From a virus (Duplodnaviria; Heunggongvirae; Uroviricota; Caudoviricetes), in the IMG/VR virus record IMGVR_UViG_3300021438_000001, positions 39,453 through 103,452 of that record: DNA of 64,000 bases. One strand, given 5' to 3'. Position numbers and translations under genes: made by a program. Of this stretch, positions 1 to 64,000 are shown one piece after another. How positions within the stretch are numbered: the stretch's first letter is position 1; the number at the start of each line of letters is the position of its first letter. The notes beneath the pieces are model-generated. The model searched no databases and had not been told where the DNA came from. It saw only the letters and a list, made by a program, of their open reading frames with translations.

Positions 1-1371
1 AAATCAAAACCCGCACCCACACCCAAGCCGAGCGAGGAGGAAGAGGAGGAAGAAAAGACCCCTCCCAAGTCGAGCAAGAAACCTGAGCCTGAAGCCAAGT
101 CTGAGGAAGAAGAATCTGAAGACGAGAGCAAGGGCGGCAGCGGTAAGGGTGAAGAGGAAGAGAAAGAAGACGAGTCCGAGAAGGAGTCTGAAAAAGAACC
201 TGAAGCCGAGAAAGAACCTGAGCCGGAGTCCGAAGAGGAGCCTGAAGACGAGCCGGAAGACGAAACCGAAGCTGAGGCTGAACCCGAACCCGAACCCGAG
301 CCTGAAGAAGACGAAAGCGAAGCGGAGGCTGAGGTCAAAACCGACCCCAGTTCCTCTGAGGAGATCACGCTCGATGAATCGCAAGCCGTATGGGAGAAGC
401 TCGACAAGGACAGCGCGAACGACTTTGACGACGCCATGACCAAGATCATCTCCGACAACACTGCAAAAGTTGCGGAGAACGCCGAGTACCTGATCTTCAC
501 GAAGGACTATGACGTGATCGAGAAGCTGCCAATCGGTAGCGGCTACTCGCCCTCGATGACCAAGAGCCTGATCGAGAAGACGGAACACATGGTTGCGCCG
601 TTGCAGAAAGACCTTGAACGCGCCATCGCTGCCCGTTCAATGGCAACACGCTCTCACGGCCATCGTTCCGGTCGTCTGCATGCACCCAACCTGGCGCGTC
701 TGAAGTTCAATGACGACCGAGTGTTCAGCCGCAAGCAAGAGTCCACGAGCAAGGATGTGGCCGTCGAGCTGGTTGTTGACGCCTCTGGTTCGATGAGCGG
801 CTCCAAAATTCACACCGCAGCACAGGCTGCATTCGCGCTGTCGTCCGTACTGGATCGGATTGGCATCAAGAATGAAGTGATCTGCTTCACGACGAAGGAA
901 CTGGGCTGCTCGCCTCGTGAACTGAGTGACAGCGCCGCCAAGCTCGGGCGCAGCTACTCACGCATGGAAGGTATCTACATGCCAATTCTCAAGGGCTACG
1001 AGGAGCGCATGACCACTGACGTGAAGGAGCGTTTCGGTTGGTTGCCCAACACGCGCATCCTCCGCAGTAACGTGGACGGAGAGAGCGTGGAGATCGCAGC
1101 GCGACGACTGATGGCTCGCCGCGAGGCTGGCAAGATCATGCTGGTGCTGTCTGACGGCTACCCCGCAGCCGCAGGCAACAGCGCCGACCTGAATCGCCAC
1201 CTCAAGCAGAAGGTCAAGGAGATCGCTGCGTCTGGCGTCAACATCGTGGGCATCGGCATTCAATCGGATGCGGTGCGCCAGTTCTACCCCAAGAGTCTCG
1301 TCCTGAACACGGTCGATGACTTGCCGGCTGTGGTGATCAAGGAGCTGCGCCAGCTTCTCATCGCCCAATAA
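1..1371 (+). CDS. CobT-like von Willebrand A (vWA) domain protein, 5'-partial, with an acidic E/P/K-rich low-complexity N-region
   Basis: Frame 1 is open from nt 1 to the stop at 1369-1371; the track splits it into 149..439 (wrong frame) and 436..1371. MIDAS-like motif VVDASGSMSG is present. An (EP)n / E-K-rich tract spans nt 1-420. Sits directly upstream of a CobS-like AAA ATPase. Confidence 0.6.
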   Translation, partial: KSKPAPTPKPSEEEEEEEKTPPKSSKKPEPEAKSEEEESEDESKGGSGKGEEEEKEDESEKESEKEPEAEKEPEPESEEEPEDEPEDETEAEAEPEPEPEPEEDESEAEAEVKTDPSSSEEITLDESQAVWEKLDKDSANDFDDAMTKIISDNTAKVAENAEYLIFTKDYDVIEKLPIGSGYSPSMTKSLIEKTEHMVAPLQKDLERAIAARSMATRSHGHRSGRLHAPNLARLKFNDDRVFSRKQESTSKDVAVELVVDASGSMSGSKIHTAAQAAFALSSVLDRIGIKNEVICFTTKELGCSPRELSDSAAKLGRSYSRMEGIYMPILKGYEERMTTDVKERFGWLPNTRILRSNVDGESVEIAARRLMARREAGKIMLVLSDGYPAAAGNSADLNRHLKQKVKEIAASGVNIVGIGIQSDAVRQFYPKSLVLNTVDDLPAVVIKELRQLLIAQ

Positions 1372-1410
1372 CCAATCTCAGGCGACTTGCAAGGATAAGT
1401 CACAACTGAC

Positions 1411-1439
1411 TTGCAAGTCCTGGGGTCTGTGTCTATCAT
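1411..1439 (+). promoter_or_regulatory. sigma70-like promoter TTGCAA-N17-TATCAT, immediately 3' of the AAGTCAcaacTGACTT palindrome
   Basis: TTGCAA at 1411-1416, 17-nt spacer, TATCAT at 1434-1439; AAGGAG RBS at 1478 and ATG at 1490 follow. Confidence 0.5.
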
Positions 1440-1489
1440 TCAAACCATCGTAATCAAGTCAATTTTTGACGCTTTTAAGGAGAACCTCT

Positions 1490-2698
1490 ATGTCCGACGA
1501 CAGCAAGATCGTGTGCCAACTGTGCGGTGCTGAAACGCATGCCATCCAACTGCACATCAAGAACGATCACCCCGAAATGACCATCGAGGAGTACACGACG
1601 CGCTACCCTGACGCGCCGCTGCTCTCGAACCTTGCCAAGCGCAAGCTGGAGGAACGCGAAGCTGCAAAAGCTGCCGCCGCACCCGAAACCACCAAGGTCG
1701 AAATGGCCGGCACCGCCGCTGCGGCTGCTGCGCCCGCCAACGTCGCCGCGCTGACTGCGAAGGGCGGCGTGATGAAGAAGGCGTTCAATGAAGTGTTCAA
1801 CCTCGGTCGCCTCAAAGCTGCGCTGTCTTCGAAGGGCGAACCCATTCCGATCACGGTGCTTGCTGCCGGCGATCACGGAAGCATGGTGCCGACTCCTTCG
1901 GACAACTATGTCTACGATATTGACGAACTGAAGAACGTCATCCTGGCCCTCGAACTGAACATCCCCGCCTATGTGTGGGGCCACAAGGGTGCTGGCAAGA
2001 CTGAGCTGTTCGAGCAGATCGCCGCACGAACCAATCGCCCTGTGGTGCGTGTCCAGCACACCGTCAACACTGAAGAAAGCCACATCGTCGGTCAGTGGAC
2101 TGTGAAGGGTGGTCAGACTGAGTTCGAGCTTGGCCCGTTGCCGCTTGCGATGCAGAACGGTTGGATGTACGTGGCTGACGAATATGACTTCGCGCTGCCT
2201 TCGGTTCTCTCGGTCTATCAGGCGGTGCTTGAGGGTAAGTCACTGATGATTAAAGAGGCTGACGCCGCGAATCGTCTGATCAAGCCGCACCCGAACTTCC
2301 GCTTCTGCGCGACTGGCAACACCAACGGCTCTGGCGACGAGACTGGTCTGTATCAAGGCACCAACCTTCAGAACAGCGCCAACTACGACCGCTTCGGCAT
2401 GGTGATCCACAAGCAGTACATGAAGAAGACGGACGAAAGCAAGATTCTCCAGAACCAAGTGGGCCTCACCAAAGAGGACGCTGACAAGCTGGTGGAGTTC
2501 GCAGGACTGGTGCGCGATGCGTATGACGGAGCCAAGATCAGCGATGTGATTTCGCCTCGTACTCTGATCTATGCAGCCAAGATCGGTGTCAAGCGCGGCT
2601 CGTTCCGACAAGGCTTGACGCTCTCGTTCACCAACAAACTGTCCAAGATCGACCGCGAGGTTGTGGACGGACTGGCTCAACGCATCTTCGGCGCGTAA
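1490..2698 (+). CDS. CobS-like AAA+ (MoxR-family) ATPase
   Basis: Walker A GHKGAGKTE. N-terminal C-x2-C...H-x5-H motif (KIVCQLCGAETHAIQLHIKNDHP) typical of phage CobS homologues. AAGGAG RBS 1478-1483; start trimmed from the track start at 1466. Confidence 0.7.
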   Translation: MSDDSKIVCQLCGAETHAIQLHIKNDHPEMTIEEYTTRYPDAPLLSNLAKRKLEEREAAKAAAAPETTKVEMAGTAAAAAAPANVAALTAKGGVMKKAFNEVFNLGRLKAALSSKGEPIPITVLAAGDHGSMVPTPSDNYVYDIDELKNVILALELNIPAYVWGHKGAGKTELFEQIAARTNRPVVRVQHTVNTEESHIVGQWTVKGGQTEFELGPLPLAMQNGWMYVADEYDFALPSVLSVYQAVLEGKSLMIKEADAANRLIKPHPNFRFCATGNTNGSGDETGLYQGTNLQNSANYDRFGMVIHKQYMKKTDESKILQNQVGLTKEDADKLVEFAGLVRDAYDGAKISDVISPRTLIYAAKIGVKRGSFRQGLTLSFTNKLSKIDREVVDGLAQRIFGA

Positions 2699-2701
2699 GC
2701 C

Positions 2702-3352
2702 ATGAACGTCGCCCAGTATTACAACGAGAACGTGGGCCTCGTCCACGCCGTCACGAAGAAGGGCTTCGCTCGTCTTCAGAAGGCGGGCGTGGCGATGGAC
2801 TATGAAGACGTGTTTCAGGAGATGTCTGTCGTCTTCGTGAAAGCGTGTGAGGGCTTTCAAGCCGACAAAGGCTTTAAGTTCAGCACGTACTTCTTCATTG
2901 CCGCGCAGAACAAGTTGGCGAGCTGGACGAAGAAGATCATCGAGGAGCGCCTTGTCCACAAGGTTGTGAGCATCGAGGAGATGAACCACAACCACGGTGG
3001 CGAGGAGCTTGACCTCGAAAGCATCCTTCCAGGCGACCGCACAACGCCGGAAGACATTGCAAGCGCCAAGCAGTGTGTCGCAGACCTGGCGAAGTCACTC
3101 TCGCCAGTCGCGGCGCAGATCATCGAGTGGATGGTCGAACCCCCGCAAGCTCTGCTGGATGAGTTCAACCGACTGGAAGCTCACGCTGCGTTCGCCCGAA
3201 GCATTGGCTTCGAGCAGCGGTTCAGCGCCCAACTGTCACCGCGCTATGTGGGGCAGTTCTTGGTTCTGTTGGGTGTCAGTGACACTCAAGTCAAATCTGC
3301 CTTGCGTGAGATCAAGTCCTACGCGCAGAACCAAATTGGCAAGTTTTTCTGA
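2702..3352 (+). CDS. sigma-factor-like protein (region-2-like segment)
   Basis: Segment FKFSTYFFIAAQNKLASW resembles sigma70 region 2.2-2.3; translationally coupled to the CobS-like stop. Confidence 0.35.
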   Translation: MNVAQYYNENVGLVHAVTKKGFARLQKAGVAMDYEDVFQEMSVVFVKACEGFQADKGFKFSTYFFIAAQNKLASWTKKIIEERLVHKVVSIEEMNHNHGGEELDLESILPGDRTTPEDIASAKQCVADLAKSLSPVAAQIIEWMVEPPQALLDEFNRLEAHAAFARSIGFEQRFSAQLSPRYVGQFLVLLGVSDTQVKSALREIKSYAQNQIGKFF

Positions 3353-3361
3353 AAGGTAAGT

Positions 3362-4048
3362 ATGGAACTGTTTGAAGGCACACGCGCACCTGAGAACGCA
3401 CCGGCATGTTTCGCCGCACCGAGCATCTTCAGCCGTGATTCGCACGTCTGTCAGGGATGCCCAACCTTCACCCAATGCGCTGACGCTTCGGTGGCTGCGC
3501 TACAAGAACTGCGCAAGATGATTGACGTGAGCGACCTGATGGTTCGCCACTCACGAGCGCGAGAAGTCGCATTGGGGCCAAGCATCAACAAAGCGGCAGA
3601 GACGCCTTCGAATCTGAAGTTTCTCCCCTCGCTCAAGCCGCCTTCGTCGCCCATCACGCGCAAGGTACGCGAGGAGAAGTCGGCATTTGCCATCGACGCC
3701 GACATCCAGACGGTGATCGACGGATTGAACAAGAACCCCGCCACGCTGGTCAAGCGTCTCGCCAAAGCTGGTGTCATCGGACTGGTGCGCGAAGAACTCG
3801 CCGCTGGTCGCAACCCGCTCCAATACGACAAGTGGACTTGGGTAAGCATCGCTTGCGAGAAGCTGACGCAAGGCGGGTTCACAAAACAATCGCTGGTCAT
3901 GGCTTATATGACTAAGCTCGGTTGGAAAGAATCGACCGCCCAATCGCACTTCGTCATCATCACGCCCGCCTTCAAAGCGTTGGGAATCATTGAGGAGACT
4001 GAAGGTAAGTGTGTTGTGAATCCTGCATTGCGTCACGACAATGTATGA
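3362..4048 (+). CDS. hypothetical protein (Cys cluster HVCQGCPTFTQC)
   Basis: 228-aa ORF; RBS AAAGGTAAG before the ATG. Confidence 0.5.
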   Translation: MELFEGTRAPENAPACFAAPSIFSRDSHVCQGCPTFTQCADASVAALQELRKMIDVSDLMVRHSRAREVALGPSINKAAETPSNLKFLPSLKPPSSPITRKVREEKSAFAIDADIQTVIDGLNKNPATLVKRLAKAGVIGLVREELAAGRNPLQYDKWTWVSIACEKLTQGGFTKQSLVMAYMTKLGWKESTAQSHFVIITPAFKALGIIEETEGKCVVNPALRHDNV

Positions 4049-4310
4049 GTACCGCACAACAACCTATTGGAGCGCGACGCTGCCCGATCCACTCACGCCA
4101 CCGGCCCCTGGCTTTCGATTGCGTGATTTTAAGGCGGTAACAACCTCTGAATCGGAATCGCACACGGTAGTGGATAGGATCAGCTCAATTGCCAATTCAA
4201 GTGGCGTCTATTCGGGCATCAATATCCCCTACACGCAAAGCGTCATGAAGAGCAAGACGATTCAGTGGGTGGTCTTGTGGGAAAAATATGTAGAACAGGA
4301 GAATGAATGA
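4041..4310 (+). CDS. hypothetical small protein
   Basis: 89-aa ORF; ATGA overlap with the dnaE start. Confidence 0.25.
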   Translation: MYEYRTTTYWSATLPDPLTPPAPGFRLRDFKAVTTSESESHTVVDRISSIANSSGVYSGINIPYTQSVMKSKTIQWVVLWEKYVEQENE

Positions 4311-7300
4311 ACTTGAATCACATGATGGCAGCGAGGTCTGACTTCAGCATTGGCGAATCAATGCTCCAGATCGAACACCTCGTTGCCGACGCAAAGGAGA
4401 AGGGCTATGAGTCCATCACGCTGATGGATACAATGTCACTGCACGGCATGGTGGACTTCACCAACCGCTGCAAGAAAGCAGGCATCAAGCCGATTATCGG
4501 CTGCCGCATTCGTGTCTACGAAGACCCCACCTACCGCAAGCCGAGCAAGGCAAGCGGTGAGCGCGAGAAGCCCAACCCGAGCTTTGGACTGAAGGTCTAC
4601 ATCAAGACTGAAGCCGGCGTCCACGCGCTGATGAAGCTGCTGTCCAAAGGCTTCACCAACGAGTACTTCTACTATCACGCCAGGGTAGGGCTGGCAGATG
4701 TGCTGACGCTCGGCGCTGATGATGTGGCGGTTTCGACTGGCGACCTGTTCAGCATCTGGCACCTCGAACCGACAGTCGTCCAGAACACCATTGAACAGCT
4801 TCAGAGCCACTTCGGTGCGGCCAACGTCTTCGCTGAGTTGTCCCCGATCAACACGCCCCTGTTCGACACGCTCAACGCAAAGGCGATCACCGCAGCTCGT
4901 GCGAACGCCATGCCGCTGCTGGTGACTTACCCCACCTTCTACCGCGATGCAGATGCTGCGGATAGCCTTGAGGTGCTGAACTGCATTACCTCGAACACCA
5001 AAATGGAAGCCGCCTGGCGCCCCATTCAATTCGTCAAAGACTTCTACATTCACGAGCCGAACAAGCTGGTGGAGCGCATCAAGGGCGCAAGCAAGCGGCT
5101 CGCTGAGTTCTCCGCCACCGCAGATGCAAAGGCGTGGGTTGAAGGGCTGTCCAATGTCGAGAAGCTGGTTGAAGACTGCTCGTTCCAGTTTGCCAAGCTG
5201 CCGGTGTCGCTGCCCAAGATGGCCGACAACGAGTTCTTGGCGCTCGGTAAGAAGTGCATCGAGGGCTGGAAGCGCCGCTTCGAGAACCCCGTTCTCGGTC
5301 ACAAGCCCAATGCGGCTGAACTGAAGGTCTACCAAGAGCGGCTGAACTACGAGCTTGGCGTTCTTAAGAAGATGGGCTTCGCAGGCTACTTCTTGCTCGT
5401 GGAAGACCTCGTGATGTGGGCAAAGAAGAACAACATCATCGTTGGCCCAGGTCGTGGTTCGGTGGGTGGTTCGCTGGTCGCCTACCTGATCGGCATCACA
5501 GACGTTGACCCCATCCGATTCGACCTCCTGTTCGAGCGTTTTATCAACCCCGAACGTCTTGACTTGCCAGATGCTGACTTGGACTTCATGTCTTCGAAGC
5601 GCCATCTGGTGATCGAGTACTTGACGGCAAAGTACGGTCTGGATCGCGTTGCAGGCATTTCGAACTACTCGACGCTTGCGAGTGCCTCCGCGCTGCGTGA
5701 CAGTGGTCGCATGTACGGTCTGAATGGCATCGAGCTGACCGCTACCAAACTTGTCCCCAAAGAACACGGTCAATCGTTTTCACTGACCGATGCAGCGAAG
5801 GCTGTACCTGAGATCGACCTGTTCAGGAACGAACATCCGGAAATCTGGAAGCATGCCTTGAACCTCGAAGGGGCAATGCGAGCGTTCGGTCGCCACGCCG
5901 CTGGCGTGGTCGTCGCTGGTGAGCCGCTGGTCAACCGTGCCGTCGTGGAGACGCGAGGGGATGACGCATCGCCAATCGTGTCTTGGGACAAGCGAGTGGT
6001 TGAAGACTGGGGCTTGGTCAAGATGGATATTCTGGGCCTCTCCACGCTCGACGTGCTGGAGATCGCCCGTCAGTACATCAACGACCGTCACGGCGTTGCC
6101 ATTGACTACATGCAACTGCCGCTTGAAGAGACGGACATTATGGAAGCCTTCGGTCGTGGTGACACAACCGGCGTCTTCCAGTTCGAATCGCCAGGCATGA
6201 AGAAGCTGCTCCGTGACCTTGCTGTCGGCGGTACGCTGACCTTCGAGGACATTACCGCTGCGACTGCTCTGTATCGTCCAGGCCCGATGGACTCAGGTCT
6301 GATGGACGACTACGTTGCGATCAAGCAAGGGGTGAAGTCGCCGTACTACGACCACCCCAACATGGAACCCGCGCTTCGCTCCACCAACGGCGTGATCGTC
6401 TATCAGGAGCAGGTGATGCAGGTGGCGGTCGATCTTGCTGGCTTCACTCGCGCAGAAGCCGACCATCTGCGTAAAGCGATGGGCAAGAAAGACAAAGACA
6501 AGATGGCGGAAATGCGCCAGAAGTGGATCGACGGCTGTCTCGCCACGTCCGGACTCGATGACCGCACCGCCGGCAACATCTTCGATAAGATCGAAGCCTT
6601 CGCAGGTTACGGTTTCAACAGAAGCCACGCCGTTGAGTATTCCATCATCAGCTACTGGACGATGTGGGTGCGAGTGCGCTACCCCGCCGAGTACTTCGCC
6701 GCCTGTATGTCGATTGTGGACGAAGAGAAGCTGCCAGGGCTGGTGTCGGACGCTCGGGAGTACAAGATTCAGGTGATGCCACCTGATCTGAACACGTCCT
6801 CGCATCGGTACACCATCCCAGACGACAAGACCATCTTGGCACCGTTCTCTGCGGTCAAGGGCATCAGCGAGAACACCGCCTTGCGTATCGTTGAACTGCG
6901 AGAGCGCAACCGCACTTGGAAGCTGGAGCGCGTGAAGAAGAAGCGTGACGGCACGACGGAGAACATCTACGAGCTGGATGAGACTTCGCCGGTCAAGGGG
7001 CGCTTCGACTCGCCTGATGAGTTCGTGATGGCTGCCGCGCAGCCAGGCTCGAAGGTGAACAGCAAGGTGGTGGAGAACCTGCGTCTCGTGGGTGCGTTTG
7101 CAGCCATTGACCCCGCAGAGCTGTCACCGCTGCACTTCAGCCGCCGCAAAGCCCAGATGGAGCTTCTGCCTGGACTGATCATTGACGATGTGAAGGCTGA
7201 CCGCACGACCGATCTGAGCGCCGGCTTCGTCCGCACCAAGATCATCGAGGTGGTTCAGGACTACAAGAAGTGCAGTGGCTGCACTCTGGCTGGCGAACCA

Positions 7301-7777
7301 CATCCGAGCATTCGCTGCAAGACGAACGTCCGCTTCATGGTGGTGTCCGACTGTCCGACCTGGCAGGAGGAGAAGAAAGACAAGCTGCTCGAAGGCGACT
7401 CGGCTCAGTACATCAAGCAGGCGATCAAAGACGCCGGCCTGTCAGTGACTGACGGCTACTACACCACGCTGGTCAAGGCGAAGAAGAGCGACAAGTTCTT
7501 GGCGAACGAACAGATCAACGGCTGTGCCAAGTTCATCGACCGCGAGCTGGAGCTGATCAAGCCTGCGATCATCGTTGCGCTCGGTTCGGCCACGATCAAG
7601 AAGTTCTTGCCGTCCATCAAGGGCGGAACCGCTGAGTTGGCCGGCAAGTCGTTCTACGACCCCAAGCTCGATGCCACGATTGTCTGTGGCATCAACGCGC
7701 AGCAGATTGGCTTCGATCCGACCAAGCAAGACGTTTTGGATGAGGTGTTCCGCAAAGTCGCCGACATTCTCGCCTAA
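4307..7777 (+). CDS. dnaE: DNA polymerase III alpha subunit (DnaE-type replicase) with a C-terminal family-4 UDG-like domain
   Basis: PHP domain at the N-terminus. Core motif GFAGYFLLVEDLVMWAKKNNIIVGPGRGSVGGSLVAYLIGITDVDPIRFDLLFERFINPER. The last ~170 aa (from CSGCTLAGEPHP ... KPAIIVALGSATIKKF) match the family-4 uracil-DNA glycosylase fold pattern. Confidence 0.9.
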   Translation: MNLNHMMAARSDFSIGESMLQIEHLVADAKEKGYESITLMDTMSLHGMVDFTNRCKKAGIKPIIGCRIRVYEDPTYRKPSKASGEREKPNPSFGLKVYIKTEAGVHALMKLLSKGFTNEYFYYHARVGLADVLTLGADDVAVSTGDLFSIWHLEPTVVQNTIEQLQSHFGAANVFAELSPINTPLFDTLNAKAITAARANAMPLLVTYPTFYRDADAADSLEVLNCITSNTKMEAAWRPIQFVKDFYIHEPNKLVERIKGASKRLAEFSATADAKAWVEGLSNVEKLVEDCSFQFAKLPVSLPKMADNEFLALGKKCIEGWKRRFENPVLGHKPNAAELKVYQERLNYELGVLKKMGFAGYFLLVEDLVMWAKKNNIIVGPGRGSVGGSLVAYLIGITDVDPIRFDLLFERFINPERLDLPDADLDFMSSKRHLVIEYLTAKYGLDRVAGISNYSTLASASALRDSGRMYGLNGIELTATKLVPKEHGQSFSLTDAAKAVPEIDLFRNEHPEIWKHALNLEGAMRAFGRHAAGVVVAGEPLVNRAVVETRGDDASPIVSWDKRVVEDWGLVKMDILGLSTLDVLEIARQYINDRHGVAIDYMQLPLEETDIMEAFGRGDTTGVFQFESPGMKKLLRDLAVGGTLTFEDITAATALYRPGPMDSGLMDDYVAIKQGVKSPYYDHPNMEPALRSTNGVIVYQEQVMQVAVDLAGFTRAEADHLRKAMGKKDKDKMAEMRQKWIDGCLATSGLDDRTAGNIFDKIEAFAGYGFNRSHAVEYSIISYWTMWVRVRYPAEYFAACMSIVDEEKLPGLVSDAREYKIQVMPPDLNTSSHRYTIPDDKTILAPFSAVKGISENTALRIVELRERNRTWKLERVKKKRDGTTENIYELDETSPVKGRFDSPDEFVMAAAQPGSKVNSKVVENLRLVGAFAAIDPAELSPLHFSRRKAQMELLPGLIIDDVKADRTTDLSAGFVRTKIIEVVQDYKKCSGCTLAGEPHPSIRCKTNVRFMVVSDCPTWQEEKKDKLLEGDSAQYIKQAIKDAGLSVTDGYYTTLVKAKKSDKFLANEQINGCAKFIDRELELIKPAIIVALGSATIKKFLPSIKGGTAELAGKSFYDPKLDATIVCGINAQQIGFDPTKQDVLDEVFRKVADILA

Positions 7778-7796
7778 CGAATAAGTCATAACTGAC

Positions 7797-7825
7797 TTGT
7801 AACCCCTGTTTCACGACACTAACAT
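7797..7825 (+). promoter_or_regulatory. sigma70-like promoter TTGTAA-N17-TAACAT, 3' of the AAGTCAtaacTGACTT palindrome
   Basis: Same architecture as the promoter at 1411; GAAGGAG RBS at 7847 and ATG at 7861 follow. Confidence 0.45.
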
Positions 7826-7860
7826 CAACACGTACACCGAATTTTTTGAAGGAGAAATCA

Positions 7861-8694
7861 ATGTCGAACCCTGAGATCGCAGTTGAAGACGCGGAACTTG
7901 CCGCGCTGATGGACGAGCTGGAGGCAGAGAACGAGAAGATCGTTGCTGCCGCCAAGACTGCCGAACCTGAAGCGCCTGTCGCGGTCGCTGCTGCCGAACC
8001 CGAACCCGAACCCGAACCCGAACCGGAACCCGAACCTGAGCCTGAGCCTGTCGCGGTCGCCGAGAAGCTGCCAGACCCTGCGCCCGAACCCGCAAAGGTC
8101 GCCGCCAGCAAGCCGCGCCCCACGCCTGAAGTGGTGCAAGAACCGTCTGACGAGACTGAAGCCATCAGCTTCTCGGCCGATGTGCCCACGACCACGAAAG
8201 CCAAGCTGAACTTCTCCATCGACGTGGTGCAGTTCAACAAGGACACCAAGCTGACCGAAGCCACGCTCGACGCTTGCATGATCGAGCAATCCGGTCTGCG
8301 AGCCTATTACGGTGCCCAGGCTGCGAACGCTGAAGCCCAACACGCTCGTCTGAAGGCGCGTTTTGAGGTTCTCGAAGCCAAGCTCTACGACGAGGCTCGC
8401 AAGTCTCTGGCTGCATCCGGCGAGAAGACCACCGAGAAGATGGTGGAGAACGCTGTGAAGCTGAACCCGCGCTGGATCGCTGGCAAGAATGCCGTGATCG
8501 AAGCCGAAACCATCGCAGCCGTCAACAAGTCGTTGGTTGCCTCTCTGGGCGACCGCCGCGACATGATGATTCAGCTCGGTGCCGACCGCCGCGAAGAGTA
8601 CAAGGGCGCTGCTCGTGTGCTGGCGGAAAAAGACGCTGCCGCATCCCTGAAAGACCGCGCACAGGCGGCCTTCCAGAATCGCAGCGTTCAATGA
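7861..8694 (+). CDS. acidic (EP)n-repeat protein, hypothetical
   Basis: 11 consecutive Glu-Pro repeats (nt ~7996-8061), pI-acidic N half, coiled-coil-like C half; start trimmed to the ATG with RBS GAAGGAG. Confidence 0.55.
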   Translation: MSNPEIAVEDAELAALMDELEAENEKIVAAAKTAEPEAPVAVAAAEPEPEPEPEPEPEPEPEPVAVAEKLPDPAPEPAKVAASKPRPTPEVVQEPSDETEAISFSADVPTTTKAKLNFSIDVVQFNKDTKLTEATLDACMIEQSGLRAYYGAQAANAEAQHARLKARFEVLEAKLYDEARKSLAASGEKTTEKMVENAVKLNPRWIAGKNAVIEAETIAAVNKSLVASLGDRRDMMIQLGADRREEYKGAARVLAEKDAAASLKDRAQAAFQNRSVQ

Positions 8695-8705
8695 TACGAA
8701 CGGGA

Positions 8706-8735
8706 ATGACAGATAAGTCATTCCTGACGTATAAT
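8706..8735 (+). promoter_or_regulatory. sigma70-like promoter ATGACA-N18-TATAAT whose spacer contains ATAAGTCAttccTGAC
   Basis: -35 at 8706-8711, -10 TATAAT at 8730-8735; upstream of the gp32-like gene. Confidence 0.5.
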
Positions 8736-8797
8736 GATTGTGCTGAACGACGAAAGTCTAAAGGCACTTACTAACTCAAACCTCGAAGGAAACCTAA

Positions 8798-9616
8798 ATG
8801 GATACCGCAAAACTTCTCGAACTCATGAAGAACAAAAAGGCCGCGCTCAAGCCGAAAGACAAGACGATCAAGCCGTCCCCTGGCACCAATCGCTACGTCA
8901 TTCTCCCTGGCTGGCGCAAAGGCGAAGAGCATGTGTGGTATCACGACTTCGGCCAGCACTTCATCAAGAATGCCGCTGACGAAATTCAAGCCGTGTACCC
9001 CTGCAATGAAGCGATCTACGGCAAACCCTGCCCGATCTGCGAAAGTCTGAACCGCGCTATGCACGCCGCTTCGGACGACGAAACCACCGAACTGCTCAAG
9101 AAGGCAAAAGCTGGTCGCAGCTTCTTGCTGAACGTGCTGGCTCTGGATTCGGAAGACCCCAACACCCCTCAGATTCTCGAAGTCCGCACTACGGTCTTCG
9201 CGCAACTCGTGGACGCTGTTGAAAACTGGGCCGCGACGATCTTCGACCCCGAAGGCGCTCAAGTCGTGACTGTCGAACGTACTGGCAAGGGTTTGAACAC
9301 CAAGTACGCCGTGCAAGTCAGCCCCAAGAAGCAAGCTGTGCCCAAGTCGGCATACGAGAAGCTCCCCAACCTGGACGAGTACGTGCAGATGGAGAGCGAC
9401 GAACAAAAGCGCAAAGCTCTGTCCGCGATCTCGACTGTCGCCGGCATCCTGCCTGCACCGACCGCCGCTTCGAAGAACCCCGACCGCCCCTCGACGGCCG
9501 ATGTGAGCGATGCCACCCCTGGCACTGCCGCCTCGTTCAACGAGCGCGAAGACGCCAAGCCTACGGTGGCGCTCGACACCGAGCTTGACGATCTGTTGGG
9601 CGAGCTGGCCGAGTAA
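8798..9616 (+). CDS. T4 gp32-like single-stranded DNA-binding protein
   Basis: NRYVILPGW...HVWYHDFGQHFIK parallels the gp32 AVIRFLP...HGFKK core. Putative Zn ligands H..C..C-x2-C (CPICES). Acidic C-terminal tail. Confidence 0.6.
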   Translation: MDTAKLLELMKNKKAALKPKDKTIKPSPGTNRYVILPGWRKGEEHVWYHDFGQHFIKNAADEIQAVYPCNEAIYGKPCPICESLNRAMHAASDDETTELLKKAKAGRSFLLNVLALDSEDPNTPQILEVRTTVFAQLVDAVENWAATIFDPEGAQVVTVERTGKGLNTKYAVQVSPKKQAVPKSAYEKLPNLDEYVQMESDEQKRKALSAISTVAGILPAPTAASKNPDRPSTADVSDATPGTAASFNEREDAKPTVALDTELDDLLGELAE

Positions 9617-9631
9617 TTCAGTAGTGAAGGA

Positions 9632-10588
9632 ATGCACAGTCTGGGTATGAAAGTACCCAGATTGGGCTTCTTTACCTCTATGAATCCCAAGACAACGATC
9701 CTCATTGATGGCAACAGCGTCGGCTATGCCATGCACTACGGAACCAAGCTGACCGCTGGCGGCATTCAAACGCAAGCGGTCTTCGGCTTTGTAAAGGCGA
9801 TGCGCGAAATCCGTGTCGGTCGCCCACACGCTACGCCGCTGGTTCTTTGGGACGGTCGCGCTCAGTGGCGCTTCGACCTGAACCCCGACTACAAGAGCAA
9901 CCGCGACGACGACCCCAAGAAGGTCGCCATCAAGCAAGCCTACACCGAGCAAAAGCCGTACATCCAGGCTGCGCTTCAGCATCTTGGCATTCGTCAGATG
10001 CAGGCGGCAACGCACGAAGCTGACGATATGGCTGGCTATCTGACTCCCATGCTGGCTGAGAAGCCAGACACTGAGATCGAGCTGCTTTCAGGCGACCACG
10101 ACTGGATTCAACTCGTGCGCAGCAATGTCGTTTGGCGTGACCACCGCAACGAAACCAACGTCATCACGTTGGGCAACCTGTACGACAAGACTGGCTATAA
10201 GACGCCGCTGGCGTTCTTGGAGGGCAAGTGTCTCCAGGGTGACTCGTCTGACGTGATCAGCGGCGTGGGTGGCATCGGTGAGAAGGGCGCACCTGAGTTC
10301 TTGGCCGAGTTCGGCAGCGTTCGCAACTTCTGGGCGAAGTGCGACAGCGGCGAGTTCGTTCCCAAGAAGAAAGCTCACATCAAGCTGGCAAGCCCCGAAG
10401 GTCGCGCCATCTTTGGTCGCAACTTGCGCCTCATGCAGCTCATGAAGGTGCCCAAGCCTGCCAAAGAAGCGATCACGCTGACGCCAGGCAAGTTCGACAA
10501 GGACAAATTTGCTGACGTGTGCGGCGAGTTGGCCTTTGCGAGCATCCTCAAAAACTTGGACGTGTTCACCAAACCGTTCGAAAACTGA
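9632..10588 (+). CDS. RNase H / 5'-3' flap exonuclease (T4 rnh / FEN family)
   Basis: ILIDGNSV N-terminal motif and LSGDHDWIQL (compare T4 ISSDGDFTQL), H3TH-like region; start uncertain between 9632 and 9680. Confidence 0.7.
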   Translation: MHSLGMKVPRLGFFTSMNPKTTILIDGNSVGYAMHYGTKLTAGGIQTQAVFGFVKAMREIRVGRPHATPLVLWDGRAQWRFDLNPDYKSNRDDDPKKVAIKQAYTEQKPYIQAALQHLGIRQMQAATHEADDMAGYLTPMLAEKPDTEIELLSGDHDWIQLVRSNVVWRDHRNETNVITLGNLYDKTGYKTPLAFLEGKCLQGDSSDVISGVGGIGEKGAPEFLAEFGSVRNFWAKCDSGEFVPKKKAHIKLASPEGRAIFGRNLRLMQLMKVPKPAKEAITLTPGKFDKDKFADVCGELAFASILKNLDVFTKPFEN

Positions 10589-10597
10589 AAGAAAACA

Positions 10598-11605
10598 ATG
10601 TCCGCACTTACAGACCTCATCTCCACACTCGACAAAGAGATCGGCGCGAACGCCGGCAATCAACAAGTCTCCCGCTTCATTGACACTGGGTTTCCTCCGC
10701 TGAACAAGATCATGTCCGGTCGCTACGACGGCGGTCTGCCTTGCGGTCGCATGGTGGAAATGTTCGGTGACTCCTCGACTGGTAAGACGGCTCTGGCGAC
10801 TCAGTGGATGGTGCAAGCTCAGAAGATGGGCGGCGTTGCCGGCTTCATCGACTGGGAGCGTTCCTTCGACGTGAGCCTTGCTGAAGGCTTCGGTCTGAAC
10901 GCCGAGCGTCCCTACTGGCTCTACTTCAAGCCGAAGACTTGGGAAGAGGGCAACGTGGTCGCTGCGAAAGCCTGCAAGCTCATTCGTGAGAGCAAGGCTG
11001 TCAAAGAAGACGCGCCCATCCTGTTCGTGTTCGACTCCATCGCCGCTGCTTTGCCCAAGTCACAAGCGGAGAAGGAGATTGACGAGTACACGATGAACGA
11101 CACCACCGCGCTGGCTCGCGTTACCTCGACCACGCTCAAGGCGATGGCGCAGCACTGCGAGGAGTACAACGCGACTTTCCTGTACCTCAATCAGATGCGT
11201 CTGAAGCCTGGCGTCGTCTACGGCGACCCCCGTACAACCCCTGGCGGTCGTGCGATGGAGTACTACGCTACCTGCCGCCTGGCGCTCGGTCGTCAGAAGA
11301 TCATGGAGCAGCGTGATGGCGACAAAGAGTTCATTGGACAGAACATTTCGATCCAATGCACCAAGTCGAAAATGACCAAGCCGTTCCAAGAGACTTCGCT
11401 TCGCATGACTTTCGACGATGCGGGCGTGGCCCACTTCGACACGATCATTTCGCTGCTGGAGTATCTGATCGCCAACAAGCTGATTACATACAGCAAGCCT
11501 CGTGCAACGTGGACAGACGGTAAGCAATACTTCGTCAAGGCACTCGCTGAGAAAATCCGCGACGAAGGTAAGTTCGCCGAACTGGTCGCAATGTTGCCAA
11601 CCTGA
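10598..11605 (+). CDS. UvsX/RecA-family recombinase
   Basis: IDTGFPPLNKIMSG..GLPCGRMVEMFGDSSTGKTALA parallels the RecA ISTGSLSLDIALGAGGLP.GRIVEIYGPESSGKTT region. Confidence 0.75.
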   Translation: MSALTDLISTLDKEIGANAGNQQVSRFIDTGFPPLNKIMSGRYDGGLPCGRMVEMFGDSSTGKTALATQWMVQAQKMGGVAGFIDWERSFDVSLAEGFGLNAERPYWLYFKPKTWEEGNVVAAKACKLIRESKAVKEDAPILFVFDSIAAALPKSQAEKEIDEYTMNDTTALARVTSTTLKAMAQHCEEYNATFLYLNQMRLKPGVVYGDPRTTPGGRAMEYYATCRLALGRQKIMEQRDGDKEFIGQNISIQCTKSKMTKPFQETSLRMTFDDAGVAHFDTIISLLEYLIANKLITYSKPRATWTDGKQYFVKALAEKIRDEGKFAELVAMLPT

Positions 11606-11653
11606 CCATTTCAAAACCAGCTCTATACTTGGGGTAACTCAAGTAGGAGCTGC

Positions 11654-12001
11654 ATGGAAATTCAGGTCATCGGTTTTATCCCACCGATCAAGGGGATTGA
11701 TGGAGACTTCAATACCTTCAGAATGGGTCGCAGGCTTGCAAAGCTGCCCGAAGGTATTGAAGTGTTCCTGATGGATGAGAAAAGAAAGGTCGTCATCGGC
11801 AAGGCGAAAGTTCTGTCGGTAACGGTCGGAAGTTTGGATGAGTTGTGCGTTCTATATGGAGCGCAGAACCACACAGAGATTGGGCAAGGCTCTGAGAATC
11901 CGGCACAGAGTTTGTATCGGACGATTCTCAGAATCTATGGGCCACATTTGGTCAACCCCAAGAAGGTTTTTACTGTCATCAGTCTTAGGAGAATCGAGTA
12001 G
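11654..12001 (+). CDS. hypothetical protein (possible ASCH/PUA-like beta-barrel)
   Basis: 115-aa ORF; RBS GTAGGAG; locally lower GC. Confidence 0.4.
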   Translation: MEIQVIGFIPPIKGIDGDFNTFRMGRRLAKLPEGIEVFLMDEKRKVVIGKAKVLSVTVGSLDELCVLYGAQNHTEIGQGSENPAQSLYRTILRIYGPHLVNPKKVFTVISLRRIE

Positions 12002-12363
12002 TGAAATTTCAGCCACACAAAGTCAACTTCAAACACTGTGGCTGCTACTACGAACTCGATGATGGCAGAGGCGTGTACTTGGCTCACCGCCGGTACAGCG
12101 CCGTATATCGCAAGCGCAACGCATGGTGTGTGGAGCGCATTGCTTTGGAAGAGGCGAGAAGTCGCGGTTATCTGGCAGCCGGTGTAGCGGTTCGTGATGG
12201 AAAGAAGACGTACTACTTCCTCACGAACATTGAGGATTGGTTTGGAGAACACTCGTTCGTCAACCCTGACAACATCCTTCAGCGCGGTCTGCCGCTGAAC
12301 CGCTTTCTGATTACGCCATCTTCGAGCAGGGAGAATGTAGATGCAGCGATGCGTCTCCGGTGA
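12001..12363 (+). CDS. hypothetical protein
   Basis: 120-aa ORF starting at GTG; weak support. Confidence 0.3.
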   Translation: MKFQPHKVNFKHCGCYYELDDGRGVYLAHRRYSAVYRKRNAWCVERIALEEARSRGYLAAGVAVRDGKKTYYFLTNIEDWFGEHSFVNPDNILQRGLPLNRFLITPSSSRENVDAAMRLR

Positions 12364-12422
12364 AAACGCTTCAATGCCCTGGGGTAGCGCAGTACGATAA
12401 GAACAACAACGAAAGGTAAGAA

Positions 12423-12833
12423 ATGATTTTAGAGTCCGCTTTGCTATGTATGGCCCTGAACATTTATCACGAAGCTCGTGGTGAAATGATTCCAGGGCAA
12501 TACGCTGTCGCCCAAGTGACGATGAATCGAGCTGGCAACAGTGAGAACGTCTGCAAGACCGTTACCGCCAAGAATCAATTTTCTTGGACGAAGACGATGG
12601 TGCAGAAGAAGAGCGGACGCTTTTACCTGAAAGACAACGGACTGCCGTTCGATGACTACGCCTGGCAGAAGGCAACACGAATCGCGCAAGTGGTTCTAAC
12701 TCAGCGCGTTGGAGACTTCACGCACGGTGGCGCGACTGCATACCACGCGACCAACGTGTATCCAATTTGGCGTCACAGTTATGTGAAGACCGCAACAATC
12801 GGTCGCCACATTTTTTATCGTGAAAAGACATAA
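12423..12833 (+). CDS. SleB-like cell-wall hydrolase (Hydrolase_2 family)
   Basis: ALNIYHEARGE ... AVAQVTMNR signature; RBS AAAGGTAAG. Confidence 0.7.
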   Translation: MILESALLCMALNIYHEARGEMIPGQYAVAQVTMNRAGNSENVCKTVTAKNQFSWTKTMVQKKSGRFYLKDNGLPFDDYAWQKATRIAQVVLTQRVGDFTHGGATAYHATNVYPIWRHSYVKTATIGRHIFYREKT

Positions 12834-12854
12834 GTCATTACTGACAGGAGAAAC

Positions 12855-13910
12855 ATGAAACCCTTTGGACTCATTTCGGACACGCACCACCACAACTGGT
12901 CGTCGTTCGCCACAACCCTCGCATCAGGCGTCAACAGTCGCCTTCAACAAATCTTGGACGAGACGCAACGCTGCGCAACGGAGGTCGGTGCTGCTGGCGG
13001 TGACACGATCATTCATGCCGGCGATCTCTTTCACGTTCGCGGCAGCGTTGCGCCTTCGGTGCTGAACCCCACGCTGGCTCTCTACAAGAAGCTCGTGGAA
13101 GAGGGCTTCAAGATCATCATCAACGCTGGCAACCATGACCTCGAAGGCAAGGACGCAAGTGACCTCGGTTCAGCCATTACCGCGCTCAAGGAAGTCGGCT
13201 GTCAGGTGATCAACAAGCCGACCGCAATCCCAGGCAGCAATCTGTTTCTCGTTCCGTACATTGCAAACAATGAGCAACTGAAAGCGACGCTGGAGAAGCT
13301 GCAAGACGAAACCGATGCGCCAAACTGCGATCTCGTGATCCATGCCGGCATCGACGGTGTGATCAAGGGTCTTCCGAACCACGGTCTTGACGCTGGCTAC
13401 CTGTCCAAGCTCAAGTTCAATCGCATCTTCGCGGGTCACTACCACCACCACAAGAAGCTGGCAGATCGCGTCTGGAGCATCGGCGCTCTGACGCACCAGA
13501 CTTGGGGCGACATTGGCACCAAAGCTGGTTTTGTGATCGTCAATGGAAGCGACGTGACCTGGCGCTCCACACGCGCACCCCAGTTCGTTGAGGTGGACGG
13601 CACGATGTCGCCTGAAGACATTGCGCTGGTCGTGGATGGCAACTACGTCCGAGCCAAGACCTACTCAGGCAAAGGCGCGGAGCTGGAGAAGCTGCGCAAG
13701 TTCCTCGAAGACAGCGGCGCGAAGGGCGTCACCGTCATCGCTCAACCGGACACAGGCGTGACTCGCATTGCGTCCAGCGTCAAGGCTGGCGCATCACTGG
13801 AAGTCAGCGTCTCTGACTTCATCAAGGCATCTGATTTCGAAGGTAAGGAGGAGCTTGACCGCATGTGCCAAGCAATTCTTGCCGAAGCACGTATGGAGGA
13901 AGCGGCATGA
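12855..13910 (+). CDS. Mre11/SbcD-like nuclease (T4 gp47-like)
   Basis: Metallophosphoesterase motifs DTHHH, HAGDLFH, GNHD; followed by a Rad50-like gene. Confidence 0.8.
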   Translation: MKPFGLISDTHHHNWSSFATTLASGVNSRLQQILDETQRCATEVGAAGGDTIIHAGDLFHVRGSVAPSVLNPTLALYKKLVEEGFKIIINAGNHDLEGKDASDLGSAITALKEVGCQVINKPTAIPGSNLFLVPYIANNEQLKATLEKLQDETDAPNCDLVIHAGIDGVIKGLPNHGLDAGYLSKLKFNRIFAGHYHHHKKLADRVWSIGALTHQTWGDIGTKAGFVIVNGSDVTWRSTRAPQFVEVDGTMSPEDIALVVDGNYVRAKTYSGKGAELEKLRKFLEDSGAKGVTVIAQPDTGVTRIASSVKAGASLEVSVSDFIKASDFEGKEELDRMCQAILAEARMEEAA

Positions 13911-15856
13911 ACATCACCAAGGTCGTCATCGACAATTTCCTGACACTGAAGTCAGCCACCATCGAACTGTCTGATCGCGGCTTGCTGCTGATTCAGGGGG
14001 CGAACAAAGACGATTCGTCCGCCGATTCGAACGGCGCAGGCAAGTCGTCCATCGCTGACGCAATCTGTTGGGGTATCTTTGGTGTCACGGCTCGCGGCGT
14101 CGCCACAGATGCGGTGGTCAACAAGCTGGCGAAGAAAGACTGCGCAGTGGAGGTCTACTTGCAGGACGGCACGGATGAGTACCGCATCACGCGCTACCGC
14201 AAGCACTCAGTCCACAAGAATCAGACCTTTGTCCACAAGAAAGACCCGTCGCCTGGCACCGTGCCAATCGACATGCACAAGGGCACCGAGAAGGAAACTC
14301 AAGAGGTGATCAACCGCCTGATCGGTTGCACTCTCGAAGTCTTCCAAGCTGCGGTGTATGCCGGTCAAGAGAAGATGCCTGATCTGCCAGCGATGACGGA
14401 CAAACAACTGAAGCTCATGATCGAGGAGGCTGCCGGCGTCGAGGTGCTGTCACGAGCGCACACAAAGGCGCGTGAAAAGCTCAACGAAGCCACTCGCACC
14501 CAGGCTGAGATCAAGACCGCCATGTCTGTCAAAGAGTCCTTGCGCGACTCGTTGGCCGTAGAGTTCAAGAATGCCACTGATGAAGCGGCCAATTTCGAAG
14601 CGCAGCGCAAGCCCAACGCAAAGGCGGAGCTTGCGAAGGCAGTGCCGTTGCAGGCCACGCTGAACGAGGTGGAAGAGAAGATCAAGACTGAACTGGCGGT
14701 TGATCGCGGCGCGGAGCTGCTGACCATTGCCAAGACGTTCGCTGACCTCAAGCACGAGCGCGACAAGCTGGACACGCTCAACGCCGAAGCTGTCGTCAAG
14801 TCCAAAGCTCTGGCAACTGCGGAGTCGGTGGCTCGCTTGCTCAAGACAGCCCACACCAGCGCGGTAGAGGCTCTGCGAACCGTCGATGACAAAGTTGGCC
14901 AGCCTTGCGGTGAGTGCGGCAAAGCATACTGCGAACACGACATTGAAGCGGCCAAGAAGCTGCGCGAGGCTGACCTTGCCGATGCAACTGCGAAGCTGCG
15001 GGCCGCTGCTACGCAATTGAAGAACGCGAAAACCGAATCAGATGCAGCTCAGAACGCTGCCACTGCGTATAAGTCAACAATGACTGATGTAACCGTACTG
15101 GCTGCGCGTCAAGCGGTTTTGCAGCGTGAGCTGGACGAGATCAAGACCATGCAGACCCAGGCGGCAACCCTTCAGACGCAGATTGACAAGATCAAGGCGA
15201 ACGCGAAGGTGTTCCTGACACGCGAGAACACCTACAACAAGGTGCGCGAGTCCATCGAAGCGCGTCACAAAGCGGCAGCTCAAGAGGTTTCGGATATGGC
15301 TGCAAAGCTGATTGACGCTGAGAAGGCGGTTGCGCTTGCGGACAACGTGGTCAAGGTCTTCGGCCCAAGCGGTGTACGGGCGCACGTCCTCGACACTGTG
15401 ACGCCATACCTGAACGACCGGACGAGCCACTACCTGTCGTCGCTGGCTGACGGCAACATCAAGGCGGTCTGGAACACGCTGACCAAGAACGCGAAGGGCG
15501 AGCTGAAGGAGAAGTTCAGCATCGAAGTCGTGAACGAGAAGGGTGCCGAATCGTTCGAGGGTCTATCAGGCGGTGAGAAGCGCAAGGTGCGCCTGTCTAC
15601 CGCGATGGCGCTGCAAGACATGGTTGCCTCTCGCGCTACCAAGCCGATCAACATCTTCGTCGCCGACGAGGTGGATCACGCCCTCGATGAGTCCGGTCTT
15701 GAGCGCCTGATGACGGTGCTGAACGACAAGGCAAAAGAGCGCGGTACGGTGCTGGTGATCAGCCACAACTCTCTGTCTGATTGGATCGACAACGTGATCA
15801 CGGTGACGAAGGAAAGCGGCTATGGAACGGTTTCAGGAGCCACCAGTGCCAGCTAA
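13907..15856 (+). CDS. Rad50/SbcC-like ATPase (T4 gp46-like)
   Basis: Walker A GANKDDSSADSNGAGKSS, CxxC zinc hook (QPCGECGKAYCEHD) in the coiled coil, ABC signature LSGGEKRKV, Walker B IFVADEVD; ATGA-coupled start. Confidence 0.85.
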   Translation: MNITKVVIDNFLTLKSATIELSDRGLLLIQGANKDDSSADSNGAGKSSIADAICWGIFGVTARGVATDAVVNKLAKKDCAVEVYLQDGTDEYRITRYRKHSVHKNQTFVHKKDPSPGTVPIDMHKGTEKETQEVINRLIGCTLEVFQAAVYAGQEKMPDLPAMTDKQLKLMIEEAAGVEVLSRAHTKAREKLNEATRTQAEIKTAMSVKESLRDSLAVEFKNATDEAANFEAQRKPNAKAELAKAVPLQATLNEVEEKIKTELAVDRGAELLTIAKTFADLKHERDKLDTLNAEAVVKSKALATAESVARLLKTAHTSAVEALRTVDDKVGQPCGECGKAYCEHDIEAAKKLREADLADATAKLRAAATQLKNAKTESDAAQNAATAYKSTMTDVTVLAARQAVLQRELDEIKTMQTQAATLQTQIDKIKANAKVFLTRENTYNKVRESIEARHKAAAQEVSDMAAKLIDAEKAVALADNVVKVFGPSGVRAHVLDTVTPYLNDRTSHYLSSLADGNIKAVWNTLTKNAKGELKEKFSIEVVNEKGAESFEGLSGGEKRKVRLSTAMALQDMVASRATKPINIFVADEVDHALDESGLERLMTVLNDKAKERGTVLVISHNSLSDWIDNVITVTKESGYGTVSGATSAS

Positions 15857-16436
15857 GTCGTTTGCGGAACTTGTCAAAGAGTTCCTCAATTCACCAGGGT
15901 ATAGTACGTCAGAAGTGACTAAGTACGGTGGGCATGACGAATACATGAAAGAGCTGTCCACTCGCAACATTGAAAGCAAAACAACGATGCCACCAACCGA
16001 ACCAAAGATTGAGGCGACAGACGCCGCACCATCTGAGATCGACACCATCGCGGCCGAGTACACCGCCGCCTTCGAGAAGTCCGACGAAACCTTCATGCTC
16101 GGCGAGCCGCTGACGCTCACGGTGCTGAAGGACAAGGGCTACTCGAAGGCGCCGCACGTCGGCTCCGAAGACTTCAAGCCTGTGCGCGCCTACATGGGCA
16201 AGCGCGGCAAGATGATCTTTGTGTTCAAGCCTGTGATGGTGACGAACTACAAAGAAATGGAGATGGAGGAGAGTCAGGCGCTCAAGAGCCTGCTCGGCTT
16301 CAAAGAGTTCCTGAACGAACACCTCAAGTCTGTGGTCGAGCGCCTGAAAGAGACTCGCATCGAACTGGCGGCAGAAGCGGAGCGCAAGAGCCTCGCTGAC
16401 CGATACGAAACCTATGAAGGCTTCGGATCGTGGTAG
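15822..16436 (+). CDS. hypothetical acidic protein
   Basis: 204-aa ORF; RBS GAAGGAAAG before the ATG. Confidence 0.4.
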   Translation: MERFQEPPVPAKSFAELVKEFLNSPGYSTSEVTKYGGHDEYMKELSTRNIESKTTMPPTEPKIEATDAAPSEIDTIAAEYTAAFEKSDETFMLGEPLTLTVLKDKGYSKAPHVGSEDFKPVRAYMGKRGKMIFVFKPVMVTNYKEMEMEESQALKSLLGFKEFLNEHLKSVVERLKETRIELAAEAERKSLADRYETYEGFGSW

Positions 16437-16651
16437 TCGAAGCCGCATTTGAGCAGGCCAAGTATCAAACAGGCGGCAGCCGTCACCGCGATTGGGAAGT
16501 AGTACTCACGCTGCGCATGTCGCCAGACGAAGCGCAGAAGTTCCAGAACGCCCTGATGAACCGAACCAGCCACCTGATACACCTCAACATCCAGTCAGCT
16601 CTTTCAGAAGAGGACACCCCAACAACACCAACAGAAAAGGATCATTGGTAA
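16430..16651 (+). CDS. hypothetical small protein
   Basis: GTG start overlapping the previous stop; fills the gap to the RuvC-like gene. Confidence 0.2.
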   Translation: MVVEAAFEQAKYQTGGSRHRDWEVVLTLRMSPDEAQKFQNALMNRTSHLIHLNIQSALSEEDTPTTPTEKDHW

Positions 16652-17220
16652 TGAGAATTATTGGCATCGACCCATCGCTGCGAAACTTCGGCATCGTTCA
16701 AGCCGAGCTGGACCCGCAGACTCTGGACTTCAAGATCGGCGAAATGCGCCTGGTTGAGTCCGAGGACAACGCGACCAAGGCGAAGACGGTTCGCAAGAAC
16801 TCCGACGACCTTCGACGCGCTTCCATCCTCTTCGAAGGCATGGTTGAAGCAGTGAAGGGTGCTTCCTTTGCGTTCGTTGAGGTGCCTGTCGGCTCTCAAA
16901 GCGCACGAGCTATGGCGTCATACGGCATTTGTATCGGTGTGTTGGCTGCTTGCCCCATTCCGATCATTCAAGTCACGCCAGGCGAGGTCAAACAGGCTGC
17001 CACCGGCTACAAGACCGCTGAGAAGTCGGAGATGATCGCTGCTGCCGTCAAAGAGTTCCCCGAAGCCAAGTGGCTGACTCGCAAGGTCAAAGGCGAAGTC
17101 AAGCTGGTCAACGACAACGAACACTTGGCTGACGCCTGTTACGCAATCAAGGCCGGTCTGCGCTCGGCCGAGTTCAAGTCGGCGCTGGCAATGTTTCGAG
17201 CTGCTCATTCTGCCGCCTGA
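16651..17220 (+). CDS. RuvC-like Holliday junction resolvase
   Basis: N-terminus MRIIGIDPSLRNFGIV is RuvC-like (MIILGIDPG...GYGV). Start trimmed from the track start (16492) to the ATG with RBS AAAGGA. Confidence 0.55.
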   Translation: MRIIGIDPSLRNFGIVQAELDPQTLDFKIGEMRLVESEDNATKAKTVRKNSDDLRRASILFEGMVEAVKGASFAFVEVPVGSQSARAMASYGICIGVLAACPIPIIQVTPGEVKQAATGYKTAEKSEMIAAAVKEFPEAKWLTRKVKGEVKLVNDNEHLADACYAIKAGLRSAEFKSALAMFRAAHSAA

Positions 17221-17250
17221 CAGTCAGTCACCCGTGACTAGACTATAAGC

Positions 17251-17739
17251 ATGATTGACCCAAATGACTCCGCAGTAGTGATCGAGGAAAGGTGGCGTGT
17301 GCAACCAACAATGGCAAGCAACACGCTGCAAATCTCCATCGACAAGATCGACCTGTACCGCGCCGCTGACGCGCAAATGGCTAACGAAGCGGCGATGCGC
17401 AAGTTGCATCACGCCATTCTGAGAGATACGCCTGGCTGTGCCGGCTGCCAAAACCTGAAGGTCGAACGCACGGAAGACCTGATGCGTATGGCAGACAGGA
17501 TCGTCGTGCGCTGCAAGCACTACGGCATGGTCAACATTCGCTGTCCAGATGGCACAACCTTGGCGCGACGAGGTGACGAGTACGGCGTCCTGAGCTTCGA
17601 AGCAACAGGGCCGGCAACGATGCCTCCAGGCAATGAGAGTTGGCTCGACATCATCCCTGAACGCCAGGTGATCGTGAAGCGGCCAAACCTTATACAGCGC
17701 AGCCCAGATCAGCCTACGACCGCCTCAGACGCTTGGTAG
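17251..17739 (+). CDS. hypothetical protein
   Basis: 162-aa ORF. Confidence 0.4.
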   Translation: MIDPNDSAVVIEERWRVQPTMASNTLQISIDKIDLYRAADAQMANEAAMRKLHHAILRDTPGCAGCQNLKVERTEDLMRMADRIVVRCKHYGMVNIRCPDGTTLARRGDEYGVLSFEATGPATMPPGNESWLDIIPERQVIVKRPNLIQRSPDQPTTASDAW

Positions 17740-17818
17740 CGTCCTTATATGGTAAGTCACGACTGACTGCCGTAGAATCACCGTCCCCCGATTTCTAAAC
17801 AACAACAAAAGGAGTTCT

Positions 17819-20239
17819 ATGAACGATAGTTTTCAAACACCCGCACGGACTTACGCCAAAGGTATTGGTGATGCCGTTGCTGACCGGACAGTGAATCGCA
17901 AGATCACTCGTCCTGTCGAGCCTTATACAAAGACGATTGACCTTCCTCGCCGTGATGACATGGCGCTGGATCATGAAGTTGATGAGTGGTGTAAGTCCAA
18001 TAACCTCGTGATCGAGTCCTATCACGTCAGCTATGGCGACGAGCTGATCGTCCGCTGTGACCTGAAGGTGATCGGCCACGTCGAGGTGGAGAAGTGGGAA
18101 GACGTTGCTCGTCGTGTGGCGACAGGTAACGTGATGCTGCATCCAGAGACTGCCGAGCGTGAGTTCGAGTTCCACGCGATGCACCATCACCTGCGCCAAG
18201 CGTCGATTCTCATGTCCGGTCGCCACCTGCAACACGGTGATGAGAATCAAGCGAGCCGCAACATGGAGGTGTTCACGAACTGCTCGACCGCAGCCTCGAC
18301 CTTCCTGACGTTCTATCTGCTGCTCAACGGCTCCGGTGTCGGTCGCTCCTACGACAACGAAATGATTCGCGCCGACCTGAACAGCTTGCCAATCACGGTT
18401 TGCACCATCGACATGATGCACCCTGATGTGCAGTCAGGCGAGATCGCCGCACTTGACCTGCGTACAGCAAAGCATCTGTATGGCAGCCGCTTCATCGAAG
18501 TGTTCGAAGTGCCTGACAGCCGCGAAGGTTGGGCAAAAGCTATCGAAAAGATGGAAGTTGCCGCATTCAAAGGTCGTCGCAATGAAGTTCTGATTTTGGA
18601 CTTCAGCAAGGTTCGCCATCGCGGTTCGCCAATCGCCGGTATGCAAAACCGTCCTGCGTCTGGCCCTGGCCCAATGATGACTGCCTTGAACAACGTCGCC
18701 AAACTGCGTGACGCCGGTATGGCTCCCTGGCGCGCCGCCATGTACGCCGACCACTACATCGCCGAATGTGTGCTGGTTGGTGGCGCTCGTCGCGCAGCTC
18801 GCATGGCAACGAAGACTTGGAAAGACAAGAACGTGCTGGACTTCATTCATGTCAAGCGCGGTGGCTTCCTCTGGTCTTCGAACAACTCGGTCACTGTGGA
18901 CTCTGAGTTCTGGGCATACGTGAAGGGCGATTTGACTGCGATCAAGGGTGACTACGACCCAGAGGTGCAAGCGCACGCCAAAGCCGTGTTCGACGCATTG
19001 ACTGAAGCTGCCTACTATGACGGTACTGGCGAGCCAGGCATCATTACCGTGGACAAGCTGACTTGGAACGACGAAGGCACTGAGGTGCTGCTTGATGGCA
19101 ATTTCGCTGAGTCCGAGCGTTACAAGCTGGACACCGAAACCCTTGAGCTGACTGCGGTTCTGGCGAAAGCCTGGCTCAACAGCGAATACAAGGTCATCAC
19201 CAACCCATGTGGCGAGATCGTTCTCGGCGCTCTGGGTGGCTACTGCGTGATCGCTGACGTGGTTCCGTTCCACGCTGGCTACCGAGGTGATGGCGCGACC
19301 GCGATCCTGAAGTCCGAATGGGATGACGACGCAGAAGACGCCTTCCGCACCGCGACCCGCGCCTTGATTCGCACTAACCTGATGGACAGCCTGTACTCGA
19401 AAGAGGTCAAGCGAACCAACCGCATCGGCGTTGGCATCACCGGCCTGCATGAGTACGCTTGGGCACGTTTCGGTTACGGCTGGAAGGACATTGTGGATGA
19501 AGTCAAGTCTTTGGACTTCTGGCTCACTCTGTCGCGCTTCAAGCGCGCCGTTCAAGCTGAAGCTGAGAGCTACGCAAAGAGCTTGGGCGTGACGGTTCCG
19601 CACACCAACACTACGATCAAGCCTGCTGGCACCACATCCAAGCTCTTCGGTCTGACTGAAGGCGCTCACCTGGCGTCCATGCGCGAGTTCTTGCGTTGGG
19701 TTCAGTTCCGCAACGACGATCCTCTCATCGACCAGTACCGCGAGTTGGGCTATCCAGTGAAGAAGCTCAAGACCTACTCTGGCACGACCATCGTTGGCTT
19801 CCCCACTGTGCCGACCATCTGCACTCTGGGCATGGGCGACAAGCTGGTCACGGCTGCTGAAGCAACACCGGAAGAGCAATACCAGTACCTGCGCCTGCTT
19901 GAGAAGTATTGGATCACTGGCGTCGAAGAAGACGGCGTGACTCCGCTTCCTGAGCGTGGCAACCAAGTGAGCTACACCCTGAAGTACAACCCCAAGAAGG
20001 TCAGCTTCGAGGAGTTCAAGCGCACTCTGCTGGACGGTCAATCGACTATCCGCTGCTGCTCGGTGATGCCACAAGCTGACACCACAGCCTACGAGTACCA
20101 GCCGGAACAGCCTGTCACCAAGCATGAGTTCGAAATGATCGTGGAAGCGATCAAGGACTCGGAAGAGGTCAAGCAGGACGTGGACTTCGCTCACATCGAC
20201 TGCTCGTCTGGCGCATGTCCGGTGGACTTCAATAAGTGA
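17819..20239 (+). CDS. nrdJ: class II (adenosylcobalamin-dependent) ribonucleotide reductase
   Basis: Active-site NPCGEIVLGALGGYCV motif; C-terminal redox Cys pair CSSGACP; RBS AAAGGAG. Confidence 0.8.
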   Translation: MNDSFQTPARTYAKGIGDAVADRTVNRKITRPVEPYTKTIDLPRRDDMALDHEVDEWCKSNNLVIESYHVSYGDELIVRCDLKVIGHVEVEKWEDVARRVATGNVMLHPETAEREFEFHAMHHHLRQASILMSGRHLQHGDENQASRNMEVFTNCSTAASTFLTFYLLLNGSGVGRSYDNEMIRADLNSLPITVCTIDMMHPDVQSGEIAALDLRTAKHLYGSRFIEVFEVPDSREGWAKAIEKMEVAAFKGRRNEVLILDFSKVRHRGSPIAGMQNRPASGPGPMMTALNNVAKLRDAGMAPWRAAMYADHYIAECVLVGGARRAARMATKTWKDKNVLDFIHVKRGGFLWSSNNSVTVDSEFWAYVKGDLTAIKGDYDPEVQAHAKAVFDALTEAAYYDGTGEPGIITVDKLTWNDEGTEVLLDGNFAESERYKLDTETLELTAVLAKAWLNSEYKVITNPCGEIVLGALGGYCVIADVVPFHAGYRGDGATAILKSEWDDDAEDAFRTATRALIRTNLMDSLYSKEVKRTNRIGVGITGLHEYAWARFGYGWKDIVDEVKSLDFWLTLSRFKRAVQAEAESYAKSLGVTVPHTNTTIKPAGTTSKLFGLTEGAHLASMREFLRWVQFRNDDPLIDQYRELGYPVKKLKTYSGTTIVGFPTVPTICTLGMGDKLVTAAEATPEEQYQYLRLLEKYWITGVEEDGVTPLPERGNQVSYTLKYNPKKVSFEEFKRTLLDGQSTIRCCSVMPQADTTAYEYQPEQPVTKHEFEMIVEAIKDSEEVKQDVDFAHIDCSSGACPVDFNK

Positions 20240-20349
20240 AACGATGGCGTGATCGCTTCAACACCCTGAAAGGGGTGTTGGAGTTCACCACCTGTCTGTT
20301 CATCATTGCCGGAGTGATCCGGCATTGGTGATTCAACAAGGGGAAAGCA

Positions 20350-20475
20350 ATGAACGAAGATGGTTTGGACGTACCGACACCTGAACAAGAAGCTGCACAA
20401 GAGCGCCAATCGCACGATGCGTTCGACGACATTGCACAGCAATTGGCTCGCTACGGGGCAGCAATGACGCGCTGA
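20350..20475 (+). CDS. hypothetical small acidic protein (41 aa)
   Basis: ATG preceded by AAGGGGAAAG; not in the track (<60 aa). Confidence 0.3.
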   Translation: MNEDGLDVPTPEQEAAQERQSHDAFDDIAQQLARYGAAMTR

Positions 20476-20567
20476 CAAGCGGTCGAACAGGCAAGTTGAG
20501 CGGATAAGTCATGAGTGACTTGCATTCCCGTCAAAACTTATATAAGATTACGACATTGAAAGATTGA

Positions 20568-20644
20568 AGCGGGTTAGCTCAGTTGGTTAGAGCGCCGGAT
20601 TCATAATCCGGAGGCCGCAGGTTCGAGTCCTGTGCCCGCAACCA
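20568..20644 (+). tRNA. tRNA-Met (anticodon CAT; could be Ile-lysidine type)
   Basis: Cloverleaf read by hand: D arm GCTCAGTTGGTTAGAGC, anticodon loop TTCATAA, T arm GCAGGTTCGAGTCCTGT, 3' ACCA; position 1:72 is an A-A mismatch. Confidence 0.7.
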
Positions 20645-20645
20645 T

Positions 20646-20721
20646 TCCCTAGTAGCTCAGTTGGTAGAGCAATGGACTGTTAATCCATGTGTCGGTGGTT
20701 CGAACCCACCCTGGGGAGCCA
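20646..20721 (+). tRNA. tRNA-Asn (GTT)
   Basis: Acceptor TCCCTAG/CTGGGGA, anticodon loop CTGTTAA, T loop GGTTCGAAC, 3' GCCA. Confidence 0.8.
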
Positions 20722-20816
20722 TCAAGACTGTTCTCTCTAAGAGGCAACCGTCCCGCAGCGCGAGTCGTACCGTGCCGCATCGACTAACGCCCACCAGAGA
20801 ACAGCCTTGATGGAAC
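20722..20816 (+). ncRNA. structured spacer element A (candidate stable sRNA)
   Basis: 13-bp closing stem CAAGACTGTTCTC / GAGAACAGCCTTG (one mismatch); internal conserved boxes TCTAAGAGGCAAC and GCCCACCAG shared with element B. Confidence 0.35.
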
Positions 20817-20891
20817 GCTCGGTTCGTCTATCGGTAAGGACACTGGCCTTTCACGTCAGTAAGGCGGGTTCGATTCCCGCACCGAGTACCA
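20817..20891 (+). tRNA. tRNA-Glu (TTC)
   Basis: Acceptor GCTCGGT/ACCGAGT (G1-U72), anticodon loop CTTTCAC, T arm GCGGGTTCGATTCCCGC, 3' ACCA. Confidence 0.75.
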
Positions 20892-20894
20892 GTT

Positions 20895-20971
20895 CGGAGA
20901 TTAGCGCAGTCTGGTAGCGCATCTGCTTTGGGAGCAGAGGGTCGTAGGTTCGAATCCTACATCTCCGACCA
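20895..20971 (+). tRNA. tRNA-Pro (TGG)
   Basis: Acceptor CGGAGAT/ATCTCCG, D arm GCGCAGTCTGGTAGCGC, anticodon loop TTTGGGA, 3' ACCA. Confidence 0.8.
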
Positions 20972-21063
20972 TGAAGTTTGGTCACTCTAAGAGGCAACGG
21001 CTAGGTTCCCTGATTCTGATTCGGGGAGGCGATGTTAAGCCCACCAGTGACCAAACTTGATGG
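20972..21063 (+). ncRNA. structured spacer element B (paralog of A; candidate stable sRNA)
   Basis: Perfect 12-bp closing stem AAGTTTGGTCAC / GTGACCAAACTT; same CTCTAAGAGGCAAC and GCCCACCAG boxes as A; ends ...CTTGATGG like A. Confidence 0.35.
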
Positions 21064-21150
21064 GTAGATAGACTTGTAGGGGGCAAGAGCGGACTGTAAA
21101 TCCGTTGTTCTGCGGAACCCCACTGGCTCGACTCCAGTTCTGCCCACCAC
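21063..21150 (+). tRNA. tRNA-Tyr-like (GTA) with long variable arm, irregular 5' half; possible pseudogene
   Basis: Clean anticodon arm GCGGA-CTGTAAA-TCCGT, variable hairpin GTTCtgcgGAAC, T arm ACTGGctcgactCCAGT and 3' TCTGCCC-A-CCA. No 5' strand pairs with the 3' acceptor: GGGCAGA is needed but GGTAGAT/GGGCAAG is found. Confidence 0.3.
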
Positions 21151-21226
21151 GCCACCTTAGCTCAGTTGGTAGAGCAGCTGCCTTGTAAGCAGAAGGTCTG
21201 GGGTTCGATTCCTCAAGGTGGCACCA
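21151..21226 (+). tRNA. tRNA-Thr (TGT)
   Basis: Acceptor GCCACCT/AGGTGGC, anticodon loop CTTGTAA, T arm TGGGGTTCGATTCCTCA, 3' ACCA. Confidence 0.8.
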
Positions 21227-21328
21227 TCATGAGTGAAGACTTCTGGGTTCGATTCCCAGGGGACGGGTGAAACTAAAACGGCTAACTACCGACCTATCCC
21301 GAGCTGGACGAAAGTCTTCACCCATGAT
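21227..21328 (+). ncRNA. structured spacer element C (candidate sRNA or tRNA-derived remnant)
   Basis: 15-bp closing stem CATGAGTGAAGACTT / AAGTCTTCACCCATG (one mismatch); contains a perfect tRNA T-arm-like hairpin CTGGGTTCGATTCCCAG; ends ...CATGATGG. Confidence 0.3.
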
Positions 21329-21404
<76 letters not shown>

Positions 21405-21405
21405 A

Positions 21406-21490
21406 GCCCAGGTGGTGAAATTGGTAGACGCAACAGCTTCAGGTGCTGTCGCCGCAAGGCGTGCCGGTTCGAGTCCGGCTCTGGGCACCA
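21406..21490 (+). tRNA. tRNA-Leu (CAG), type II
   Basis: Acceptor GCCCAGG/TCTGGGC, anticodon arm ACAGC-TTCAGGT-GCTGT, long variable arm, discriminator A, CCA. Confidence 0.8.
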
Positions 21491-21491
21491 C

Positions 21492-21576
21492 GCGCTCGTG
21501 GTGGAATTGGTAGACACGCTGTCTTGAGGTGGCAGTGCCGAAAGGTGTGGGAGTTCGAGTCTCCCCGAGCGCACCA
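21492..21576 (+). tRNA. tRNA-Leu (GAG), type II
   Basis: Acceptor GCGCTCG/CGAGCGC, anticodon arm CTGTC-TTGAGGT-GGCAG (anticodon GAG), long variable arm, discriminator A, CCA. Confidence 0.7.
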
Positions 21577-21670
21577 AATTTTGAAGCAATGCCGTTGCGT
21601 TGCCTGCTGATTTAGCAGAGTCCATCGCTACAATGTATAAGTCACGAGTGACATTCAAGAAGGAGAAACT

Positions 21671-22084
21671 ATGACAAACCCCAACCCAAGCCACCCGCAA
21701 GCGGTCGCAGCTTTGGCTCGCGCCAAGCAACGCGATCTTGAGCGCCGCGCTGAACGCGCAACCATCGAGGAGGCCCGCGAAGCTGGCATTCGATTCGTGG
21801 AGGTGACTCCGCAGAGCTTCAGCTTCTCTGACACCGGCCCCATCAAGGCTGGTCGCATGACCATCGCCTACCGCGAACGTGGTCGCAACATCGTGGAAGT
21901 GTCCACGTCGATCTGCCACCGCGCAGACGAGTTTAACAAGTCCACTGGTCGCGCTCTCGCTGGCTTGGGTCTGCTGAATGGTCAGTCGATTCTGCTCCGC
22001 AAGCCGCGCTTCGACCCGAACCGCCACATCACCACGAAGAACTGGCTGATCGGCACGTTCACCTTCACGGCGGACGAGCAATGA
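21671..22084 (+). CDS. hypothetical protein
   Basis: 137-aa ORF; RBS AAGGAGAAA; follows an ATAAGTCAcgagTGAC box. Confidence 0.45.
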   Translation: MTNPNPSHPQAVAALARAKQRDLERRAERATIEEAREAGIRFVEVTPQSFSFSDTGPIKAGRMTIAYRERGRNIVEVSTSICHRADEFNKSTGRALAGLGLLNGQSILLRKPRFDPNRHITTKNWLIGTFTFTADEQ

Positions 22085-22569
22085 ATAGCATCCGCATCAC
22101 GGCAGCAGCCGTCATTGCCCTGAGCCTCGCTGCTTGCAGCGATCACAAAGAGCGCGAAGCTCTGCCTCAACAGCAGTACGCGCCTCAACAGCAAGCACCC
22201 GTTGCCGCAGCTCCTGCGCCAGCCCCTCAACAGGTGGTCGTGCAGCAAGCCCCGCAGCAAGACAACAGCGCCACCAACATGCTCATTGGCGGCATGGTGG
22301 GCTACATGATGGGTCGTTCGAACTCGCCTTCGACGCCTTCATACCAGTCGGCCCCTCAGCAAGTGGTCGTCCACAAAACCATCGTCAACAAGACGGTGGT
22401 TCAAGAGGCTCCGAAGCCAGCTCCGGCACCTGTCACCGCACCTGCGCCAGCTCCCAAGCCCGCACCTGCACCCGCGCCGGCACCGAGCTTCAAGCCTGCA
22501 AACACGGGGTATAGCCACTCGTCTATGTCCTCGTCTCGTCCATCCCCGTCCTCTTACGGACGCAAATAA
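22081..22569 (+). CDS. putative lipoprotein with Pro/Ala-rich (PAPAP) repeats
   Basis: Signal peptide with lipobox LSLAAC; Q/P/A-rich low complexity. Confidence 0.5.
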   Translation: MNSIRITAAAVIALSLAACSDHKEREALPQQQYAPQQQAPVAAAPAPAPQQVVVQQAPQQDNSATNMLIGGMVGYMMGRSNSPSTPSYQSAPQQVVVHKTIVNKTVVQEAPKPAPAPVTAPAPAPKPAPAPAPAPSFKPANTGYSHSSMSSSRPSPSSYGRK

Positions 22570-22578
22570 GGAGAACCT

Positions 22579-23064
22579 ATGAGTGAAATCAAACTGGGTT
22601 GTATCGCCATTGACCAGGCTTCGGGCTTCGAAGGCACGGTCATTTCCAAGCTCGAAGCGTTCAATGGCAACGTGCAGTACGGTCTTCAGCCCAAAGCTGC
22701 AAAGAGTGCCGACAAGCTGCCGGAAGCGTGGAACTTCGATGCCGCACTGGTGAAGTTCAAAGCAAAGGGCATCAGCGAGCAGGCGACAACGCCTCAAGCG
22801 ACCGACATCCAAATCGGCGATGAAGTCGAGGACATCATCAGCGGCCACAAGGGTATCGCGTCGAGCAAGACGACCTTCCTGAACGGCTGCGTTTACTTCG
22901 ATGTGGTCAAGCCCGCGAACGACGCCAAGAAGATCGAATCGACCGCGATGTTCATTTCCTGCGTCCGTCTGAAGAAGGTCAGCAAGACTCCGCTCAAGCC
23001 TCTCGTGCCCAAGAACGAGAAGCCCACTGGCGGCCCCGCAACCCGTGCGATGCGAGCCTGCTGA
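22579..23064 (+). CDS. hypothetical protein
   Basis: 161-aa ORF; RBS AAGGAGAAC. Confidence 0.45.
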   Translation: MSEIKLGCIAIDQASGFEGTVISKLEAFNGNVQYGLQPKAAKSADKLPEAWNFDAALVKFKAKGISEQATTPQATDIQIGDEVEDIISGHKGIASSKTTFLNGCVYFDVVKPANDAKKIESTAMFISCVRLKKVSKTPLKPLVPKNEKPTGGPATRAMRAC

Positions 23065-23894
23065 TGACGATCATTACTGCCAAGGTCATCGAAGATTCGG
23101 TCGCGGCAGATACCGGAGTTCGCCTCACCACGATGCAGCTCCAGTACCCGCGCTTCGTTCACGCTGAGTTCATGACCCATCGTGTGTTCAGCCGCAACGC
23201 CAGCTCCAGTCGAGCCATCCCTGTCTCCAAGGTGATTGAGCAGGTTCGCAACGATCCGGCAATGCCTGTTCACTGGGGTAAGAACCAGCCAGGCATGCAG
23301 GCTCGTGAGGAGTTGGACCATGATGATCAGCAAAAGGCCGTGACTCTGTGGCGACGCGCCGCGAACGAAGCTGCCGACACTGCGGAAATGATGATGAACC
23401 TCGGCCTGCACAAGCAGGTTGCCAACCGCATTCTGGAACCCTTCCAGTACATGCACGTCATCATGTCCAGCACTGAATGGGACAACTTCTACGAGCTGCG
23501 TGACCACGAGGACGCTGACCCCAACATCTTTGCGCTGGCGAAGGTGATGCGTGTCGCCCAAGAGCGTTCTGAGCCGTCGATTCGCTTCGAAAACGACTGG
23601 CATCTGCCTTACGTCTCTCGCGCCGAACGCCTGGAACACTACGGCAACTTCGAGTTGCTCCTGAAGCTCTCGGCTGCTCGTTGCGCTCGTGTGTCTTACC
23701 TGACCCATGACGGTAAAGAGCCAGAGATCGAGAAGGACATTGCGCTCTATGAACGCCTCGTCGGTGGCCGTCCGCTCCATGCGTCGCCCATCGAACATCA
23801 AGCCACTCCGCTTCTGTCTGCCGACCAGTGGTCAGGCAACTTCAGAGGCTGGATGCAGAACCGTCAAATTGTGGAATCAGGAATGAAGCAATGA
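23064..23894 (+). CDS. thyX: flavin-dependent thymidylate synthase (ThyX-like)
   Basis: HAEFMTHRVFSRNASSSRA resembles the ThyX RHR-x7-S signature block; sits in a nucleotide-metabolism context. Confidence 0.55.
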   Translation: MTIITAKVIEDSVAADTGVRLTTMQLQYPRFVHAEFMTHRVFSRNASSSRAIPVSKVIEQVRNDPAMPVHWGKNQPGMQAREELDHDDQQKAVTLWRRAANEAADTAEMMMNLGLHKQVANRILEPFQYMHVIMSSTEWDNFYELRDHEDADPNIFALAKVMRVAQERSEPSIRFENDWHLPYVSRAERLEHYGNFELLLKLSAARCARVSYLTHDGKEPEIEKDIALYERLVGGRPLHASPIEHQATPLLSADQWSGNFRGWMQNRQIVESGMKQ

Positions 23895-24076
23895 ACTTTA
23901 GAACCATCTTCGCACTCGCTTGGCTCGCCATCATCATCACTGGTGCTGTGGGCTGGTGTTTCAACATCGGCGCAATCATCGCTGCCGACTTCTCACACGT
24001 CACGGGACTGATCGTCCTTCGACTGATCGGCGTGTTCGTCGCGCCACTCGGGGCTTTCTTGGGTCTGTTCATCTGA
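23891..24076 (+). CDS. small membrane protein (2 TM)
   Basis: ATGA-coupled to thyX; hydrophobic 61-aa product. Confidence 0.35.
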   Translation: MNFRTIFALAWLAIIITGAVGWCFNIGAIIAADFSHVTGLIVLRLIGVFVAPLGAFLGLFI

Positions 24077-24127
24077 CCCAGATTTCCATCGCTAAACTGC
24101 ATAAGTCATCACTGACATAAAGGAGAA

Positions 24128-24382
24128 ATGATGCTTTCACTCTTGAACCCCAAACGCACAGTCGCAGACGTGATGAGCGCCTTCACACAGGCAATCGCCG
24201 ATCTGCAAACCGTGGCTGACAACCAGACCGCCGAAGCCGAGCGCCAGGGCGAGATCGCTGCACAAGCTACTCGCGCCCAAGTCGAGGCTGCTTCGGAAGC
24301 TGAGAAAGCCCGCAACGTCAAAGCCAAGCTCGACGCAATCGTCAACCCCGCTGCGGCAGACAAGTTCGCCCCAGTCGAATAA
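24128..24382 (+). CDS. hypothetical protein (Ala/Gln-rich, coiled-coil)
   Basis: RBS AAAGGAGAAATG; preceded by an ATAAGTCAtcacTGACA box. Confidence 0.5.
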   Translation: MMLSLLNPKRTVADVMSAFTQAIADLQTVADNQTAEAERQGEIAAQATRAQVEAASEAEKARNVKAKLDAIVNPAAADKFAPVE

Positions 24383-24389
24383 AGAACCT

Positions 24390-25004
24390 ATGGACTCCCT
24401 CGAATACAACCGCCGCGCTCTCCTGACCGAGAGCAAGCCGACCGAACTCAACTTCGGTGAGATCGGCCTGCACATCCTTCTGAACGCCGCAATCAACATG
24501 GGCGAGATCATGAACATCGCCAAGCGCACCATGTTCTACGGCAAGGAGTTCGATGCTGTGAAGGTGCGTACTCTGGCCGAAGCTCAAGCTGGCTATGCCC
24601 AATTGATCTACGAACTGTCGGACAAGCTGGCTCAGAAGAACGACAAGGGCGACTACGACGCGCTGCCTGATGAGGCTCGCAACATCGACGCCAAGAACGT
24701 GAACATGCGCCTGCTGCACTGCTCTGTCGGCATCAACACCGAGTCCACCGAGCTGCTGGAAGCAATGCGCGATCAGCTTGAGGGCAAGCCTTTCGACAAG
24801 GTGAACTTCGCTGAAGAACTGGGTGATGTGGATTGGTACAAGCAGGTGGGTCACGCCGAGACTGGCGTTCCTGAGTCCGAGACTCGCGCCAAGAACGTCG
24901 CCAAGCTGGAGCTGCGCAACAAGGGTCAGACCTTCAACGCCGAAGCCACGATCAACCGCGATCACGCTGCCGAACGTGCAGTGCTGGAAGGCAAGACTGA
25001 ATGA
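24390..25004 (+). CDS. MazG-like nucleoside triphosphate pyrophosphohydrolase
   Basis: All-alpha NTP-PPase motifs: E..ELLEAM and EELGDVDWY. Confidence 0.55.
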   Translation: MDSLEYNRRALLTESKPTELNFGEIGLHILLNAAINMGEIMNIAKRTMFYGKEFDAVKVRTLAEAQAGYAQLIYELSDKLAQKNDKGDYDALPDEARNIDAKNVNMRLLHCSVGINTESTELLEAMRDQLEGKPFDKVNFAEELGDVDWYKQVGHAETGVPESETRAKNVAKLELRNKGQTFNAEATINRDHAAERAVLEGKTE

Positions 25005-25636
25005 AGTTTGGCCGTCTGACTGTGTTGGGCGAATTGCCCAACCGATCTAAAGATGGCCGAATTATGTGGCGCTGTCTTTGCGAGTGTGGAGCAACCATTG
25101 AGCGCACAGCAAAGACAGTCCGCACAGGTAACACGAAGTCCTGCGGCTGCATCAACAAGGAGCGCCTGACGCTTCGGAACAAGGCTGGTGCGAAGCATGG
25201 GATGAGCAACACGCCAACCTTCAATGTCTGGACGAATATGAAGGAGCGATGCCTCAACCCAAACCACAATTCCTACCACCGCTACGGCGGTCGCGGAATC
25301 ACCATCTGCGACAGGTGGCTAGAGTCCTTTCAGAACTTCTACGACGACATGGGGCCGATGCCCGAAGGCATGTCCATTGATCGCGTGGATGTCGATGGCG
25401 ACTACGAACCTTCCAACTGCCGTTGGGCAACGTCGGAAGAACAGTCGAATAACAGAGCGAACAATCGCGTTCTGGAGTTCAAAGGGCGAAAACAAACAAT
25501 CGCACAGTGGGCAAGAGAAGTTGGGGTATCGAAAGAGGCTCTGCGCTACCGCTTGAACGCTGGCTGGAGTGCAGAGGAGGCACTGACAATGAAGATCGAC
25601 TACGCCAACAACAACCACTGGAAGGCCGCAGCATGA
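25001..25636 (+). mobile_element. free-standing HNH-type homing-endonuclease-like gene
   Basis: Characteristic phage HNH block KERCLNPNHNSYHRYGGRGITICDRW..F..DMGP.P.G.SIDRVDVDGDYEPSNCRWAT..EQ..N; Cys cluster CLCECG...KSCGC; inserted between MazG and a P-loop kinase. Confidence 0.5.
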
Positions 25637-26265
25637 TCGGTCTTTGCGGCGCGCACAGATGTGGCAAGACAACGCTGGCTCGTGAGTATGCAGACCGCAA
25701 TCACGTTCCTTTTGTCGAGACTTCGGTAAGCGCCATCTTTCGAGAGCTTGGCTACGACCCTGCTGTCACCTACGACTTCGAGACACGGATGACGATCCAA
25801 GAGGAAATCTTGGTTCGCATCGACAAGCGTCTTGGAGAGTTCGCAGGGACTGAGTTCATCACTGACCGGACGCCGATTGATATGGCTGCATATCTGTTGG
25901 CAGAAGCGGTGGGTGACTCGGTTCCTGACCATGTGCAGTATCGGGTCGAACGCTACGTCGCAGCCTGCTTCGGTGTCACGAATCGACGCTTCGGCGTCAT
26001 CGTGCTGGTTCAGCCTGGTATCCAGCTCGTGCATGAAGAGGGCAAGGCCGCGATGAACACCGCCTACATCGAGCATCTGAACTCCTTGATGCTCGGTCTG
26101 TCATGCGACGAACGCCTGCACAGCGCCAATTTCTATCTGCCTCGCGCAACGACTGATCTTGGCCGACGCATCAAGGCGCTCGAAGCATCGGTTGCTCGCT
26201 CCAAGCAAGCCGTGTCGAACGACTACGAGAACCGCAAAGCGCAGGGAGATTTCAATCTGCACTAG
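25633..26265 (+). CDS. P-loop NTPase, probable (deoxy)nucleotide kinase
   Basis: Walker A GAHRCGKTTLA near the N-terminus; ATGA-coupled; track start at 25507 over-extended. Confidence 0.45.
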   Translation: MIGLCGAHRCGKTTLAREYADRNHVPFVETSVSAIFRELGYDPAVTYDFETRMTIQEEILVRIDKRLGEFAGTEFITDRTPIDMAAYLLAEAVGDSVPDHVQYRVERYVAACFGVTNRRFGVIVLVQPGIQLVHEEGKAAMNTAYIEHLNSLMLGLSCDERLHSANFYLPRATTDLGRRIKALEASVARSKQAVSNDYENRKAQGDFNLH

Positions 26266-26341
26266 GGAATAAGTCACGGGTGATAAAAAGCCCGTGACTT
26301 TCTCGCTATGATAAGAGCAAGAGTTATTCAGTGAGGAGATT

Positions 26342-26623
26342 ATGTCCGCTCTACCAACGCTTCAAGAAGAAGTAAACCGCAAAGCCTTCGAAACGATTAC
26401 ATGGCTGACGTTGGCGGTGACACAAAAGAAAATCACACCCGAACAATTCTCCACTGGGATTGATTCGCTGTTCATGGCGGTGTCGGGACTGGTGACGGAC
26501 AAAGACTTCATCATCATCATCACTGAGGCGCAACGCCTTTGTGACGCCGCTAAGACCGCCAAGCCGAAAGAGACGGTCATCCCAGAACAAACAGAAGAAC
26601 CAGCCGACGCAGTGGTTTGGTAG
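26342..26623 (+). CDS. hypothetical protein
   Basis: 93-aa ORF; RBS GAGGAG. Confidence 0.4.
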   Translation: MSALPTLQEEVNRKAFETITWLTLAVTQKKITPEQFSTGIDSLFMAVSGLVTDKDFIIIITEAQRLCDAAKTAKPKETVIPEQTEEPADAVVW

Positions 26624-26633
26624 GAGTAGAAAA

Positions 26634-26798
26634 GTGAAAATCCCGCGCCAAATTTTTTACTCGATTTTAGCCACCCTTATACTTCTCACCATTGAGTTGT
26701 CCAGTCTGGCTCTCGCAATCGGAATTGCAATCGCGTCATCAGGCAAGTCCTTCGGAACAGGTCTGCTCGATTTGTGGAATCCTCGTCACTGGAGCTGA
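26634..26798 (+). CDS. small membrane protein
   Basis: GTG start after an AGGAG RBS; one strong TM helix. Confidence 0.25.
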   Translation: MKIPRQIFYSILATLILLTIELSSLALAIGIAIASSGKSFGTGLLDLWNPRHWS

Positions 26799-26801
26799 GA
26801 T

Positions 26802-27014
26802 ATGGATCAAGGACTGATTAGAAGCCTTCTGGCAGCGAAACCCGAACACGAGCGCACGAGTTGCAGCGACGACCGTCCTGTGAACTGGTACACAACGCCA
26901 GGTAGAGGAGGGTATCCACGCTGCAATCGCTGCGCCTTGCTCAAGGCGATGGTGGATGAGGAGTTCTCGGCAACCCTGACTCTCGACTTCAACGTGACGA
27001 TGCCACCAGAATGA
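26802..27014 (+). CDS. hypothetical Cys-containing small protein
   Basis: 70-aa ORF. Confidence 0.3.
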   Translation: MDQGLIRSLLAAKPEHERTSCSDDRPVNWYTTPGRGGYPRCNRCALLKAMVDEEFSATLTLDFNVTMPPE

Positions 27015-27232
27015 GTCACGCAGTCCTCAAGCGCGTTGGCACGATCTTGTGCATCGTCGGCATGTTCCTGACGGCCTTCAACGTCTACCCCATCAACATC
27101 GTCTTCAGCGGCATCGGCTCGTCCATGTGGGCTGCTGTAGGCTTCGGCACCCGAGACAAGGACTTGTTCGTAGTGGAGATCACAGCAGTGGCGTTTGCGA
27201 TCAGTGGATTAGCGTGGTGGTTCTTCCGCTAA
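27011..27232 (+). CDS. small membrane protein (2-3 TM)
   Basis: ATGA-coupled; hydrophobic. Confidence 0.4.
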   Translation: MSHAVLKRVGTILCIVGMFLTAFNVYPINIVFSGIGSSMWAAVGFGTRDKDLFVVEITAVAFAISGLAWWFFR

Positions 27233-27259
27233 CGATTCGGCGAGTACAATAAGTCACCA

Positions 27260-27442
27260 GTGACAATGCAGGAGCCGACTTTGGACTTCGACCACGTAGA
27301 GATCAAGACCCACGCCCAAGCCGTCGCCGATAGAGGCGGCTTTTCCAGCGAGTGCCCATACGACCAGGGTATCGCCTATGACCTGTGGATGAACTACTTC
27401 TACAACCGAATCATGTGGCTGATGGGAGAGTCGTCGGAGTGA
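27260..27442 (+). CDS. hypothetical small protein
   Basis: ATG immediately after an ATAAGTCAccagTGACA box. Confidence 0.3.
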   Translation: MTMQEPTLDFDHVEIKTHAQAVADRGGFSSECPYDQGIAYDLWMNYFYNRIMWLMGESSE

Positions 27443-27527
27443 TGCAAGTCTCCTGCGGGAATGATTGTTTCCCCGTTGCTTGCATTGAATAATTACATCA
27501 GTCGCTTATGACTGAAAGGAAGTAGAA

Positions 27528-28049
27528 ATGAAGCTCACCAAGATTCACCGCCAGGCGTTCGTCCGTGCGGTTATGCAAGACGTTCCAACCGTCAACTTCG
27601 ATGACCAAATTCACAAGTTTGTGAAGGAGCGCGCCATCGAATACCTCCCACCCCAACTGCGTCCAGTTGCGCTCGACAAAGACCTGTCCGGCTTTCTGTC
27701 GATGGACACGATGTGGTTTGAGCAGCACCGTACTGGCGTCGGTGCCGTTCGTGTCTTCGCCGCTCGTAGCGGTGGCTTTCGTTTGAACGACAAAGATCAG
27801 GCGCACATCAGCAAGCTCATGAATGAAGCCGAGCGCCAGATCGAAGACCGCAAAAACCTTCAAGAGCGTATCGAAGGGGTCATCGCATCCTGCACCACGC
27901 TGCGCCAGGCGACCGAGCGTCTGCCTGAGTTCGTGAAGTACCTGCCAGCAGAGCAAGAGAAGACGAACAATCTGCCTGCAATCGCCAACATCGTGGCTGA
28001 CCTCGCAAAGCGTGGCTGGCCCAAGTCTGCAACTCCGGCGGCAGCATGA
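27528..28049 (+). CDS. hypothetical protein
   Basis: RBS GAAAGGAAG; 173 aa. Confidence 0.5.
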   Translation: MKLTKIHRQAFVRAVMQDVPTVNFDDQIHKFVKERAIEYLPPQLRPVALDKDLSGFLSMDTMWFEQHRTGVGAVRVFAARSGGFRLNDKDQAHISKLMNEAERQIEDRKNLQERIEGVIASCTTLRQATERLPEFVKYLPAEQEKTNNLPAIANIVADLAKRGWPKSATPAAA

Positions 28050-28441
28050 CACTCGAAGTCGTCCACACAACGCACAACTTCGCGCCCATTCCGGTGCGAG
28101 CTGGCGACACGTTGACCGTCCACTACACCGACAGTAATGGTGAGACGCAAAAAGTTGCCCAACACGACTTCACCGAGTCCATGACGATTGATCGCGCTGT
28201 GATTGCCAAGATCGAGAACGAGCATGGCTTCAAGAAGGCAATTGGTGCCTTTCTGGGCCAAACAGCAATCGTCAAAGGCGCTCGTGTTCGCGTGAAGATG
28301 ACAGCGGGCTTCCACAAGGGAGCTGTCGGCACTGTGGAGTTCGTTGAACCGGCATCAGGCAAAGTCTGGGTGATTCGTGATCACGCCGGTAGTGCCTTGT
28401 GGTGGCATGAAGATGAGCTTGAAGTGATTCAGGACGCTTGA
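28046..28441 (+). CDS. hypothetical protein
   Basis: ATGA-coupled; 131 aa. Confidence 0.45.
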   Translation: MTLEVVHTTHNFAPIPVRAGDTLTVHYTDSNGETQKVAQHDFTESMTIDRAVIAKIENEHGFKKAIGAFLGQTAIVKGARVRVKMTAGFHKGAVGTVEFVEPASGKVWVIRDHAGSALWWHEDELEVIQDA

Positions 28442-28532
28442 GCGTTCCTGTGCAAGTCCCCTGTGTTTTCAGTTGAGTGTCCTGTACTGACACTCGAAAA
28501 TTCAATTATCGACAAACAACCAAAGGAGTTAT

Positions 28533-29453
28533 ATGAGCCACTTCACCGTTATGGTCATCGGCGAGAACCACGAAAAGCAACTCGCCCCGTTCCATGAGTT
28601 CGAATGTACCGGCAACAACGACGAGTACGTTCAGGATGAGGATGTCACGGAAGAGATTCAAGCGCGTATTGACGACAAAGAAGACCCCGAGTCCATCGAA
28701 GAAGCTCTTGGCTACTACGGTCTGGAAGACAAGATCGTGGATGACGAGTCCAAGGTCGAGAAAGTCGGCGACGAGTGCGTCCACAAGTACGGTTACGCCA
28801 TCGTCAAGGACGGCAAGCTGATCAAGGCGGTGAACCGCACCAACCCGAACCGTAAGTGGGACTGGTGGCAGATGGGTGGTCGCTGGTCTGGCTTCCTCAA
28901 GCTGAAAGAGGGCGCTGAAGGCGAATGCGGTCAACGCTCGTGGATGAACCGTGGTGAGCCGCAAGATGCCGGCTTCTGCGACAGCGCACTGAAGGGCGCT
29001 ATCGACTTCGAAGGAATGCGCAACGATGCCGGCGAACGCGCTGGTGATCAGTGGGACAAGGTTCACGAAATCTTGGCTGACCGCAGCTTCCGCACTTGGG
29101 ACCAAGTGAAAGAAGACTGCACTGTCGATGGCAGTACCGACTTCGACAAGGCTCGCCAGGTCTACAACGCGCAACCTCCTGTCGCTGACTTCCGCAAGGG
29201 CGACTTCGGCTTCTTCAGCTCACCGGACGAATACCTCATCACCCGCGATCAGTACGTCGCCAACGCTCGTGCAAGCGCCATCAGCACCTACGCAGTCCTC
29301 AAAGACGGCGAGTGGTACGAGAAGGGCGAAATGGGCTGGTTTGGCATGTCGTCCGACAAAATGACCGACCAAGAGTGGGCGATCAAAGTTGGCGAGCTGC
29401 TCGACGGCCTGAGCGACGACACGCGCATCACCGTGGTGGATTGCCATATCTAA
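28533..29453 (+). CDS. hypothetical protein with WDWWQMGGRW motif
   Basis: RBS AAAGGAG; acidic N-terminal region. Confidence 0.5.
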   Translation: MSHFTVMVIGENHEKQLAPFHEFECTGNNDEYVQDEDVTEEIQARIDDKEDPESIEEALGYYGLEDKIVDDESKVEKVGDECVHKYGYAIVKDGKLIKAVNRTNPNRKWDWWQMGGRWSGFLKLKEGAEGECGQRSWMNRGEPQDAGFCDSALKGAIDFEGMRNDAGERAGDQWDKVHEILADRSFRTWDQVKEDCTVDGSTDFDKARQVYNAQPPVADFRKGDFGFFSSPDEYLITRDQYVANARASAISTYAVLKDGEWYEKGEMGWFGMSSDKMTDQEWAIKVGELLDGLSDDTRITVVDCHI

Positions 29454-29485
29454 GCACATCAGTCATTACTGACAGAAAGGAACGT

Positions 29486-29794
29486 ATGCCATCAGTTTCA
29501 ACCTCCAGAGCTGCATTGCACTCAGTCAGCACGCCACACCTTGAGTTGGAAGTGCTTCGGGTCATCGAGAGCTTCGGCGCTCGTGGCTGTATCTCAGACG
29601 AAGTGCGGGAGCAGTTCCCCAACCTCGCGTACTCGTCCGTGACGGCGCGCTATGCAGCTTTGGAGAAGAAGAAGCTGATCGTGCGTTCCGGTCGTCGCCC
29701 TGGCGACTCTGGTCGCCAGCAAGCAGTGATGTTCGCCGCGACTGTCGCGCCAGCGACCGCCTTCACTGCGTCCGCCGTGCCGGAGGTCGCATGA
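29486..29794 (+). CDS. winged-helix DNA-binding protein (MarR-like fold)
   Basis: LEVLRVIESFGARGCISDEVREQFPNLAYSSVTARYAALEKKKLIVRSG; RBS AAAGGAA; track start at 29312 over-extended. Confidence 0.45.
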   Translation: MPSVSTSRAALHSVSTPHLELEVLRVIESFGARGCISDEVREQFPNLAYSSVTARYAALEKKKLIVRSGRRPGDSGRQQAVMFAATVAPATAFTASAVPEVA

Positions 29795-29940
29795 AGGGTG
29801 CGATTTTGTTCCAGGGCATCTACCTGATGCCTGGATCACAAGCTCACAAGCTCCACACCGAGAAGAAGTGGGCCGAACTCACTGCTCACATGAAGGAGCT
29901 GGATGACAAGAAAAAGAAGTTGGAAGGAACAACGAAATGA
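29791..29940 (+). CDS. hypothetical 49-aa protein
   Basis: ATGA-coupled on both sides. Confidence 0.25.
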   Translation: MKGAILFQGIYLMPGSQAHKLHTEKKWAELTAHMKELDDKKKKLEGTTK

Positions 29941-31094
29941 GTACCTTTGCCTGTCCAGTGGTTCGCATCAAGATCGAGCCGCATCCGAACGCTGACGCCA
30001 TCGAGATCGCTCGTGTCGGCGACTACCAGTCCATCGTCAAGAAGGGCCAATTCAACGAAGGCGACCTGGCGGTCTACATCCCCGAGCAAGCGGTGCTGCC
30101 GCAGTGGTTGCTGGAGCTGATGGGTTTCTGGGACGCGATCAAGGTCAAAGGCAGCCTCTCTGGTTCGCTCGGCAATCGTGTCAAGGCGATCAAGCTGCGC
30201 CAAGTGCTGTCGCAGGGCCTGATTCTCGGCATCGAGGTCGCTGAAGACCGTATCGGCAACCCGCTGCGCCAGCTCCAAGAGGGTGAGGACGTGTCTTCGT
30301 ACCTTGAGATCGTCAAGTACGAGCCTCCCATCCCCTCGCACATGGCTGGTCGCATCGTTGGCGTCGATCTGGCTGCCACCCTGAACTACGACTTTGAGAA
30401 CCTGAAGAAGAACCCCGAACTGTTCGAGGACGGCGAGGAGGTTGTCATCACGGAGAAGATTCACGGCACCTTCATGCAAATCGGCGTCGTGCCTTCGGAG
30501 ATGGCGAACGAACGCTACTACAAGGGTCGCGTCATCGTGTCCAGCAAGGGTATGGGTGCGAAGGGCTACATCCTCGACCACACCGACGAGACGAACCTCT
30601 ACGTCCAAACAGCCAAGAAGTACGGTCTATTGGACTCGACGCTCGAATACTTCGGTGACGCTGCCGACGATGTGGGCAAGCCTTACTTCATCTGCGGCGA
30701 AGTGTTCGGCAAGACACCTGAAGGCAAGGGTGTTCAGGATTTGGTCTACAACGGCGAGGTCTTGGGCTTTCGCATGTTCGACGTGTGCTGTGGCACTCGC
30801 GGTCAGCAGGAGTTCTTCGACTTCGAGTCCTTCTGCGATGCCGCCATGTCGCTGAATGCTCCGATTGCGCCGGTTCTCTATGTTGGGCCGTACAGCAAAG
30901 AGGTCGTCCTTCACCACACAGATGGCAACACTGTGGTGCAGCCAGAGGTCACGCGCAACTACATCGCGCAGATTCGTGAAGGCGTCGTTGTGAAGTCGAT
31001 TAGCGAGCTTCCTCACAAGCGTTACGGTCGCAAGATCGCTAAGAGCGTGAGCGAAGCGTACCTCCTGCGCAAGAACGCCACTGAGTTCAACTGA
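29937..31094 (+). CDS. RNA ligase-family nucleotidyltransferase fused to an N-terminal tRNA-binding (Myf/EMAP-like OB) domain
   Basis: N-terminus VVRIKIEPHPNADAIEIARVGDYQSIVKKGQFNEGDLAVYIPEQAVLP matches the PheT/CsaA tRNA_bind pattern (hPNADkL...Vd.G...iV.GA.N). Covalent nucleotidyltransferase motif I is present as TEKIHGT (KxHG). Confidence 0.55.
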   Translation: MSTFACPVVRIKIEPHPNADAIEIARVGDYQSIVKKGQFNEGDLAVYIPEQAVLPQWLLELMGFWDAIKVKGSLSGSLGNRVKAIKLRQVLSQGLILGIEVAEDRIGNPLRQLQEGEDVSSYLEIVKYEPPIPSHMAGRIVGVDLAATLNYDFENLKKNPELFEDGEEVVITEKIHGTFMQIGVVPSEMANERYYKGRVIVSSKGMGAKGYILDHTDETNLYVQTAKKYGLLDSTLEYFGDAADDVGKPYFICGEVFGKTPEGKGVQDLVYNGEVLGFRMFDVCCGTRGQQEFFDFESFCDAAMSLNAPIAPVLYVGPYSKEVVLHHTDGNTVVQPEVTRNYIAQIREGVVVKSISELPHKRYGRKIAKSVSEAYLLRKNATEFN

Positions 31095-31270
31095 TGTTGC
31101 CTGAAGGATTCACTTGCGAGTGCGGCACTAAGCACGAGTTCTCGTCCTATGTGTACGCACATTGGGACGTTCCGCTGGTTCACACCTGCCCTGAGTGCGG
31201 TCGCAAGCATGACGTGTTCAGAGGCAAAGCCACGCTGTCCGGCTCTGAGGACGGAAAGAAAGGAGATTGA
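31094..31270 (+). CDS. zinc-ribbon protein (58 aa)
   Basis: CECG...CPECGRKHD; TGATG coupling; not in the track. Confidence 0.3.
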   Translation: MLPEGFTCECGTKHEFSSYVYAHWDVPLVHTCPECGRKHDVFRGKATLSGSEDGKKGD

Positions 31271-31432
31271 ATGTTGAACTTCTTCGCCAAGCGGCGATTC
31301 AACTATATCGACGTGATGACAATGAGCCTGGCTTCAGGCTTCTTCTCGCAAGGTCATTGGAGTCAAGGCATCGCCGTGATGATCGTCGGCTTCCTGTTCT
31401 CGCTCAAATGCGAAGACTGGAGTGCCAAATGA
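31271..31432 (+). CDS. small membrane protein (53 aa)
   Basis: AAGGAG RBS 5 nt upstream of the ATG; the track instead shows a TTG-started frame-1 ORF at 31267. Confidence 0.4.
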   Translation: MLNFFAKRRFNYIDVMTMSLASGFFSQGHWSQGIAVMIVGFLFSLKCEDWSAK

Positions 31433-31629
31433 TTGCTCGTGTCCTGCTTGGTCTGGGCCTGCCTCTGTTCGCTCTGTGGCTGTGGATCATCTACCGCACC
31501 TACACCAACCCAACACAGACGCTGGAGGCTGCACCCAAGGTCGGCCGCTGGTTCCTGTTCACCGTCATTGCCGTGCTTCTGACCGTCGCGGTACTTGGCT
31601 TCCTCTATACGGTCGAGCATCAAATCTAA
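31429..31629 (+). CDS. small membrane protein (66 aa, 2 TM)
   Basis: ATGA-coupled; MIARVLLGLGLPLFALWLWIIY... Confidence 0.4.
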   Translation: MIARVLLGLGLPLFALWLWIIYRTYTNPTQTLEAAPKVGRWFLFTVIAVLLTVAVLGFLYTVEHQI

Positions 31630-31639
31630 GGAGAGTCCA

Positions 31640-32422
31640 ATGAAACGAATTTGGATGTTTGTCGCAATTGCCTGCATGACGCTGCTGACCGCCTGCGGTC
31701 GCATCGAGACTGGAAACGTCGGTATCCGTACCGACTTCAATGGCGAGGTGAACTCGAAGGTGGAGGGGTCTGGCTTCTACACCGCCGTGTTCGGTCACGT
31801 CGATGAGTACTCGGCGAAAGAGATTCCAGTGATCCTCAATGACATGAAGCCCAAAGCGCATGACAACCTGTCGCTGGCAGAGCTGGACATGACGGTCTAC
31901 TACACCGTCGAGCCACAGCAAGTCCGCAACCTCGTGGTCAAGCGAACCGGCAGCTCTTCCAACAACGGTCACGGCCTTTGGTTTCCCGCCTACAACCTTG
32001 TCAGAGGCATCTCCGAGAGTGAGATCGCAGATGCTGTTTCGACAATGGACAGCCTGGTCGTCCACACACAGCGCGACAAGCTGGCGAATCTGGCTCAGGC
32101 GTCGATTCAGAAGAAGCTGGACTCGTCTGACCCTGGCGTCTTCAAGATCACTCGGGTCGTCGTTCGCCAAGTCAAGACGGACGAAACCATCGAGCAATCC
32201 ATTCGCAATGTCGTGGCGAAAGAAAAAGAGCTTGAGGCTGCGAAGCTGAACGTGGCGGTCGCCGAAGCTAACGCTCGTGCCACCCAACAAACGGCTCAGA
32301 CCCTGACACCTGCGTTCCTCCAGCACGAGTACAACCAAGTCCTCATGAAGTTTGCGGAGAAGGGCGGCACCGTGATTCTCGATGGGTCGTCGTCAGGGAA
32401 GATGCTCAATATCCAGCGATAA
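31640..32422 (+). CDS. SPFH/band-7-like lipoprotein
   Basis: Lipobox LLTAC; GNVGIRTDFNGEV...LSLAELDMTVYYTV resembles the SPFH core; AAGGAG RBS. Confidence 0.5.
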   Translation: MKRIWMFVAIACMTLLTACGRIETGNVGIRTDFNGEVNSKVEGSGFYTAVFGHVDEYSAKEIPVILNDMKPKAHDNLSLAELDMTVYYTVEPQQVRNLVVKRTGSSSNNGHGLWFPAYNLVRGISESEIADAVSTMDSLVVHTQRDKLANLAQASIQKKLDSSDPGVFKITRVVVRQVKTDETIEQSIRNVVAKEKELEAAKLNVAVAEANARATQQTAQTLTPAFLQHEYNQVLMKFAEKGGTVILDGSSSGKMLNIQR

Positions 32423-32514
32423 CGCTTGAAGTCCCTGGACTGAGTTCTTACCATTGCAGTCAGTCAGTAATGAACTACTGGCAGACTGCAAGAGCAAGCA
32501 CTAAGGAGTTTTTC

Positions 32515-32721
32515 ATGCCCGATATAAGCATGTGCCACGACAAGACCTGCACTAAGCGCAAGGACTGCTATCGCTACCGCGCTCAGGCAAACCCATACCG
32601 ACAGTCGTATTTCGTGGGTTCGCCCAAGAACGAAGACGGCAGTTGTGACCACCACTGGCCGGTGGAAGCCGGCGACCGATTGACACCTCTGGAGGAACTT
32701 GATGCGCGTAGTTGGACTTGA
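32515..32721 (+). CDS. Cys/His-rich small protein
   Basis: MPDISMCHDKTCTKRKDCYRY...; AAGGAG RBS. Confidence 0.4.
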   Translation: MPDISMCHDKTCTKRKDCYRYRAQANPYRQSYFVGSPKNEDGSCDHHWPVEAGDRLTPLEELDARSWT

Positions 32722-33238
32722 CCTTGAAACAACCGGACTCGAAGTGGAGAAGGGCCATCGCATCTGCGAAGCCGCTCTGCTGACCTACGAGGACGGCAAG
32801 CTGGTGGAACGATGGGTTCACCGCTTCAACCCCGAGCGACCCGTTGATCCAGACGCCTCTCGCGTTCACGGCATCTACTTCGAGGACGTAGCTGAGTGCC
32901 CTAAGTTCAGCGAGTACGCCAGTGAGGTTCGCCAGCGTCTTGAACAGGCTGACGTTGTGGTGATCCACAACGCCCAGTTCGACGCGCCCTTTGTCGGCAC
33001 TGAGCTGATGATGGCTGGAGAAACGCTCCCTGAAATGAACATCTTCTGCACATTGGAGAACGGTCGATGGGCTACACCGAACGGCAAGGCACCCAAATTG
33101 GGCGAACTGTGCTTCGCGCTTGGAATCCCCTACGACGAGACATCCGCTCACTCTGCCGATTACGACACTGAAGTGATGATGAATTGCTTCTTCCAAGGTT
33201 TGAAGCGCGGCTTCTTCGCACCGAAAGGACTGCAATGA
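32702..33238 (+). CDS. DnaQ-like DEDDh 3'-5' exonuclease (probable proofreading subunit)
   Basis: Exo I GLDLETTGL, Exo II HNAQFDAPF, Exo III HSADYD; GGAGGAA RBS. Confidence 0.75.
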   Translation: MRVVGLDLETTGLEVEKGHRICEAALLTYEDGKLVERWVHRFNPERPVDPDASRVHGIYFEDVAECPKFSEYASEVRQRLEQADVVVIHNAQFDAPFVGTELMMAGETLPEMNIFCTLENGRWATPNGKAPKLGELCFALGIPYDETSAHSADYDTEVMMNCFFQGLKRGFFAPKGLQ

Positions 33239-33378
33239 TTCGCGCACTTGCATGGATTGGTGGGTTGACGCTCGCCTTCTGGATTGCCGGCATGTTCGGC
33301 TGGATGGACTACAAGGTCTGTGTGTCTGCGCCTGGCGAATGCGCCATCTACATCAAAGGCGAAAGGGTTGATCAGTGA
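33235..33378 (+). CDS. small membrane protein (47 aa)
   Basis: ATGA-coupled. Confidence 0.25.
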   Translation: MIRALAWIGGLTLAFWIAGMFGWMDYKVCVSAPGECAIYIKGERVDQ

Positions 33379-33746
33379 CTGCCGGTCTATACATCCCAGG
33401 ACTCGATTGGCCTGACGACACGCTCGAAGTCGAGTGCGTTGGCTTCAGCGAAGGGATTCTCTACAACCTGATCGTCGCCATCGACCATGATCGAGTGGAG
33501 GTCGTCAGCAATAGCGAGAACGGCTGGAGTCGAGAGTGGACGTTCGACTATCTCGGCTTTCGATACAGGCTAGAGGCTGAGATCAAAGAGGACGCCTCTG
33601 GCATCTTGCACATCGCTCCGTATCGCATGACCAAGATCGCCAAGATGGGCGTCGATGATGATGGGGAACCAGTTGTGGTGGAGAGCTACCCGCTCACCAA
33701 AGCAATCATGAAGCATAAGTATGAAGGCACATGGGGTAGTTTCTAA
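33375..33746 (+). CDS. hypothetical protein
   Basis: GTGA-coupled GTG start; 123 aa. Confidence 0.35.
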   Translation: MTAGLYIPGLDWPDDTLEVECVGFSEGILYNLIVAIDHDRVEVVSNSENGWSREWTFDYLGFRYRLEAEIKEDASGILHIAPYRMTKIAKMGVDDDGEPVVVESYPLTKAIMKHKYEGTWGSF

Positions 33747-34300
33747 TGGCAACTTTTTTCACATCTGACACCCACTTCGGTCACGAAGGCATCATCAAGC
33801 ACTCCAGCCGTAAGTTCGCTGATTCGTTTGAAATGGACGGCGAGCTGGTTCGACGCTGGAACAGCGTGGTTCGCCCTGACGATACCGTCTATCACTTGGG
33901 CGACCTGTCGTTCAAGGGCTTGGCGTACACGATGCACATCCTTGAATCGCTCAATGGACGCATTCACTGGGTCTTGGGCAACCATGACAAGGCGCTGAAA
34001 AGCAAGTCGCCGATGGTGTCGCGCATGGAGTCCATCCAGTCGTTGCTGGAGGTCAACATCGACGGCCAACACATCGTCATGTGCCATTTCCCGATGCTGA
34101 CGTGGAACAAGGCGCACTACGGCTCTTGGATGCTGCACGGTCACTCGCACGGCACTCTGAAGCACCCCTACGAAGGTATGCGACTGCTGGATGTCGGCGT
34201 CGATACCAACAATCTCACCCCCTATTCACTCGATGAAGTCAGGGAATACATGCAGGGTCGAAGCCACACGGCTGTAGACCACCACACTACAAAGGAGTGA
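33746..34300 (+). CDS. calcineurin-like metallophosphoesterase
   Basis: Motifs SDTHFGH, HLGDL, GNHD, MCHFP. Confidence 0.65.
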   Translation: MATFFTSDTHFGHEGIIKHSSRKFADSFEMDGELVRRWNSVVRPDDTVYHLGDLSFKGLAYTMHILESLNGRIHWVLGNHDKALKSKSPMVSRMESIQSLLEVNIDGQHIVMCHFPMLTWNKAHYGSWMLHGHSHGTLKHPYEGMRLLDVGVDTNNLTPYSLDEVREYMQGRSHTAVDHHTTKE

Positions 34301-34301
34301 T

Positions 34302-34607
34302 ATGGCAACAGGAGACTACAAAATCCCGTTTGACAGCGCCGGCAACCAGTTGGACTACGCAGGTTATGGCTGCGCGGAGATGCGGGAGAATTTCGAGTTC
34401 AACGACACCCTGACGTTCCAGTCATACGGCAGAGGTCGCTCGTCCGTGACCTTCACGATGAAGCGATTTGGCACCAACACCAATGTGTCCATGTTCGTCT
34501 CGGACTTCTCCGACATCGTGAACAAGATGAACCACGGCGCGATCACTGGAACCTTCACGTTCGTCAAGAAGGGCCAAAACTACGGATGCAAGCTGGTGGC
34601 GTCATGA
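34302..34607 (+). CDS. hypothetical protein
   Basis: RBS AAAGGAG. Confidence 0.45.
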   Translation: MATGDYKIPFDSAGNQLDYAGYGCAEMRENFEFNDTLTFQSYGRGRSSVTFTMKRFGTNTNVSMFVSDFSDIVNKMNHGAITGTFTFVKKGQNYGCKLVAS

Positions 34608-34662
34608 CGATCAGAAGCCGCCACATCAACGAGGTCGATCATCACACTACTAAGGAGAACCC

Positions 34663-35067
34663 ATGATCAAACGCTTCAAATACGTCTTCGCTCCAACATG
34701 GCTGCCTGAGCCTCGCAACCTGCGACTGGGTGAGCGCAATCCCAACTACCTGAAGTCGCTGGCGGCAGGCGTGATCTCGCCGTTCTTCCATCTGCCCTGG
34801 ATCATCTTCTACACGTTCCTGCAACCGCTGTTCGAGGCGCTGTTCAAGACCGTCCTGTTCTTCATCGTGTCGATTTGGTTCGGCATCACTGGTCGAGCAG
34901 CCGGCGTGCGCCTGGTGGACGTGCAGGTTGAGCAACCAAGCGAAGAAGAAGTCCAGGCGTACATCAAGTCGATCTTCGAGGGTACTGGCGTGAGTCCAGA
35001 GGTGTTCGACAGCACTCATCGGAAGGTTGCAGAAGACGACACTAAGCGATCAGTCACGCCTGAATAA
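34663..35067 (+). CDS. membrane protein, hypothetical
   Basis: RBS AAGGAGAAC; 2 TM. Confidence 0.45.
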   Translation: MIKRFKYVFAPTWLPEPRNLRLGERNPNYLKSLAAGVISPFFHLPWIIFYTFLQPLFEALFKTVLFFIVSIWFGITGRAAGVRLVDVQVEQPSEEEVQAYIKSIFEGTGVSPEVFDSTHRKVAEDDTKRSVTPE

Positions 35068-35221
35068 TCAGACGCGCTAGAACGCGCTCAGAGCGCGCCA
35101 TTAGGTTTCAGCTATCGGTTTTGACGTAGCACTTAATGGCGCGTTTTTACGTCTAGGGAATCTCTCAGGATGGTATTGCAACCCCTGTATTCGGTTTCTA
35201 AGATTAAGTCATCAGCAAGTT

Positions 35222-35602
35222 ATGAAAGGCAGTTATGCAATGTCAAAGATGCGGAAAATCAATACTGGGGTTGTCTCATTTGGGGTTCATGCCAGACATC
35301 CAGTGGTTTCACTTGTGCGCGCCGCCCTCACCAGCGAACGACGAGAAGTGGAGCCAGAAGTGAAGGCGCATCCAGTACCGAAAGTCGGCGATACGGTTGT
35401 CCTCAATGACGAGGGCTTGGAGCAGGTGTACGGCCGTAAGGCTGGTCTGAACCACATGAAAACCCTGCGCATGAAGATCACGCATGTGGATGCGGAGTCG
35501 CTCACGTTCCCCGAGCCAACCTATCCGGTGGAAGTGGACAACCCCGAGATCAACATCTTCCTGATCGACCACAACTGTTTCGACATTGTGGAGCGAGCAT
35601 GA
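35222..35602 (+). CDS. hypothetical protein
   Basis: Alternative start at 35240 has a better RBS (GAAAGG). Confidence 0.4.
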   Translation: MKGSYAMSKMRKINTGVVSFGVHARHPVVSLVRAALTSERREVEPEVKAHPVPKVGDTVVLNDEGLEQVYGRKAGLNHMKTLRMKITHVDAESLTFPEPTYPVEVDNPEINIFLIDHNCFDIVERA

Positions 35603-35760
35603 GCCAAGAAGAACTGATCGCCTTCCTGCGTGAGAACTTGAGGCTGGATGTGAAAACCACCAGCGAATACACAGGCGGTATGGAAGGCCCGCTCTATGTT
35701 GATCGCCACACCGTTCAGCTCTTGCTGGACGATGAAGTTATCTCGGAGGTGTCGTTGTGA
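35599..35760 (+). CDS. hypothetical 53-aa protein
   Basis: ATGA-coupled. Confidence 0.3.
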   Translation: MSQEELIAFLRENLRLDVKTTSEYTGGMEGPLYVDRHTVQLLLDDEVISEVSL

Positions 35761-35890
35761 AGCGCAAGAAGAAAAAGGCACCCAAGCAGCGGAACCCAGT
35801 GGTACGTGAAATGGTACGCAATCCAAATCGCAGCGCCGGCCGTCACAAAGCCAAGAAGCAAACCAAGCGCGATGACAGGAGGTTAGAGGA

Positions 35891-36376
35891 ATGAACATCT
35901 TCGTCCTTCACCGCAACCCCACTGTGGCCGCGCAAATGGCCTGCGACAAGCATGTGGTCAAGATGATCTTGGAGACGTGCCAGATGCTGTCTGCCGTGCG
36001 GCTCCAGAACGGTCGTGAGGCGCCTTACAAGCTGACCCACGAGCATCACCCCTGCACGATCTGGGCAGGAACCTCGATGCACAACTACGCATGGCTCTGG
36101 AAGCATGGATGCGCCCTGAGCGATGAGTACACCTACCGATACGGAAAGGTTCACGCCTGCGATCAGTACCTGCAAGGGTCGCTGAAATGGGCGCCAGAGC
36201 TGCCACGTATCGGCCTCACGCCATTTGCGCTTGCGATGCCGGAGGAGTTTCGAGACTCCGATCCAGTCATCGCCTATCGCAAGTTCTATCTCGCAACCAA
36301 AGCGCGATTCGCCACCTGGCGCGAACGTGCCGAACCGCTGTGGTTCACCCTGCAAAACCCAGAATTGGAGGTCTAA
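35891..36376 (+). CDS. hypothetical protein; weak resemblance to the pyrimidine-dimer DNA glycosylase (DenV) N-terminus
   Basis: MNIFVLHRNPTVAAQMACDKHVVKMILE... loosely parallels [27 protein letters not shown]. Confidence 0.3.
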   Translation: MNIFVLHRNPTVAAQMACDKHVVKMILETCQMLSAVRLQNGREAPYKLTHEHHPCTIWAGTSMHNYAWLWKHGCALSDEYTYRYGKVHACDQYLQGSLKWAPELPRIGLTPFALAMPEEFRDSDPVIAYRKFYLATKARFATWRERAEPLWFTLQNPELEV

Positions 36377-36378
36377 AT

Positions 36379-36936
36379 ATGGCAGAAGTTATCCGCGACA
36401 TGATGTGTTCATTCCTGAAAGACAACAGCTACGGCCACATCCATAACTACATCGTTCCAGGGCTGACTAGCATGATGCTGGCCGAAGACCCCAACCATGA
36501 CGGTCAGAAGGTACGGCTCTTCCACAGTGCTCGAAACCATCAGGAACACATCACGCCGCACAGTCATCGGTTCGATCTCGCCTGCTGCGTTCTGGCAGGC
36601 AGCGTGACGAACTCGATCTGGTGTAAGAGGACAGGCCCGACTGGAGCTGATGAGTTTCAGGCCACTTCGCTCACGTACAAGGGCGAGCCAGGCCAATACG
36701 ACCGAGCCGATGCCGGTCGTGCCTTCTGGGGAAAGAAGGAGACAACCTATCATCCTTCGGACTGGTACTTTATGCGCCACTCGGACGTTCACTCCATTCA
36801 GTTCTCCCGTGACGCGCTCGTCCTCATCATCGAAGGCCCAAGCCTGACCGACACGACGACCATCATTGAGCCTGTGGTGAATGATGTAGTTGTGCCAACC
36901 TTCAAGGTTGAAGATTGGATGTTTCAGAAAGGCTGA
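36379..36936 (+). CDS. hypothetical protein (His-cluster, cupin-like?)
   Basis: GGAGG RBS; NHQEHITPHSHRFD; track start at 36187 over-extended. Confidence 0.4.
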   Translation: MAEVIRDMMCSFLKDNSYGHIHNYIVPGLTSMMLAEDPNHDGQKVRLFHSARNHQEHITPHSHRFDLACCVLAGSVTNSIWCKRTGPTGADEFQATSLTYKGEPGQYDRADAGRAFWGKKETTYHPSDWYFMRHSDVHSIQFSRDALVLIIEGPSLTDTTTIIEPVVNDVVVPTFKVEDWMFQKG

Positions 36937-36939
36937 CCG

Positions 36940-37380
36940 ATGATCTACTTGGACAAAACAGGGCTTCGCATCGACAAGGCGAAGTGGACTGAGCTGAAGA
37001 AGGACGAGAGCTACTCCGTCATCCGCGAATACGACAACGGCAAGGTTCGTGTTCGCCTGACCTGGCAGGGCAACCTGACACCGCAGCAGGCGTCTTCCTT
37101 CCGCGATACGTGGCCTGTCTTCTGCATCGGCGTGTGGAACTACCGCGCCGATGGCACGATGGTTCCAGACCCCGTGATCAACGGACAGACGTTCGCCACC
37201 ATTGACGAGGCGCTGAACACCTACGAGGAGTTCCTCATCACTTGGGCAGACGCCGAACTGAATGACGATGGCGATCTGATCGAGAAGGACAACTTGCTTG
37301 CGCCACCACCGCCACCTGACCCGAACAAGCCAGCGGATGTGGAGATCGAGGGTCTGACCGACTCGTTTGGCGCTTGGTAG
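36940..37380 (+). CDS. hypothetical protein
   Basis: 146-aa ORF. Confidence 0.45.
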   Translation: MIYLDKTGLRIDKAKWTELKKDESYSVIREYDNGKVRVRLTWQGNLTPQQASSFRDTWPVFCIGVWNYRADGTMVPDPVINGQTFATIDEALNTYEEFLITWADAELNDDGDLIEKDNLLAPPPPPDPNKPADVEIEGLTDSFGAW

Positions 37381-37837
37381 GGCGGCGGAGTACGGCAGCT
37401 AGGCTGAATAGTGACGTAGGCTTTTAATTCACTTTGCTATTCATCTTGGAGGCGGGGATTACCCGCCTTTCCAGTATCCATGCGGGTTCCAAGGCGGTTG
37501 CCTCGGCAAATTTATTATTCATGTTTCCATTCATGTCGCCTGTGGAACGCGTTGACTCTCCTGCCGGCGGCGACTATTCGCGCACACGCGCACGTATATT
37601 TAATTAGTTCCTACTGGCTAATGTCTCCTGTTGGATCGCCTGTGGTTTCGCTTGTTTGTCCTGTATCGGCGCATCACAATTCAAATATCGCAAAACGGTA
37701 TGACAATTTGATCAGCGAAGGCAATCTGAAAAGTCCCCAAGCAAAATGCTTGTAACTCCATGATTCGCTCGATACAGTTCAAATATCGCAAATGCGATGC
37801 CGTTCCACACTGTTCAATTTTTCAAGGAGTATTTTCC

Positions 37838-38596
37838 ATGACCAAAGCAAAGAAAACCACCAAAGCCGAAACCACCTTTCACATGGCCGGCACCCAGTCG
37901 AATATCGGTGACGCTATCGTGAACGATGGCATCCTCGCCGAAGCTCTGCTCGATGAGTTGGCGCTCGAAGACGCCGAGATCGTAGAGAGCCATGAAGTCG
38001 AAGACGCCATCGAAGCTGTCGCTGCCAAAGCTGACGTTGCTGACGCTGACGCCGAAGTGACCGCAGCGCCCAAGAAAGAGAAGAAGGCGAAAGCTCCGAA
38101 AGAGCCGAAAGAACCGAAAGCTCCTCGCATCACCAGCATCACGCACAAGCCTGGCGACCGTCTGGTGGCGCTGCTCGGTGACAAGTCGCACCTCCACTTC
38201 TTCATGTCGGACTCTGCCGAAGCGAACGAGGTGCGCGTCAACTCCTTCGTGGACGCCATGAACACTCGTGATGCCATCGCTGACAAGGTGAAGGACAAAG
38301 CGATCATGCTGTTCACTTGGCTCAAGTCGGAGAAGGGCGCTGACAGCCTCAACGAAGTCATGAAGCGCGCCTTCGAAGTTCTCAAGAAGGATGGCGAGCT
38401 GACTTCGGGCAAGAACGGCAACCTTCAGAGCAATCTGCTCGCCAAGCCGTACAGCCCAGGCACCGCAGCGTCTCAGGCGAATCAGATGTTCATGCTGTTC
38501 CCTCTGCTCGGCATCACGCAGCGCGAGAAGGGCAAGATGGTCGCTAACCCTGACAGCACCGTCCTGACTGTGGTCAACGCTCGTTTGGGCCTGTAA
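37838..38596 (+). CDS. hypothetical protein with acidic N half and K/E/P-rich linker (KKEKKAKAPKEPKEPKAPR)
   Basis: AAGGAG RBS. 460-nt regulatory leader with repeats upstream and a strong terminator downstream suggest high expression. Confidence 0.5.
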   Translation: MTKAKKTTKAETTFHMAGTQSNIGDAIVNDGILAEALLDELALEDAEIVESHEVEDAIEAVAAKADVADADAEVTAAPKKEKKAKAPKEPKEPKAPRITSITHKPGDRLVALLGDKSHLHFFMSDSAEANEVRVNSFVDAMNTRDAIADKVKDKAIMLFTWLKSEKGADSLNEVMKRAFEVLKKDGELTSGKNGNLQSNLLAKPYSPGTAASQANQMFMLFPLLGITQREKGKMVANPDSTVLTVVNARLGL

Positions 38597-38602
38597 GTCA
38601 CG

Positions 38603-38632
38603 ACTGAAGGAGGGCGCCTCGCGCCCCTCTTT
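38603..38632 (+). terminator. rho-independent terminator
   Basis: GGAGGGCGCCTCGCGCCCCTC hairpin followed by TTTCATTC. Confidence 0.55.
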
Positions 38633-38663
38633 CATTCAAGCGTCTTGGTTTTAGGGCGCTTCA

Positions 38664-38870
38664 ATGAAAGGCTTTTCACCGATGCACAGTTTTCAATATG
38701 CGGAGCAGGCAAAGATGCTCCAGATGATGCGTGAACGCGCTACGTATAAGGATATGGCGTTCAAGATGCAAGAGGCGTTAAAGGCTATTGCTGATGGTGG
38801 CGATGCCAAAATTATTGCTCAACAAACTTTGGATGAACTTCAAAAGGAGTATGGAAATGGACCTCAGTAA
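38664..38870 (+). CDS. hypothetical small protein
   Basis: 68-aa ORF. Confidence 0.3.
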   Translation: MKGFSPMHSFQYAEQAKMLQMMRERATYKDMAFKMQEALKAIADGGDAKIIAQQTLDELQKEYGNGPQ

Positions 38871-39240
38871 GCTAGAAGCTCTGAGTTCGGAAACCCTGCA
38901 AGCGGTCAGGGACAAGTGCATCGAAGTCCTGAAGGTGCGTGTCGGTGCCGCGATTCGTGTAGGAGCTATTGCATGGTTCAACGACAGCGCAGGCAAAAAG
39001 CGTTACATCAAGATCAAGCGAGTCAATGGAAAAACCATCAGCGGCGTCGAGTGGGATAACGAGTACAGCAAGGAATTGCCGATGCGCTGGAAGGTGTCGC
39101 CAATGATGCTGAACGTGGTGCTGGAGAAGAAGCGCGAACTGACCACGTTGGCAGCGCAGCGCCTGGCGCAAGAGCGAGAAGCCGCTGAACGAGCGGCAGC
39201 GGACAGACCAAAGGATGACGCATACGATTCGGCGTGGTAG
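38857..39240 (+). CDS. hypothetical protein
   Basis: AAGGAG RBS 7 nt before the ATG at 38857; track start at 38788 over-extended. Confidence 0.45.
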   Translation: MDLSKLEALSSETLQAVRDKCIEVLKVRVGAAIRVGAIAWFNDSAGKKRYIKIKRVNGKTISGVEWDNEYSKELPMRWKVSPMMLNVVLEKKRELTTLAAQRLAQEREAAERAAADRPKDDAYDSAW

Positions 39241-39248
39241 GCGCCAGA

Positions 39249-39278
39249 GGGGTTCGCCCCTCTTTTATTTGTGCGGAA
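39249..39278 (+). terminator. rho-independent terminator
   Basis: GAGGGGttcgCCCCTC followed by TTTTATTT. Confidence 0.65.
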
Positions 39279-39571
39279 ATGTCCTCGGCATAAGGGGTCG
39301 AATTGTGCCTCTTAACCCCTGAAACGCATCATAAAACGCGCATTACAACCCTTTAGGCATCATTTATGAGACGCGCTAGAACACGTTGGCCTTCGATTTC
39401 CACAGTGAGGTGCTACCTCGGTATCAACCGCACTGGAGGCGCGCTCTAATCGCTTCGACGCCGAAGGGTGTTGGCGAGATGAGTGGGGACGTGTGTGGGG
39501 CGGCTCAATGTCCTGGGGTCAGCGTTTACAGTTCAACTATCGAAGCAAGACAAGAAAGGAGCGACGATGAA

Positions 39572-40231
39572 ATGACCCCTGAAAGATTAGATCACATGAC
39601 CGTCCAGTACATCTGGGCATTGGAGAACGACCATGCGTTCATGGTGAAAGCCAGGCACGAGGTTGACCGAGGAAACTTCTCTCAGTTTCGGCGTTACGTG
39701 GGTGGGCACATTATGCCCATTCGCAGAGAGTTGGGTGAAGCTCATGCTCACGCGCTGTCAGGCGTCGAATGGTCGTATCTTTACCTTGAACTGTGGAACC
39801 GATTGGGTGGCAGTTGTTCGCCATACGGCTTCTCCAGCGAAAGCAATATGTCCGAGTTCCGCTATCAGTTGGACCGCCTCAATGAAGCGGACTACACCTA
39901 CACAACAAGCGGCGTTCAGAAATCGGCGCTCAAGCCTGTTGGAACTAACCCCTGTGCCGAGATTGCTCTCGGCGAATCACAACCCTGCATTTTGCAACCT
40001 CAAGAGGAACAAACCATGTCCATTATCAAAATCACCCACGTCACTTACATCAACGGCACTCCTGTCGAGAATATCAAGGACGACGAACTGATCGAAATCA
40101 TCAAGAAGGCGGAAGAGAATGTCGCCGAACTGAAGAAGGTGAAAGCCAAGAGCGAGAAGATCAAGACCAAGATCGCCGAACTGGAAGCTGGCATTGGCGA
40201 AGTGGTCGCAATTTTGGACGCTCGCGTCTAA
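39572..40231 (+). CDS. hypothetical protein (possibly two fused genes; internal candidate start at the MSIIKITHV segment)
   Basis: AAGGAG RBS upstream of the ATG at 39572; the track start at 39386 runs through an intergenic promoter region. Confidence 0.4.
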   Translation: MTPERLDHMTVQYIWALENDHAFMVKARHEVDRGNFSQFRRYVGGHIMPIRRELGEAHAHALSGVEWSYLYLELWNRLGGSCSPYGFSSESNMSEFRYQLDRLNEADYTYTTSGVQKSALKPVGTNPCAEIALGESQPCILQPQEEQTMSIIKITHVTYINGTPVENIKDDELIEIIKKAEENVAELKKVKAKSEKIKTKIAELEAGIGEVVAILDARV

Positions 40232-40329
40232 TTGGCGATCTGCGTGGGTAAGTCACTGCTGAGTATTGCATGTCCAATACTCGGTGGTGAAAATTCAATT
40301 GTCGATTTTGACTTAACCGGAGAACGAAT

Positions 40330-40740
40330 ATGGGACTCGATATGTATGCCTACACCGCACCTGTGGAGCTGGTGGGCGATCAACAAGTGGACGTAAATGA
40401 CAAGCTGTTCAAGGACGGCAACGCTGTCGAAGGCGTCGATACCGACTTCGCTTACTGGCGCAAGTTCAACAACCTGCACGGCTGGATGGAGTCGCTCTAT
40501 CGCAGCAAGGGCGGCACAGGCGCTGACTTCAACTGCAACACAGTGCGGCTGATGCCTGAAGACCTCGACCGGCTGGAGTCGCTTGCGTCACTGAAAGCTC
40601 TGCCACCGACTGAAGGTTTCTTCTTTGGCGGCCAGGAAGAGTTTGATGACGATGACAAGGCGAATGTCTTGGAGTTCGTCAAGAAAGCACGCCAAGCGAT
40701 CAGCGAAGGCAAGGCTGTTTTCTACGATTCGTGGTGGTAA
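40330..40740 (+). CDS. hypothetical protein
   Basis: 136-aa ORF. Confidence 0.45.
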   Translation: MGLDMYAYTAPVELVGDQQVDVNDKLFKDGNAVEGVDTDFAYWRKFNNLHGWMESLYRSKGGTGADFNCNTVRLMPEDLDRLESLASLKALPPTEGFFFGGQEEFDDDDKANVLEFVKKARQAISEGKAVFYDSWW

Positions 40741-40742
40741 GT

Positions 40743-41468
40743 ATGAAGGTCGTCCACATTGATTCTGTCTCCAACGTCGAGACATTCAACGTCACTGCCG
40801 GCGCCCTGCGCGTCACCGACCCCTGCTACGACATGGCGACATGGTGTGCGGGTACGTTGGACAAGGTGCGTAACGGCACTTGGGACGCTCACGTCGGCTA
40901 CCACAAGGACAAGCTCGACATGGAGATGAGCGCCAAGTGGCGCCAGAAGACCGCCGAGAAGATGGAAGCGGCGAAAGCGAATGGCAATGAGGCGTTGGCG
41001 GCAATGTACGCCTCTGATGTTGCGCGGTACGACGAAGGTGCTGCCGCCTACATCGGTCGGGTTGCCTACATCCACATCGTCGCTCAAGGCTTCGAGAAGG
41101 AGTTCGACCCCACAACGGAGCTGAACTTCAATTGGGAACGCTCCGACATTGATGTTGGCGTGGACTCGGGTCAGGCGGGGTTCTTCGACGTTGCCAAGTA
41201 CGCGCTGTCGGTCGCAGACAAGGACGACAGCCGATCACGACGAGACTCGCAGGACTCGACGTTCGAAGCCTTTTATGACTCCGTGTGCAACCTGACGCTG
41301 GAGGATAAGAGTTTTGGCGTCGTTGAGTTCGGAGCAGTGTCGAGTTCAGGCTACGGCGATGGCGGCTACACCTGCTACTTCCGGCGCAACAGCTTGGGCG
41401 AAGTCATCGAGGCGATGATCACCTTCCTCGAAGACTGCGAAGACGAAGACACGGAACAGGCTGATTGA
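40743..41468 (+). CDS. hypothetical protein
   Basis: ATG at 40743; the track's GTG start at 40731 overlaps the previous stop. Confidence 0.45.
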   Translation: MKVVHIDSVSNVETFNVTAGALRVTDPCYDMATWCAGTLDKVRNGTWDAHVGYHKDKLDMEMSAKWRQKTAEKMEAAKANGNEALAAMYASDVARYDEGAAAYIGRVAYIHIVAQGFEKEFDPTTELNFNWERSDIDVGVDSGQAGFFDVAKYALSVADKDDSRSRRDSQDSTFEAFYDSVCNLTLEDKSFGVVEFGAVSSSGYGDGGYTCYFRRNSLGEVIEAMITFLEDCEDEDTEQAD

Positions 41469-41551
41469 TTGGGTAAGTCACAAGTGACGTTGCAAGTCCA
41501 ATAGTCACTTGTGACAATTAACTCATCAGCAACAAAGACAAGGAGAACGCG

Positions 41552-41761
41552 ATGTTCAACATAGGCACACGAATCAAGGTGAACGATCACCACTGGATCA
41601 CTGGCACCGTGGTCGGGTTCGCCACCTACCAAAGCGCCCACTACGCAACGATGCACCCCGCCTACTGTGTGCGTCTTGACAAGGGGCATTGGGTGGACGA
41701 CAACAAAGCCTTCATTGACACCGTTCTCGTGTCCGCAGATCGCGCAGAGGAGATCGAGTGA
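41552..41761 (+). CDS. hypothetical small protein
   Basis: AAGGAGAAC RBS. Confidence 0.4.
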   Translation: MFNIGTRIKVNDHHWITGTVVGFATYQSAHYATMHPAYCVRLDKGHWVDDNKAFIDTVLVSADRAEEIE

Positions 41762-41967
41762 TGAGACTTCTCATGATTCAGGGCGATCACGTCGGCGTCT
41801 ACGAAGCCGGCACAACTGACCGCCGATACATCAAGCAGTTGGCGATCTTTGCTGGCGCAGATCAATTGGATGCTGAGTCTGCCGAGCAGCTTCGCCTGAC
41901 ACCCAAGCGCAAGCTCGAAGCAGCCCCTTTGGAGAAAGAAGGACTCAATGGCAGTAGCGAAGTGTGA
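41758..41967 (+). CDS. hypothetical small protein
   Basis: ATGA-coupled. Confidence 0.35.
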   Translation: MMRLLMIQGDHVGVYEAGTTDRRYIKQLAIFAGADQLDAESAEQLRLTPKRKLEAAPLEKEGLNGSSEV

Positions 41968-42646
41968 GTTCATCTGGGGAGAGGATAAAGAGTACGGTAG
42001 CGATGGCTGGATTCCCAAAGCCATGCCTACTTTCAACGCGATGCGCGGCTTAGGCGTGGCGCATGACGTGATGGAGCATTCCGAGATCACGGCTGGGACG
42101 CTGGAAGAGGAAGTCATGGCGTTTGGCGCGATGATCTACGTGCGAATGGATGGCGGTTACTTCCACTACAAGCCAACCATGTATCACCGCCCATCCGAAA
42201 TCATGCCTTCGGATTTGGCGCAGTTCACGCAAGAACGCTTTTGGAACAAGAGCAAAGTATTGGCCGACATGCCCTGGCGCCCTCGTCACATCGACGGTTG
42301 GGAAGAGGAGCTGGTTGAGGTCGTCAACAAGACGATGAAGGCGCTGCGTGAGGAGTTCTTCAGCGCAGAGCAGATGCTGGATTTTCGCATCGCCAACCCT
42401 CGGTTCAAGGAGCTGCTGCTGCGCTGGATGCGAAAGGGGTATTGGCGTGCCCGCAAGAGATACCGCCGCACTGCGTCCTACAACCTCAGTCACACGTTCC
42501 ACGAGATCGAGCAGGTGGTGGATCGCTACTCCAACGGTGCTGAGATTGGCGATCTACTCACGGTGTCCGTCAGTGTCGCGGCAAGTGGACGCACCGATCA
42601 CAAAGTCATCCACACACCAGTTTGGGAGACTTATGAAGACTACTAA
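41948..42646 (+). CDS. hypothetical protein
   Basis: 232-aa ORF. Confidence 0.45.
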   Translation: MAVAKCEFIWGEDKEYGSDGWIPKAMPTFNAMRGLGVAHDVMEHSEITAGTLEEEVMAFGAMIYVRMDGGYFHYKPTMYHRPSEIMPSDLAQFTQERFWNKSKVLADMPWRPRHIDGWEEELVEVVNKTMKALREEFFSAEQMLDFRIANPRFKELLLRWMRKGYWRARKRYRRTASYNLSHTFHEIEQVVDRYSNGAEIGDLLTVSVSVAASGRTDHKVIHTPVWETYEDY

Positions 42647-42724
42647 GTCGCCTGCGTTTTCGGTTGTTTGTCCATAAGTCAGTGGTGACAATAGATATAA
42701 GACAAACAAACGAAGGAGCGATTC

Positions 42725-42952
42725 ATGTCTTACAACTTCACCCTAACGAAGAAGGTTGGTAAATGGGAAGTGAATATCGACCCTGAAGCCATGTACGGAT
42801 ACTTCGAACACGATGATTTTGGCGAGGGTGGTGGCCTGTGGTTCAACGAAGCGAAAGAGCTTGTGGACTATGACGGCGTGATGATCTTGCCCAAGAACGT
42901 CGAGCAGGCAATTCATGAAGCCGGTTACAAGCTGGAGGATGACGATGCCTAA
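42725..42952 (+). CDS. hypothetical small protein
   Basis: GAAGGAG RBS. Confidence 0.45.
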   Translation: MSYNFTLTKKVGKWEVNIDPEAMYGYFEHDDFGEGGGLWFNEAKELVDYDGVMILPKNVEQAIHEAGYKLEDDDA

Positions 42953-43121
42953 GTACATCCGAATCGACTTGCTCGAAATGCCGCCTGGCTGTCACCCGAT
43001 GGGCGAGCCGGATGATTGGCTCGAAGACTTCAAGCGGCAACTGGAGCGCACGTTGGAGAACCAAGGTGCATCAGCCATCGTAACCATCAAAGAGGAGAAC
43101 GACGATGTTCCGAATGAGTAA
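42945..43121 (+). CDS. hypothetical small protein
   Basis: Start overlaps the previous stop. Confidence 0.35.
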   Translation: MPKYIRIDLLEMPPGCHPMGEPDDWLEDFKRQLERTLENQGASAIVTIKEENDDVPNE

Positions 43122-43275
43122 CGCCCGACCCGCCACCTGCAAGGTGATCGAAAAGATGGAGCAGGGTCTGCTTGACCCCATGACCGTCGCAAAAGCCTGT
43201 CTCGACTACATGAGCGAAGACGATGTGAAGGACATGGCTGAGTCCGAAGAATTTATTGACACTGAGGAGGAATGA
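43105..43275 (+). CDS. hypothetical acidic small protein
   Basis: AGAGGAGAA RBS; 56 aa. Confidence 0.3.
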   Translation: MFRMSNARPATCKVIEKMEQGLLDPMTVAKACLDYMSEDDVKDMAESEEFIDTEEE

Positions 43276-43276
43276 A

Positions 43277-43630
43277 ATGCTCGAACGCCGATTCAACAAG
43301 TGCCTGAAGACACTGCTACGCACAGGCCCCGCGCCTGACGATCAGAAGACTTTCGTTATCCCCTACGAGGGCAACCTGACCGCACCCAAGTTCGAGACGT
43401 TGGCCGACAAGTTCGCCCAAGTCATCGCCCCCTTCTATACCAACAAGCATGGCGTCACTTTTGAGCATGTTCGGGAGCAAGCACTGAAGCGCCTCAAGAG
43501 CGAGTGGTACACCGGACGCGAGAAGAACGTGACCCTGTGCCAAAGCAGCACGACAGGCAACTACAAGCTCGAAGGGGGGGGCTGGTGGATGTCCAACTAT
43601 CCCCGCGATCACTTCGTCATCGTGGAGTAA
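43277..43630 (+). CDS. hypothetical protein
   Basis: GAGGAGGAA RBS. Confidence 0.45.
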   Translation: MLERRFNKCLKTLLRTGPAPDDQKTFVIPYEGNLTAPKFETLADKFAQVIAPFYTNKHGVTFEHVREQALKRLKSEWYTGREKNVTLCQSSTTGNYKLEGGGWWMSNYPRDHFVIVE

Positions 43631-43633
43631 GCC

Positions 43634-43816
43634 ATGAGTTACGCCGAAGCAATTAACCAAGCACTTCAGGAACGCGCCGACCAGCTCCGCGACTACGGTG
43701 GACTCTTGGCGCAGGCCGGCATTCCCCTGGCAGAAGCCGAAGTCCAATCGTTCGAAGATTGGAAGTTGGTGAAGCAGGGGCACGAGCGTCAACGCTTCGA
43801 TTACCCCAATGGTTGA
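43634..43816 (+). CDS. hypothetical small protein
   Basis: 60-aa ORF. Confidence 0.35.
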   Translation: MSYAEAINQALQERADQLRDYGGLLAQAGIPLAEAEVQSFEDWKLVKQGHERQRFDYPNG

Positions 43817-43901
43817 CGCAAGATCGCCTGCATTTTCTGTTGTAGGCGCTTAAGTCACTGGTGACAATACAAATACCGCAACACGTTTTGAAAGGATCGT
43901 T

Positions 43902-44246
43902 ATGACACCCCAAGAGCTTCGCTCCAACCTACGCATGTTCACAGGCTGCGAACAACCGTTCAAGCACGCCATTTCCAAGATGCTCTACACCGATGGCGTC
44001 CAGTATTTCGCCAAGAACGCCGGCGCCTACTGGTTTCTCGACATTGTTGGCACCGAGGTGCTGCCTCAAGGTCATGAGTTCGCCGTTGTGAAGCTCGTGT
44101 CCAAAGACAGCAAGGGCACAGTCGTTGTGGAAGACGGCAAAGACAACTTCATTTGGCAGAAGGCCATCGACTACACCGATGCGCCTGTAGGCGTGTGGAG
44201 CTTCTACCTCATCAATGGCATGTTGCTGCTGCCTTCGGAGTACTGA
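43902..44246 (+). CDS. hypothetical protein
   Basis: RBS AAAGGA. Confidence 0.45.
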   Translation: MTPQELRSNLRMFTGCEQPFKHAISKMLYTDGVQYFAKNAGAYWFLDIVGTEVLPQGHEFAVVKLVSKDSKGTVVVEDGKDNFIWQKAIDYTDAPVGVWSFYLINGMLLLPSEY

Positions 44247-44248
44247 TC

Positions 44249-44473
44249 ATGAGCAAAATCAAAGTAGGCGATTTCGTCATTTGGCGCGGTGCGTTTGGCT
44301 CTGACCCCGCCAAGCCCGCAAAGATCGAGTCCATGCAGCTGACTGAGCATCCGCGCTCCAAGTACGGTGAGGATGTCGAAGAGGCAGATTGGGCGCAGAA
44401 GAACTACCTCATCGTCACCCTGACCAACGGTCATTGGGCCTACGGTGAGCAGCTCCAGCCGATGCAGTCATGA
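44249..44473 (+). CDS. hypothetical small protein
   Basis: ATG at 44249; the track's longer version starts inside the previous gene. Confidence 0.4.
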   Translation: MSKIKVGDFVIWRGAFGSDPAKPAKIESMQLTEHPRSKYGEDVEEADWAQKNYLIVTLTNGHWAYGEQLQPMQS

Positions 44474-44823
44474 AGAAGCGCCGCAACCCAACCAAAGCTG
44501 AACGCGAGGCGATGGAAGCGTTCGACGCTATGCAGCGCAAGTGGGCGAATGTACCCAAGTTCTCGCGTTCTAACATTGGCAGTGTTAGATGCAGCGCCGA
44601 TGTTACAAGCGGACTGCCCAAGCTCACGACACCGCCTGGGCGCAGCGCCGGACGAGAGTTCAAGTCGCTCGACACAGGCGGGTCAGGCGGCACCAAACCT
44701 GTGATCGGCAGACGCTACACAGGAACCAAGATGATTGGCATTGGCACACTCCATAAGAGCAATGCCGTGCCTGTGTTCAGTACTGACGAGGCGACCGAAA
44801 TGGCGCGCATGAGGAGAGGATGA
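44470..44823 (+). CDS. hypothetical basic protein
   Basis: ATGA-coupled. Confidence 0.4.
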   Translation: MKKRRNPTKAEREAMEAFDAMQRKWANVPKFSRSNIGSVRCSADVTSGLPKLTTPPGRSAGREFKSLDTGGSGGTKPVIGRRYTGTKMIGIGTLHKSNAVPVFSTDEATEMARMRRG

Positions 44824-45032
44824 TGGGAATGTGCGACCCTAAAGCTATTCGCAATGGCAAAGCCTGGGCTGACGTGGTGAACGAGCCAGGCTTCATCACT
44901 CAAGCGATGAAAGACCTCCACGTCGAGCGGCATGGGATTGTGAAAGGCGTAGTGATTGGCACCATTTCAAGTCCATCGCTTGCAAGTTACAGTAAGTCAT
45001 CGGTGAATGAAACAGAAAGGACTACACCATGA
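44820..45032 (+). CDS. hypothetical small protein
   Basis: ATGA-coupled. Confidence 0.3.
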   Translation: MMGMCDPKAIRNGKAWADVVNEPGFITQAMKDLHVERHGIVKGVVIGTISSPSLASYSKSSVNETERTTP

Positions 45033-45217
45033 CTCCCAAGCAACGCGCAGAACTGGCAATGGCCGCACTCGACGCAGCTTGCCTACACATTCAAGAGCAA
45101 TTGGGCCAAGACGATGGCGGTGTCGCCGGCATCTTCTTTTCTGGGCCGGAAGGCGAACAGATCGTCCGGACTTTCGACCAGTACATCCAGCTCGAACTAA
45201 GCATGAAGGAGAGCTGA
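45029..45217 (+). CDS. hypothetical small protein
   Basis: 62-aa ORF. Confidence 0.35.
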   Translation: MTPKQRAELAMAALDAACLHIQEQLGQDDGGVAGIFFSGPEGEQIVRTFDQYIQLELSMKES

Positions 45218-45441
45218 TGGCTGGAAGATTACCCAAACGACTAGTCGAGGCATTTCGCCTTTATGCACGAGAAGGGTTCACGGTCAAAGCCTGTGAACGA
45301 GCATCAAAACACTGGCGTGTCCATTTCAATGAGTTCCCTGAGACGCAGTTTCTAACCGCCAATCAGGTTGACCAGCACGCCATCAAGAACAACTTGGCAA
45401 GGTTCAGACGCCTGGCCGCAGCAAAGGAGAAAACCGAATGA
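45217..45441 (+). CDS. hypothetical small protein
   Basis: ATGA-coupled. Confidence 0.35.
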   Translation: MAGRLPKRLVEAFRLYAREGFTVKACERASKHWRVHFNEFPETQFLTANQVDQHAIKNNLARFRRLAAAKEKTE

Positions 45442-45761
45442 AACTCAGCGAAGTCTTCCGCGAAGCCAAGACCGACCTTTGGAATGGTCGCGGACAGCAA
45501 TGTCAGGCTCGATTCATCTGCCACGCAATAAATCGGCAGTTCGTCCGGCATCCGCTACATGACGAAAGCATCTATGAAGCCAAGCAAGTGATCGCCCAAC
45601 TGCTCGAAGGTCACGTCACGCTGGATGACTGGCTCATGGCTAAAGGGCATGCCAAGCCCCACGAGATCATCACAAAGAAAGGACGAGACGAAAAGCTCCA
45701 AGCGACAAGACACGCTTGGCTCGACCACCTCATCCAGCACTACGAATCTATCGGCAACTAA
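45438..45761 (+). CDS. hypothetical protein
   Basis: ATGA-coupled. Confidence 0.4.
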   Translation: MKLSEVFREAKTDLWNGRGQQCQARFICHAINRQFVRHPLHDESIYEAKQVIAQLLEGHVTLDDWLMAKGHAKPHEIITKKGRDEKLQATRHAWLDHLIQHYESIGN

Positions 45762-45784
45762 GTAGCACCAAAGGAGTACCCATC

Positions 45785-46198
45785 ATGCAAATCATCAACG
45801 GAGTCGAATGCCGAACACGCGAAGAAAGCCTGCGACACATCGCTCAACAGGCAAAGCTGAAAAAGGTCGGCCCTAAAACCGAACGCGAAGCCTGCGGATG
45901 CGAGTATCAATACCCGTCAGGCAATAATTGCGCGGTAGGCTCGCTATTCAACAAAGCCCAACTGAAGACGATCAAGAAGGCCGGCCTCAACGAAATGGCC
46001 ATCGACTATGTGGCGAGAGATTATGTAGGCCAGAAGAACATCGAAACAGTCACAGGTATGGAGATGAAGGAGCTGAAAAAGCTCCAAGAACTTCATGACG
46101 GAGTTGTCCAAGATCGGTCGCCTCAAGCAGCTCGTGATGCGCTCATCCGGTACTGCGAAACGGAGCTTGAAAAGCTCCAAAAAGGTGTAAGCCAATAG
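45785..46198 (+). CDS. hypothetical protein
   Basis: AAAGGAG RBS; last gene of the + block; followed by two hairpins. Confidence 0.5.
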   Translation: MQIINGVECRTREESLRHIAQQAKLKKVGPKTEREACGCEYQYPSGNNCAVGSLFNKAQLKTIKKAGLNEMAIDYVARDYVGQKNIETVTGMEMKELKKLQELHDGVVQDRSPQAARDALIRYCETELEKLQKGVSQ

Positions 46199-46204
46199 TG
46201 CTCA

Positions 46205-46266
46205 TTTAGGGGCTGAAAAACAGCCTCAAAAACGCACCGAAACCCTGCGAAAAGCAGGGTTCTAAA
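46205..46266 (+). terminator. tandem terminator hairpins
   Basis: GGCTGaaaaaCAGCC and CCCTGCgaaaaGCAGGG followed by TTCT. Confidence 0.5.
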
Positions 46267-46369
46267 CCATTACATTAACTCCAAGGCGTAAGTCCCCGTC
46301 AGCATTGAAGAAAACGCCATTTCACGTCATGACATTTGGACACAGATGTAGTATGAGTATTGTCAGGAA

Positions 46370-47230
46370 ATGACTGTTTTTCGATGCAACAAACGACAAG
46401 CAAAAACATACCTTGGCCAGACCTCAAAACGACCGCTAAAACGAAGCCAAAAAGCAATCAATATCACCGACCTCAGACAAGCAGGAAAAGAGCTTAAAAA
46501 CGATTCTATAAGGTCGGCCTGTAAGCGCGAACCTCAAGGCCAGAACCCTAAGCAACCAGACGCAGGCCACCGAAACCTAAAGCTACCGGAGCAGGCCAGG
46601 AACCGGAACCTAGAACTCCCAAAATCCCCGCGACAATTCAATCTATAAGCCTAAGAACAATACATAAGTAATTAACGCCAGAGAAGAAATCCCCAAAGCC
46701 CCAAAGCTCGGTCCCGAACAGAATCAGGAACCGGCACGGAGTACGGCAGCAAGGCTGAATAGAGCTTCATGGCACCGAGCAACCCAGACGACCAAAAGCT
46801 GCAAGGCATAGGAAACGCTCAAAGCCGAACTCCTAAGGAACCAGAGTCAAAACCCAATCAAGAAACGCTAAGGAATAAACCAAAGCGAATCCAGCCCCAA
46901 AAGCAACATCGGCAACCAGAACAGCTATAGGAAAACACCAAACGCAACCAGACCGGAATCAGGCAACAGCTACAGGAAAAACAATCTCGTCACACAACAG
47001 GAGAACAACGACACGGAACCGGACAACGACCACAAAGCGCATAGACACAAGGAACAGGAAGATCAATCACACATAGGGAATGAATTAAGAGAGGATCAAG
47101 AAACATAGATAGGAGAGAACAATGAATGAACGGAAAACGCACCAAAGATGCACCAAATAGGGGTGAAGTAATCCCTCGACGAAAAACGCTTCGAAATGCC
47201 AAACCTTACACATAAAAAATTCGCCCGCGA
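46370..47230 (+). other. A+C-rich, T-depleted non-coding tract with GGAACC(G/A)G-like periodic motifs
   Basis: Read directly: long runs such as caaccagaacagctataggaaaacaccaaacgcaaccagaccggaatcaggcaacagctacagg; no credible ORF. Confidence 0.5.
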
Positions 47231-47584
47231 ATCGCCTAGGCATCCCACAACGCCTAGGAACCATGCGGGTTTGCGGGGCAGGGTACGGCTCCAAGGCTGA
47301 GTACGGCCGACCGGCTGAATAACGTCCTAGGAGGTTGAGATACGGCTCCAAGGCTGAATGTTGGACGTTGGCGGTATAAGAGTGCATCGCCCTATGTATA
47401 AGTTCCCCTATAAGCTCCTAGGCATCCCTAGGCGTCGCCCTATAAGAGTCCCTATAAGGTTTTGGCGTTCGCCCTATAAGGTTAGGCAACTTGCATGGAG
47501 ACTTTGTATAAGGTTGATTAGGAACGATCTTTTTCGCTTACAGTAAAAGCACTGAGATTTTTCAGTTCAACGAAAGACGTTCCT

Positions 47585-47854
47585 ATGAACATACTCGACG
47601 CCTGCAACCTAACCGACGAAGAAGCAGACACCGCTGTCCTACTCGTCAACACCTTCGGTCACTGCGTACAGGAAGCGAACGAAGAAAACATTTATTACTT
47701 CACACCAGACTTCATGTTGGAAACCATCGCAAATGCGTTGGCCGCACAACACGCTGCAAAGAACCTTCGACCTGAGTTCTACCGACGAACCGCAAACCTC
47801 CAAGTCAAGCTGCTACGTCATCAGGCCGATTGGGGAAAGCTCAAATCCGCCTAA
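47585..47854 (+). CDS. hypothetical protein
   Basis: The only clean ORF in the gene-poor region; CTTGCAtggagacTTTGTATAAGG promoter-like motif ~90 nt upstream. Confidence 0.35.
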   Translation: MNILDACNLTDEEADTAVLLVNTFGHCVQEANEENIYYFTPDFMLETIANALAAQHAAKNLRPEFYRRTANLQVKLLRHQADWGKLKSA

Positions 47855-48080
47855 GACCATGAACCGAGCAGGCCACGCTCGGTTTTTCGTATCCAAACAC
47901 TCCCTAGGCATCCCTAGGCCAGACATGACCTTCACGCCTAGGCCGTAAGCATCGGTTCCTAGGCCGTAAAGCTTCGTCATCAGGCCATCTCATTGGAGAC
48001 TTGCCAGGCCACATGAAAAACAATCAAAAGTCGTGTTACATTGCAATCACTCGATTTTGAGTGATCAAAGAAAGCGTACT

Positions 48081-48332
48081 ATGAACTTCCGCCAATCAAC
48101 CTTCGTCTACACCATAGCAACAACCATCATTGGATTCGTTCTCGCAGCGTTGTGTGCGTTCGCACTCAGCTCGGAGACTGGTGGTGGTTACTTGCACATC
48201 TTCGGATTGTTCTTCTCAGGTGGACTGGTCATCGGTTCCTGGGTAAATGCTTTGCACGTTCTCGGTATGAGTGACTTCGCCGAAACCGACGAGTTCGGCA
48301 TGACGTACCCCAAAGTCGGTGAAACCGCATAA
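48081..48332 (+). CDS. small membrane protein
   Basis: 3 TM segments. Confidence 0.4.
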   Translation: MNFRQSTFVYTIATTIIGFVLAALCAFALSSETGGGYLHIFGLFFSGGLVIGSWVNALHVLGMSDFAETDEFGMTYPKVGETA

Positions 48333-48357
48333 GTCATCAATGACATAGGAGAACATC

Positions 48358-48546
48358 ATGAGCATGATTCAACCAGCACAACCAACCCCAACGAACCGCA
48401 TTCCTGAAGACAAGCGATTCGACTTCGCTGACACCTTCGAGGATCAGGAAGCGTACTACGACGAGATGCAGGAAGAGGTTGAGCTTCACATGCTTCGTCA
48501 GGGGCACGGAGTTCGGCGATCTCCCCGTCTGTACGACGAACGATGA
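48358..48546 (+). CDS. hypothetical small acidic protein
   Basis: TAGGAGAAC RBS after an ATAAGTCAtcaaTGACA box. Confidence 0.4.
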   Translation: MSMIQPAQPTPTNRIPEDKRFDFADTFEDQEAYYDEMQEEVELHMLRQGHGVRRSPRLYDER

Positions 48547-48821
48547 TCGAAGACAGCAGGGTGTGAGGAGAACTCACACCCTTTGTTCGTTGAAGACGCT
48601 GCCTAGGGATGCCTAGGAGTACGGCAAGACGGCTGAACAGAACCGCCTAGGAAGAGTGATCGACAGCCTCGGAGTACGGCTGGACGGCTGAATGAAATCG
48701 CCTAGGAGTACGGCTGGGTGGCTGAGTAGAGCAGCGTAGGAGGTCGGGGAGGTCAGGGCGGTCGGTGACGTTGGAGTCGCCGAAACGCGGATGAGAATCG
48801 TCCTCATCCAACTCTCCTATA

Positions 48822-48950
48822 AGACCCAAGACCAGTCTCCTAGGAGAGTAGTCTCCTATAAGACATAAGAGAAGTCTCCTAGGAGAGTAGTCTCCTGTCT
48901 CCTAGGAGAGTAGTCTCCTGTCTCCTATAAGACTTGATTGCCTGCCCGTG
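48822..48950 (+). repeat. iteron-like cluster: 3x palindrome TCTCCTAGGAGAGTAG interleaved with 3x TCTCCTATAAGAC
   Basis: Direct reading of 48,822-48,950; adjacent to an AT-rich stretch. Confidence 0.6.
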
Positions 48951-48984
48951 CGTTTACCATACAATCAAAACCCCTGCAAGCATT

Positions 48985-49035
48985 TGACGATTGAAAAAAT
49001 CAATCAGCACGATTGAAAAAATCAATCACAAAATG
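48985..49035 (+). promoter_or_regulatory. tandem palindromic operator-like sites GATTGAAAAAATCAATC (x2)
   Basis: Two identical 17-bp palindromes 20 bp apart in the AT-rich leader of the 49120 gene. Confidence 0.5.
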
Positions 49036-49119
49036 ATTGTTTTCTGGTTTGATTGTGTTATAGTTCAGTCATCGGTTGATTTTGACCGATACAACAAACC
49101 AACTTTTAAGAGGTACAAC

Positions 49120-49761
49120 ATGAGCAAAGCAAACGCAAACACTAGCAAAGCGAAGCAAGGTAAAAACGCAGTAGCAGCAAAGACCGACTATCAAGCGTTG
49201 ATCTTAGCAGCTATTCAAAAGCGAATCGACAATGCGGACAATGACAATCAACGCGACACGCTGCAAGCTGAATACAAGTTTTTCAATGACGCAAACGGTG
49301 CAGCTATTCTAAGCAAGTGCAGCGAAATTCAAGGTTTGAACCTTGCAGCATTGGTGCAACAAATTGCAGTTCTCAAGACAGAATCAAAGAGTGATTTTCT
49401 CGCAGTGTATGCACTGCAAAAGGTACGCAAAGCACTGTATGCACTCGCAAACAATGCGCGTTCATCGTTTGATGGTTATTCTAACTCTATCATGTTCAAT
49501 CTGGTGAAGCTGCAAACGGTGAACACCAAAGAGACGCGCATGAGCATTTGCAAAGCTATCGAATATAGCGAAACCGAACAAGTGCAAGCACTCAAACGCT
49601 TGCACAATTGCAGCGAATCGACCGCAAGCACTCAAGCAAGTAGCACGCGAATGATGCTCAAAGCGTTGAACCTTGCAAACGTGATCAAGTCAAAAAACAA
49701 TGACGCTATCACGCTTCAAGACAATGACGCAGCGCGCATGATTGTGACAATGTACGCTTAA
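49120..49761 (+). CDS. hypothetical protein encoded in a low-GC island (Ala/Asn/Lys-rich, alpha-helical)
   Basis: RBS AAGAGG; base composition markedly AT-richer than the rest of the window. Confidence 0.45.
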   Translation: MSKANANTSKAKQGKNAVAAKTDYQALILAAIQKRIDNADNDNQRDTLQAEYKFFNDANGAAILSKCSEIQGLNLAALVQQIAVLKTESKSDFLAVYALQKVRKALYALANNARSSFDGYSNSIMFNLVKLQTVNTKETRMSICKAIEYSETEQVQALKRLHNCSESTASTQASSTRMMLKALNLANVIKSKNNDAITLQDNDAARMIVTMYA

Positions 49762-50242
49762 CAGTGAAACCGATAGAGCGTGACACAATCACGCTCTATC
49801 AATGAAACCTATTGGAGATTGATAATGATTGATTTTATTGATTGTGCAGTAATTGCAATCGGTGCAGTGTACGTGATAGCGTGTCTCTATCGACCAGATG
49901 TGATGCTGTAATGTGAAAAAGAATACCGAAGTCCTAGAGATTTTCGGTTGCCTAGGAGGCGACCCCTTCCTCGTTCCGACCTCTCCCGAGCGCCCCTTAT
50001 ACAGCCAGGCAGACCCCTGAGATCACATCCTTATACAGCCGGCACACATAATGTAAAACGTACTTTGCAAAAGCGCCCCCAAGTGACAAATACGCTTTAC
50101 GTTAGTTCAGAATCCGTAAGACCGAGCGGAAAATGACCCGATGGGGACATTTCAGGCCCAAATCCCCACGTTCGCACCGAAAATGACCCGATGAGGACAT
50201 TTGCTTATCCTTATACAAGCAAAAAATTTCGAGGCGAGTGGG

Positions 50243-50614
50243 TCAAGATGGGAAATGAGAGCGCAACTTCTCGGCAAACAGGACTTTGACTCCGGCGGCT
50301 GTCGCCGCAGTCGTCATGTCCCGTGTGCCAGCACCGCCTTCGAAAGCGATGACGAGATCAGGTTTGCCAAGCTCCAGCATCAGCCTGTTGCGAATGGGGC
50401 CAGCGCGTGACCCGTGCTTCTTCCAGTCCGCAGGTACGCCAAAGCTCGTGCAACCGTCTTTCTGAGCTGCCCATTGCTCTGCGATGCTGTCAGCACCCGA
50501 CGCACAACCGTGGATGATCAGATTGATTGATTTTTTTGCGTGAATTGCGTCCAGAACGAAACTAATGAAATTTTTTTCGTTGTTGTCACGACCACCGCAG
50601 ACGAGGACTCTCAC
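50243..50614 (-). CDS. SLOG-superfamily protein (DUF2493/YspA-like, LOG-related Rossmann)
   Basis: VLVCGGRD...HGCASGADSIAEQWA...ADW.KHG.RAGPIRNRLML...PDLVIAFEGGAGTRDM matches the DUF2493 pattern. Confidence 0.55.
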   Translation of the reverse strand: MRVLVCGGRDNNEKNFISFVLDAIHAKKSINLIIHGCASGADSIAEQWAAQKDGCTSFGVPADWKKHGSRAGPIRNRLMLELGKPDLVIAFEGGAGTRDMTTAATAAGVKVLFAEKLRSHFPS

Positions 50615-50817
50615 CAGACCTCCCCGTAGCGTTCCTTGTACTGGCGCTCTGTCTCCATCTGCTGCTTGTGTTGAGCGGCACCCCTGCGCATCTGCGCCAC
50701 CATGCTCATCTGCGACTCCCGATCACAGGCGTTCCAAACCGCTGGCTTGATCTCGTGACCGGCGTCGAAGCCACACTCCAAGCGAAGCTGGCAGTACTCA
50801 TCGTAGAGGGTAGTCAT
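50611..50817 (-). CDS. hypothetical small protein
   Basis: ATGA-coupled chain on the - strand. Confidence 0.4.
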   Translation of the reverse strand: MTTLYDEYCQLRLECGFDAGHEIKPAVWNACDRESQMSMVAQMRRGAAQHKQQMETERQYKERYGEVW

Positions 50818-51026
50818 TTGTACCTCGCCATGTTGAGCTTGATGCGTTCTTCGTGAACCTCGATGCAGGCATTGCGAAGCTGTTGCAGCCTGGCTTTCTG
50901 CTCAGGTGTCTTGTCCTTGTCTGGCGTCTGGTGGATGTCGCAGATCGCACGGTTGTAGGCTGCCAGAACCCACTCCGAGACTGTCCACTCATCGACGGTG
51001 ATGGTGCAGATTGACGACGCCATCAT
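50814..51026 (-). CDS. hypothetical small protein
   Basis: Start trimmed to the ATGATG overlapping the upstream stop. Confidence 0.35.
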   Translation of the reverse strand: MMASSICTITVDEWTVSEWVLAAYNRAICDIHQTPDKDKTPEQKARLQQLRNACIEVHEERIKLNMARYK

Positions 51027-51226
51027 GCGTACCTGTCGTTCTTGAAGTCTTCGTCGGAAATGGCAAAGGTGCAATGCTGCGCCAGCGCATCTGCCGCCTC
51101 TTCCAGAAGGTCTGCGAGGCGGTCTGGTTTGCCTTCCTGCACCGACTTGCGCCCAGGAATTTGCCGACGAATCTCAGCCCGCTTGCGCAGCCGATACACG
51201 AGGTCTTCGATCTTGTTGGTCATCAC
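51023..51226 (-). CDS. hypothetical small protein
   Basis: GGAGG RBS before the ATG at 51226 (start MTNKIEDL...). Confidence 0.35.
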   Translation of the reverse strand: MMTNKIEDLVYRLRKRAEIRRQIPGRKSVQEGKPDRLADLLEEAADALAQHCTFAISDEDFKNDRYA

Positions 51227-51471
51227 GCCTCCAGTCGATACAGTTTGAATGGACGGCTCTTGTCGAGTCCGGCACTGCTTCGCACCCACTTGATCACGTC
51301 AGCACGGTCTTGGCTGGTCATCGTCATGGGGAAATTGCAGCCTTCGGTCATGTAGATCGCGACGTAGATGAATCGCTGGTTGGACGTGACCAGTTGCGGC
51401 TTGGGCGCGGCCAGCTCTTCGAGGTCGGCTTCCGTGAGGTCGCCCCAGTCGTTTGCCAGCTCATCCATCAC
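51223..51471 (-). CDS. hypothetical small protein
   Basis: Coupled chain. Confidence 0.4.
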   Translation of the reverse strand: MMDELANDWGDLTEADLEELAAPKPQLVTSNQRFIYVAIYMTEGCNFPMTMTSQDRADVIKWVRSSAGLDKSRPFKLYRLEA

Positions 51472-51710
51472 TTGCCTTCCAGGGCGATCTGGTGCATCAG
51501 CTCCAGCGTCTCGTTCTCGTCAGGCGTCATCGCATCCATGATCGCTTGGGCGTTGTCATGGTGGTCGAGGAACAAGAACTGCGCGGTCATCGCCTTCTCG
51601 TACTCACCCTCACTGATTCGCTGCCACATGAGCGCCAGCATGTAGACCGCCGACCACGCTTGGATCAGGTAATTCATCGGCTTGTTGATGTGGTGGGTCT
51701 TCTCCGTCAT
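51468..51710 (-). CDS. hypothetical small protein
   Basis: Coupled chain. Confidence 0.4.
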   Translation of the reverse strand: MTEKTHHINKPMNYLIQAWSAVYMLALMWQRISEGEYEKAMTAQFLFLDHHDNAQAIMDAMTPDENETLELMHQIALEGK

Positions 51711-52105
51711 TTCTTCTCCCAGAATGATTCGGCTTTTCCATAAAACGGAAAGGCTGCTTGTTTTTGTCCGTTATCCAGCGCCAGGCGGCCGCACTTCGGT
51801 GTGCGGCAGCGATGGTTCGGCCGGCAGCCAGGGCAGGGGTCGTCAGGTGGTGCGCCAGCCGCGACTTGCAGTTGTTCATTCGTGACTGATGTGTTGTCTG
51901 CCATAGCTGGCGGGTTGATGCGAACAGGTGGATGCGGTTGATTCCACCACAGCACCTTGCCACCCTCGGTGATAGCACCGTGGCGCGTCACGCCGTCTTC
52001 GCCAGGCATCGAAAAGCACACTCCGTTGATCTGCCAACCGGCGTTCTGAAGGTCATCGAGCTTGCGCTTGGCGACCCCTTGAAATTCGAGACAGACTGTG
52101 GTCAT
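51707..52105 (-). CDS. hypothetical protein with C-terminal Cys cluster
   Basis: DPCPGCRPNHRCRTPKCG. Confidence 0.45.
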   Translation of the reverse strand: MTTVCLEFQGVAKRKLDDLQNAGWQINGVCFSMPGEDGVTRHGAITEGGKVLWWNQPHPPVRINPPAMADNTSVTNEQLQVAAGAPPDDPCPGCRPNHRCRTPKCGRLALDNGQKQAAFPFYGKAESFWEKK

Positions 52106-52362
52106 GTCAGCTCCTTAAAGAAGAACCGAAACTTCTTGCCGCACTTGGGACATTGCTCGACCGTCTCGTTGCTTGTGACTTGCTCCAACCGCTCGGTCTT
52201 CGTGTCGTCATAGGGGCACAGAGCCTCCATCTGAGGGCTGATGTCGAACATTGGCAAGAACGGCTGCTTCTCGCGCCTGGGGAACGTGTTCTGCCAGGCG
52301 GTAGTGAACTGATCGACAGGCACCACGAATGGACGTGGTGCGCTGCCCTTGCCGCCGCTCAT
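52102..52362 (-). CDS. zinc-ribbon small protein
   Basis: EALCPYDD...EQCPKCGKKF. Confidence 0.45.
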   Translation of the reverse strand: MSGGKGSAPRPFVVPVDQFTTAWQNTFPRREKQPFLPMFDISPQMEALCPYDDTKTERLEQVTSNETVEQCPKCGKKFRFFFKELT

Positions 52363-52658
52363 GTCTCGTCTTTCGGCAGTTGGGCTGCCAGGGCTTCGAG
52401 CTGCTCGGGGGTGAGCTTGCTCAGACGCTTCAGAATGGCGGTCTTGCCGGTGCGACCAGCTACCTTGGCCTCACGACGAGCCTTGAACGCTTCTTCCAGC
52501 TTGCCCATGTCGGCGCTGTCCATGAGCGTCTCAACGACCGCACCTTGAGAAATCTTGTAGGTCTTGGCGATCTTGGCGAGCTTCTCCTGCACGGTCTGCT
52601 CGACCACGATGGCGTAACGCTTGCCCTTCTCTTCGGCAACGTGGGTTTCCGTAGTCAT
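52359..52658 (-). CDS. small DNA-binding regulator, ribbon-helix-helix-like
   Basis: GGAGAAA RBS before the ATG at 52658; KRYAIVVEQTVQEKLAKIAKTYKISQGAVVETLMD; first gene downstream of the - strand promoter and operator. Confidence 0.4.
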   Translation of the reverse strand: MTTETHVAEEKGKRYAIVVEQTVQEKLAKIAKTYKISQGAVVETLMDSADMGKLEEAFKARREAKVAGRTGKTAILKRLSKLTPEQLEALAAQLPKDET

Positions 52659-52679
52659 GTGTTTCTCCGTTGAAAAATG

Positions 52680-52725
52680 ATTGTGTTTGCTAAGTATACA
52701 ACAGCAAACCTTATACAAGCAAAAC
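52680..52725 (-). promoter_or_regulatory. promoter-like TTGCTTGTATAAGG motif plus TTTGCTgttgtatacttAGCAAA palindromic operator (- strand)
   Basis: Reverse-complement reading of 52,680-52,725; lies directly 5' of the RHH-like gene. Confidence 0.45.
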
Positions 52726-52798
52726 GATGGGCAAAAAAATAGCCCCGTAGATGGGGCTAGAGGTTAGGAGGTAAAAACTGATTATACCGTCGATTCGC

Positions 52799-52990
52799 TT
52801 ATTTCTCTTCGTGGTGAACAAATCCGATGGGATTTCCCTGTTCTTCTTCGTCCTGATCGGCAAGCATAAGACCAAACGGCATTTCCTTGAGGAACATCAG
52901 GGCAAATAGCGCGAGGGGATTACTTGTCAGAATGATGGTCAGAACGATAGCGCCGATGATTGCGAGGTTGATGAGGAGTGCGTGGAGCAT
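52799..52990 (-). CDS. small membrane protein
   Basis: 63 aa, 2 TM. Confidence 0.35.
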   Translation of the reverse strand: MLHALLINLAIIGAIVLTIILTSNPLALFALMFLKEMPFGLMLADQDEEEQGNPIGFVHHEEK

Positions 52991-53056
52991 AGCCTGCCTT
53001 TCTAGTTATGTCATGACTGAGTGACATTCTAGGACAGTCAGGCAAGATTGCAAGAC

Positions 53057-54598
53057 TTAGGCGGTAGCGGCGCTGAAGATTCCGTAGTCGAAGTCAGCCT
53101 CATCCGGAAGCACGTTCTCCCCGAAACCCTCGGTATCGGTGACGATCTGGCGGCGCTGCTGCGCGTGAGACTTCAGGTAGGTGTTGAAGTCGTCTTGGAA
53201 GTCGAGAATGAACGCGCAGTTCGGCCCTTTCTTCTTGGCTCGAAGACCGCGACCGATGCGCTGGCGCAGCGCAACCTCGGCCTTACCACCGCCACCCAGA
53301 ATCACCATGCCGACTGCGGGAACGTCTACACCAACGTCCAGAATGGTCGAACCGATCAGAACGTCAATTGCACCAGTGGCGAGCTGTGAGAGTGCTTGCT
53401 TGCGCTCCGCTTGGTCATTGTCACCGTCGATGAACCGCGCACGTACACCTGCTTCGAGGAGCATGTCGCGCAGAAGGTGTCCATGCGCTTTCTGCTGGAT
53501 CAGAATCATGGTCGAGAGCTTGTGGCGAGCTGCTCGGGTCGCTTCGGCAATCATGATTGCGTTGCGCTCGACGTTCTGGACGATACCCAGACGGTAGGCA
53601 GCCTGCCAGGGCGTGCCGCGCAGCAGATGCTGAGGCTTTTGCTTGAGCTTGGCGTACTTGAAGATCGGACGAGCAAGAATGCCTCGGTCGATGAGCATCT
53701 TCTCGGTCACTTTGATGCCGATTGAGCCAAACGCAGCCATCAGACGCATGTTGGACTCTTCGTTGTCCTTCATGAATGGCGTGGCGGTCAGCGCCAGGCG
53801 GTAATGAGCATTCTTGCAGTGGCGAAGAATCTCGTAGTAGCTGTTGCCGGATGCCTCGTGCGCTTCCTCACCGATCACGAACTCGAATTTGCCCAGAAGG
53901 TCGATGGTTTGCTGACGGATCGCAGCCTGCTTGTTCTGCTGCTCGATGGTGTCGTCGGGGTTGGGTTCCTGAAGACGTGAAACGAGCGTCTGAACCATGC
54001 CAACCGACATTTTCTTGATGTACTGGCGTCCGTCCGCACCCGTGAAGCCGAATTGACCGTCGCCCAGTACCGAGCAGGGGATGCCGAGATCGTTCTCGAA
54101 CGTGTCCTTCATTTGGTACATCAGAATGCCGCGAGTGGTCAAAAACAGAGTAGGGCGGTTGATTCGCATGAACGCCAGGCGCGCAATGCGTGACTTGCCA
54201 CCGCCTGTGGCGACCTGAGCAATCATGGAGCCGTGCTTGCACAGCCGGTTCACCACTTCCATCTGATAGTCGTAGCGCGGGTCTTCGGGGAATGCGTCAA
54301 CCTTGGGGTTCTCGGGGCCTGTTGGCAGCGGCAAAGGCTTGCGAACGCGATTGACCTTGTAGCCCTCTCGCGTGAGCTGCGCCGCCACGTAGTTGACGAA
54401 GCCAGCAGGGAAGGTGCCGGTGCGGAAGTCAAAGAAGGACGACCGACCGTCCCAGTTGCCTGTTTTGAACGCCCCAGTATGTTCCGCACCCTCGACTCGG
54501 TAAGAAACATACTTCTGGACGGCCAATTTTGCTTGACGTGTCGGCTCATGCAGCTTGGCTGTCGTGGCGTTGTAGGCAATCGTTACGATTTCAGTCAT
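53057..54598 (-). CDS. SF2 DEAH-box DNA helicase
   Basis: Walker A VATGGGKSRIA, DEAH box IGEEAHEA, motif III LTATPF, arginine finger QRIGRGLR; AAAGGAA RBS; track start at 54625 over-extended. Confidence 0.8.
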   Translation of the reverse strand: MTEIVTIAYNATTAKLHEPTRQAKLAVQKYVSYRVEGAEHTGAFKTGNWDGRSSFFDFRTGTFPAGFVNYVAAQLTREGYKVNRVRKPLPLPTGPENPKVDAFPEDPRYDYQMEVVNRLCKHGSMIAQVATGGGKSRIARLAFMRINRPTLFLTTRGILMYQMKDTFENDLGIPCSVLGDGQFGFTGADGRQYIKKMSVGMVQTLVSRLQEPNPDDTIEQQNKQAAIRQQTIDLLGKFEFVIGEEAHEASGNSYYEILRHCKNAHYRLALTATPFMKDNEESNMRLMAAFGSIGIKVTEKMLIDRGILARPIFKYAKLKQKPQHLLRGTPWQAAYRLGIVQNVERNAIMIAEATRAARHKLSTMILIQQKAHGHLLRDMLLEAGVRARFIDGDNDQAERKQALSQLATGAIDVLIGSTILDVGVDVPAVGMVILGGGGKAEVALRQRIGRGLRAKKKGPNCAFILDFQDDFNTYLKSHAQQRRQIVTDTEGFGENVLPDEADFDYGIFSAATA

Positions 54599-54604
54599 CA
54601 AATT

Positions 54605-54640
54605 CCTTTTGTGTAAGGCTTGCAAAGTCTTTGTATAAGG
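54605..54640 (+). promoter_or_regulatory. promoter-like CTTGCAaagtcTTTGTATAAGG motif in a divergent intergenic region
   Basis: Same composite motif as at 47492; followed by a GTCAgcaaTGAC palindrome. Confidence 0.4.
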
Positions 54641-54716
54641 ATTATAGTTCAGTCAGCAATGACTAACAAATCCATTAGGCCCGTCCGTGAGTAATTCCAA
54701 AAACATCAAGGTGGAG

Positions 54717-55346
54717 ATGATTGACCCAGGGCGGCTTTCGCCAAACCCCTGGAACACCAACATCGTTTCACCCGAAAACATGGCGAAGCTCGATGCCAGC
54801 ATCGAACGACTTGGCCTGTTCAAACCAATCGTCGTCCGAGAACTCAAAGACGGCTCTCTCGAAATCCTCGGTGGCGAACACCGATGGGAGTCGGCAAAGC
54901 GCCTGGGCCACCAGAGTGTGCCTATCGTCAACCTCGGTAGCGTCACAGACAAGCGAGCCAAAGAGATTGGCCTTGTCGATAACGGTCGCTACGGGGCCGA
55001 CGACACGCTTCAGCTTGCAGGCTTGCTCGATGACCTTGGTCTGAGTCCAGAGGAGCTGTCGAGCTTCATGCCTTATTCCGAGAGCGACTTCGCGTCGATC
55101 TTCTCAAGCGTGAATATAGAGCTGGATGACCTTGACCTCGATGACGGGGATAGCGAACCCCAACTGCCGGCAACCAAACCCACCCAGACGCATCAAATTA
55201 TGCGTTTCAAAGTCCCAGTCGAGGACGCAGGAGCCATCTCCGAGCTGATCGAGAAAACCATGAAGGAGCAACGCTTTGTCGATGAAGATTCACTTTCTAA
55301 TGCCGGCAATGCCCTTGTTTTCCTCATCGGAGCCACAGGAAAGTGA
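54717..55346 (+). CDS. ParB-like nuclease domain protein (paralog 1)
   Basis: ParB N-terminal domain pattern: LEILGGEHRWESAKRLG ... VPIV; GGTGGAG RBS. Confidence 0.55.
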   Translation: MIDPGRLSPNPWNTNIVSPENMAKLDASIERLGLFKPIVVRELKDGSLEILGGEHRWESAKRLGHQSVPIVNLGSVTDKRAKEIGLVDNGRYGADDTLQLAGLLDDLGLSPEELSSFMPYSESDFASIFSSVNIELDDLDLDDGDSEPQLPATKPTQTHQIMRFKVPVEDAGAISELIEKTMKEQRFVDEDSLSNAGNALVFLIGATGK

Positions 55347-55353
55347 GTCGGAT

Positions 55354-55542
55354 GTGACCAAGTGTGCCTACCGCTACCCAGAGTGCGAAACGTGCGTCAA
55401 CCACGTCTACGACCCCGATATGTGTGATGAGTGCGAAGACGCCGACTGCTATGAGGAAGGCGACACGGAAGAGGACTTCTTCGACCGCCCAGAGGACATG
55501 ACTATTCAAGAATTTAAGGACTTCCTCAACGGAAGCTCCTGA
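55354..55542 (+). CDS. Cys-rich acidic small protein
   Basis: GTG start; YRYPECETCVNHVYDPDMCDECEDADC. Confidence 0.25.
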   Translation: MTKCAYRYPECETCVNHVYDPDMCDECEDADCYEEGDTEEDFFDRPEDMTIQEFKDFLNGSS

Positions 55543-55556
55543 AGCGAGGAGATGTA

Positions 55557-56213
55557 ATGAGCAAGACAACCCTGCCAGGCCAAATCACGGTCTGGGACAT
55601 TGAGAAAATCAAACCCTATGACCTGAACGTCAAGAACCACGACGCCAGCCAAGTCGAACGCATCGCCAAGTCGATTCAAGAGTTTGGTTGGGACCAGCCT
55701 ATCGTCGTTGACAAGGACGGCGTGATCATCAAGGGTCATGGTCGCCGCCTGGCTTCTATCAAGCTCGGTCTGAAGCAAGTGCCGGTCTGGGTGCGTGACG
55801 ATCTCACCCCAGAGCAGGTTCGCGCCTCGCGCCTGGCAGACAATCGCGTTGCGATCTCTGACATCGACAGCGCCATGCTCCAGAAAGAGCTGGAATCGCT
55901 CAATTTCGACCTCGAAGGCATCTTCGACAAAAAGGAGCTGAACTTCCTCGAAGCGGACCTCGGCTCTGTTAATACCGACGCCTTCGTTGACGACATCGAG
56001 GTGGAGGTGGCTCGCCAGGCTGAGGACAGCACACGCACGGTCGAGAAGGTCGATTCCCGTGATGTGAAGATCGACAAGGCACTGGGCTTCAAGAGCATCC
56101 AGGGCAAAGACGAACGTCACGTCGCTGCGTTCATGGCGCAGGTTGAGAGTGAGACAGGCAAGGAGGGCGCTGAGGCGTTCGTTACCTTTGTCAAAACGCT
56201 GTTGGAGGGCTAA
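55557..56213 (+). CDS. ParB-like nuclease domain protein (paralog 2)
   Basis: VIIKGHGRRLASIKLGLKQVPVWV; GAGGAG RBS. Confidence 0.55.
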   Translation: MSKTTLPGQITVWDIEKIKPYDLNVKNHDASQVERIAKSIQEFGWDQPIVVDKDGVIIKGHGRRLASIKLGLKQVPVWVRDDLTPEQVRASRLADNRVAISDIDSAMLQKELESLNFDLEGIFDKKELNFLEADLGSVNTDAFVDDIEVEVARQAEDSTRTVEKVDSRDVKIDKALGFKSIQGKDERHVAAFMAQVESETGKEGAEAFVTFVKTLLEG

Positions 56214-56216
56214 GTC

Positions 56217-56585
56217 ATGAGTGAGGTATATCTCGGCTTGCCCCGCAAAGTGAAGATCGGTCAGTACACCTTCCGCATCTTCATCACCACCCCCGACAAG
56301 CACGAAATTCTTGAAGGCTGTGACGGCATCACGGACTTCGAGACGTTCCGCATCTATCTCCACGAAACGCTTGCGCGACAGCGCGCCATCAACGTGGTGC
56401 AGCACGAGATCACCCACGCGATCAACTGGGTCTATGGGATTGACGACGGCGCTCAGGAAGAGGCCATCACCACCCAACACACCAACGGACTCATCGAAAT
56501 GTGGATTAGCAATCCGAAAGTATTCAACTGGTTCGCCAAGACATTGCGCTCGATGAAGCGCGAGGCGAAGAAAGACGACGAATGA
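56217..56585 (+). CDS. HExxH-motif mini-protein (putative zinc metallopeptidase-like)
   Basis: VVQHEITHAINW; 122 aa. Confidence 0.4.
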   Translation: MSEVYLGLPRKVKIGQYTFRIFITTPDKHEILEGCDGITDFETFRIYLHETLARQRAINVVQHEITHAINWVYGIDDGAQEEAITTQHTNGLIEMWISNPKVFNWFAKTLRSMKREAKKDDE

Positions 56586-57244
56586 GTTCCTACACCCTCG
56601 ACAAACGCTTCACTTCCGCAGTGGAGCGCACCGACCGAGTTCTGGAGATCGCTGAGGCGTTCGGTCTGGGCTTGGACGATAAAGAGTTCGTGATCTTCGA
56701 CCAGCAAGAAATCGTGGTGGAGCAAGGCGATGTGGTCTACATCACCGGCCAATCCGGTTCAGGCAAATCGCTGGCTCTGCGCGAGCTGAAGAAGCAGATG
56801 TCCGAAAAACATATACAAGTTTCGGACATTGATGAGGTTCCGCTCGACAACACGAAGCCACTGATCGACCAGATCGGCAAGAACACGACGGAGGCGCTGA
56901 CGCTGCTTTCCATCGCCGGCTTGAACGACGCCTACCTGTTCGTTCGCAAGCCAAACGAGTTGTCTGACGGTCAACGCTACCGCTTCCGTCTTGCCAAGAT
57001 CATCGAGTCTGGCGCGAAGGTATGGGTCGCTGACGAGTTCCTCGCAGTGCTGGATCGCGTCACTGCCAAGGTGATCGCGTTCAACCTGCAAAAGATCGCC
57101 CGCAAGATGGGCGCAACCCTCATGGTTGCCACAACTCACACCGACATGGTGGAAGACCTGGCGCCGAACCTCTACATCGAAAAACGCTATCGGGAAAAGA
57201 TCAAGATCGTTCGCTCTCCTGATGGATACAAGGAGAAAGAATGA
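56582..57244 (+). CDS. small ABC-type ATPase
   Basis: Walker A GQSGSGKS, ABC signature LSDGQRYR, Walker B VWVADEF, H-loop ATTH. Confidence 0.6.
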   Translation: MSSYTLDKRFTSAVERTDRVLEIAEAFGLGLDDKEFVIFDQQEIVVEQGDVVYITGQSGSGKSLALRELKKQMSEKHIQVSDIDEVPLDNTKPLIDQIGKNTTEALTLLSIAGLNDAYLFVRKPNELSDGQRYRFRLAKIIESGAKVWVADEFLAVLDRVTAKVIAFNLQKIARKMGATLMVATTHTDMVEDLAPNLYIEKRYREKIKIVRSPDGYKEKE

Positions 57245-57552
57245 CCGACCAAGAAACCTTCGAACAAGCAATTCTCAAGTCTTGGGCTGAGGAGAGCGGC
57301 GCCAAGTCGTTCGTGCTGTTCAGCTCGCCGACATGCGGCCCTTGCAAGGGCGTCAAGCTGACCCTGGAGAAGCTCGAAGCTGAACTCGGCGTGCAAGTGT
57401 CCTATGTGAACGTGTTCCACGCTCAGGCGGCTGCGCAATCCAATGGCATCCGTGCTGTTCCGACCCTCATCAAGTTCGAAAAGAGTGTGGCAACTGCTCG
57501 GATCGTCGGTGCGGAGTCTGAAACAAAGATGCGCGAGTTCCTGAATGCCTGA
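57241..57552 (+). CDS. thioredoxin
   Basis: CGPC active site (SPTCGPCKG). Confidence 0.75.
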   Translation: MTDQETFEQAILKSWAEESGAKSFVLFSSPTCGPCKGVKLTLEKLEAELGVQVSYVNVFHAQAAAQSNGIRAVPTLIKFEKSVATARIVGAESETKMREFLNA

Positions 57553-57826
57553 CATGAGCGTTGCCGACTTCCTGCTGGTCTTCCTCGGTAACTTCACCGT
57601 GGTGTTCCTGCTTGGCATCCAGTCGCGCAATGTGCAGCACGGCCGTTACCTTGCGGCCGTCCTGACATCGGCCGGCATCAACATCTCCAACTTCATCTTC
57701 GTCAAGTACGCCAGCAACGGCGCACTGGCGGTTCTTGGCGTCTCGACGCTTGGTGGCTGCATGGGCATTGCCACCGCAATCTGGTTCTACAAACACATCA
57801 TCGAAAGGAAGAGCAATGGCAACTAA
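57545..57826 (+). CDS. membrane protein (3 TM; holin-like size)
   Basis: Hydrophobic 93-aa product. Confidence 0.4.
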   Translation: MPDMSVADFLLVFLGNFTVVFLLGIQSRNVQHGRYLAAVLTSAGINISNFIFVKYASNGALAVLGVSTLGGCMGIATAIWFYKHIIERKSNGN

Positions 57827-57959
57827 GAAGCCTCTTGGCCCCAACCCGAAGGAAGTGACTGAGAAGGTCAGCAAGACCAACGGCCACACCGACATCTCCA
57901 AGAAAGCCGATCTGCGTGACTCTGGCAAGACGCCAGCAACGAAGAAGGCCAAGAAGTAA
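57816..57959 (+). CDS. small basic protein (47 aa)
   Basis: GAAAGGAAG RBS; Lys-rich. Confidence 0.3.
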   Translation: MATKKPLGPNPKEVTEKVSKTNGHTDISKKADLRDSGKTPATKKAKK

Positions 57960-58318
57960 TGAGCGGCTCTGGCTGGATCGGTGTCGATCTCGACGGCACC
58001 CTGGCGCGCTACGACGGCTGGAAGAGCGAAACGCACATCGGAGAGCCGGTGCGTGAAATGGTTTCGCACGTCCAACAATGGCTGTCTGAGGGGCGCACGG
58101 TCAAGGTCTTCACGGCTCGCGTGTACGAAGGCGCTCGCAATCTTGATGGATCGCTGCGCGACATCTCTCACGTTCGCAAGGCCATCGAAGATTGGTGCGA
58201 GCAGCACATCGGACAGCGCATGGAGGTCACGAACGTCAAAGACTACGGAATGATTGCCCTGTACGACGACCGCGCCTTTCACGTCCGTCCCAACACCGGA
58301 GAGATCGTGCATGGTTGA
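57959..58318 (+). CDS. HAD-superfamily-like small phosphatase
   Basis: Motif I IGVDLDGTLA; ATGA-coupled. Confidence 0.45.
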   Translation: MSGSGWIGVDLDGTLARYDGWKSETHIGEPVREMVSHVQQWLSEGRTVKVFTARVYEGARNLDGSLRDISHVRKAIEDWCEQHIGQRMEVTNVKDYGMIALYDDRAFHVRPNTGEIVHG

Positions 58319-59234
58319 AACCAACAACGCCGACATTCTGATCGAGCGCCGGCAGCCGCCGGCTAACCATGCTCTGTCGCTGCTGGACGAGTGCTACGTC
58401 GAGCGTGGCGACATTGACGATTGGAACCTGCTGCACGAGCTGCATTACAAAGCAGAGAGCCTGGGCATCGGCCCTCGCATCTACCGCTGTGTGCTGCGCG
58501 GACAGACCATCGGCGTTGGCGTCATGACAGTGCCCAAAATTCTGCTTTCCGGCCGCAATGAGGTTTTCGAACACCTCAAGCCCAACACGGGAGGCATGGA
58601 CAGCCGACTGATTAACCGTCATCGAGCAATGTGGATCAACGATCACGCCTGCACGAACAGTCGGCTGGTCTTGGACACCATGTATCGCGGTGCCGGCATT
58701 GCCTACCGCATGCAGAACCTCATGATGCGAATGACAGGCTGCCAAGTCGTTGAGTTCCAGTCATCCATGTCCAAGTTCAACCCCTTCGCGGGCAAGGCAG
58801 GTATTCGGTTCACCAAACCGCGCCGCTCTGCCAAGTTCGAGAAGGGTGTCGAGTTCTTCCGTCGCTGGTTCGAATCGAACCCTTCGGATTACGTCGGCAT
58901 CATGAAAGAGATTGAGGACATGCCCAAGGCGGTGCGCGAGAAGTGCGTCGCCGAAATGCGAAAGTTCTACTACGCATCGTCCGCGCTGGAAAAGACAGGC
59001 AACGCCCGTATGCGCGGCGTTGAACGGTCGGAGACGATGGAGGTTGGACACCTTCTGAAATCGCTCCAGCAGTTGACGTTGGCTAGTCCGCTGTACGGGG
59101 TTTATCTGAACCCCGATGCAAGCCCTGAAAAAGCCAAGTCGATGCTCCCACCTCGACTGCCCCTGTTGGCATTCGATTATCAGCCTACGGACGCGCCGCT
59201 CGACCTGTCGAAGCTGCCGCAACAGTACCGCTGA
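58311..59234 (+). CDS. hypothetical protein (possible GNAT-like fold)
   Basis: 307 aa; ATG overlaps the previous stop; RGQTIGVGV segment. Confidence 0.45.
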   Translation: MVETNNADILIERRQPPANHALSLLDECYVERGDIDDWNLLHELHYKAESLGIGPRIYRCVLRGQTIGVGVMTVPKILLSGRNEVFEHLKPNTGGMDSRLINRHRAMWINDHACTNSRLVLDTMYRGAGIAYRMQNLMMRMTGCQVVEFQSSMSKFNPFAGKAGIRFTKPRRSAKFEKGVEFFRRWFESNPSDYVGIMKEIEDMPKAVREKCVAEMRKFYYASSALEKTGNARMRGVERSETMEVGHLLKSLQQLTLASPLYGVYLNPDASPEKAKSMLPPRLPLLAFDYQPTDAPLDLSKLPQQYR

Positions 59235-59252
59235 CACGCAAAGGTTGAAGCC

Positions 59253-59585
59253 ATGCACCTTACATACAAACAAATTGAACTTCTGAAGGTGGTGAACGCC
59301 GGCAACCCCGACGGCACCCCAACCGATCTGGACGAACTGATCGAGCGCGTTTCGTACAAGCCGACCAAGCAGTCCATCCAATTCTCCATCCGAGCTTTGA
59401 TTGCTCACGGCTTGATTGAGAAGGGAACCACTGAGAAACGACGGGGCCGAATGCGGGCGATCATCAAGATCACACCTGCCGGCGCCACCATGATGGGCGA
59501 AACAACTTCATCGGGGCCGAGCTTCGTCACCAGCGTGGAAGAAGATGAGACTTTTCAAGAGCTTGAAGAGTTTCTGGAGCCGTGA
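59253..59585 (+). CDS. winged-helix DNA-binding protein
   Basis: QSIQFSIRALIAHGLIEKG...RGRMRAIIKITPAG. Confidence 0.4.
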   Translation: MHLTYKQIELLKVVNAGNPDGTPTDLDELIERVSYKPTKQSIQFSIRALIAHGLIEKGTTEKRRGRMRAIIKITPAGATMMGETTSSGPSFVTSVEEDETFQELEEFLEP

Positions 59586-59649
59586 CGTTGCTTTCGGGAC
59601 CGTCACGGGGAAAACGACTCCCACGTTAATATAGATAGATAAATAAAGA

Positions 59650-60027
59650 ATGAATCAATGTAATGATGTAAATGTCGCGGGACAAAAATTCCCCCAGAAC
59701 GGGGAAGACCTCGACACGCGCATCGCTCGGCTCCTGGGGCTGCGGGCGGAAGTGCAGGACGAGATCATGAAGGTCTGGCCCTGGGACGTGGCGCCTGACG
59801 AGTCCAATTGGTCTGTCGGTACTCGATATACCAAGGAACCAGCAAAGACGGCTGAACTGCTCGCAGAACGCGGCATTCAGCACTTCATTCGCAACAAGGG
59901 TCCGGTGGTCTTCTGCGTCTTCGGCGCAGGAGGGTGGCTGGACGAGACTCCGCTATTCGAGAACGAAGATGACGCGCTCGCCGCAGCTCTTTGGATGGTT
60001 CTCGTAAATAAGTCACGAATGACTTGA
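59650..60027 (+). CDS. hypothetical protein
   Basis: AT-rich leader; 125 aa. Confidence 0.4.
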   Translation: MNQCNDVNVAGQKFPQNGEDLDTRIARLLGLRAEVQDEIMKVWPWDVAPDESNWSVGTRYTKEPAKTAELLAERGIQHFIRNKGPVVFCVFGAGGWLDETPLFENEDDALAAALWMVLVNKSRMT

Positions 60028-60124
60028 ATATGCGAAGTCTTTCCACTACACTTGGCGCCAATCGAGCTTTCTCCTCGGGGCGTCTTCTCCAACGCCCTTT
60101 TTTTTCGACCGCGAAAGGCTCGAA

Positions 60125-60787
60125 ATGACAGAAGAAGTAATCAAAAAGAAAAAGCCGAAGCCTCGTAAGAACTCGCCCCGCATGTCTGCTCGCAAGTGGG
60201 CGGAAGCCGAAGCTCTGTGGGAGGCCGGCGAGATCACAGTTAATGAATTGGCGACCAAGTTCGGTTTGAGTCGCCAGGCGTTTCAACGCCACTTCAAAGC
60301 CCACGGTGTCGTGTTCGGCTCTAAGAAGGTCGAGCTGAAGAAAGCCGTTTCTGAAGGCGTGACGAAAGCAGTTCAAGAGGACGCACAAATCCTCGCAGCT
60401 CGCATTAAAGAGACGAAGGAAGAGCATTACAAGATGGCTTCCGGTCTGGCGAAGCTGACTTGGGCGGAGATTCTCAAAGCGAAGCAAGACAGCGTGCCTG
60501 TGGGCACCGCGATCATGAACCTGAAGGCGCTGGACACAGCGGCATCGGTTCTGAAGAAGACACGCGAGGAGCGTTACGCAGTCCTGGGTCTGGACAAAGA
60601 CGCAGTGGACGAAAACGACGTGCCGGAACTGGTGATCTCGGAACTGACCGCAGATCAGATCGAGGCATTGCGCAACCGCAGCTTCCAAGAGATTGACGAG
60701 ATCGACGTTGAAGTCGATGAAGACACCAGCAACAGCCTGGCCGACCCAGATGAGGACGGCGAAGACGATGTTGTCGAGGAGAAGTAA
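60125..60787 (+). CDS. terminase small subunit (HTH DNA-binding, acidic C-tail)
   Basis: Basic N-terminus, HTH ITVNELATKFGLSRQAFQRH; directly upstream of and ATGG-coupled to the large terminase. Confidence 0.5.
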   Translation: MTEEVIKKKKPKPRKNSPRMSARKWAEAEALWEAGEITVNELATKFGLSRQAFQRHFKAHGVVFGSKKVELKKAVSEGVTKAVQEDAQILAARIKETKEEHYKMASGLAKLTWAEILKAKQDSVPVGTAIMNLKALDTAASVLKKTREERYAVLGLDKDAVDENDVPELVISELTADQIEALRNRSFQEIDEIDVEVDEDTSNSLADPDEDGEDDVVEEK

Positions 60788-62034
60788 TGGCTCGACAGCG
60801 CGTCAATCTCTCACTTCACACCAAGCAGATGGAGGTCTTTCGCTCCACCTGCCGCTATCGCGTCGTTGTCGCGGGGCGTCGTTGGGGTAAGACCGCGCTG
60901 TCTCGCGTTCTGATCATCAAGAAGGCACAGAAAGCCAAGCAAAAAATCTGGTACGTGGCACCCACGTACAAGATGGCAAAGCAAATTATGTGGGTTGACC
61001 TGATGGATGCGATTCCGCGCAAGTGGATTCGCAAGGTCAACGAAACCAGCCTGACGATCACGCTGATCAACGGCACTCGCATCGAGCTGAAGGGCGCCGA
61101 CAAGCCGGACTCGCTTCGTGGCGTGGGTATCCACTTCCTTGTGCTGGACGAGTTTCAGGACATGGCGGAAGAGGTCTGGACGCTGGTTCTGCGACCCACT
61201 CTTGCTGACACAGGCGGCCATGCGATCTTCATCGGCACCCCAAAGGCGTACAACTACCTCTACGAGCTTTACAAGAAGGGCCAGAACAAGCGCCTGACGG
61301 CGACAAAGCAGTGGGAGAGCTGGCAGTTCCCCACGATCACTTCGCCGTTCATCCCGCTCGATGAGATTGAGGCGGCTCGGTCCGACATGGACGAGAAGAG
61401 CTTCCGACAAGAATTCGAAGCCAGCTTCGAAACCATGTCTGGGCGCGTCTACTACCCGTTCGACCGCAAGACCCACATCGGCAAGTACGAGTTCAATCCA
61501 AAGCTGCCCATCTGGGTGGGTATGGACTTCAACATCGACCCGATGTCCACGGTGATCTACCAACCGCAGCCCAGTGGCGAGCTGTGGGCGGTGGATGAGA
61601 TTGTGCTATTCGGCTCAAACACGGAAGAGGTCTGCGAGGAGCTGGAGAAGCGGTACTGGCGCCACCAGGCGCAGATCACCGTCTACCCTGACCCTGCCGG
61701 CGGACAGCGCCAGCACGCTCGTGGTGAAACCGACATGGACATTCTTCGAGAGAAGGGGTTCAAACGCATCAAGTACCGTCGCAAGCACCCGATGGTGGCT
61801 GATCGCGTCAACGCAGTGAATCGAATGCTGCGCGATGCCAACGGCAAAGTGCGCTTGAAGATTGACGAAAAGTGCAAGCACTTCATCAACGCGATGGAAC
61901 AAACCATCTACAAGAAGGGAACCCGAGAGGTCGATAAATCGGCCGGCGTGGAACACTCGGCTGACGCGGGTGGCTACTGCATCGAGCTGGAATTCCCAGT
62001 CCGCAAGATCGAGGTTGGTGGCATCTCGATTTAA
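60787..62034 (+). CDS. terminase large subunit
   Basis: Walker A VVVAGRRWGKT; Walker B/adjacent LVLDEFQD; C-terminal RNase-H-like nuclease region (VYPDPAGGQ). Confidence 0.85.
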   Translation: MARQRVNLSLHTKQMEVFRSTCRYRVVVAGRRWGKTALSRVLIIKKAQKAKQKIWYVAPTYKMAKQIMWVDLMDAIPRKWIRKVNETSLTITLINGTRIELKGADKPDSLRGVGIHFLVLDEFQDMAEEVWTLVLRPTLADTGGHAIFIGTPKAYNYLYELYKKGQNKRLTATKQWESWQFPTITSPFIPLDEIEAARSDMDEKSFRQEFEASFETMSGRVYYPFDRKTHIGKYEFNPKLPIWVGMDFNIDPMSTVIYQPQPSGELWAVDEIVLFGSNTEEVCEELEKRYWRHQAQITVYPDPAGGQRQHARGETDMDILREKGFKRIKYRRKHPMVADRVNAVNRMLRDANGKVRLKIDEKCKHFINAMEQTIYKKGTREVDKSAGVEHSADAGGYCIELEFPVRKIEVGGISI

Positions 62035-62077
62035 TCCTTGACATCAGTCACCAGTGACGTATAAGATAGGCGCCCAA

Positions 62078-63724
62078 ATGAGCAACTTCCAACTTAAACC
62101 CAACGAGAGCATGTCGGTTGACCCGAAGAGTCCGCTTGCAGGCGCAGGCACGGCTCCGACCACTGACGAGCAAAAGAAGCTGAAGGCTCTGATCGAACGC
62201 CGCCACCCCGAATATGTGGAGAACGTCGATCACTGGGAGTTTCTGGAAGAAACCTACGAAGGTGGGCGCGAGTGGTTCAAGGAGAACATCTTCCGCTACA
62301 TCAAGGAAGGTGACACTGAGTTTGCCGACCGCCTGGCTCGCGCATATCGCTTCAACCACAGCCGCGAGGTTGTGGACCTTCTGAACAAGTACCTGTTCAA
62401 ACAAAACATCCAGCGCAACGACGCCGATGCACCCGAGTCGGTGAAACGCTTTTGGAAACGCGCAACGCTCAACGGGTTGGGCATCAAAGACCTGGCACGC
62501 CAAATCTCGAAGAAGGCTTCGATCTCTGGTCGCGTCGGCATTGTGATCGACAACACAACCCAAGGTCAGTTGGTCGTGTCGAAGGCGGATGAGAAGAAGT
62601 CCGGCGTTCGCACTTACGCCTACATCGTCGGCCCAGAACAGCTTCTGGACTACGCCTTCGATGACACTGGCGACCTGACATGGGCGCTGATTCAAGAGTG
62701 TGTCCGTGACGACGCTGACCCACTCACATCGTCTGGTGAAGAGGAAGAACGCTTCCGTCTGTGGACGAAGAACGAATGGAAGCTGTACCAAGAGGTGAAA
62801 GAGGGCCGCAAAAAGGTCATCAAGCTCATCGACAGCGGCGAGCATAACCTCGGCATGGTTCCGGTCGTCCTGGCGGACAACATCATCTCCGACGAGGAGT
62901 ACTGCGCTCCATCGCTGATCGGCGACATCGCCTATCTCGACCGCGCAGTGGCAAACTACCTGTCGAACTTGGATGCAATCATCCAAGACCAAACCTTCTC
63001 GCAACTGGCAATGCCGGCTCAGAACGTGCTGCCAGGCGAGGACAACTACACCAAACTCACAGAGATGGGCACGAAGCGCATCTTCCTCTATGACGGGGAA
63101 GGTGGCGCAGCGCCGTTCTATCTTTCGCCTGACCCAAAGCAGGCACGAATGATCATCGAGACGGTCAACAAGATCATCTCGGAGATTTACCACACGGTCG
63201 GCCTGGCTGGTGAACGCACCAAGCAGGACAACGCGATGGGTATCGACAACTCCAGTGGCGTTGCTAAAGCCTTCGACTTCGAGCGAGTGAATGCTCTGTT
63301 GGCGGCGAAAGCAGACAGTCTTGAAGTGGTCGAGAACAAGATCGTGACCATTGTGGCAGCGTGGAACGGTGAAGAGTCCAAGGTTCAGGACAAGGAACTT
63401 GTCTCTTACCCCGACGACTTCGACACCCGTGGCTTGTACGACGAGTTCGACATCGCCGCACGCCTGATGCTCATCGACGCTCCTGACGAGGTGCGCCAAG
63501 AGCAGATGAAGTCGGTGCTGGACAAGCTGTTCCCGCAAATTGGAGAGGCTGTTCGAGGAAAGCTCGATAAGGCTCTCAAAGATTGGCCTGTCGATCCATT
63601 GTCTTTGGTTCCCCCAGTGCAAACCGTGGGTGAATCGAACAAGGACGGCAACGTCAAAAGCGGTCTGACGGTCAAGAAAGACCCGAAAGACAACAAGCAA
63701 GGGCAGAACAACTCTGCTCCTTAA
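62078..63724 (+). CDS. portal protein (by position and size)
   Basis: 548-aa ORF immediately 3' of the large terminase; start ambiguous (GTG 62054 vs ATG 62078). Confidence 0.5.
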   Translation: MSNFQLKPNESMSVDPKSPLAGAGTAPTTDEQKKLKALIERRHPEYVENVDHWEFLEETYEGGREWFKENIFRYIKEGDTEFADRLARAYRFNHSREVVDLLNKYLFKQNIQRNDADAPESVKRFWKRATLNGLGIKDLARQISKKASISGRVGIVIDNTTQGQLVVSKADEKKSGVRTYAYIVGPEQLLDYAFDDTGDLTWALIQECVRDDADPLTSSGEEEERFRLWTKNEWKLYQEVKEGRKKVIKLIDSGEHNLGMVPVVLADNIISDEEYCAPSLIGDIAYLDRAVANYLSNLDAIIQDQTFSQLAMPAQNVLPGEDNYTKLTEMGTKRIFLYDGEGGAAPFYLSPDPKQARMIIETVNKIISEIYHTVGLAGERTKQDNAMGIDNSSGVAKAFDFERVNALLAAKADSLEVVENKIVTIVAAWNGEESKVQDKELVSYPDDFDTRGLYDEFDIAARLMLIDAPDEVRQEQMKSVLDKLFPQIGEAVRGKLDKALKDWPVDPLSLVPPVQTVGESNKDGNVKSGLTVKKDPKDNKQGQNNSAP

Positions 63725-63800
63725 AACCCAAAGCCGACATAGCGACTTGTCGGCTCGTTAGTAACTCAACGACCAAGCGAACGGTCTGAAAGGCAAAAAA

Positions 63801-64000
63801 ATGTTTGTAACCCGAAATGTGTTCCGCAAGTACATGGCTCCTCAAAACGGCGATGGCGGTGACGGTGGCGGCGGTAGCGGTGGCTCTGCTGGTGGAGATG
63901 GCGGCGCAGGTGGCGACGGTGGTGCTGGTGACGGCAACAACGGTGGCGGCCAGAGCAATGCCGGTGGTTCCAATGATGGCGGCAACAAAGGCGACAACAG
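63801..64000 (+). CDS. Gly/Asp/Asn-rich structural protein (scaffold/decoration-like), 3'-partial
   Basis: AAAGG RBS; (GGDG)n low-complexity region; runs off the window. Confidence 0.35.
   Translation, partial: MFVTRNVFRKYMAPQNGDGGDGGGGSGGSAGGDGGAGGDGGAGDGNNGGGQSNAGGSNDGGNKGDN

Follow-up and report, generated by a model that had tools for sequence, protein, structure and literature searches.

The locus described here raises the question of what a lone block of minus-strand genes is doing in a window of 64,000 nucleotides from an uncultured phage (~108 kb; relatives include the cultured phages SSU5, RHEph10 and BUCTxx99), and whether it belongs to the core of the genome or is an accessory module. 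A gene caller that relies on codon usage, with the long open reading frames of the window as its training set, places the only minus-strand coding block at 50243-54598 and chooses plus-strand genes throughout except within 50243-54625, in agreement with the initial annotation of a sole minus-strand island. The block comprises 11 genes, and the same model was obtained in independent gene calls for the same phage from six metagenome samples, with products of 513, 63, 99, 86, 132, 80, 81, 66, 70, 68 and 123 aa. The earlier gene count between the helicase and SLOG genes is corrected to tm2, rhh and seven cargo genes. That annotation also took the block to be accessory rather than core, an interpretation that is only half correct: the block combines a core part with a swappable part. 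Accessory status is upheld for the interior (50615-52358), whose content differs among collinear relatives, but not for the block as a whole, since the helicase is of the UvsW type and syntenic with a pair of ParB genes in all relatives, and the RHH gene travels with it. The block is probably best read as a core helicase unit and an RHH-led unit with a swappable slot and a slow-evolving metabolic SLOG protein, situated beside a divergent switch.

The helicase gene (53057-54598, minus strand) encodes a 513-aa SF2 protein with a GGGKS Walker A motif and a motif II that reads EEAH (GEEAHE) rather than the DEAH first assigned. It matches ResIII (1.2e-14), Helicase_C (9.4e-13) and UvsW_N (26.9 bits against a cut-off of 25.3) in Pfam as well as PHROG 16 'DNA helicase' (1.6e-99), and its closest solved structure is that of T4 UvsW (2oca, 1.5e-15). 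Syntenic helicases in SSU5, RHEph10, BUCTxx99 and related phages are 46-49% identical to it, and in every relative, even those at 46% identity, the gene lies back-to-back with two ParB genes, an arrangement seen in SSU5, RHph_N1_15, BUCTxx99 and 18 IMG/VR loci. Upstream in the same genome sits a T4-style recombination set with a gp32-like SSB (PF08804), a UvsX/RecA recombinase (PF00154 RecA and PHROG UvsX-like), SbcCD (matches to SbcC and SbcD) and a RuvC-like resolvase. Judged from its homology, the helicase would most likely serve recombination-dependent replication by carrying out branch migration and remodelling forks or R-loops, with these proteins as its likely partners.

The helicase is followed by tm2 (52799-52990, minus strand), a peptide of 63 aa that has an acidic tail and, in its hydropathy profile, two hydrophobic segments. 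Searches of Pfam, PHROG and further families gave no match for it. It is kept in all relatives with a helicase identity of at least 72%, at 44-77% identity, and is co-transcribed with the helicase in the predicted unit, which is closed by an intrinsic terminator (52733-52759, minus strand; stem 52740-52759) composed of TAGCCCC/GGGGCTA and then U7. This hairpin has a dG of -13.1 kcal/mol (z = -3.47), is equalled by none of 200 shuffles and is kept in all close relatives. Together with the promoter P_hel, the helicase, tm2 and the terminator form a first unit that is core.

P_hel (54641-54669, minus strand; TTGTTA-17-TATAAT) is a predicted sigma-70-type promoter that scores 10/12 in a consensus scan and carries the palindrome GTCAGCAATGAC (54652-54663) within its spacer. 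The predicted divergent promoter of the ParB-to-terminase operon, P_parB (54620-54648, plus strand; TTGCAA-17-TATAGT), holds a TGTATAAGG site (54632-54640) in its own spacer, and its -10 box (54643-54648) shares 4 bp with that of P_hel (54641-54646). The block GTCAnnnnTGAC-ACTATAAT-CCTTATAYAAG is conserved in 10 of 10 close relatives. Because the two -10 boxes overlap, occupancy by RNA polymerase should be mutually exclusive; the operon running leftward would then be expected to compete for the polymerase with the ParB/terminase operon running rightward, and factors binding to the conserved palindrome and to the TGTATAAGG site probably decide the balance.

A second promoter had been proposed near 52.7 kb in addition to that at 54.6 kb, and this layout stands, although P_rhh, at 8/12 against the consensus, is weaker than P_hel and falls under the scan threshold. 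The predicted promoter and its candidate operator (52685-52723, minus strand) lie just downstream of the terminator, with a -35 box TTGCTT (52722-52717) and a -10 box TATACT (52698-52693) at a spacing of 18. A 7-nt inverted repeat GTTTGCT/AGCAAAC (52685-52691 and 52703-52709) flanks the -10 box, a third AGCAAA lies at 52718-52723, and a TGTATAAGG site occupies 52709-52717. At the same position, relatives L038 and L039 carry TTGAAC/TTGATC-16-TATAAT, and in a subgroup of relatives the stretch from the -10 box to the start codon contains an AGCA-N4-TGCT palindrome.

The first gene behind P_rhh, rhh (52359-52658, minus strand), encodes a 99-aa protein for which a profile of 18 homologues matches CopG (1b01) over the whole RHH (E = 1.7e-4), Reg576 (1.7e-3) and ORF56 (2.9e-3), confirming the suspected RHH-like DNA binder. 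The family has a conserved C-terminal tail, RTGKTAxLKKLSKL..EQLEAL, and is also found directly after the helicase in SSU5 (SSU5_123) and BUCTxx99. We presume RHH to be a candidate autoregulator, which would probably repress its own promoter via the TTTGCT/AGCAAA repeats around the -10 box. The relative L014 retains the TGTATAAGG site and is without the rhh operon, so that RHH is probably not the protein that binds TGTATAAGG.

Further candidate sites, in the form of protein-binding-type repeats, are found in the convergent gap at the other end of the block (49912-50242). TGTATAAGG occurs here at 49995, 50029 and 50209 in minus-strand orientation, the first two 34 bp apart and the third within an inverted repeat TTTGCTT/AAGCAAA (50200-50206 and 50217-50223). 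The direct repeats reported at this end are real: AAAATGACCCGATGRGGACATTT has exactly two copies, at 50130 and 50180, against 0 expected, each being an 18-bp near-palindrome (50130-50152 and 50180-50202). Most close relatives have two to four TGTATAAGG copies at the gap position, usually ~34 bp apart, and the site is positionally conserved; degenerate copies of the form GTATAAGGA are present in the gap of all close relatives. The gap has no Rfam match, and folding against shuffles gave no statistically supported terminator in it.

These repeats, and the resemblance of RHH to the plasmid copy-control repressor CopG, could also point to a lysogeny or plasmid-prophage maintenance or control region, in which RHH would be a copy-number or switch regulator acting with the two ParB-like proteins and an AT-rich region with many iterons (46.2-49.0 kb). 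The block does adjoin sequence of low GC with dense iteron-like repeats, and the relatives include SSU5-type phage-plasmids with repressor genes just downstream of the helicase. However, the block itself yielded no integrase, ParA, Rep or CI-type repressor, the ParB_N proteins head the terminase operon as they do in lytic relatives, and the pairing of RHH and helicase recurs in Rhizobium and Stenotrophomonas phages deposited without lysogeny annotation. We regard this explanation as quite improbable.

In the RHH-led unit, nine genes, from rhh to SLOG, are linked through start/stop overlaps of 1 or 4 nt. The variable slot (50615-52358, minus strand) holds seven translationally coupled small genes: znr (52102-52362, 86 aa), cys132 (51707-52105, 132 aa), s80 (51468-51710, 80 aa), s82 (51223-51471, 81/82 aa), s66 (51023-51223, 66 aa), s70 (50814-51026, 70 aa) and s68 (50611-50817, 68 aa). 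Homology to the nearest relatives in blastn stops at 52331/52367 and restarts at 50613/50614, with 1.74 kb between, and these breakpoints coincide exactly with the rhh stop codon (~52359) and the SLOG start codon (50614). Ten related islands carry two to seven different genes in the slot and are otherwise collinear, the variability anticipated for an accessory island being seen in the interior; one relative (82% helicase identity) is without the entire RHH-to-SLOG operon. Four of the seven cargo genes (znr, s82, s66 and s70) have no counterpart in the other islands of this set of 11; s80 and s68 occur elsewhere in the set only in L010. A pattern scan of IMG/VR returned no relatives of znr, s82 or s70, and, the s66 motif excepted, the cargo of this phage has no homologue among 50,697 cultured phages. 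Only 2 of 26 pooled non-redundant cargo proteins from the related islands have a Pfam match (2OG-FeII_Oxy_5 and DUF2061), and the 'zinc ribbon' label given to znr is weak because His is absent and Cys occurs just three times in the protein. Slot content is swapped wholesale between relatives, and the conserved rhh and SLOG sequences probably act as homology anchors for cassette exchange in this recombination-delimited slot.

One cargo gene, s66, comes from a very large unannotated family. Its near-invariant 40-aa module, DLVYRLRKRAEIRRQIPxRKSVQEGKPDRIADLLEEAAD, has at least 7,983 matches, with no Pfam domain in any among the matches listed, and these fall into at least 1,728 clusters at 50% identity with 26 invariant columns. 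Over 29 aa it is 93-97% identical to Caulobacter, Rhodobacter and Limnohabitans phage proteins, while identity at third codon positions is merely 41%.

The operon ends with SLOG (50243-50614, minus strand; 123 aa), whose product is a bona fide YAcAr/DUF2493 domain; family membership and the predicted fold (pLDDT 96) bear out the initial SLOG assignment. It is about equally near YpsA, LOG, DprA and ThsA-SLOG. An ordinary DprA was considered and rejected, the PF02481 (DprA) score being 15.7 bits against a cut-off of 29.6 and flanking DprA domains being absent. The invariant residues R9, D42, R75, N76 and T97, together with D99 at a position that is conserved as acidic, are compatible with a pocket for a small molecule, the identity of which they do not specify. 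In 57 other viral contigs, the annotated neighbours are mostly replication or recombination genes (frequently DNA_pol_A, NinB, RNaseH_like, DUF3987, DnaB, UDG and RNR), a census that argues from association alone and draws on regions where accessory genes are found too. The dN values of SLOG (0.10-0.22) resemble those of the helicase (0.08-0.17), as against up to 0.48 for rhh and 0.54 for cys132.

Such neighbours raise the alternative that SLOG is a minimal DprA-like mediator which, in the role of UvsY, helps to load UvsX/RecA on gp32-coated ssDNA and works with UvsW. The rest of the set, including the UvsW-like helicase in the same strand block, is present, and none of the proteins scanned was recognised as a UvsY-like mediator; SLOG is basic (pI 9.2; family median 8.7) and many mycobacteriophage homologues are labelled 'DprA-like'. 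However, annotations in phage records are transferred labels, and SLOG is missing from relatives that retain the helicase. DprA has additional domains beyond its core, for which a bare 123-aa core leaves no room, and YpsA and LOG are at least as close to SLOG as DprA is. In many phages, YAcAr domains do lie within replication modules or beside DNA polymerase (Klebsiella and Escherichia phages are examples of the latter), ICP1 fuses DUF2493 to the SF1B helicase HelB (10.1101/671271), and a jumbo-phage paper suggests that SLOG/DprA proteins might replace UvsY. On balance we find a mediator role unlikely.

A tentative case can also be made that everything past the helicase, SLOG included, is an anti-defence or host-takeover cassette, in which the tiny products would act as inhibitors of host proteins for defence or housekeeping. 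SLOG would then target an immune signal derived from nucleotides (cADPR isomers, cyclic oligonucleotides or NAD+ derivatives), either binding or destroying it. In favour of this, the early-type genes are tiny and translationally coupled, lie behind a sigma-70 promoter and are in rapid turnover between relatives, and the s66 module is common to very different phages, as expected of a binder of a conserved host target. NAD+/ADPr chemistry has been predicted for phage YAcAr domains (PMC7824862), and one YAcAr context has DUF4326, a polyvalent-protein peptidase (MPTase-PolyVal) and PLDc_2 nearby. Against this, no gene of the block, cargo and SLOG included, matches a defence or conflict family in PADLOC, Pfam, NCBIfam or PHROG, and Macro, NADAR and Nudix are outside the 25 commonest neighbour families in the 57 contigs. 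SLOG evolves slowly like the helicase, unlike typical arms-race proteins, its domain ranges from tailed phages to an archaeal virus and giant eukaryotic viruses, and a literature search found no report of anti-defence activity for DUF2493/YAcAr. We consider such a cassette possible but rather doubtful as an account of the whole.

We therefore return to the composite reading, in which SLOG would be a small nucleotide- or nucleotide-derivative-binding, possibly processing, protein for phage DNA or nucleotide metabolism rather than a fast-evolving immune antagonist. It is missing in the relatives whose helicases are at most 82% identical (L012-L014), and the 6 kb that follow the helicase in SSU5, RHph_N1_15 and BUCTxx99 did not reveal it; since several helicase-bearing relatives do without it, SLOG too can be dispensed with on a larger scale. 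Taken together, the block may represent one arm of a divergent control region, the arm that host RNA polymerase transcribes leftward, organised as two nested transcription units. Its cargo, being exchanged wholesale between relatives, would consist of dispensable, niche-specific early genes, for which roles in host interaction or anti-defence are plausible.

With codon usage modelled on the window's own long ORFs, minus-strand genes are selected in one stretch only, 50243-54625, which holds 11 genes. On the minus strand these are hel (the helicase, 53057-54598, 513 aa), tm2 (a 2-TM peptide, 52799-52990, 63 aa), rhh (the RHH regulator, 52359-52658, 99 aa), seven small cargo genes, namely znr (52102-52362, 86 aa), cys132 (51707-52105, 132 aa), s80 (51468-51710, 80 aa), s82 (51223-51471, 81/82 aa), s66 (51023-51223, 66 aa), s70 (50814-51026, 70 aa) and s68 (50611-50817, 68 aa), and finally SLOG (50243-50614, 123 aa). 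The gene lengths are reproduced by independent gene calls for the same phage from six metagenome samples, and the block coordinates and gene inventory proposed in the initial annotation are thus upheld with three small corrections. The nine genes from rhh to SLOG are coupled by 1- or 4-nt overlaps. The block combines kinds of element that are already known: a UvsW operon, a CopG-type regulator, a YAcAr SLOG protein and a phage hyperplastic slot. It had been read as an accessory rather than a core module, and the comparison with related phages suggested alongside that reading reveals gene content that differs among 11 islands between conserved flanks. The accessory label is therefore apt for 50615-52358 only, while the helicase and the RHH gene are core; nor is the block strictly conserved as a whole, since the helicase/ParB synteny is invariant but the interior is mosaic.

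A megablast search of 50,697 cultured phage records returned no nucleotide match to the block, and there is no cultured close relative. At the protein level, the helicase is 46-49% identical to those of 103-120-kb phages from several host genera, comprising Rhizobium phages of the RHEph10 / RHph_N1_15 type, Stenotrophomonas phages BUCTxx99 and ANB28, Xanthomonas phage JGB6 and SSU5-type phages of Salmonella, Klebsiella and Escherichia, with the Pseudomonas nickie-type phages at 41-43%. A helicase search of genome contigs matched one mis-binned MAG contig and indicated no host. One of the island proteins recurs unchanged on a contig of 108,326 bp, probably the complete genome of the phage. Elsewhere in the window lie a PolIII-alpha-like polymerase (4307-7777), a ribonucleotide reductase (17819-20239), a plus-strand array of nine tRNA genes (Met, Asn, Glu, Pro, Tyr, Thr, Trp, Leu and Leu; 20568-21576), a thymidylate synthase (23064-23894), the terminase (60787-62034) and the portal (62054-63724).

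The helicase is, by its sequence, UvsW-type. It carries ResIII (55 bits) and Helicase_C (48.8 bits) domains together with UvsW_N (PF21241; 26.9 bits against a cut-off of 25.3), and T4 UvsW (2oca) is its top match in the PDB. It shares with T4 UvsW the SF2 core and the UvsW-specific N-terminal domain, and a recombination set of single-stranded DNA-binding protein, recombinase and Mre11/Rad50-type nuclease co-occurs with it in the genome, which thereby encodes the gp32-like, UvsX-like and gp46/47-like (SbcCD) partners. However, the sequence kinship is distant (across the C-terminal half, E 1.5e-15), the residues of motif II are EEAH, so that the earlier DEAH designation falls, and the gene has a putative sigma-70 promoter close to consensus, with the gene for the 2-TM peptide next in line. 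The T4-style toolkit lies 36 kb from the helicase gene and on the opposite, plus strand (8798-17220): a gp32-like SSB (8798-9616), an exonuclease (9632-10588), a RecA/UvsX-like recombinase (10598-11605), SbcD/SbcC (12855-15856) and a RuvC-like resolvase (16492-17220). No UvsY-like mediator was recognised among the window proteins scanned.

The order of two ParB genes facing the helicase is invariant in three cultured relatives and 18 IMG/VR loci, so that the cultured relatives all have the helicase gene opposite two ParB genes; homologues of the helicase are known from SSU5-like, RHEph10-like and Nickie-like siphophages. In both SSU5 (gene SSU5_123) and BUCTxx99, a member of the rhh family comes directly after the helicase; given this and the invariant ParB order, the helicase and the RHH protein constitute a core for the whole group. 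The tm2 gene is kept wherever helicase identity is at least 72%. Between the two ParB_N genes sits a small, Cys-rich and very acidic plus-strand ORF (55276-55542, pI 4.1; 80 aa in the independent gene calls), kept in most relatives at 38-58% identity.

No Pfam RHH match is obtained with the single rhh sequence, and PADLOC returns only a sub-threshold PbeC match. A profile of the rhh family, in contrast, matches CopG of pMV158 (1b01/2cpg; 45 aa) along its residues 2-42 (E 1.7e-4), followed by Reg576 (1.7e-3) and pRN1 ORF56 (2.9e-3). The N-terminal 41 residues of rhh match the strand-helix-helix of CopG end to end; CopG lacks the tail of some 50 residues that is highly conserved in rhh (RTGKTAxLKKLSKL..EQLEAL), and the constant linkage to a helicase gene also sets rhh apart from CopG/RHH repressors. 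A regulator gene lying directly behind a promoter with inverted repeats around its -10 box is the classic autoregulatory layout, and rhh, with its putative promoter and candidate operator, shows it. A strong, conserved terminator is predicted to end the hel-tm2 unit, and P_rhh, the putative promoter of the rhh-to-SLOG unit, comes next; it corresponds to the promoter annotated at 52.7 kb and is sub-consensus. By sequence inspection, GTTTGCT/AGCAAAC flanks the P_rhh -10 box, and AGCAAA recurs a third time in overlap with the -35 box; an AGCA-N4-TGCT palindrome lies downstream of the -10 box in a subgroup of relatives.

At the other end of the block, the putative promoters of the helicase unit (P_hel, 54669-54641) and of the ParB-to-terminase operon (P_parB, 54620-54648) match the consensus at ten and nine of 12 positions, respectively, and their divergent -10 boxes share 4 bp. 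The arrangement GTCAnnnnTGAC-ACTATAAT-CCTTATAYAAG-N-TTGCAA/TTGGCAA is kept in 10/10 close relatives, and, as read from the sequence, 54620-54669 resembles a compact early/late switch. Flanking the overlapping -10 boxes are a palindrome, GTCAGCAATGAC, and a site for the 9-mer TGTATAAGG.

The 9-mer itself (CCTTATACA on the opposite strand) occurs eight times in the window where 0.03 copies are expected (17688, 17921, 47505, 49995, 50029, 50209, 52709 and 54632), six of them intergenic and two within ORFs; an 8-mer version is found at 26675 and 38744, and TATAAGGA at 17742. Sites of this type stand in threes at 17.69-17.92 kb and 49.99-50.21 kb. Among the ten close relatives, TGTATAAGG lies beside the P_hel -10 box in five, with the variant TATATAAGG in the rest, and within P_rhh in six, with shortened variants elsewhere; directly after SLOG, most carry two to four copies about 34 bp apart. 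The copy at 50209 is enclosed in TTTGCTT/AAGCAAA. The sites are also positionally conserved in L014, a related IMG/VR locus without rhh, and we therefore consider RHH an unlikely binder of TGTATAAGG and more likely to read the TTTGCT repeats. The candidates for the TGTATAAGG binder are a p256-family protein or the phage sigma-like protein. The latter (2702-3352, plus strand) scores 27.7 bits against PF04542 (cut-off 24) and 2.9e-12 against PHROG 351, 'sigma factor', and the presence of sigma-70 region 2 in a phage protein implies a phage-specific promoter class. It is possible that TGTATAAGG is a promoter element for this protein, but its distance to the -10 boxes is variable and several copies are antisense. 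The other candidate family is represented by p256 (48991-49761, plus strand; 213 aa in the independent call), a conserved basic protein (pI 9.5; PHROGs 9272/4202, function unannotated) with dN up to 0.77, whose gene always adjoins the motif-rich convergent gap after SLOG, also in relatives without rhh-SLOG.

The direct repeats reported near 50.2 kb proved real, with two copies against none expected. Each (50130-50152 and 50180-50202) is an 18-bp near-palindrome (ATGACCCGATGGGGACAT), the two being 50 bp apart; two copies at the same spacing occur in the related locus L010 and one in L004, and they form an operator-like pair in the convergent gap. A terminator about 300 nt after SLOG was considered and dismissed, being no better than shuffles (z +0.9), and Rfam gave no match across 45-55 kb. 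Nearby, 46200-49000 is low in GC (0.47-0.49), nearly devoid of ORFs and dense in iteron-like repeats (GGAGTACGGC..GGCTGA six times, CCTAGGCATCCCTAGGC three times), with an array of TCTCCTATAAGAC / TCTCCTAGGAGAG and palindromes at 48811-48936; this stretch may act as an origin, in partition or as a regulatory hub.

At the DNA level, the window and its two nearest relatives are homologous without a break from 57.9 kb to 52331/52367, where homology ends at the rhh stop codon, and again from 50613/50614, the SLOG start codon; this marks 50615-52358 as a cleanly delimited exchange site. Across the 11 related islands, the interval between rhh and SLOG holds two to seven genes of many families. Four of the seven cargo genes (znr, s82, s66 and s70) are unique to the window in this set, s80 and s68 are common to the window and L010 only, and cys132 has only its CPGC-x5-C-x4-C module in common with a patchwork family. 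The initial annotation had called znr a zinc ribbon, a name ill suited to a protein with just three Cys. L014 lacks the entire rhh-to-SLOG operon in spite of 82% helicase identity; about 0.6 kb (12060-12600 of that locus) stands in its place, with a minus-strand 92-aa ORF inside and, as a guess from translation, possibly a tRNA gene.

The seven cargo proteins and tm2 have no match in PHROGs, Pfam or NCBIfam, and the ORFan status of the cargo applies to tblastn against cultured phages and to low-sensitivity pattern scans of IMG/VR. Pooled over the islands, two of 26 non-redundant cargo proteins match Pfam, one being a 2OG-Fe(II) oxygenase and the other a membrane protein of the DUF2061 family; the oxygenase (PF13759) is found in the slots of L004 (12819-13388) and of a further related locus, L026 (6238-6846). 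Apart from the sub-threshold PbeC/rhh pair, no island protein matches known defence or anti-defence families in PADLOC, PHROGs, Pfam or NCBIfam. That some of the cargo genes are anti-defence genes is a reasonable guess, which none of the computed results bears out.

Hyperplastic or accessory early-gene regions are mosaic clusters of small early phage genes that vary between close relatives. The slot resembles them in its small, Pfam-less and tightly packed genes, in a content that shifts between otherwise collinear genomes and in conserved flanks that serve as recombination anchors. It differs in being unusually sharp, from stop codon to start codon, and in its place within one translationally coupled operon, with a regulator gene on one side and the SLOG gene on the other.

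One cargo family reaches far beyond these phages. A near-invariant 40-aa module of s66, DLVYRLRKRAEIRRQIPxRKSVQEGKPDRIADLLEEAAD, has 26 invariant columns across 23 diverse members, and proteins of Caulobacter jumbo, Rhodobacter and Limnohabitans phages are 93-97% identical to s66 over 29 aa. Identity at third codon positions is just 41%, which places the constraint on the protein. At least 7,983 matches were obtained, with a Pfam domain in none among the matches listed; the family spans 1,728 clusters at 50% identity and has no Pfam or PHROG entry, and the motif is absent from the literature searched. An AF2 model gives a helix-loop-helix (pLDDT 76). A possible s82-s66 fusion in Myxococcus phage Mx1 was discarded, as the tblastn match over both proteins is an artefact of low-complexity sequence that precedes a genuine s66 module.

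Closing the slot is the SLOG protein, which matches Pfam PF10686 at 64.9 bits (cut-off 28.2; E 6e-18) over all 66 profile positions and PHROG 289 at 7e-24; PF10686 is present in 120/120 homologues among the matches listed. It has a Rossmann-like SLOG fold, with the glycine-rich loops GGR, GxxxGAD and GGxGT. Comparison with YpsA (12.9), TM1055 (12.5), ShosA (12.0), DprA (11.7), ThsA-SLOG with 3'cADPR (11.2) and LOG (11.1) gives similar values, which is indicative of a generic minimal SLOG core. The LOG phosphoribohydrolase assignment fails on the LOG/Lysine_decarbox family and the PGGxGTxxE motif, and a search of PDB sequences with the SLOG profile gave spurious BtuF matches only, with no solved YAcAr member detectable by sequence. 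In DprA/Smf, N-terminal SAM-like and C-terminal winged-helix/DML1-like domains flank the Rossmann core. The window protein is a single 123-aa SLOG core throughout, these flanking domains are absent, and the DprA domain PF02481 reaches 15.7 bits, below the cut-off of 29.6, with no stretch passing alone; the reading as an ordinary DprA, which the initial annotation had set against its own, is thus not borne out. The closest kinship is instead with the YAcAr/DUF2493 family (D29 gp61, the C-terminal domain of ICP1 HelB), with which it shares the motifs GGR, GxxxGAD, AGPxRN and GGxGTxD and whose phage members are likewise mostly stand-alone and about 120 aa long. What sets it apart is its position: it forms the fixed 3' anchor of a cassette slot, and the operon with this slot is helicase-associated.

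As to the role of this protein, we rank first a nucleotide-binding or nucleotide-processing function that would serve phage DNA or nucleotide metabolism. Its dN across nine relatives (0.10-0.22) is like that of the helicase (0.08-0.17) and far under those of rhh, tm2, cys132 and p256; SLOG is a clade-conserved, slowly evolving anchor. Its homologues occur in 855 cultured phage records, have DNA polymerase as a neighbour in phages of Klebsiella and Escherichia and include D29 gp61 among the structural matches, and the YAcAr domain is also found in an archaeal tailed virus, pandoraviruses and marseilleviruses. In ICP1, a YAcAr/DUF2493 domain is fused to the SF1B helicase HelB (10.1101/671271). 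On 57 non-redundant viral contigs, a census of the 124 ORFs that flank YAcAr genes and reach 125 aa or more gave DNA_pol_A, NinB, integrase, YkuD, RNaseH_like, DUF3987, DnaB, UDG and RNR as the commonest neighbour families. Slow evolution and a replication-module context favour a conserved role in metabolism or DNA processes over one in an arms race. A rival reading is that SLOG acts as a sponge or enzyme for a counter-immune signal. Phage YAcAr domains have been predicted to act in NAD+-derived chemistry (PMC7824862), and one YAcAr gene has DUF4326 and a polyvalent-protein peptidase nearby; a fast arms-race role is, however, made less likely by a dN like that of the helicase, by the absence of Macro, NADAR and Nudix from the 25 commonest neighbour families of the 57 contigs, and by the polymerase neighbours, SF1B fusion and archaeal and giant-virus homologues. 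A DprA/UvsY-like mediator is an attractive second rival, since the genome has UvsX, gp32, SbcCD and UvsW and no mediator was recognised among the proteins scanned. A pI of 9.2 and the replication-module neighbourhoods would suit ssDNA binding and RecA loading, but the sub-threshold PF02481 match and missing extra domains speak against DprA itself. No experimental function or ligand for phage DUF2493/YAcAr proteins is reported in the literature searched.

A bolder model, which we put forward as speculation and think unlikely, would make rhh-to-SLOG an integron-like 'cargo slot' with the two conserved genes as recombination anchors, SLOG having an undescribed activity (as the missing UvsY-type mediator for UvsX/gp32/UvsW, or as a protein that turns over or soaks up an immune signal derived from a nucleotide) and s66-like cargo being widespread effectors that bind a conserved host target.

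An island of unknowns is now split by coordinates into a core (the UvsW helicase and RHH) and an exchangeable part (50615-52358). The SLOG protein bears on the YAcAr family, which is spread over hundreds of cultured phages, D29 included, and archaeal and giant viruses with no function reported, and the very large and unannotated s66 family has a relevance broader than this phage group. Overlapping divergent promoters with conserved operator-like sites bear on the early/late switch in the group, and the mapped slot offers both a natural engineering site and a natural place to search for host-interaction and anti-defence genes in these uncultured phages.

Follow-up and report, generated by a model that had tools for sequence, protein, structure and literature searches.

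What do the genes between a divergent helicase gene and the terminase genes of this tailed virus do, and which of them belong together? The window, a 64,000-nucleotide stretch of a Caudoviricetes genome (IMG/VR record IMGVR_UViG_3300021438_000001, positions 39,453 to 103,452), had been given a preliminary description that read eight genes ahead of the terminase as one system. An ORF check recovered every ORF listed there, on the + strand and at the same coordinates, and the motifs are real too. The region contains the following features:

53057..54625, - strand: SF2 DNA helicase, 522 aa (phrog_16, 1.6e-99)
54620..54648, + strand: sigma-70-like promoter match in the divergent helicase/ParB1 intergenic region (consensus scan)
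54669-54641: mirror sigma-70-like match, for the helicase (consensus scan)
54717..55346, + strand: ParB1, core (Pfam ParB_N, 2.3e-14; phrog_723, 3e-64)
55300..55542, within ORF 55276-55542, + strand: Cys-rich acidic peptide, accessory (ORF and sequence)
55557..56213, + strand: ParB2, core (phrog_930, 4e-86)
56217..56585, + strand: HExxH zincin-like protein, 122 aa, accessory (HEITH motif)
56582..57244, + strand: ABC-type ATPase, core (Pfam ABC_tran, 4.7e-10)
57241..57552, + strand: thioredoxin, variable insert (CGPC; Pfam Thioredoxin, 7.5e-13)
57545..57826, + strand: 93-aa three-TM protein, variable insert (phrog_7045 'holin', 1.1e-12)
57959..58318, + strand: 119-aa HAD-like protein, variable insert (HAD motif I, DLDGT)
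58311..59234, + strand: 307-aa GNAT-fold protein with a helical C-terminal domain, core (pI 9.2)
59253..59585, + strand: winged-helix-like protein (wHTH), 110 aa, near-core (phrog_900, 1.9e-27)
59650..60027, + strand: 125-aa acidic ORF, accessory (found in 18/56 loci)
60077..60098, + strand: terminator-like hairpin and T-run between the cluster and terS (consensus scan, pattern match only)
60125-60787, + strand: TerS, small terminase (phrog_867, 4e-58)
60787-62034, + strand: TerL, large terminase (phrog_2, 8e-54)

The ORFs of the 93-aa three-TM protein (57545-57826) and the 125-aa protein (59650-60027) had been overlooked. The two promoter matches score 9 of 12 and 10 of 12 in the consensus scan and are pattern matches only; sigma-70-like matches in total show no excess over shuffled controls in that scan. 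The sequence upstream of the ParB1 ATG is AAGGTGGAG.

We compared gene order in 57 related viral contigs, with some downstream genes scored in 56. The order is fixed across these contigs: ParB1, ParB2, ABC ATPase, 307-aa protein, usually the wHTH protein, TerS, TerL, and portal. ParB1, ParB2, and the ATPase are colinear in 57/57 loci, and TerS and TerL are both present in 56/56. Every related locus examined shows the core in colinear order, so the arrangement is far from a chance one. The ATPase averages 74% identity over the 57/57 loci, and TerL alone ranks higher; TerL is 62-64% identical to its counterparts in nickie, RHEph10, and SSU5. The helicase gene lies directly upstream of ParB1, divergent and on the opposite strand, in all 57 related loci and in these three phages. 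It is regarded here as a syntenic neighbor of the module.

Counts for the intervening genes do not bear out the reading of eight genes as one system. The Cys-rich peptide (C-x6-C-x2-C-x9-C-x2-C-x4-C, with two CxxC pairs; pI 4.1; start uncertain, ATG 55300 or GTG 55354) has no family match in Pfam or PHROG and occurs in 21/57 loci; its slot holds small ORFs in nickie and RHEph10 and none in SSU5. The HExxH protein, found in 26/57 loci at 25-90% identity, has weak Pfam matches to SprT-like (0.0026), M78, and DUF6782 and matches the N-terminal part of phrog_1233 (2.6e-17). Thioredoxin is present in 43/57 loci at only 25-82% identity, and tblastn did not find it in nickie, RHEph10, or SSU5. The 93-aa holin-family protein occurs in 21/57 loci. 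The HAD-like assignment is based only on the DLDGT motif and weak matches to phrog_1238 and phrog_415 (2.5e-6 and 3.4e-5), with no Pfam match; the gene is in 0/57 related loci and is missing even from the 91%-identical contig L012. These five proteins are cargo inserted in a variable slot. The 125-aa acidic ORF has no family match. The wHTH protein, which matches Pfam HTH_27 only at E 0.003, is found in 51/56 loci, has an 88-aa counterpart in SSU5, and is possibly part of the functional unit.

The preliminary description had presented the ATPase as lacking a transporter partner and the 307-aa protein as putatively GNAT-like; it had missed that the two belong to one enzyme. The ATPase carries all expected motifs (GQSGSGKS, LSDGQ, VWVADE, ATTH), and Walker A, LSDGQ, Walker B, and the H-loop are invariant or nearly so in its orthologues (n = 64). 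It aligns over its full length with the N-terminal half of fused proteins P0165 and P0174 at 45-46% identity (1e-56 and 1e-63), the 307-aa protein is 30% identical to the C-terminal half of fused proteins, and both parts occur together in 70+ cluster representatives ≥380 aa long. These matches show the ATPase and the 307-aa protein to be the N- and C-terminal halves, respectively, of one ABC-ATPase–GNAT enzyme. In the window a distance of 1.07 kb, holding thioredoxin and two more inserted genes, separates the genes for the two halves. One member of the ATPase family contains an intein.

The 307-aa protein has a GNAT fold. Its acyl-CoA loop is invariant as R-x-x-G-x-A within its lineage and as Q-x-x-G-x-G in a distant fused subfamily. 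A fold search with its C-terminal domain gave no informative match. The GNAT half is basic (pI 9.2), in contrast to the acidic ParB1 (pI 4.5) and ParB2 (pI 4.9).

Both ParBs consist of a ParB/Srx domain, a linker, and a small C-terminal domain. In ParB1 the N-terminal domain is NTP-binding, the linker is acidic, and the C-terminal domain spans ~50 aa; GGxHR and DNxR are invariant among its orthologues (n = 59). ParB2, whose orthologues share invariant GHGR and R..DN motifs, scores 25.9 bits against Pfam ParB_N, narrowly below the 26.3 cutoff. It matches positions 28-185 of phrog_498 'DNA methyltransferase' (1e-36), and it also matches PADLOC MTase_II (6e-23). ParB2 belongs to the kind of ParB that in other settings forms fusions with DNA methyltransferases (PMC12704722), which suggests that one effector has replaced another at this genomic position. 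The nearest solved relatives of ParB1 are the N-domains of Noc and Spo0J, a likeness that could fit a partition role in a plasmid prophage or a KorB/IbrB-like regulator of the late operon, with the ATPase as NTPase partner. The lineage does include SSU5-type phage-plasmids (PMC7969092), a ParA-like gene lies 3 kb away in RHEph10, and the wHTH protein is co-conserved. We nevertheless consider this role improbable, as a Pfam search detected neither an HTH nor a canonical ParB C-terminal dimerisation domain in the ParBs, no parS-like repeats were found, and the partnering ATPase is of the ABC type and joined to a GNAT, not a ParA. Small lambdoid phages, a Streptococcus siphophage, and integrated archaeal proviruses carry this module too, which likewise speaks against such a role.

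The linkage of the ParB-like proteins to the ATPase, suggested in the preliminary description, recurs in distant phage lineages. In the distant fused subfamily, a ParB_N ORF abuts the fused gene upstream in 41/69 loci by Pfam, and lineage HMMs place a ParB-like gene directly upstream in 59–61/69. Stop and start codons often overlap at these junctions, and the ParB2 HMM matches ParBs adjoining fused ABC-GNAT genes (Pmp13, 8e-38; MismyG, 2e-36). Cultured phages with this adjacency infect hosts from four bacterial phyla, and the archaeal proviruses contain ParB_N genes, with ABC-GNAT among head genes. Pairing of an ATPase with an acetyltransferase-like protein recurs in hundreds of unrelated phages and also in archaeal viruses. 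Together these loci show a genetic coupling of the ABC-GNAT enzyme with both a ParB-fold protein and the packaging-operon head across very distant viruses. It is highly improbable that there is no functional unit and that unrelated accessory genes simply gathered in a permissive slot upstream of the terminase. The comings and goings of the thioredoxin, holin-like, HAD-like, HExxH, and Cys-rich genes would fit such a slot, as would an ABC-to-GNAT gap of 27 to 3146 nt across related loci, but for the core the invariant order, the fusions, and the adjacency counts already contradict it. The functional unit is best explained as a four-gene core of ParB1, ParB2, the ABC ATPase, and the 307-aa GNAT protein.

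The position ahead of the terminase, also pointed out earlier, is conserved across four TerL families: in the distant subfamily a terminase from one of four different Pfam families lies ≤4 kb downstream, which argues against a single recently spread cassette as the source of the adjacencies. In several loci the gap to TerL shrinks to between -13 and about 375 nt, so that a small terminase would fit there barely or not at all, and in Gordonia phage Sisko the ParB and ABC-like genes are followed by one further gene and then the terminase, no TerS being annotated. Such loci, and the constant placement upstream of TerS/TerL, are compatible with a packaging-machine accessory: like the HNH proteins of cos phages, a ParB-fold protein would mark or open the site where packaging starts, as a nickase or clamp, and ABC-GNAT would help remodel DNA or terminase there. 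PMC5512222 cites nicking activity in the ParB domains of ParB-methylases, in support of this idea. We regard it as unlikely: some family members sit in replication modules with no ParB or terminase nearby, it is not obvious what a conserved acyl-CoA loop would do in packaging, the terminator-like site divides the window cluster from terS, and this lineage has a separate TerS.

Other ABC-GNAT members adjoin PolIII alpha, primase, or helicase genes, and some are fused to a family-B DNA polymerase (PolB–ABC–GNAT, in 24+ contigs) or to Gins51_C. The fusions would place the enzyme beside replisome proteins, and, with the head-gene surroundings in archaeal proviruses, they would fit a protein acetyltransferase whose target is a replisome, packaging, virion, or host DNA-bound protein. 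The ABC head would then regulate the enzyme or bind its substrate, with ParB recruiting the enzyme to DNA-bound targets. A precedent for protein acetylation is Eco1, a GNAT-fold enzyme that acetylates the ABC-type SMC3 head during replication. We find this explanation credible but rather doubtful, since the ParB-fold partners whose function is known work with DNA-directed enzymes or in DNA segregation (PMC13229309, PMC12704722) and the carrier viruses share no candidate substrate, their terminases, for example, belonging to four families.

We tentatively favor a ParB-assisted, ATP-gated acyltransferase that would act on viral DNA before packaging. The ABC-GNAT enzyme would be acyl-CoA-dependent, and ATP would drive its ABC heads to dimerise, so that the basic GNAT halves are placed on, or licensed to act at, double-stranded viral DNA. 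The two acidic ParBs, in which an NTP-binding N-domain is followed by a small, presumably dimerising C-terminal domain and no HTH is detectable, may be NTP-gated clamps or activators that keep the enzyme on DNA, like the ParBs associated with 5mYOX enzymes. What results would be an acyl mark added after replication to some of the bases, just before or during packaging, and sequence-limited rather than global. The terminases downstream and the replication-gene neighbors and fusions of family members fit such a DNA-directed role. DNA modification is a plausible role by comparison with phage ParB-like proteins that lack a DNA-binding domain and activate a DNA base-modifying enzyme on dsDNA (PMC13229309), with the GNAT enzyme Mom, which acylates dsDNA late in infection (PMC13219725), and with a ParB–acetyltransferase fusion that binds GTP (PMC12704722). 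The module lies just ahead of the DNA-packaging genes; the region upstream of the terminase, however, commonly receives accessory genes of all kinds, which counts against the proposal. So do the top structural matches of the 307-aa protein, which are ordinary small-molecule and protein N-acetyltransferases. Palindromic hexamers are strongly avoided in the window (O/E 0.30, 36/64 absent; 0.19 to 1.37 in relatives with the same cassette). Avoidance despite the cassette indicates that the cassette has not removed selection by Type II restriction enzymes and argues against a blanket protective DNA modification. The searchable literature contains no report of modified bases in SSU5-like, nickie-like, or RHEph10-like phages.

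The layout had not been recognized as a described system, and we likewise found no description or study of a ParB plus ABC-ATPase–GNAT module as a system in the literature. The fused ABC-acetyltransferase family, which we take to be COG2401/MK0520-type, shares both domains, their order, and clear homology to both halves, although it is encoded by one gene rather than two. Homologues bear the label 'ABC-type ATPase fused to a predicted acetyltransferase domain' at JGI and in some phage records; this family is named but uncharacterized, with no paper found in the literature.

The RNA cytidine N4-acetyltransferases TmcA and NAT10 also couple a GNAT domain to an NTPase domain, and they acetylate the exocyclic amine of a nucleobase with acetyl-CoA and ATP hydrolysis. 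They differ in having a RecD-like helicase domain instead of an ABC head, a tRNA or rRNA substrate, and no ParB. We detected no sequence relationship between them and the window enzyme. TmcA is mentioned in a study of phage Mu Mom (PMC13219725; PDB 8bv8), which is likewise a phage GNAT fold, making DNA a possible substrate, and is late-expressed. Mom acts alone, with neither ATPase nor ParB, and uses Gly-tRNA rather than acyl-CoA, whereas the window protein retains the acyl-CoA pyrophosphate loop; Mom ranks only 41st among its structural matches.

A ParB-fold NTPase likewise accompanies DNA-modifying machinery in Dpd (DpdA/DpdB) and Dnd (DndB). The earlier Dnd/Dpd-like comparison found no further support, as PADLOC detected no TGT/DpdA, DndA, DndC, DndD, DndE, or other Dnd or Dpd component, only generic ABC and MTase-ParB matches. 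ParB2 matches the N-terminal ParB of the ParB–DNA methyltransferase fusions that phages and prophages encode (phrog_498; PADLOC MTase_II; Kaljevic et al. 2025, PMC12704722); the window lacks the methyltransferase domain and has ABC-GNAT as the neighboring effector. The 5mYOX-associated ParB activators of phage thymine dioxygenases (O'Toole et al., PNAS 2026, PMC13229309) are likewise small ParB-fold proteins of phages, in which an NTP-binding domain at the N-terminus is joined to a C-terminal domain and no DNA-binding domain is obvious, and they too are encoded beside an enzyme. As in the window, terminase genes often co-occur with them (19% of contigs; PMC13229309). Those systems pair one ParB with an Fe/2OG dioxygenase, whereas the window pairs two ParB paralogues with an ABC-ATPase–GNAT enzyme of predicted activity.

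Family scans confirmed the ORFs and domain calls of the preliminary description, which had proposed an eight-gene pre-terminase cluster at 54717-59585, and all of the motifs named there were found. The reported ORFs are real, but its gene list had overlooked a membrane protein (57545-57826) and a 125-aa ORF. From 54.6 to 64 kb, the ORFs are closely spaced along the plus strand.

Genes of the pre-terminase region, with the basis of each call
53057-54625, minus strand, divergent from the cluster: helicase (family scans)
54717-55346, plus strand: ParB1, strong Shine-Dalgarno at start 54717 (ORF and family scans)
ending at 55542, plus strand: Cys-rich acidic peptide (ORF)
55557-56213, plus strand: ParB2 (ORF and family scans)
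56217-56585, plus strand: 122-aa HExxH protein (ORF, motif)
56582-57244, plus strand: ABC-type ATPase (ORF, motifs)
57241-57552, plus strand: thioredoxin (ORF, family scans)
57545-57826, plus strand: 93-aa three-TM protein, holin-family (ORF)
57959-58318, plus strand: 119-aa protein with HAD motif I (ORF, motif)
58311-59234, plus strand: 307-aa protein, no Pfam match (ORF)
59253-59585, plus strand: 110-aa winged-helix-like (wHTH) protein (ORF)
59650-60027, plus strand: 125-aa ORF, orf125 (ORF)
60125-60787, plus strand: small terminase, TerS (ORF, family scans)
60787-62034, plus strand: large terminase, TerL (ORF, family scans)
62054-63724, plus strand: portal (ORF)

Pattern matching, which is weak evidence, placed sigma-70-like matches in both directions in the helicase/ParB1 intergenic region and a hairpin followed by a T-run between orf125 and terS. 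If real, these promoter- and terminator-like signals would make the cluster a unit separate from the structural operon. In contrast, lambdoid Pasteurella phage Pmp13 carries the module in its late region, 3' of the lysis genes.

At the DNA level, none of 50,697 phage records is near-identical to the cluster, and metagenomic fragments are the sole source of this phage (locus L028 is 100% identical and locus L012 91%). TerL shares 62-64% identity with Pseudomonas phage nickie, Rhizobium phage RHEph10, and SSU5-type phage-plasmids. The nearest protein relatives lie in metagenomes and Oxalobacteraceae genomes, and the host is likely betaproteobacterial. The remainder of the window codes for a PolIII-alpha-like polymerase, SbcCD, RNR, a RecA/UvsX-like protein, an RNA ligase, and nine tRNAs (20568-21576; Met, Asn, Glu, Pro, Tyr, Thr, Trp, and two Leu). 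The stretch from 42646 to 48991 is without any ORF of at least 180 aa; G+C is 0.47-0.49 at 46001-50000 against ~0.55 elsewhere, and AT skew is high (0.33) at 46001-48000.

The window shares a gene order with nickie, RHEph10, and SSU5 that runs from the minus-strand helicase to the portal: helicase, ParB, (small ORF), ParB, (HExxH), ABC ATPase, variable small genes, a ~295-aa protein, a ~88-aa protein, TerS, TerL, and portal. We fetched 80 IMG/VR loci encoding the 307-aa protein and mapped all window proteins onto them, scoring presence in loci with enough flanking DNA (57 or 56 of 80). The preliminary description had suggested checking the conservation of the cassette relative to the terminase. 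Among these related loci, the helicase, ParB1, ParB2, and the ATPase occur in 57/57, in an order that never changes, and TerS, TerL, and portal in 56/56. Presence then falls from the wHTH protein (51/56) through thioredoxin (43/57), HExxH (26/57), the Cys peptide and the membrane protein (each 21/57), and orf125 (18/56) to the HAD-like gene (0/57). On the basis of these counts, the eight-gene combination shrinks to a core of four or five genes (ParB1, ParB2, the ATPase, the 307-aa protein, and possibly the wHTH protein), the variable inserts being cargo. Mean identity to the window falls from 79% (TerL) and 74% (ATPase) through 69% (both the 307-aa protein and portal) to 61-62% (ParBs) and 52% (TerS). 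The ATPase and 307-aa genes lie anywhere from 27 to 3146 nt apart, which marks this interval as an insertion hot-spot. The HAD-motif gene at 57959-58318 looks like a very recent acquisition. It is missing even from the 91%-identical L012, where the neighboring genes lie 133 nt apart.

Together, the ATPase and the 307-aa protein make up one enzyme, a split variant of a fused family that joins an ABC ATPase to a GNAT acyltransferase (ABC-GNAT). JGI labels some homologues of the 307-aa protein "ABC-type ATPase with predicted acetyltransferase domain", and the acyl-CoA loop R-x-x-G-x-A (YRGAGIA) of this protein is invariant. A HMMER scan of 1.84 billion representatives returned 210 relatives. Distant members measure 450-880 aa and have an N-terminal half that is ABC_tran by Pfam and a GNAT part from about residue 215. 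The window ATPase aligns to the N-terminal half of >70 fused relatives at 35-52% identity, including full-length alignments at 45-46% identity to the relatives P0165 and P0174 (E 1e-56 and 1e-63), and the 307-aa protein matches the C-terminal half of P0165 (E 4e-20). The ATPase carries the family signatures AFGLG.D, ELSDGQ.YR, and DEF..LDR.TAK (alignment A5), and the C-terminal GNAT-fold domain with an acyl-CoA loop that characterizes the fused family was found in the window. These comparisons establish a conserved acyl-CoA-type GNAT coupled to a conserved ABC ATPase. Whereas the fused family holds both domains in one polypeptide, the window encodes them in two genes with three ORFs between, and the whole SSU5/nickie/RHEph10 lineage carries the split form.

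An ABC transporter has a permease or transmembrane partner, whereas the window cluster has no permease and only the 93-aa holin-family insert, found in 21/57 loci. The public label "ABC transporter" is misleading because the conserved partner of the ATPase is a GNAT domain and not a permease. Public records of nickie, SSU5, RHEph10, Cyrano, and others are inconsistently annotated: the GNAT half is named "ABC transporter ATP-binding subunit", and some RefSeq/GenBank records name ParB2 "DNA methyltransferase" or "DNA modification methylase"; both mislabels appear to have been carried over from fused relatives. A PDB sequence search returned nothing for the GNAT profile, transporter NBDs only for the ATPase, and no solved structure of either half's family. 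In the literature, we found no functional study of COG2401, of an ABC-type ATPase with an acetyltransferase domain, or of the SSU5/Nickievirus cassette.

ParB1 and ParB2 are acidic (pI 4.5 and 4.9), and in each an acidic linker joins a ParB/Srx domain of ~100 aa to a C-terminal domain of ~50 aa. ParB_N matches ParB1 in Pfam at 2.3e-14 and ParB2 at 25.9 bits, with a cut-off of 26.3. ParB1 retains GGxHR and DNxR and resembles Noc/Spo0J N-domains; ParB2 retains GHGR and R..DN and resembles the N-terminal domain of phage ParB-methyltransferases (phrog_498 1e-36, PADLOC MTase_II 6e-23). At the sequence level, the C-terminal domains look like beta-alpha-alpha (ribbon-helix-helix-like) segments. Unlike a canonical ParABS ParB, with its central HTH and canonical C-terminal dimerization domain, the window ParBs have neither: no HTH or ParB C-terminal Pfam domain was found at E up to 0.1, and TIGR00180 scored 42 and 33 bits, far under its cut-off of 58.45. 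A canonical ParABS system also has an adjacent ParA-type ATPase, whereas here the ParB neighbors are the helicase and the ABC ATPase, and the cluster has no ParA. A search of 52000-61000 for parS-like or pac-like repeats gave short, chance-level matches only, with no outstanding repeat family. For all their ParB/Srx folds, it is very improbable that these are partition or regulator proteins.

IMG/VR scans gave 332 relatives for the split GNAT half and 553 for the split ATPase half, largely on the same contigs, and at least 593 relatives of the fused distant subfamily; a scan with alignment A5 returned close relatives only. Cultured phages with the module infect Proteobacteria, Firmicutes, Actinobacteria, and Spirochaetes; SSU5-type phage-plasmids of enterobacterial pathogens carry it too, as do archaeal proviruses. 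Fused forms are found in Nitrososphaerota/Thermoproteota MAGs and viral contigs, and in archaeal genomes tailed-virus proviruses carry the fused gene amid protease, capsid, adaptor, and portal genes and not far from a ParB_N gene. Loci with the fused gene amid head genes are L005-L007, L092-L094, and L252 (Nitrososphaerota MAGs, e.g., Candidatus Geocrenenecus huangii). Since no TerL is visible in L005 and L092-L094, we considered the fused protein as a TerL substitute in these proviruses, an idea dropped because the extended L252 has a Terminase_6N TerL (433 aa), a portal, and a ParB_N+HTH protein beyond the tail genes. One 665-aa fused form has an ordinary archaeal chromosomal context.

The ABC-GNAT enzyme is found beside DNA replication or packaging genes. 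In P0228 (L009/L010 10001-13783; 1260 aa), PolB is fused to ABC-GNAT in 24 or more contigs of one virus family; the PolB part has exonuclease and polymerase domains, and genes for Prim-Pol, a RecA-like protein, and a 5'-3' exonuclease occur in the same contig family. The relative P0167 has a Gins51_C domain ahead of ABC-GNAT, and one fused relative adjoins PolIII alpha. Another, P0190 (847 aa), harbors an intein (Hint + LAGLIDADG) within its ABC ATPase domain. Inteins usually reside in essential replication or packaging enzymes.

Searching cultured-phage proteins with the ATPase recovered the SSU5/nickie/RHEph10 group and the distant fused subfamily. The gene order is ParB-like, 366-aa fused protein, TerS, TerL in Pmp13; ParB-like, 366-aa "GNAT" protein, TerL in Leptospira LE4; ParB-like (gp1), ABC-like (gp2), terminase (gp4) in Gordonia Sisko; and ParB/Srx, ABC, GNAT, ASCH, TerL in Streptococcus MismyG. 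HMMs place the cultured-phage members in the same family and assign the ParBs of Pmp13 and MismyG to the ParB2 type. The MismyG ASCH-domain gene (L171 6045-6413) lies 3' of the ParB/ABC/GNAT genes; the GNAT part there is annotated at only 87 aa, perhaps because it is truncated or mis-called. The fused gene of two Flavobacteriia phages is close to primase and/or helicase genes, without ParB, and that of a T4-like Vibrio phage has neither ParB nor replication genes nearby.

We also fetched 80 loci of the fused subfamily from IMG/VR, 69 of which were scored upstream and 52 downstream. In 69/69, a same-strand ORF directly upstream abuts the fused gene and frequently runs into its start codon. This ORF is ParB_N by Pfam in 41/69 and ParB-like by window-lineage HMMs in 59/69 (61/69 after one iteration); the others are DnaB/AAA_25 or 5'-3' exonuclease genes. 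The ABC-GNAT enzyme is thus genetically coupled to ParB-fold proteins. This link is general for the enzyme, and the window holds an expanded module with a duplicated ParB, a split enzyme, and inserted cargo. Within 4 kb downstream, the first large ORF (52 loci) matches Terminase_6N (31), Terminase_3 (12), GpA_ATPase (5), or TerL_ATPase (5), a single protein being able to match more than one family. With four terminase families involved, the arrangement is not simply co-inherited with packaging genes. Several gaps from ABC-GNAT to TerL in this subfamily (L172-L251, e.g., L200, L219, L244) are just -13 to ~375 nt, so that a conventional small terminase gene would hardly fit, if at all. The very short gaps at some loci favor a packaging accessory, a role that we consider distinctly unlikely.

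A possible explanation for the module would involve an ATP-gated acyltransferase acting on DNA or something DNA-bound, with ParB serving as an NTP-gated clamp or activator. Action of a T-dioxygenase on dsDNA requires phage ParB-like proteins that have an N-domain and a C-domain and lack a DNA-binding domain (PMC13229309). The typical fusion partner of phage ParB-fold domains is a DNA methyltransferase, and a ParB–acetyltransferase fusion that binds GTP is known (PMC12704722). Mom, itself a GNAT enzyme, acylates dsDNA at a late stage of infection (PMC13219725). Given these results, DNA is the most economical target, and the basic pI of the GNAT half (9.2) fits a nucleic-acid substrate. We therefore propose, tentatively, a ParB-assisted acyltransferase that acts on viral DNA before packaging. 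That ABC-GNAT is a protein acetyltransferase seems unlikely. A broader form of the DNA proposal, in which ParB and ABC-GNAT would constitute an undescribed, very widespread, ATP- and ParB-dependent system that uses acyl-CoA to acylate phage and archaeal-virus DNA after replication and before packaging (leaving, for example, N4-acetyl-dC or N6-acyl-dA), is conceivable but doubtful.

Palindromic hexamers are exceptionally scarce in the window: 36/64 are absent, and 301 were observed versus ~1000 expected (O/E 0.30), a deficit that is even across all four quarters. These 36 are among 68 hexamers absent on both strands. Examples are CGATCG (0, expected 39), AGCGCT (0, expected 32), and GTCGAC (0, expected 31), while GCCGGC (47), TTCGAA (35), TCATGA (31), and TGATCA (28) are not avoided; the tetramers CTAG and GGCC are also depleted. 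Among relatives with the same cassette, palindromic hexamer O/E ranges from 0.19 to 1.37. The window deficit and this range indicate that the cassette leaves its carrier under selection by Type II enzymes. Any DNA mark is probably sparse, sequence-specific, or for another purpose. These results temper the DNA-modification proposal, as do the structural matches, which give Mom no prominence, and the lack of Dnd or Dpd parts by PADLOC.

Overall, the finding of the preliminary description is real, and the core is more interesting than the gene list given there: the ParB + ABC-GNAT module is widespread, mislabelled, and unstudied. ParB-fold proteins were only recently shown to activate a phage DNA-modifying enzyme, and the module would extend this principle to a different chemistry and an ATPase-coupled enzyme. 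DNA acylation, if true, would represent a new DNA-modification class and a second independent ParB-gated base modification. The corrected label and the core/cargo split make the question directly testable in tractable phages, SSU5, nickie, Pmp13, and LE4 among them. A DNA mark as product would be relevant to restriction evasion and sequencing artefacts and possibly as an enzymatic tool.

Among described systems, the phage thymine dioxygenase system 5mYOX has small ParBs with an N-domain, a C-terminal domain, and no DNA-binding domain (PMC13229309), and the window ParBs are alike by Pfam/PHROG and sequence. However, the 5mYOX partner is a TET/JBP-type Fe/2OG dioxygenase, and no ORF of the window cluster contains such a domain. 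Mom has a unique insertion and a catalytic Ser, whereas the window GNAT has no specific similarity to Mom, which was also not singled out among its structural matches. Dnd and Dpd systems are defined by DndACDE or DpdA (TGT), none of which was found in the ten cluster ORFs by PADLOC and Pfam. Apart from generic ABC matches (mad3, mad8) and an MTase-ParB match, PADLOC assigned nothing to defence or anti-defence. A TmcA-like role on the phage's own nine tRNAs was set aside because viruses that lack tRNA genes have the module too, beside DNA-handling genes. The ParB + ABC-GNAT module is a member of no described system and is best placed, with its function as a proposal, as a new variant among ParB-partnered DNA-directed enzymes.
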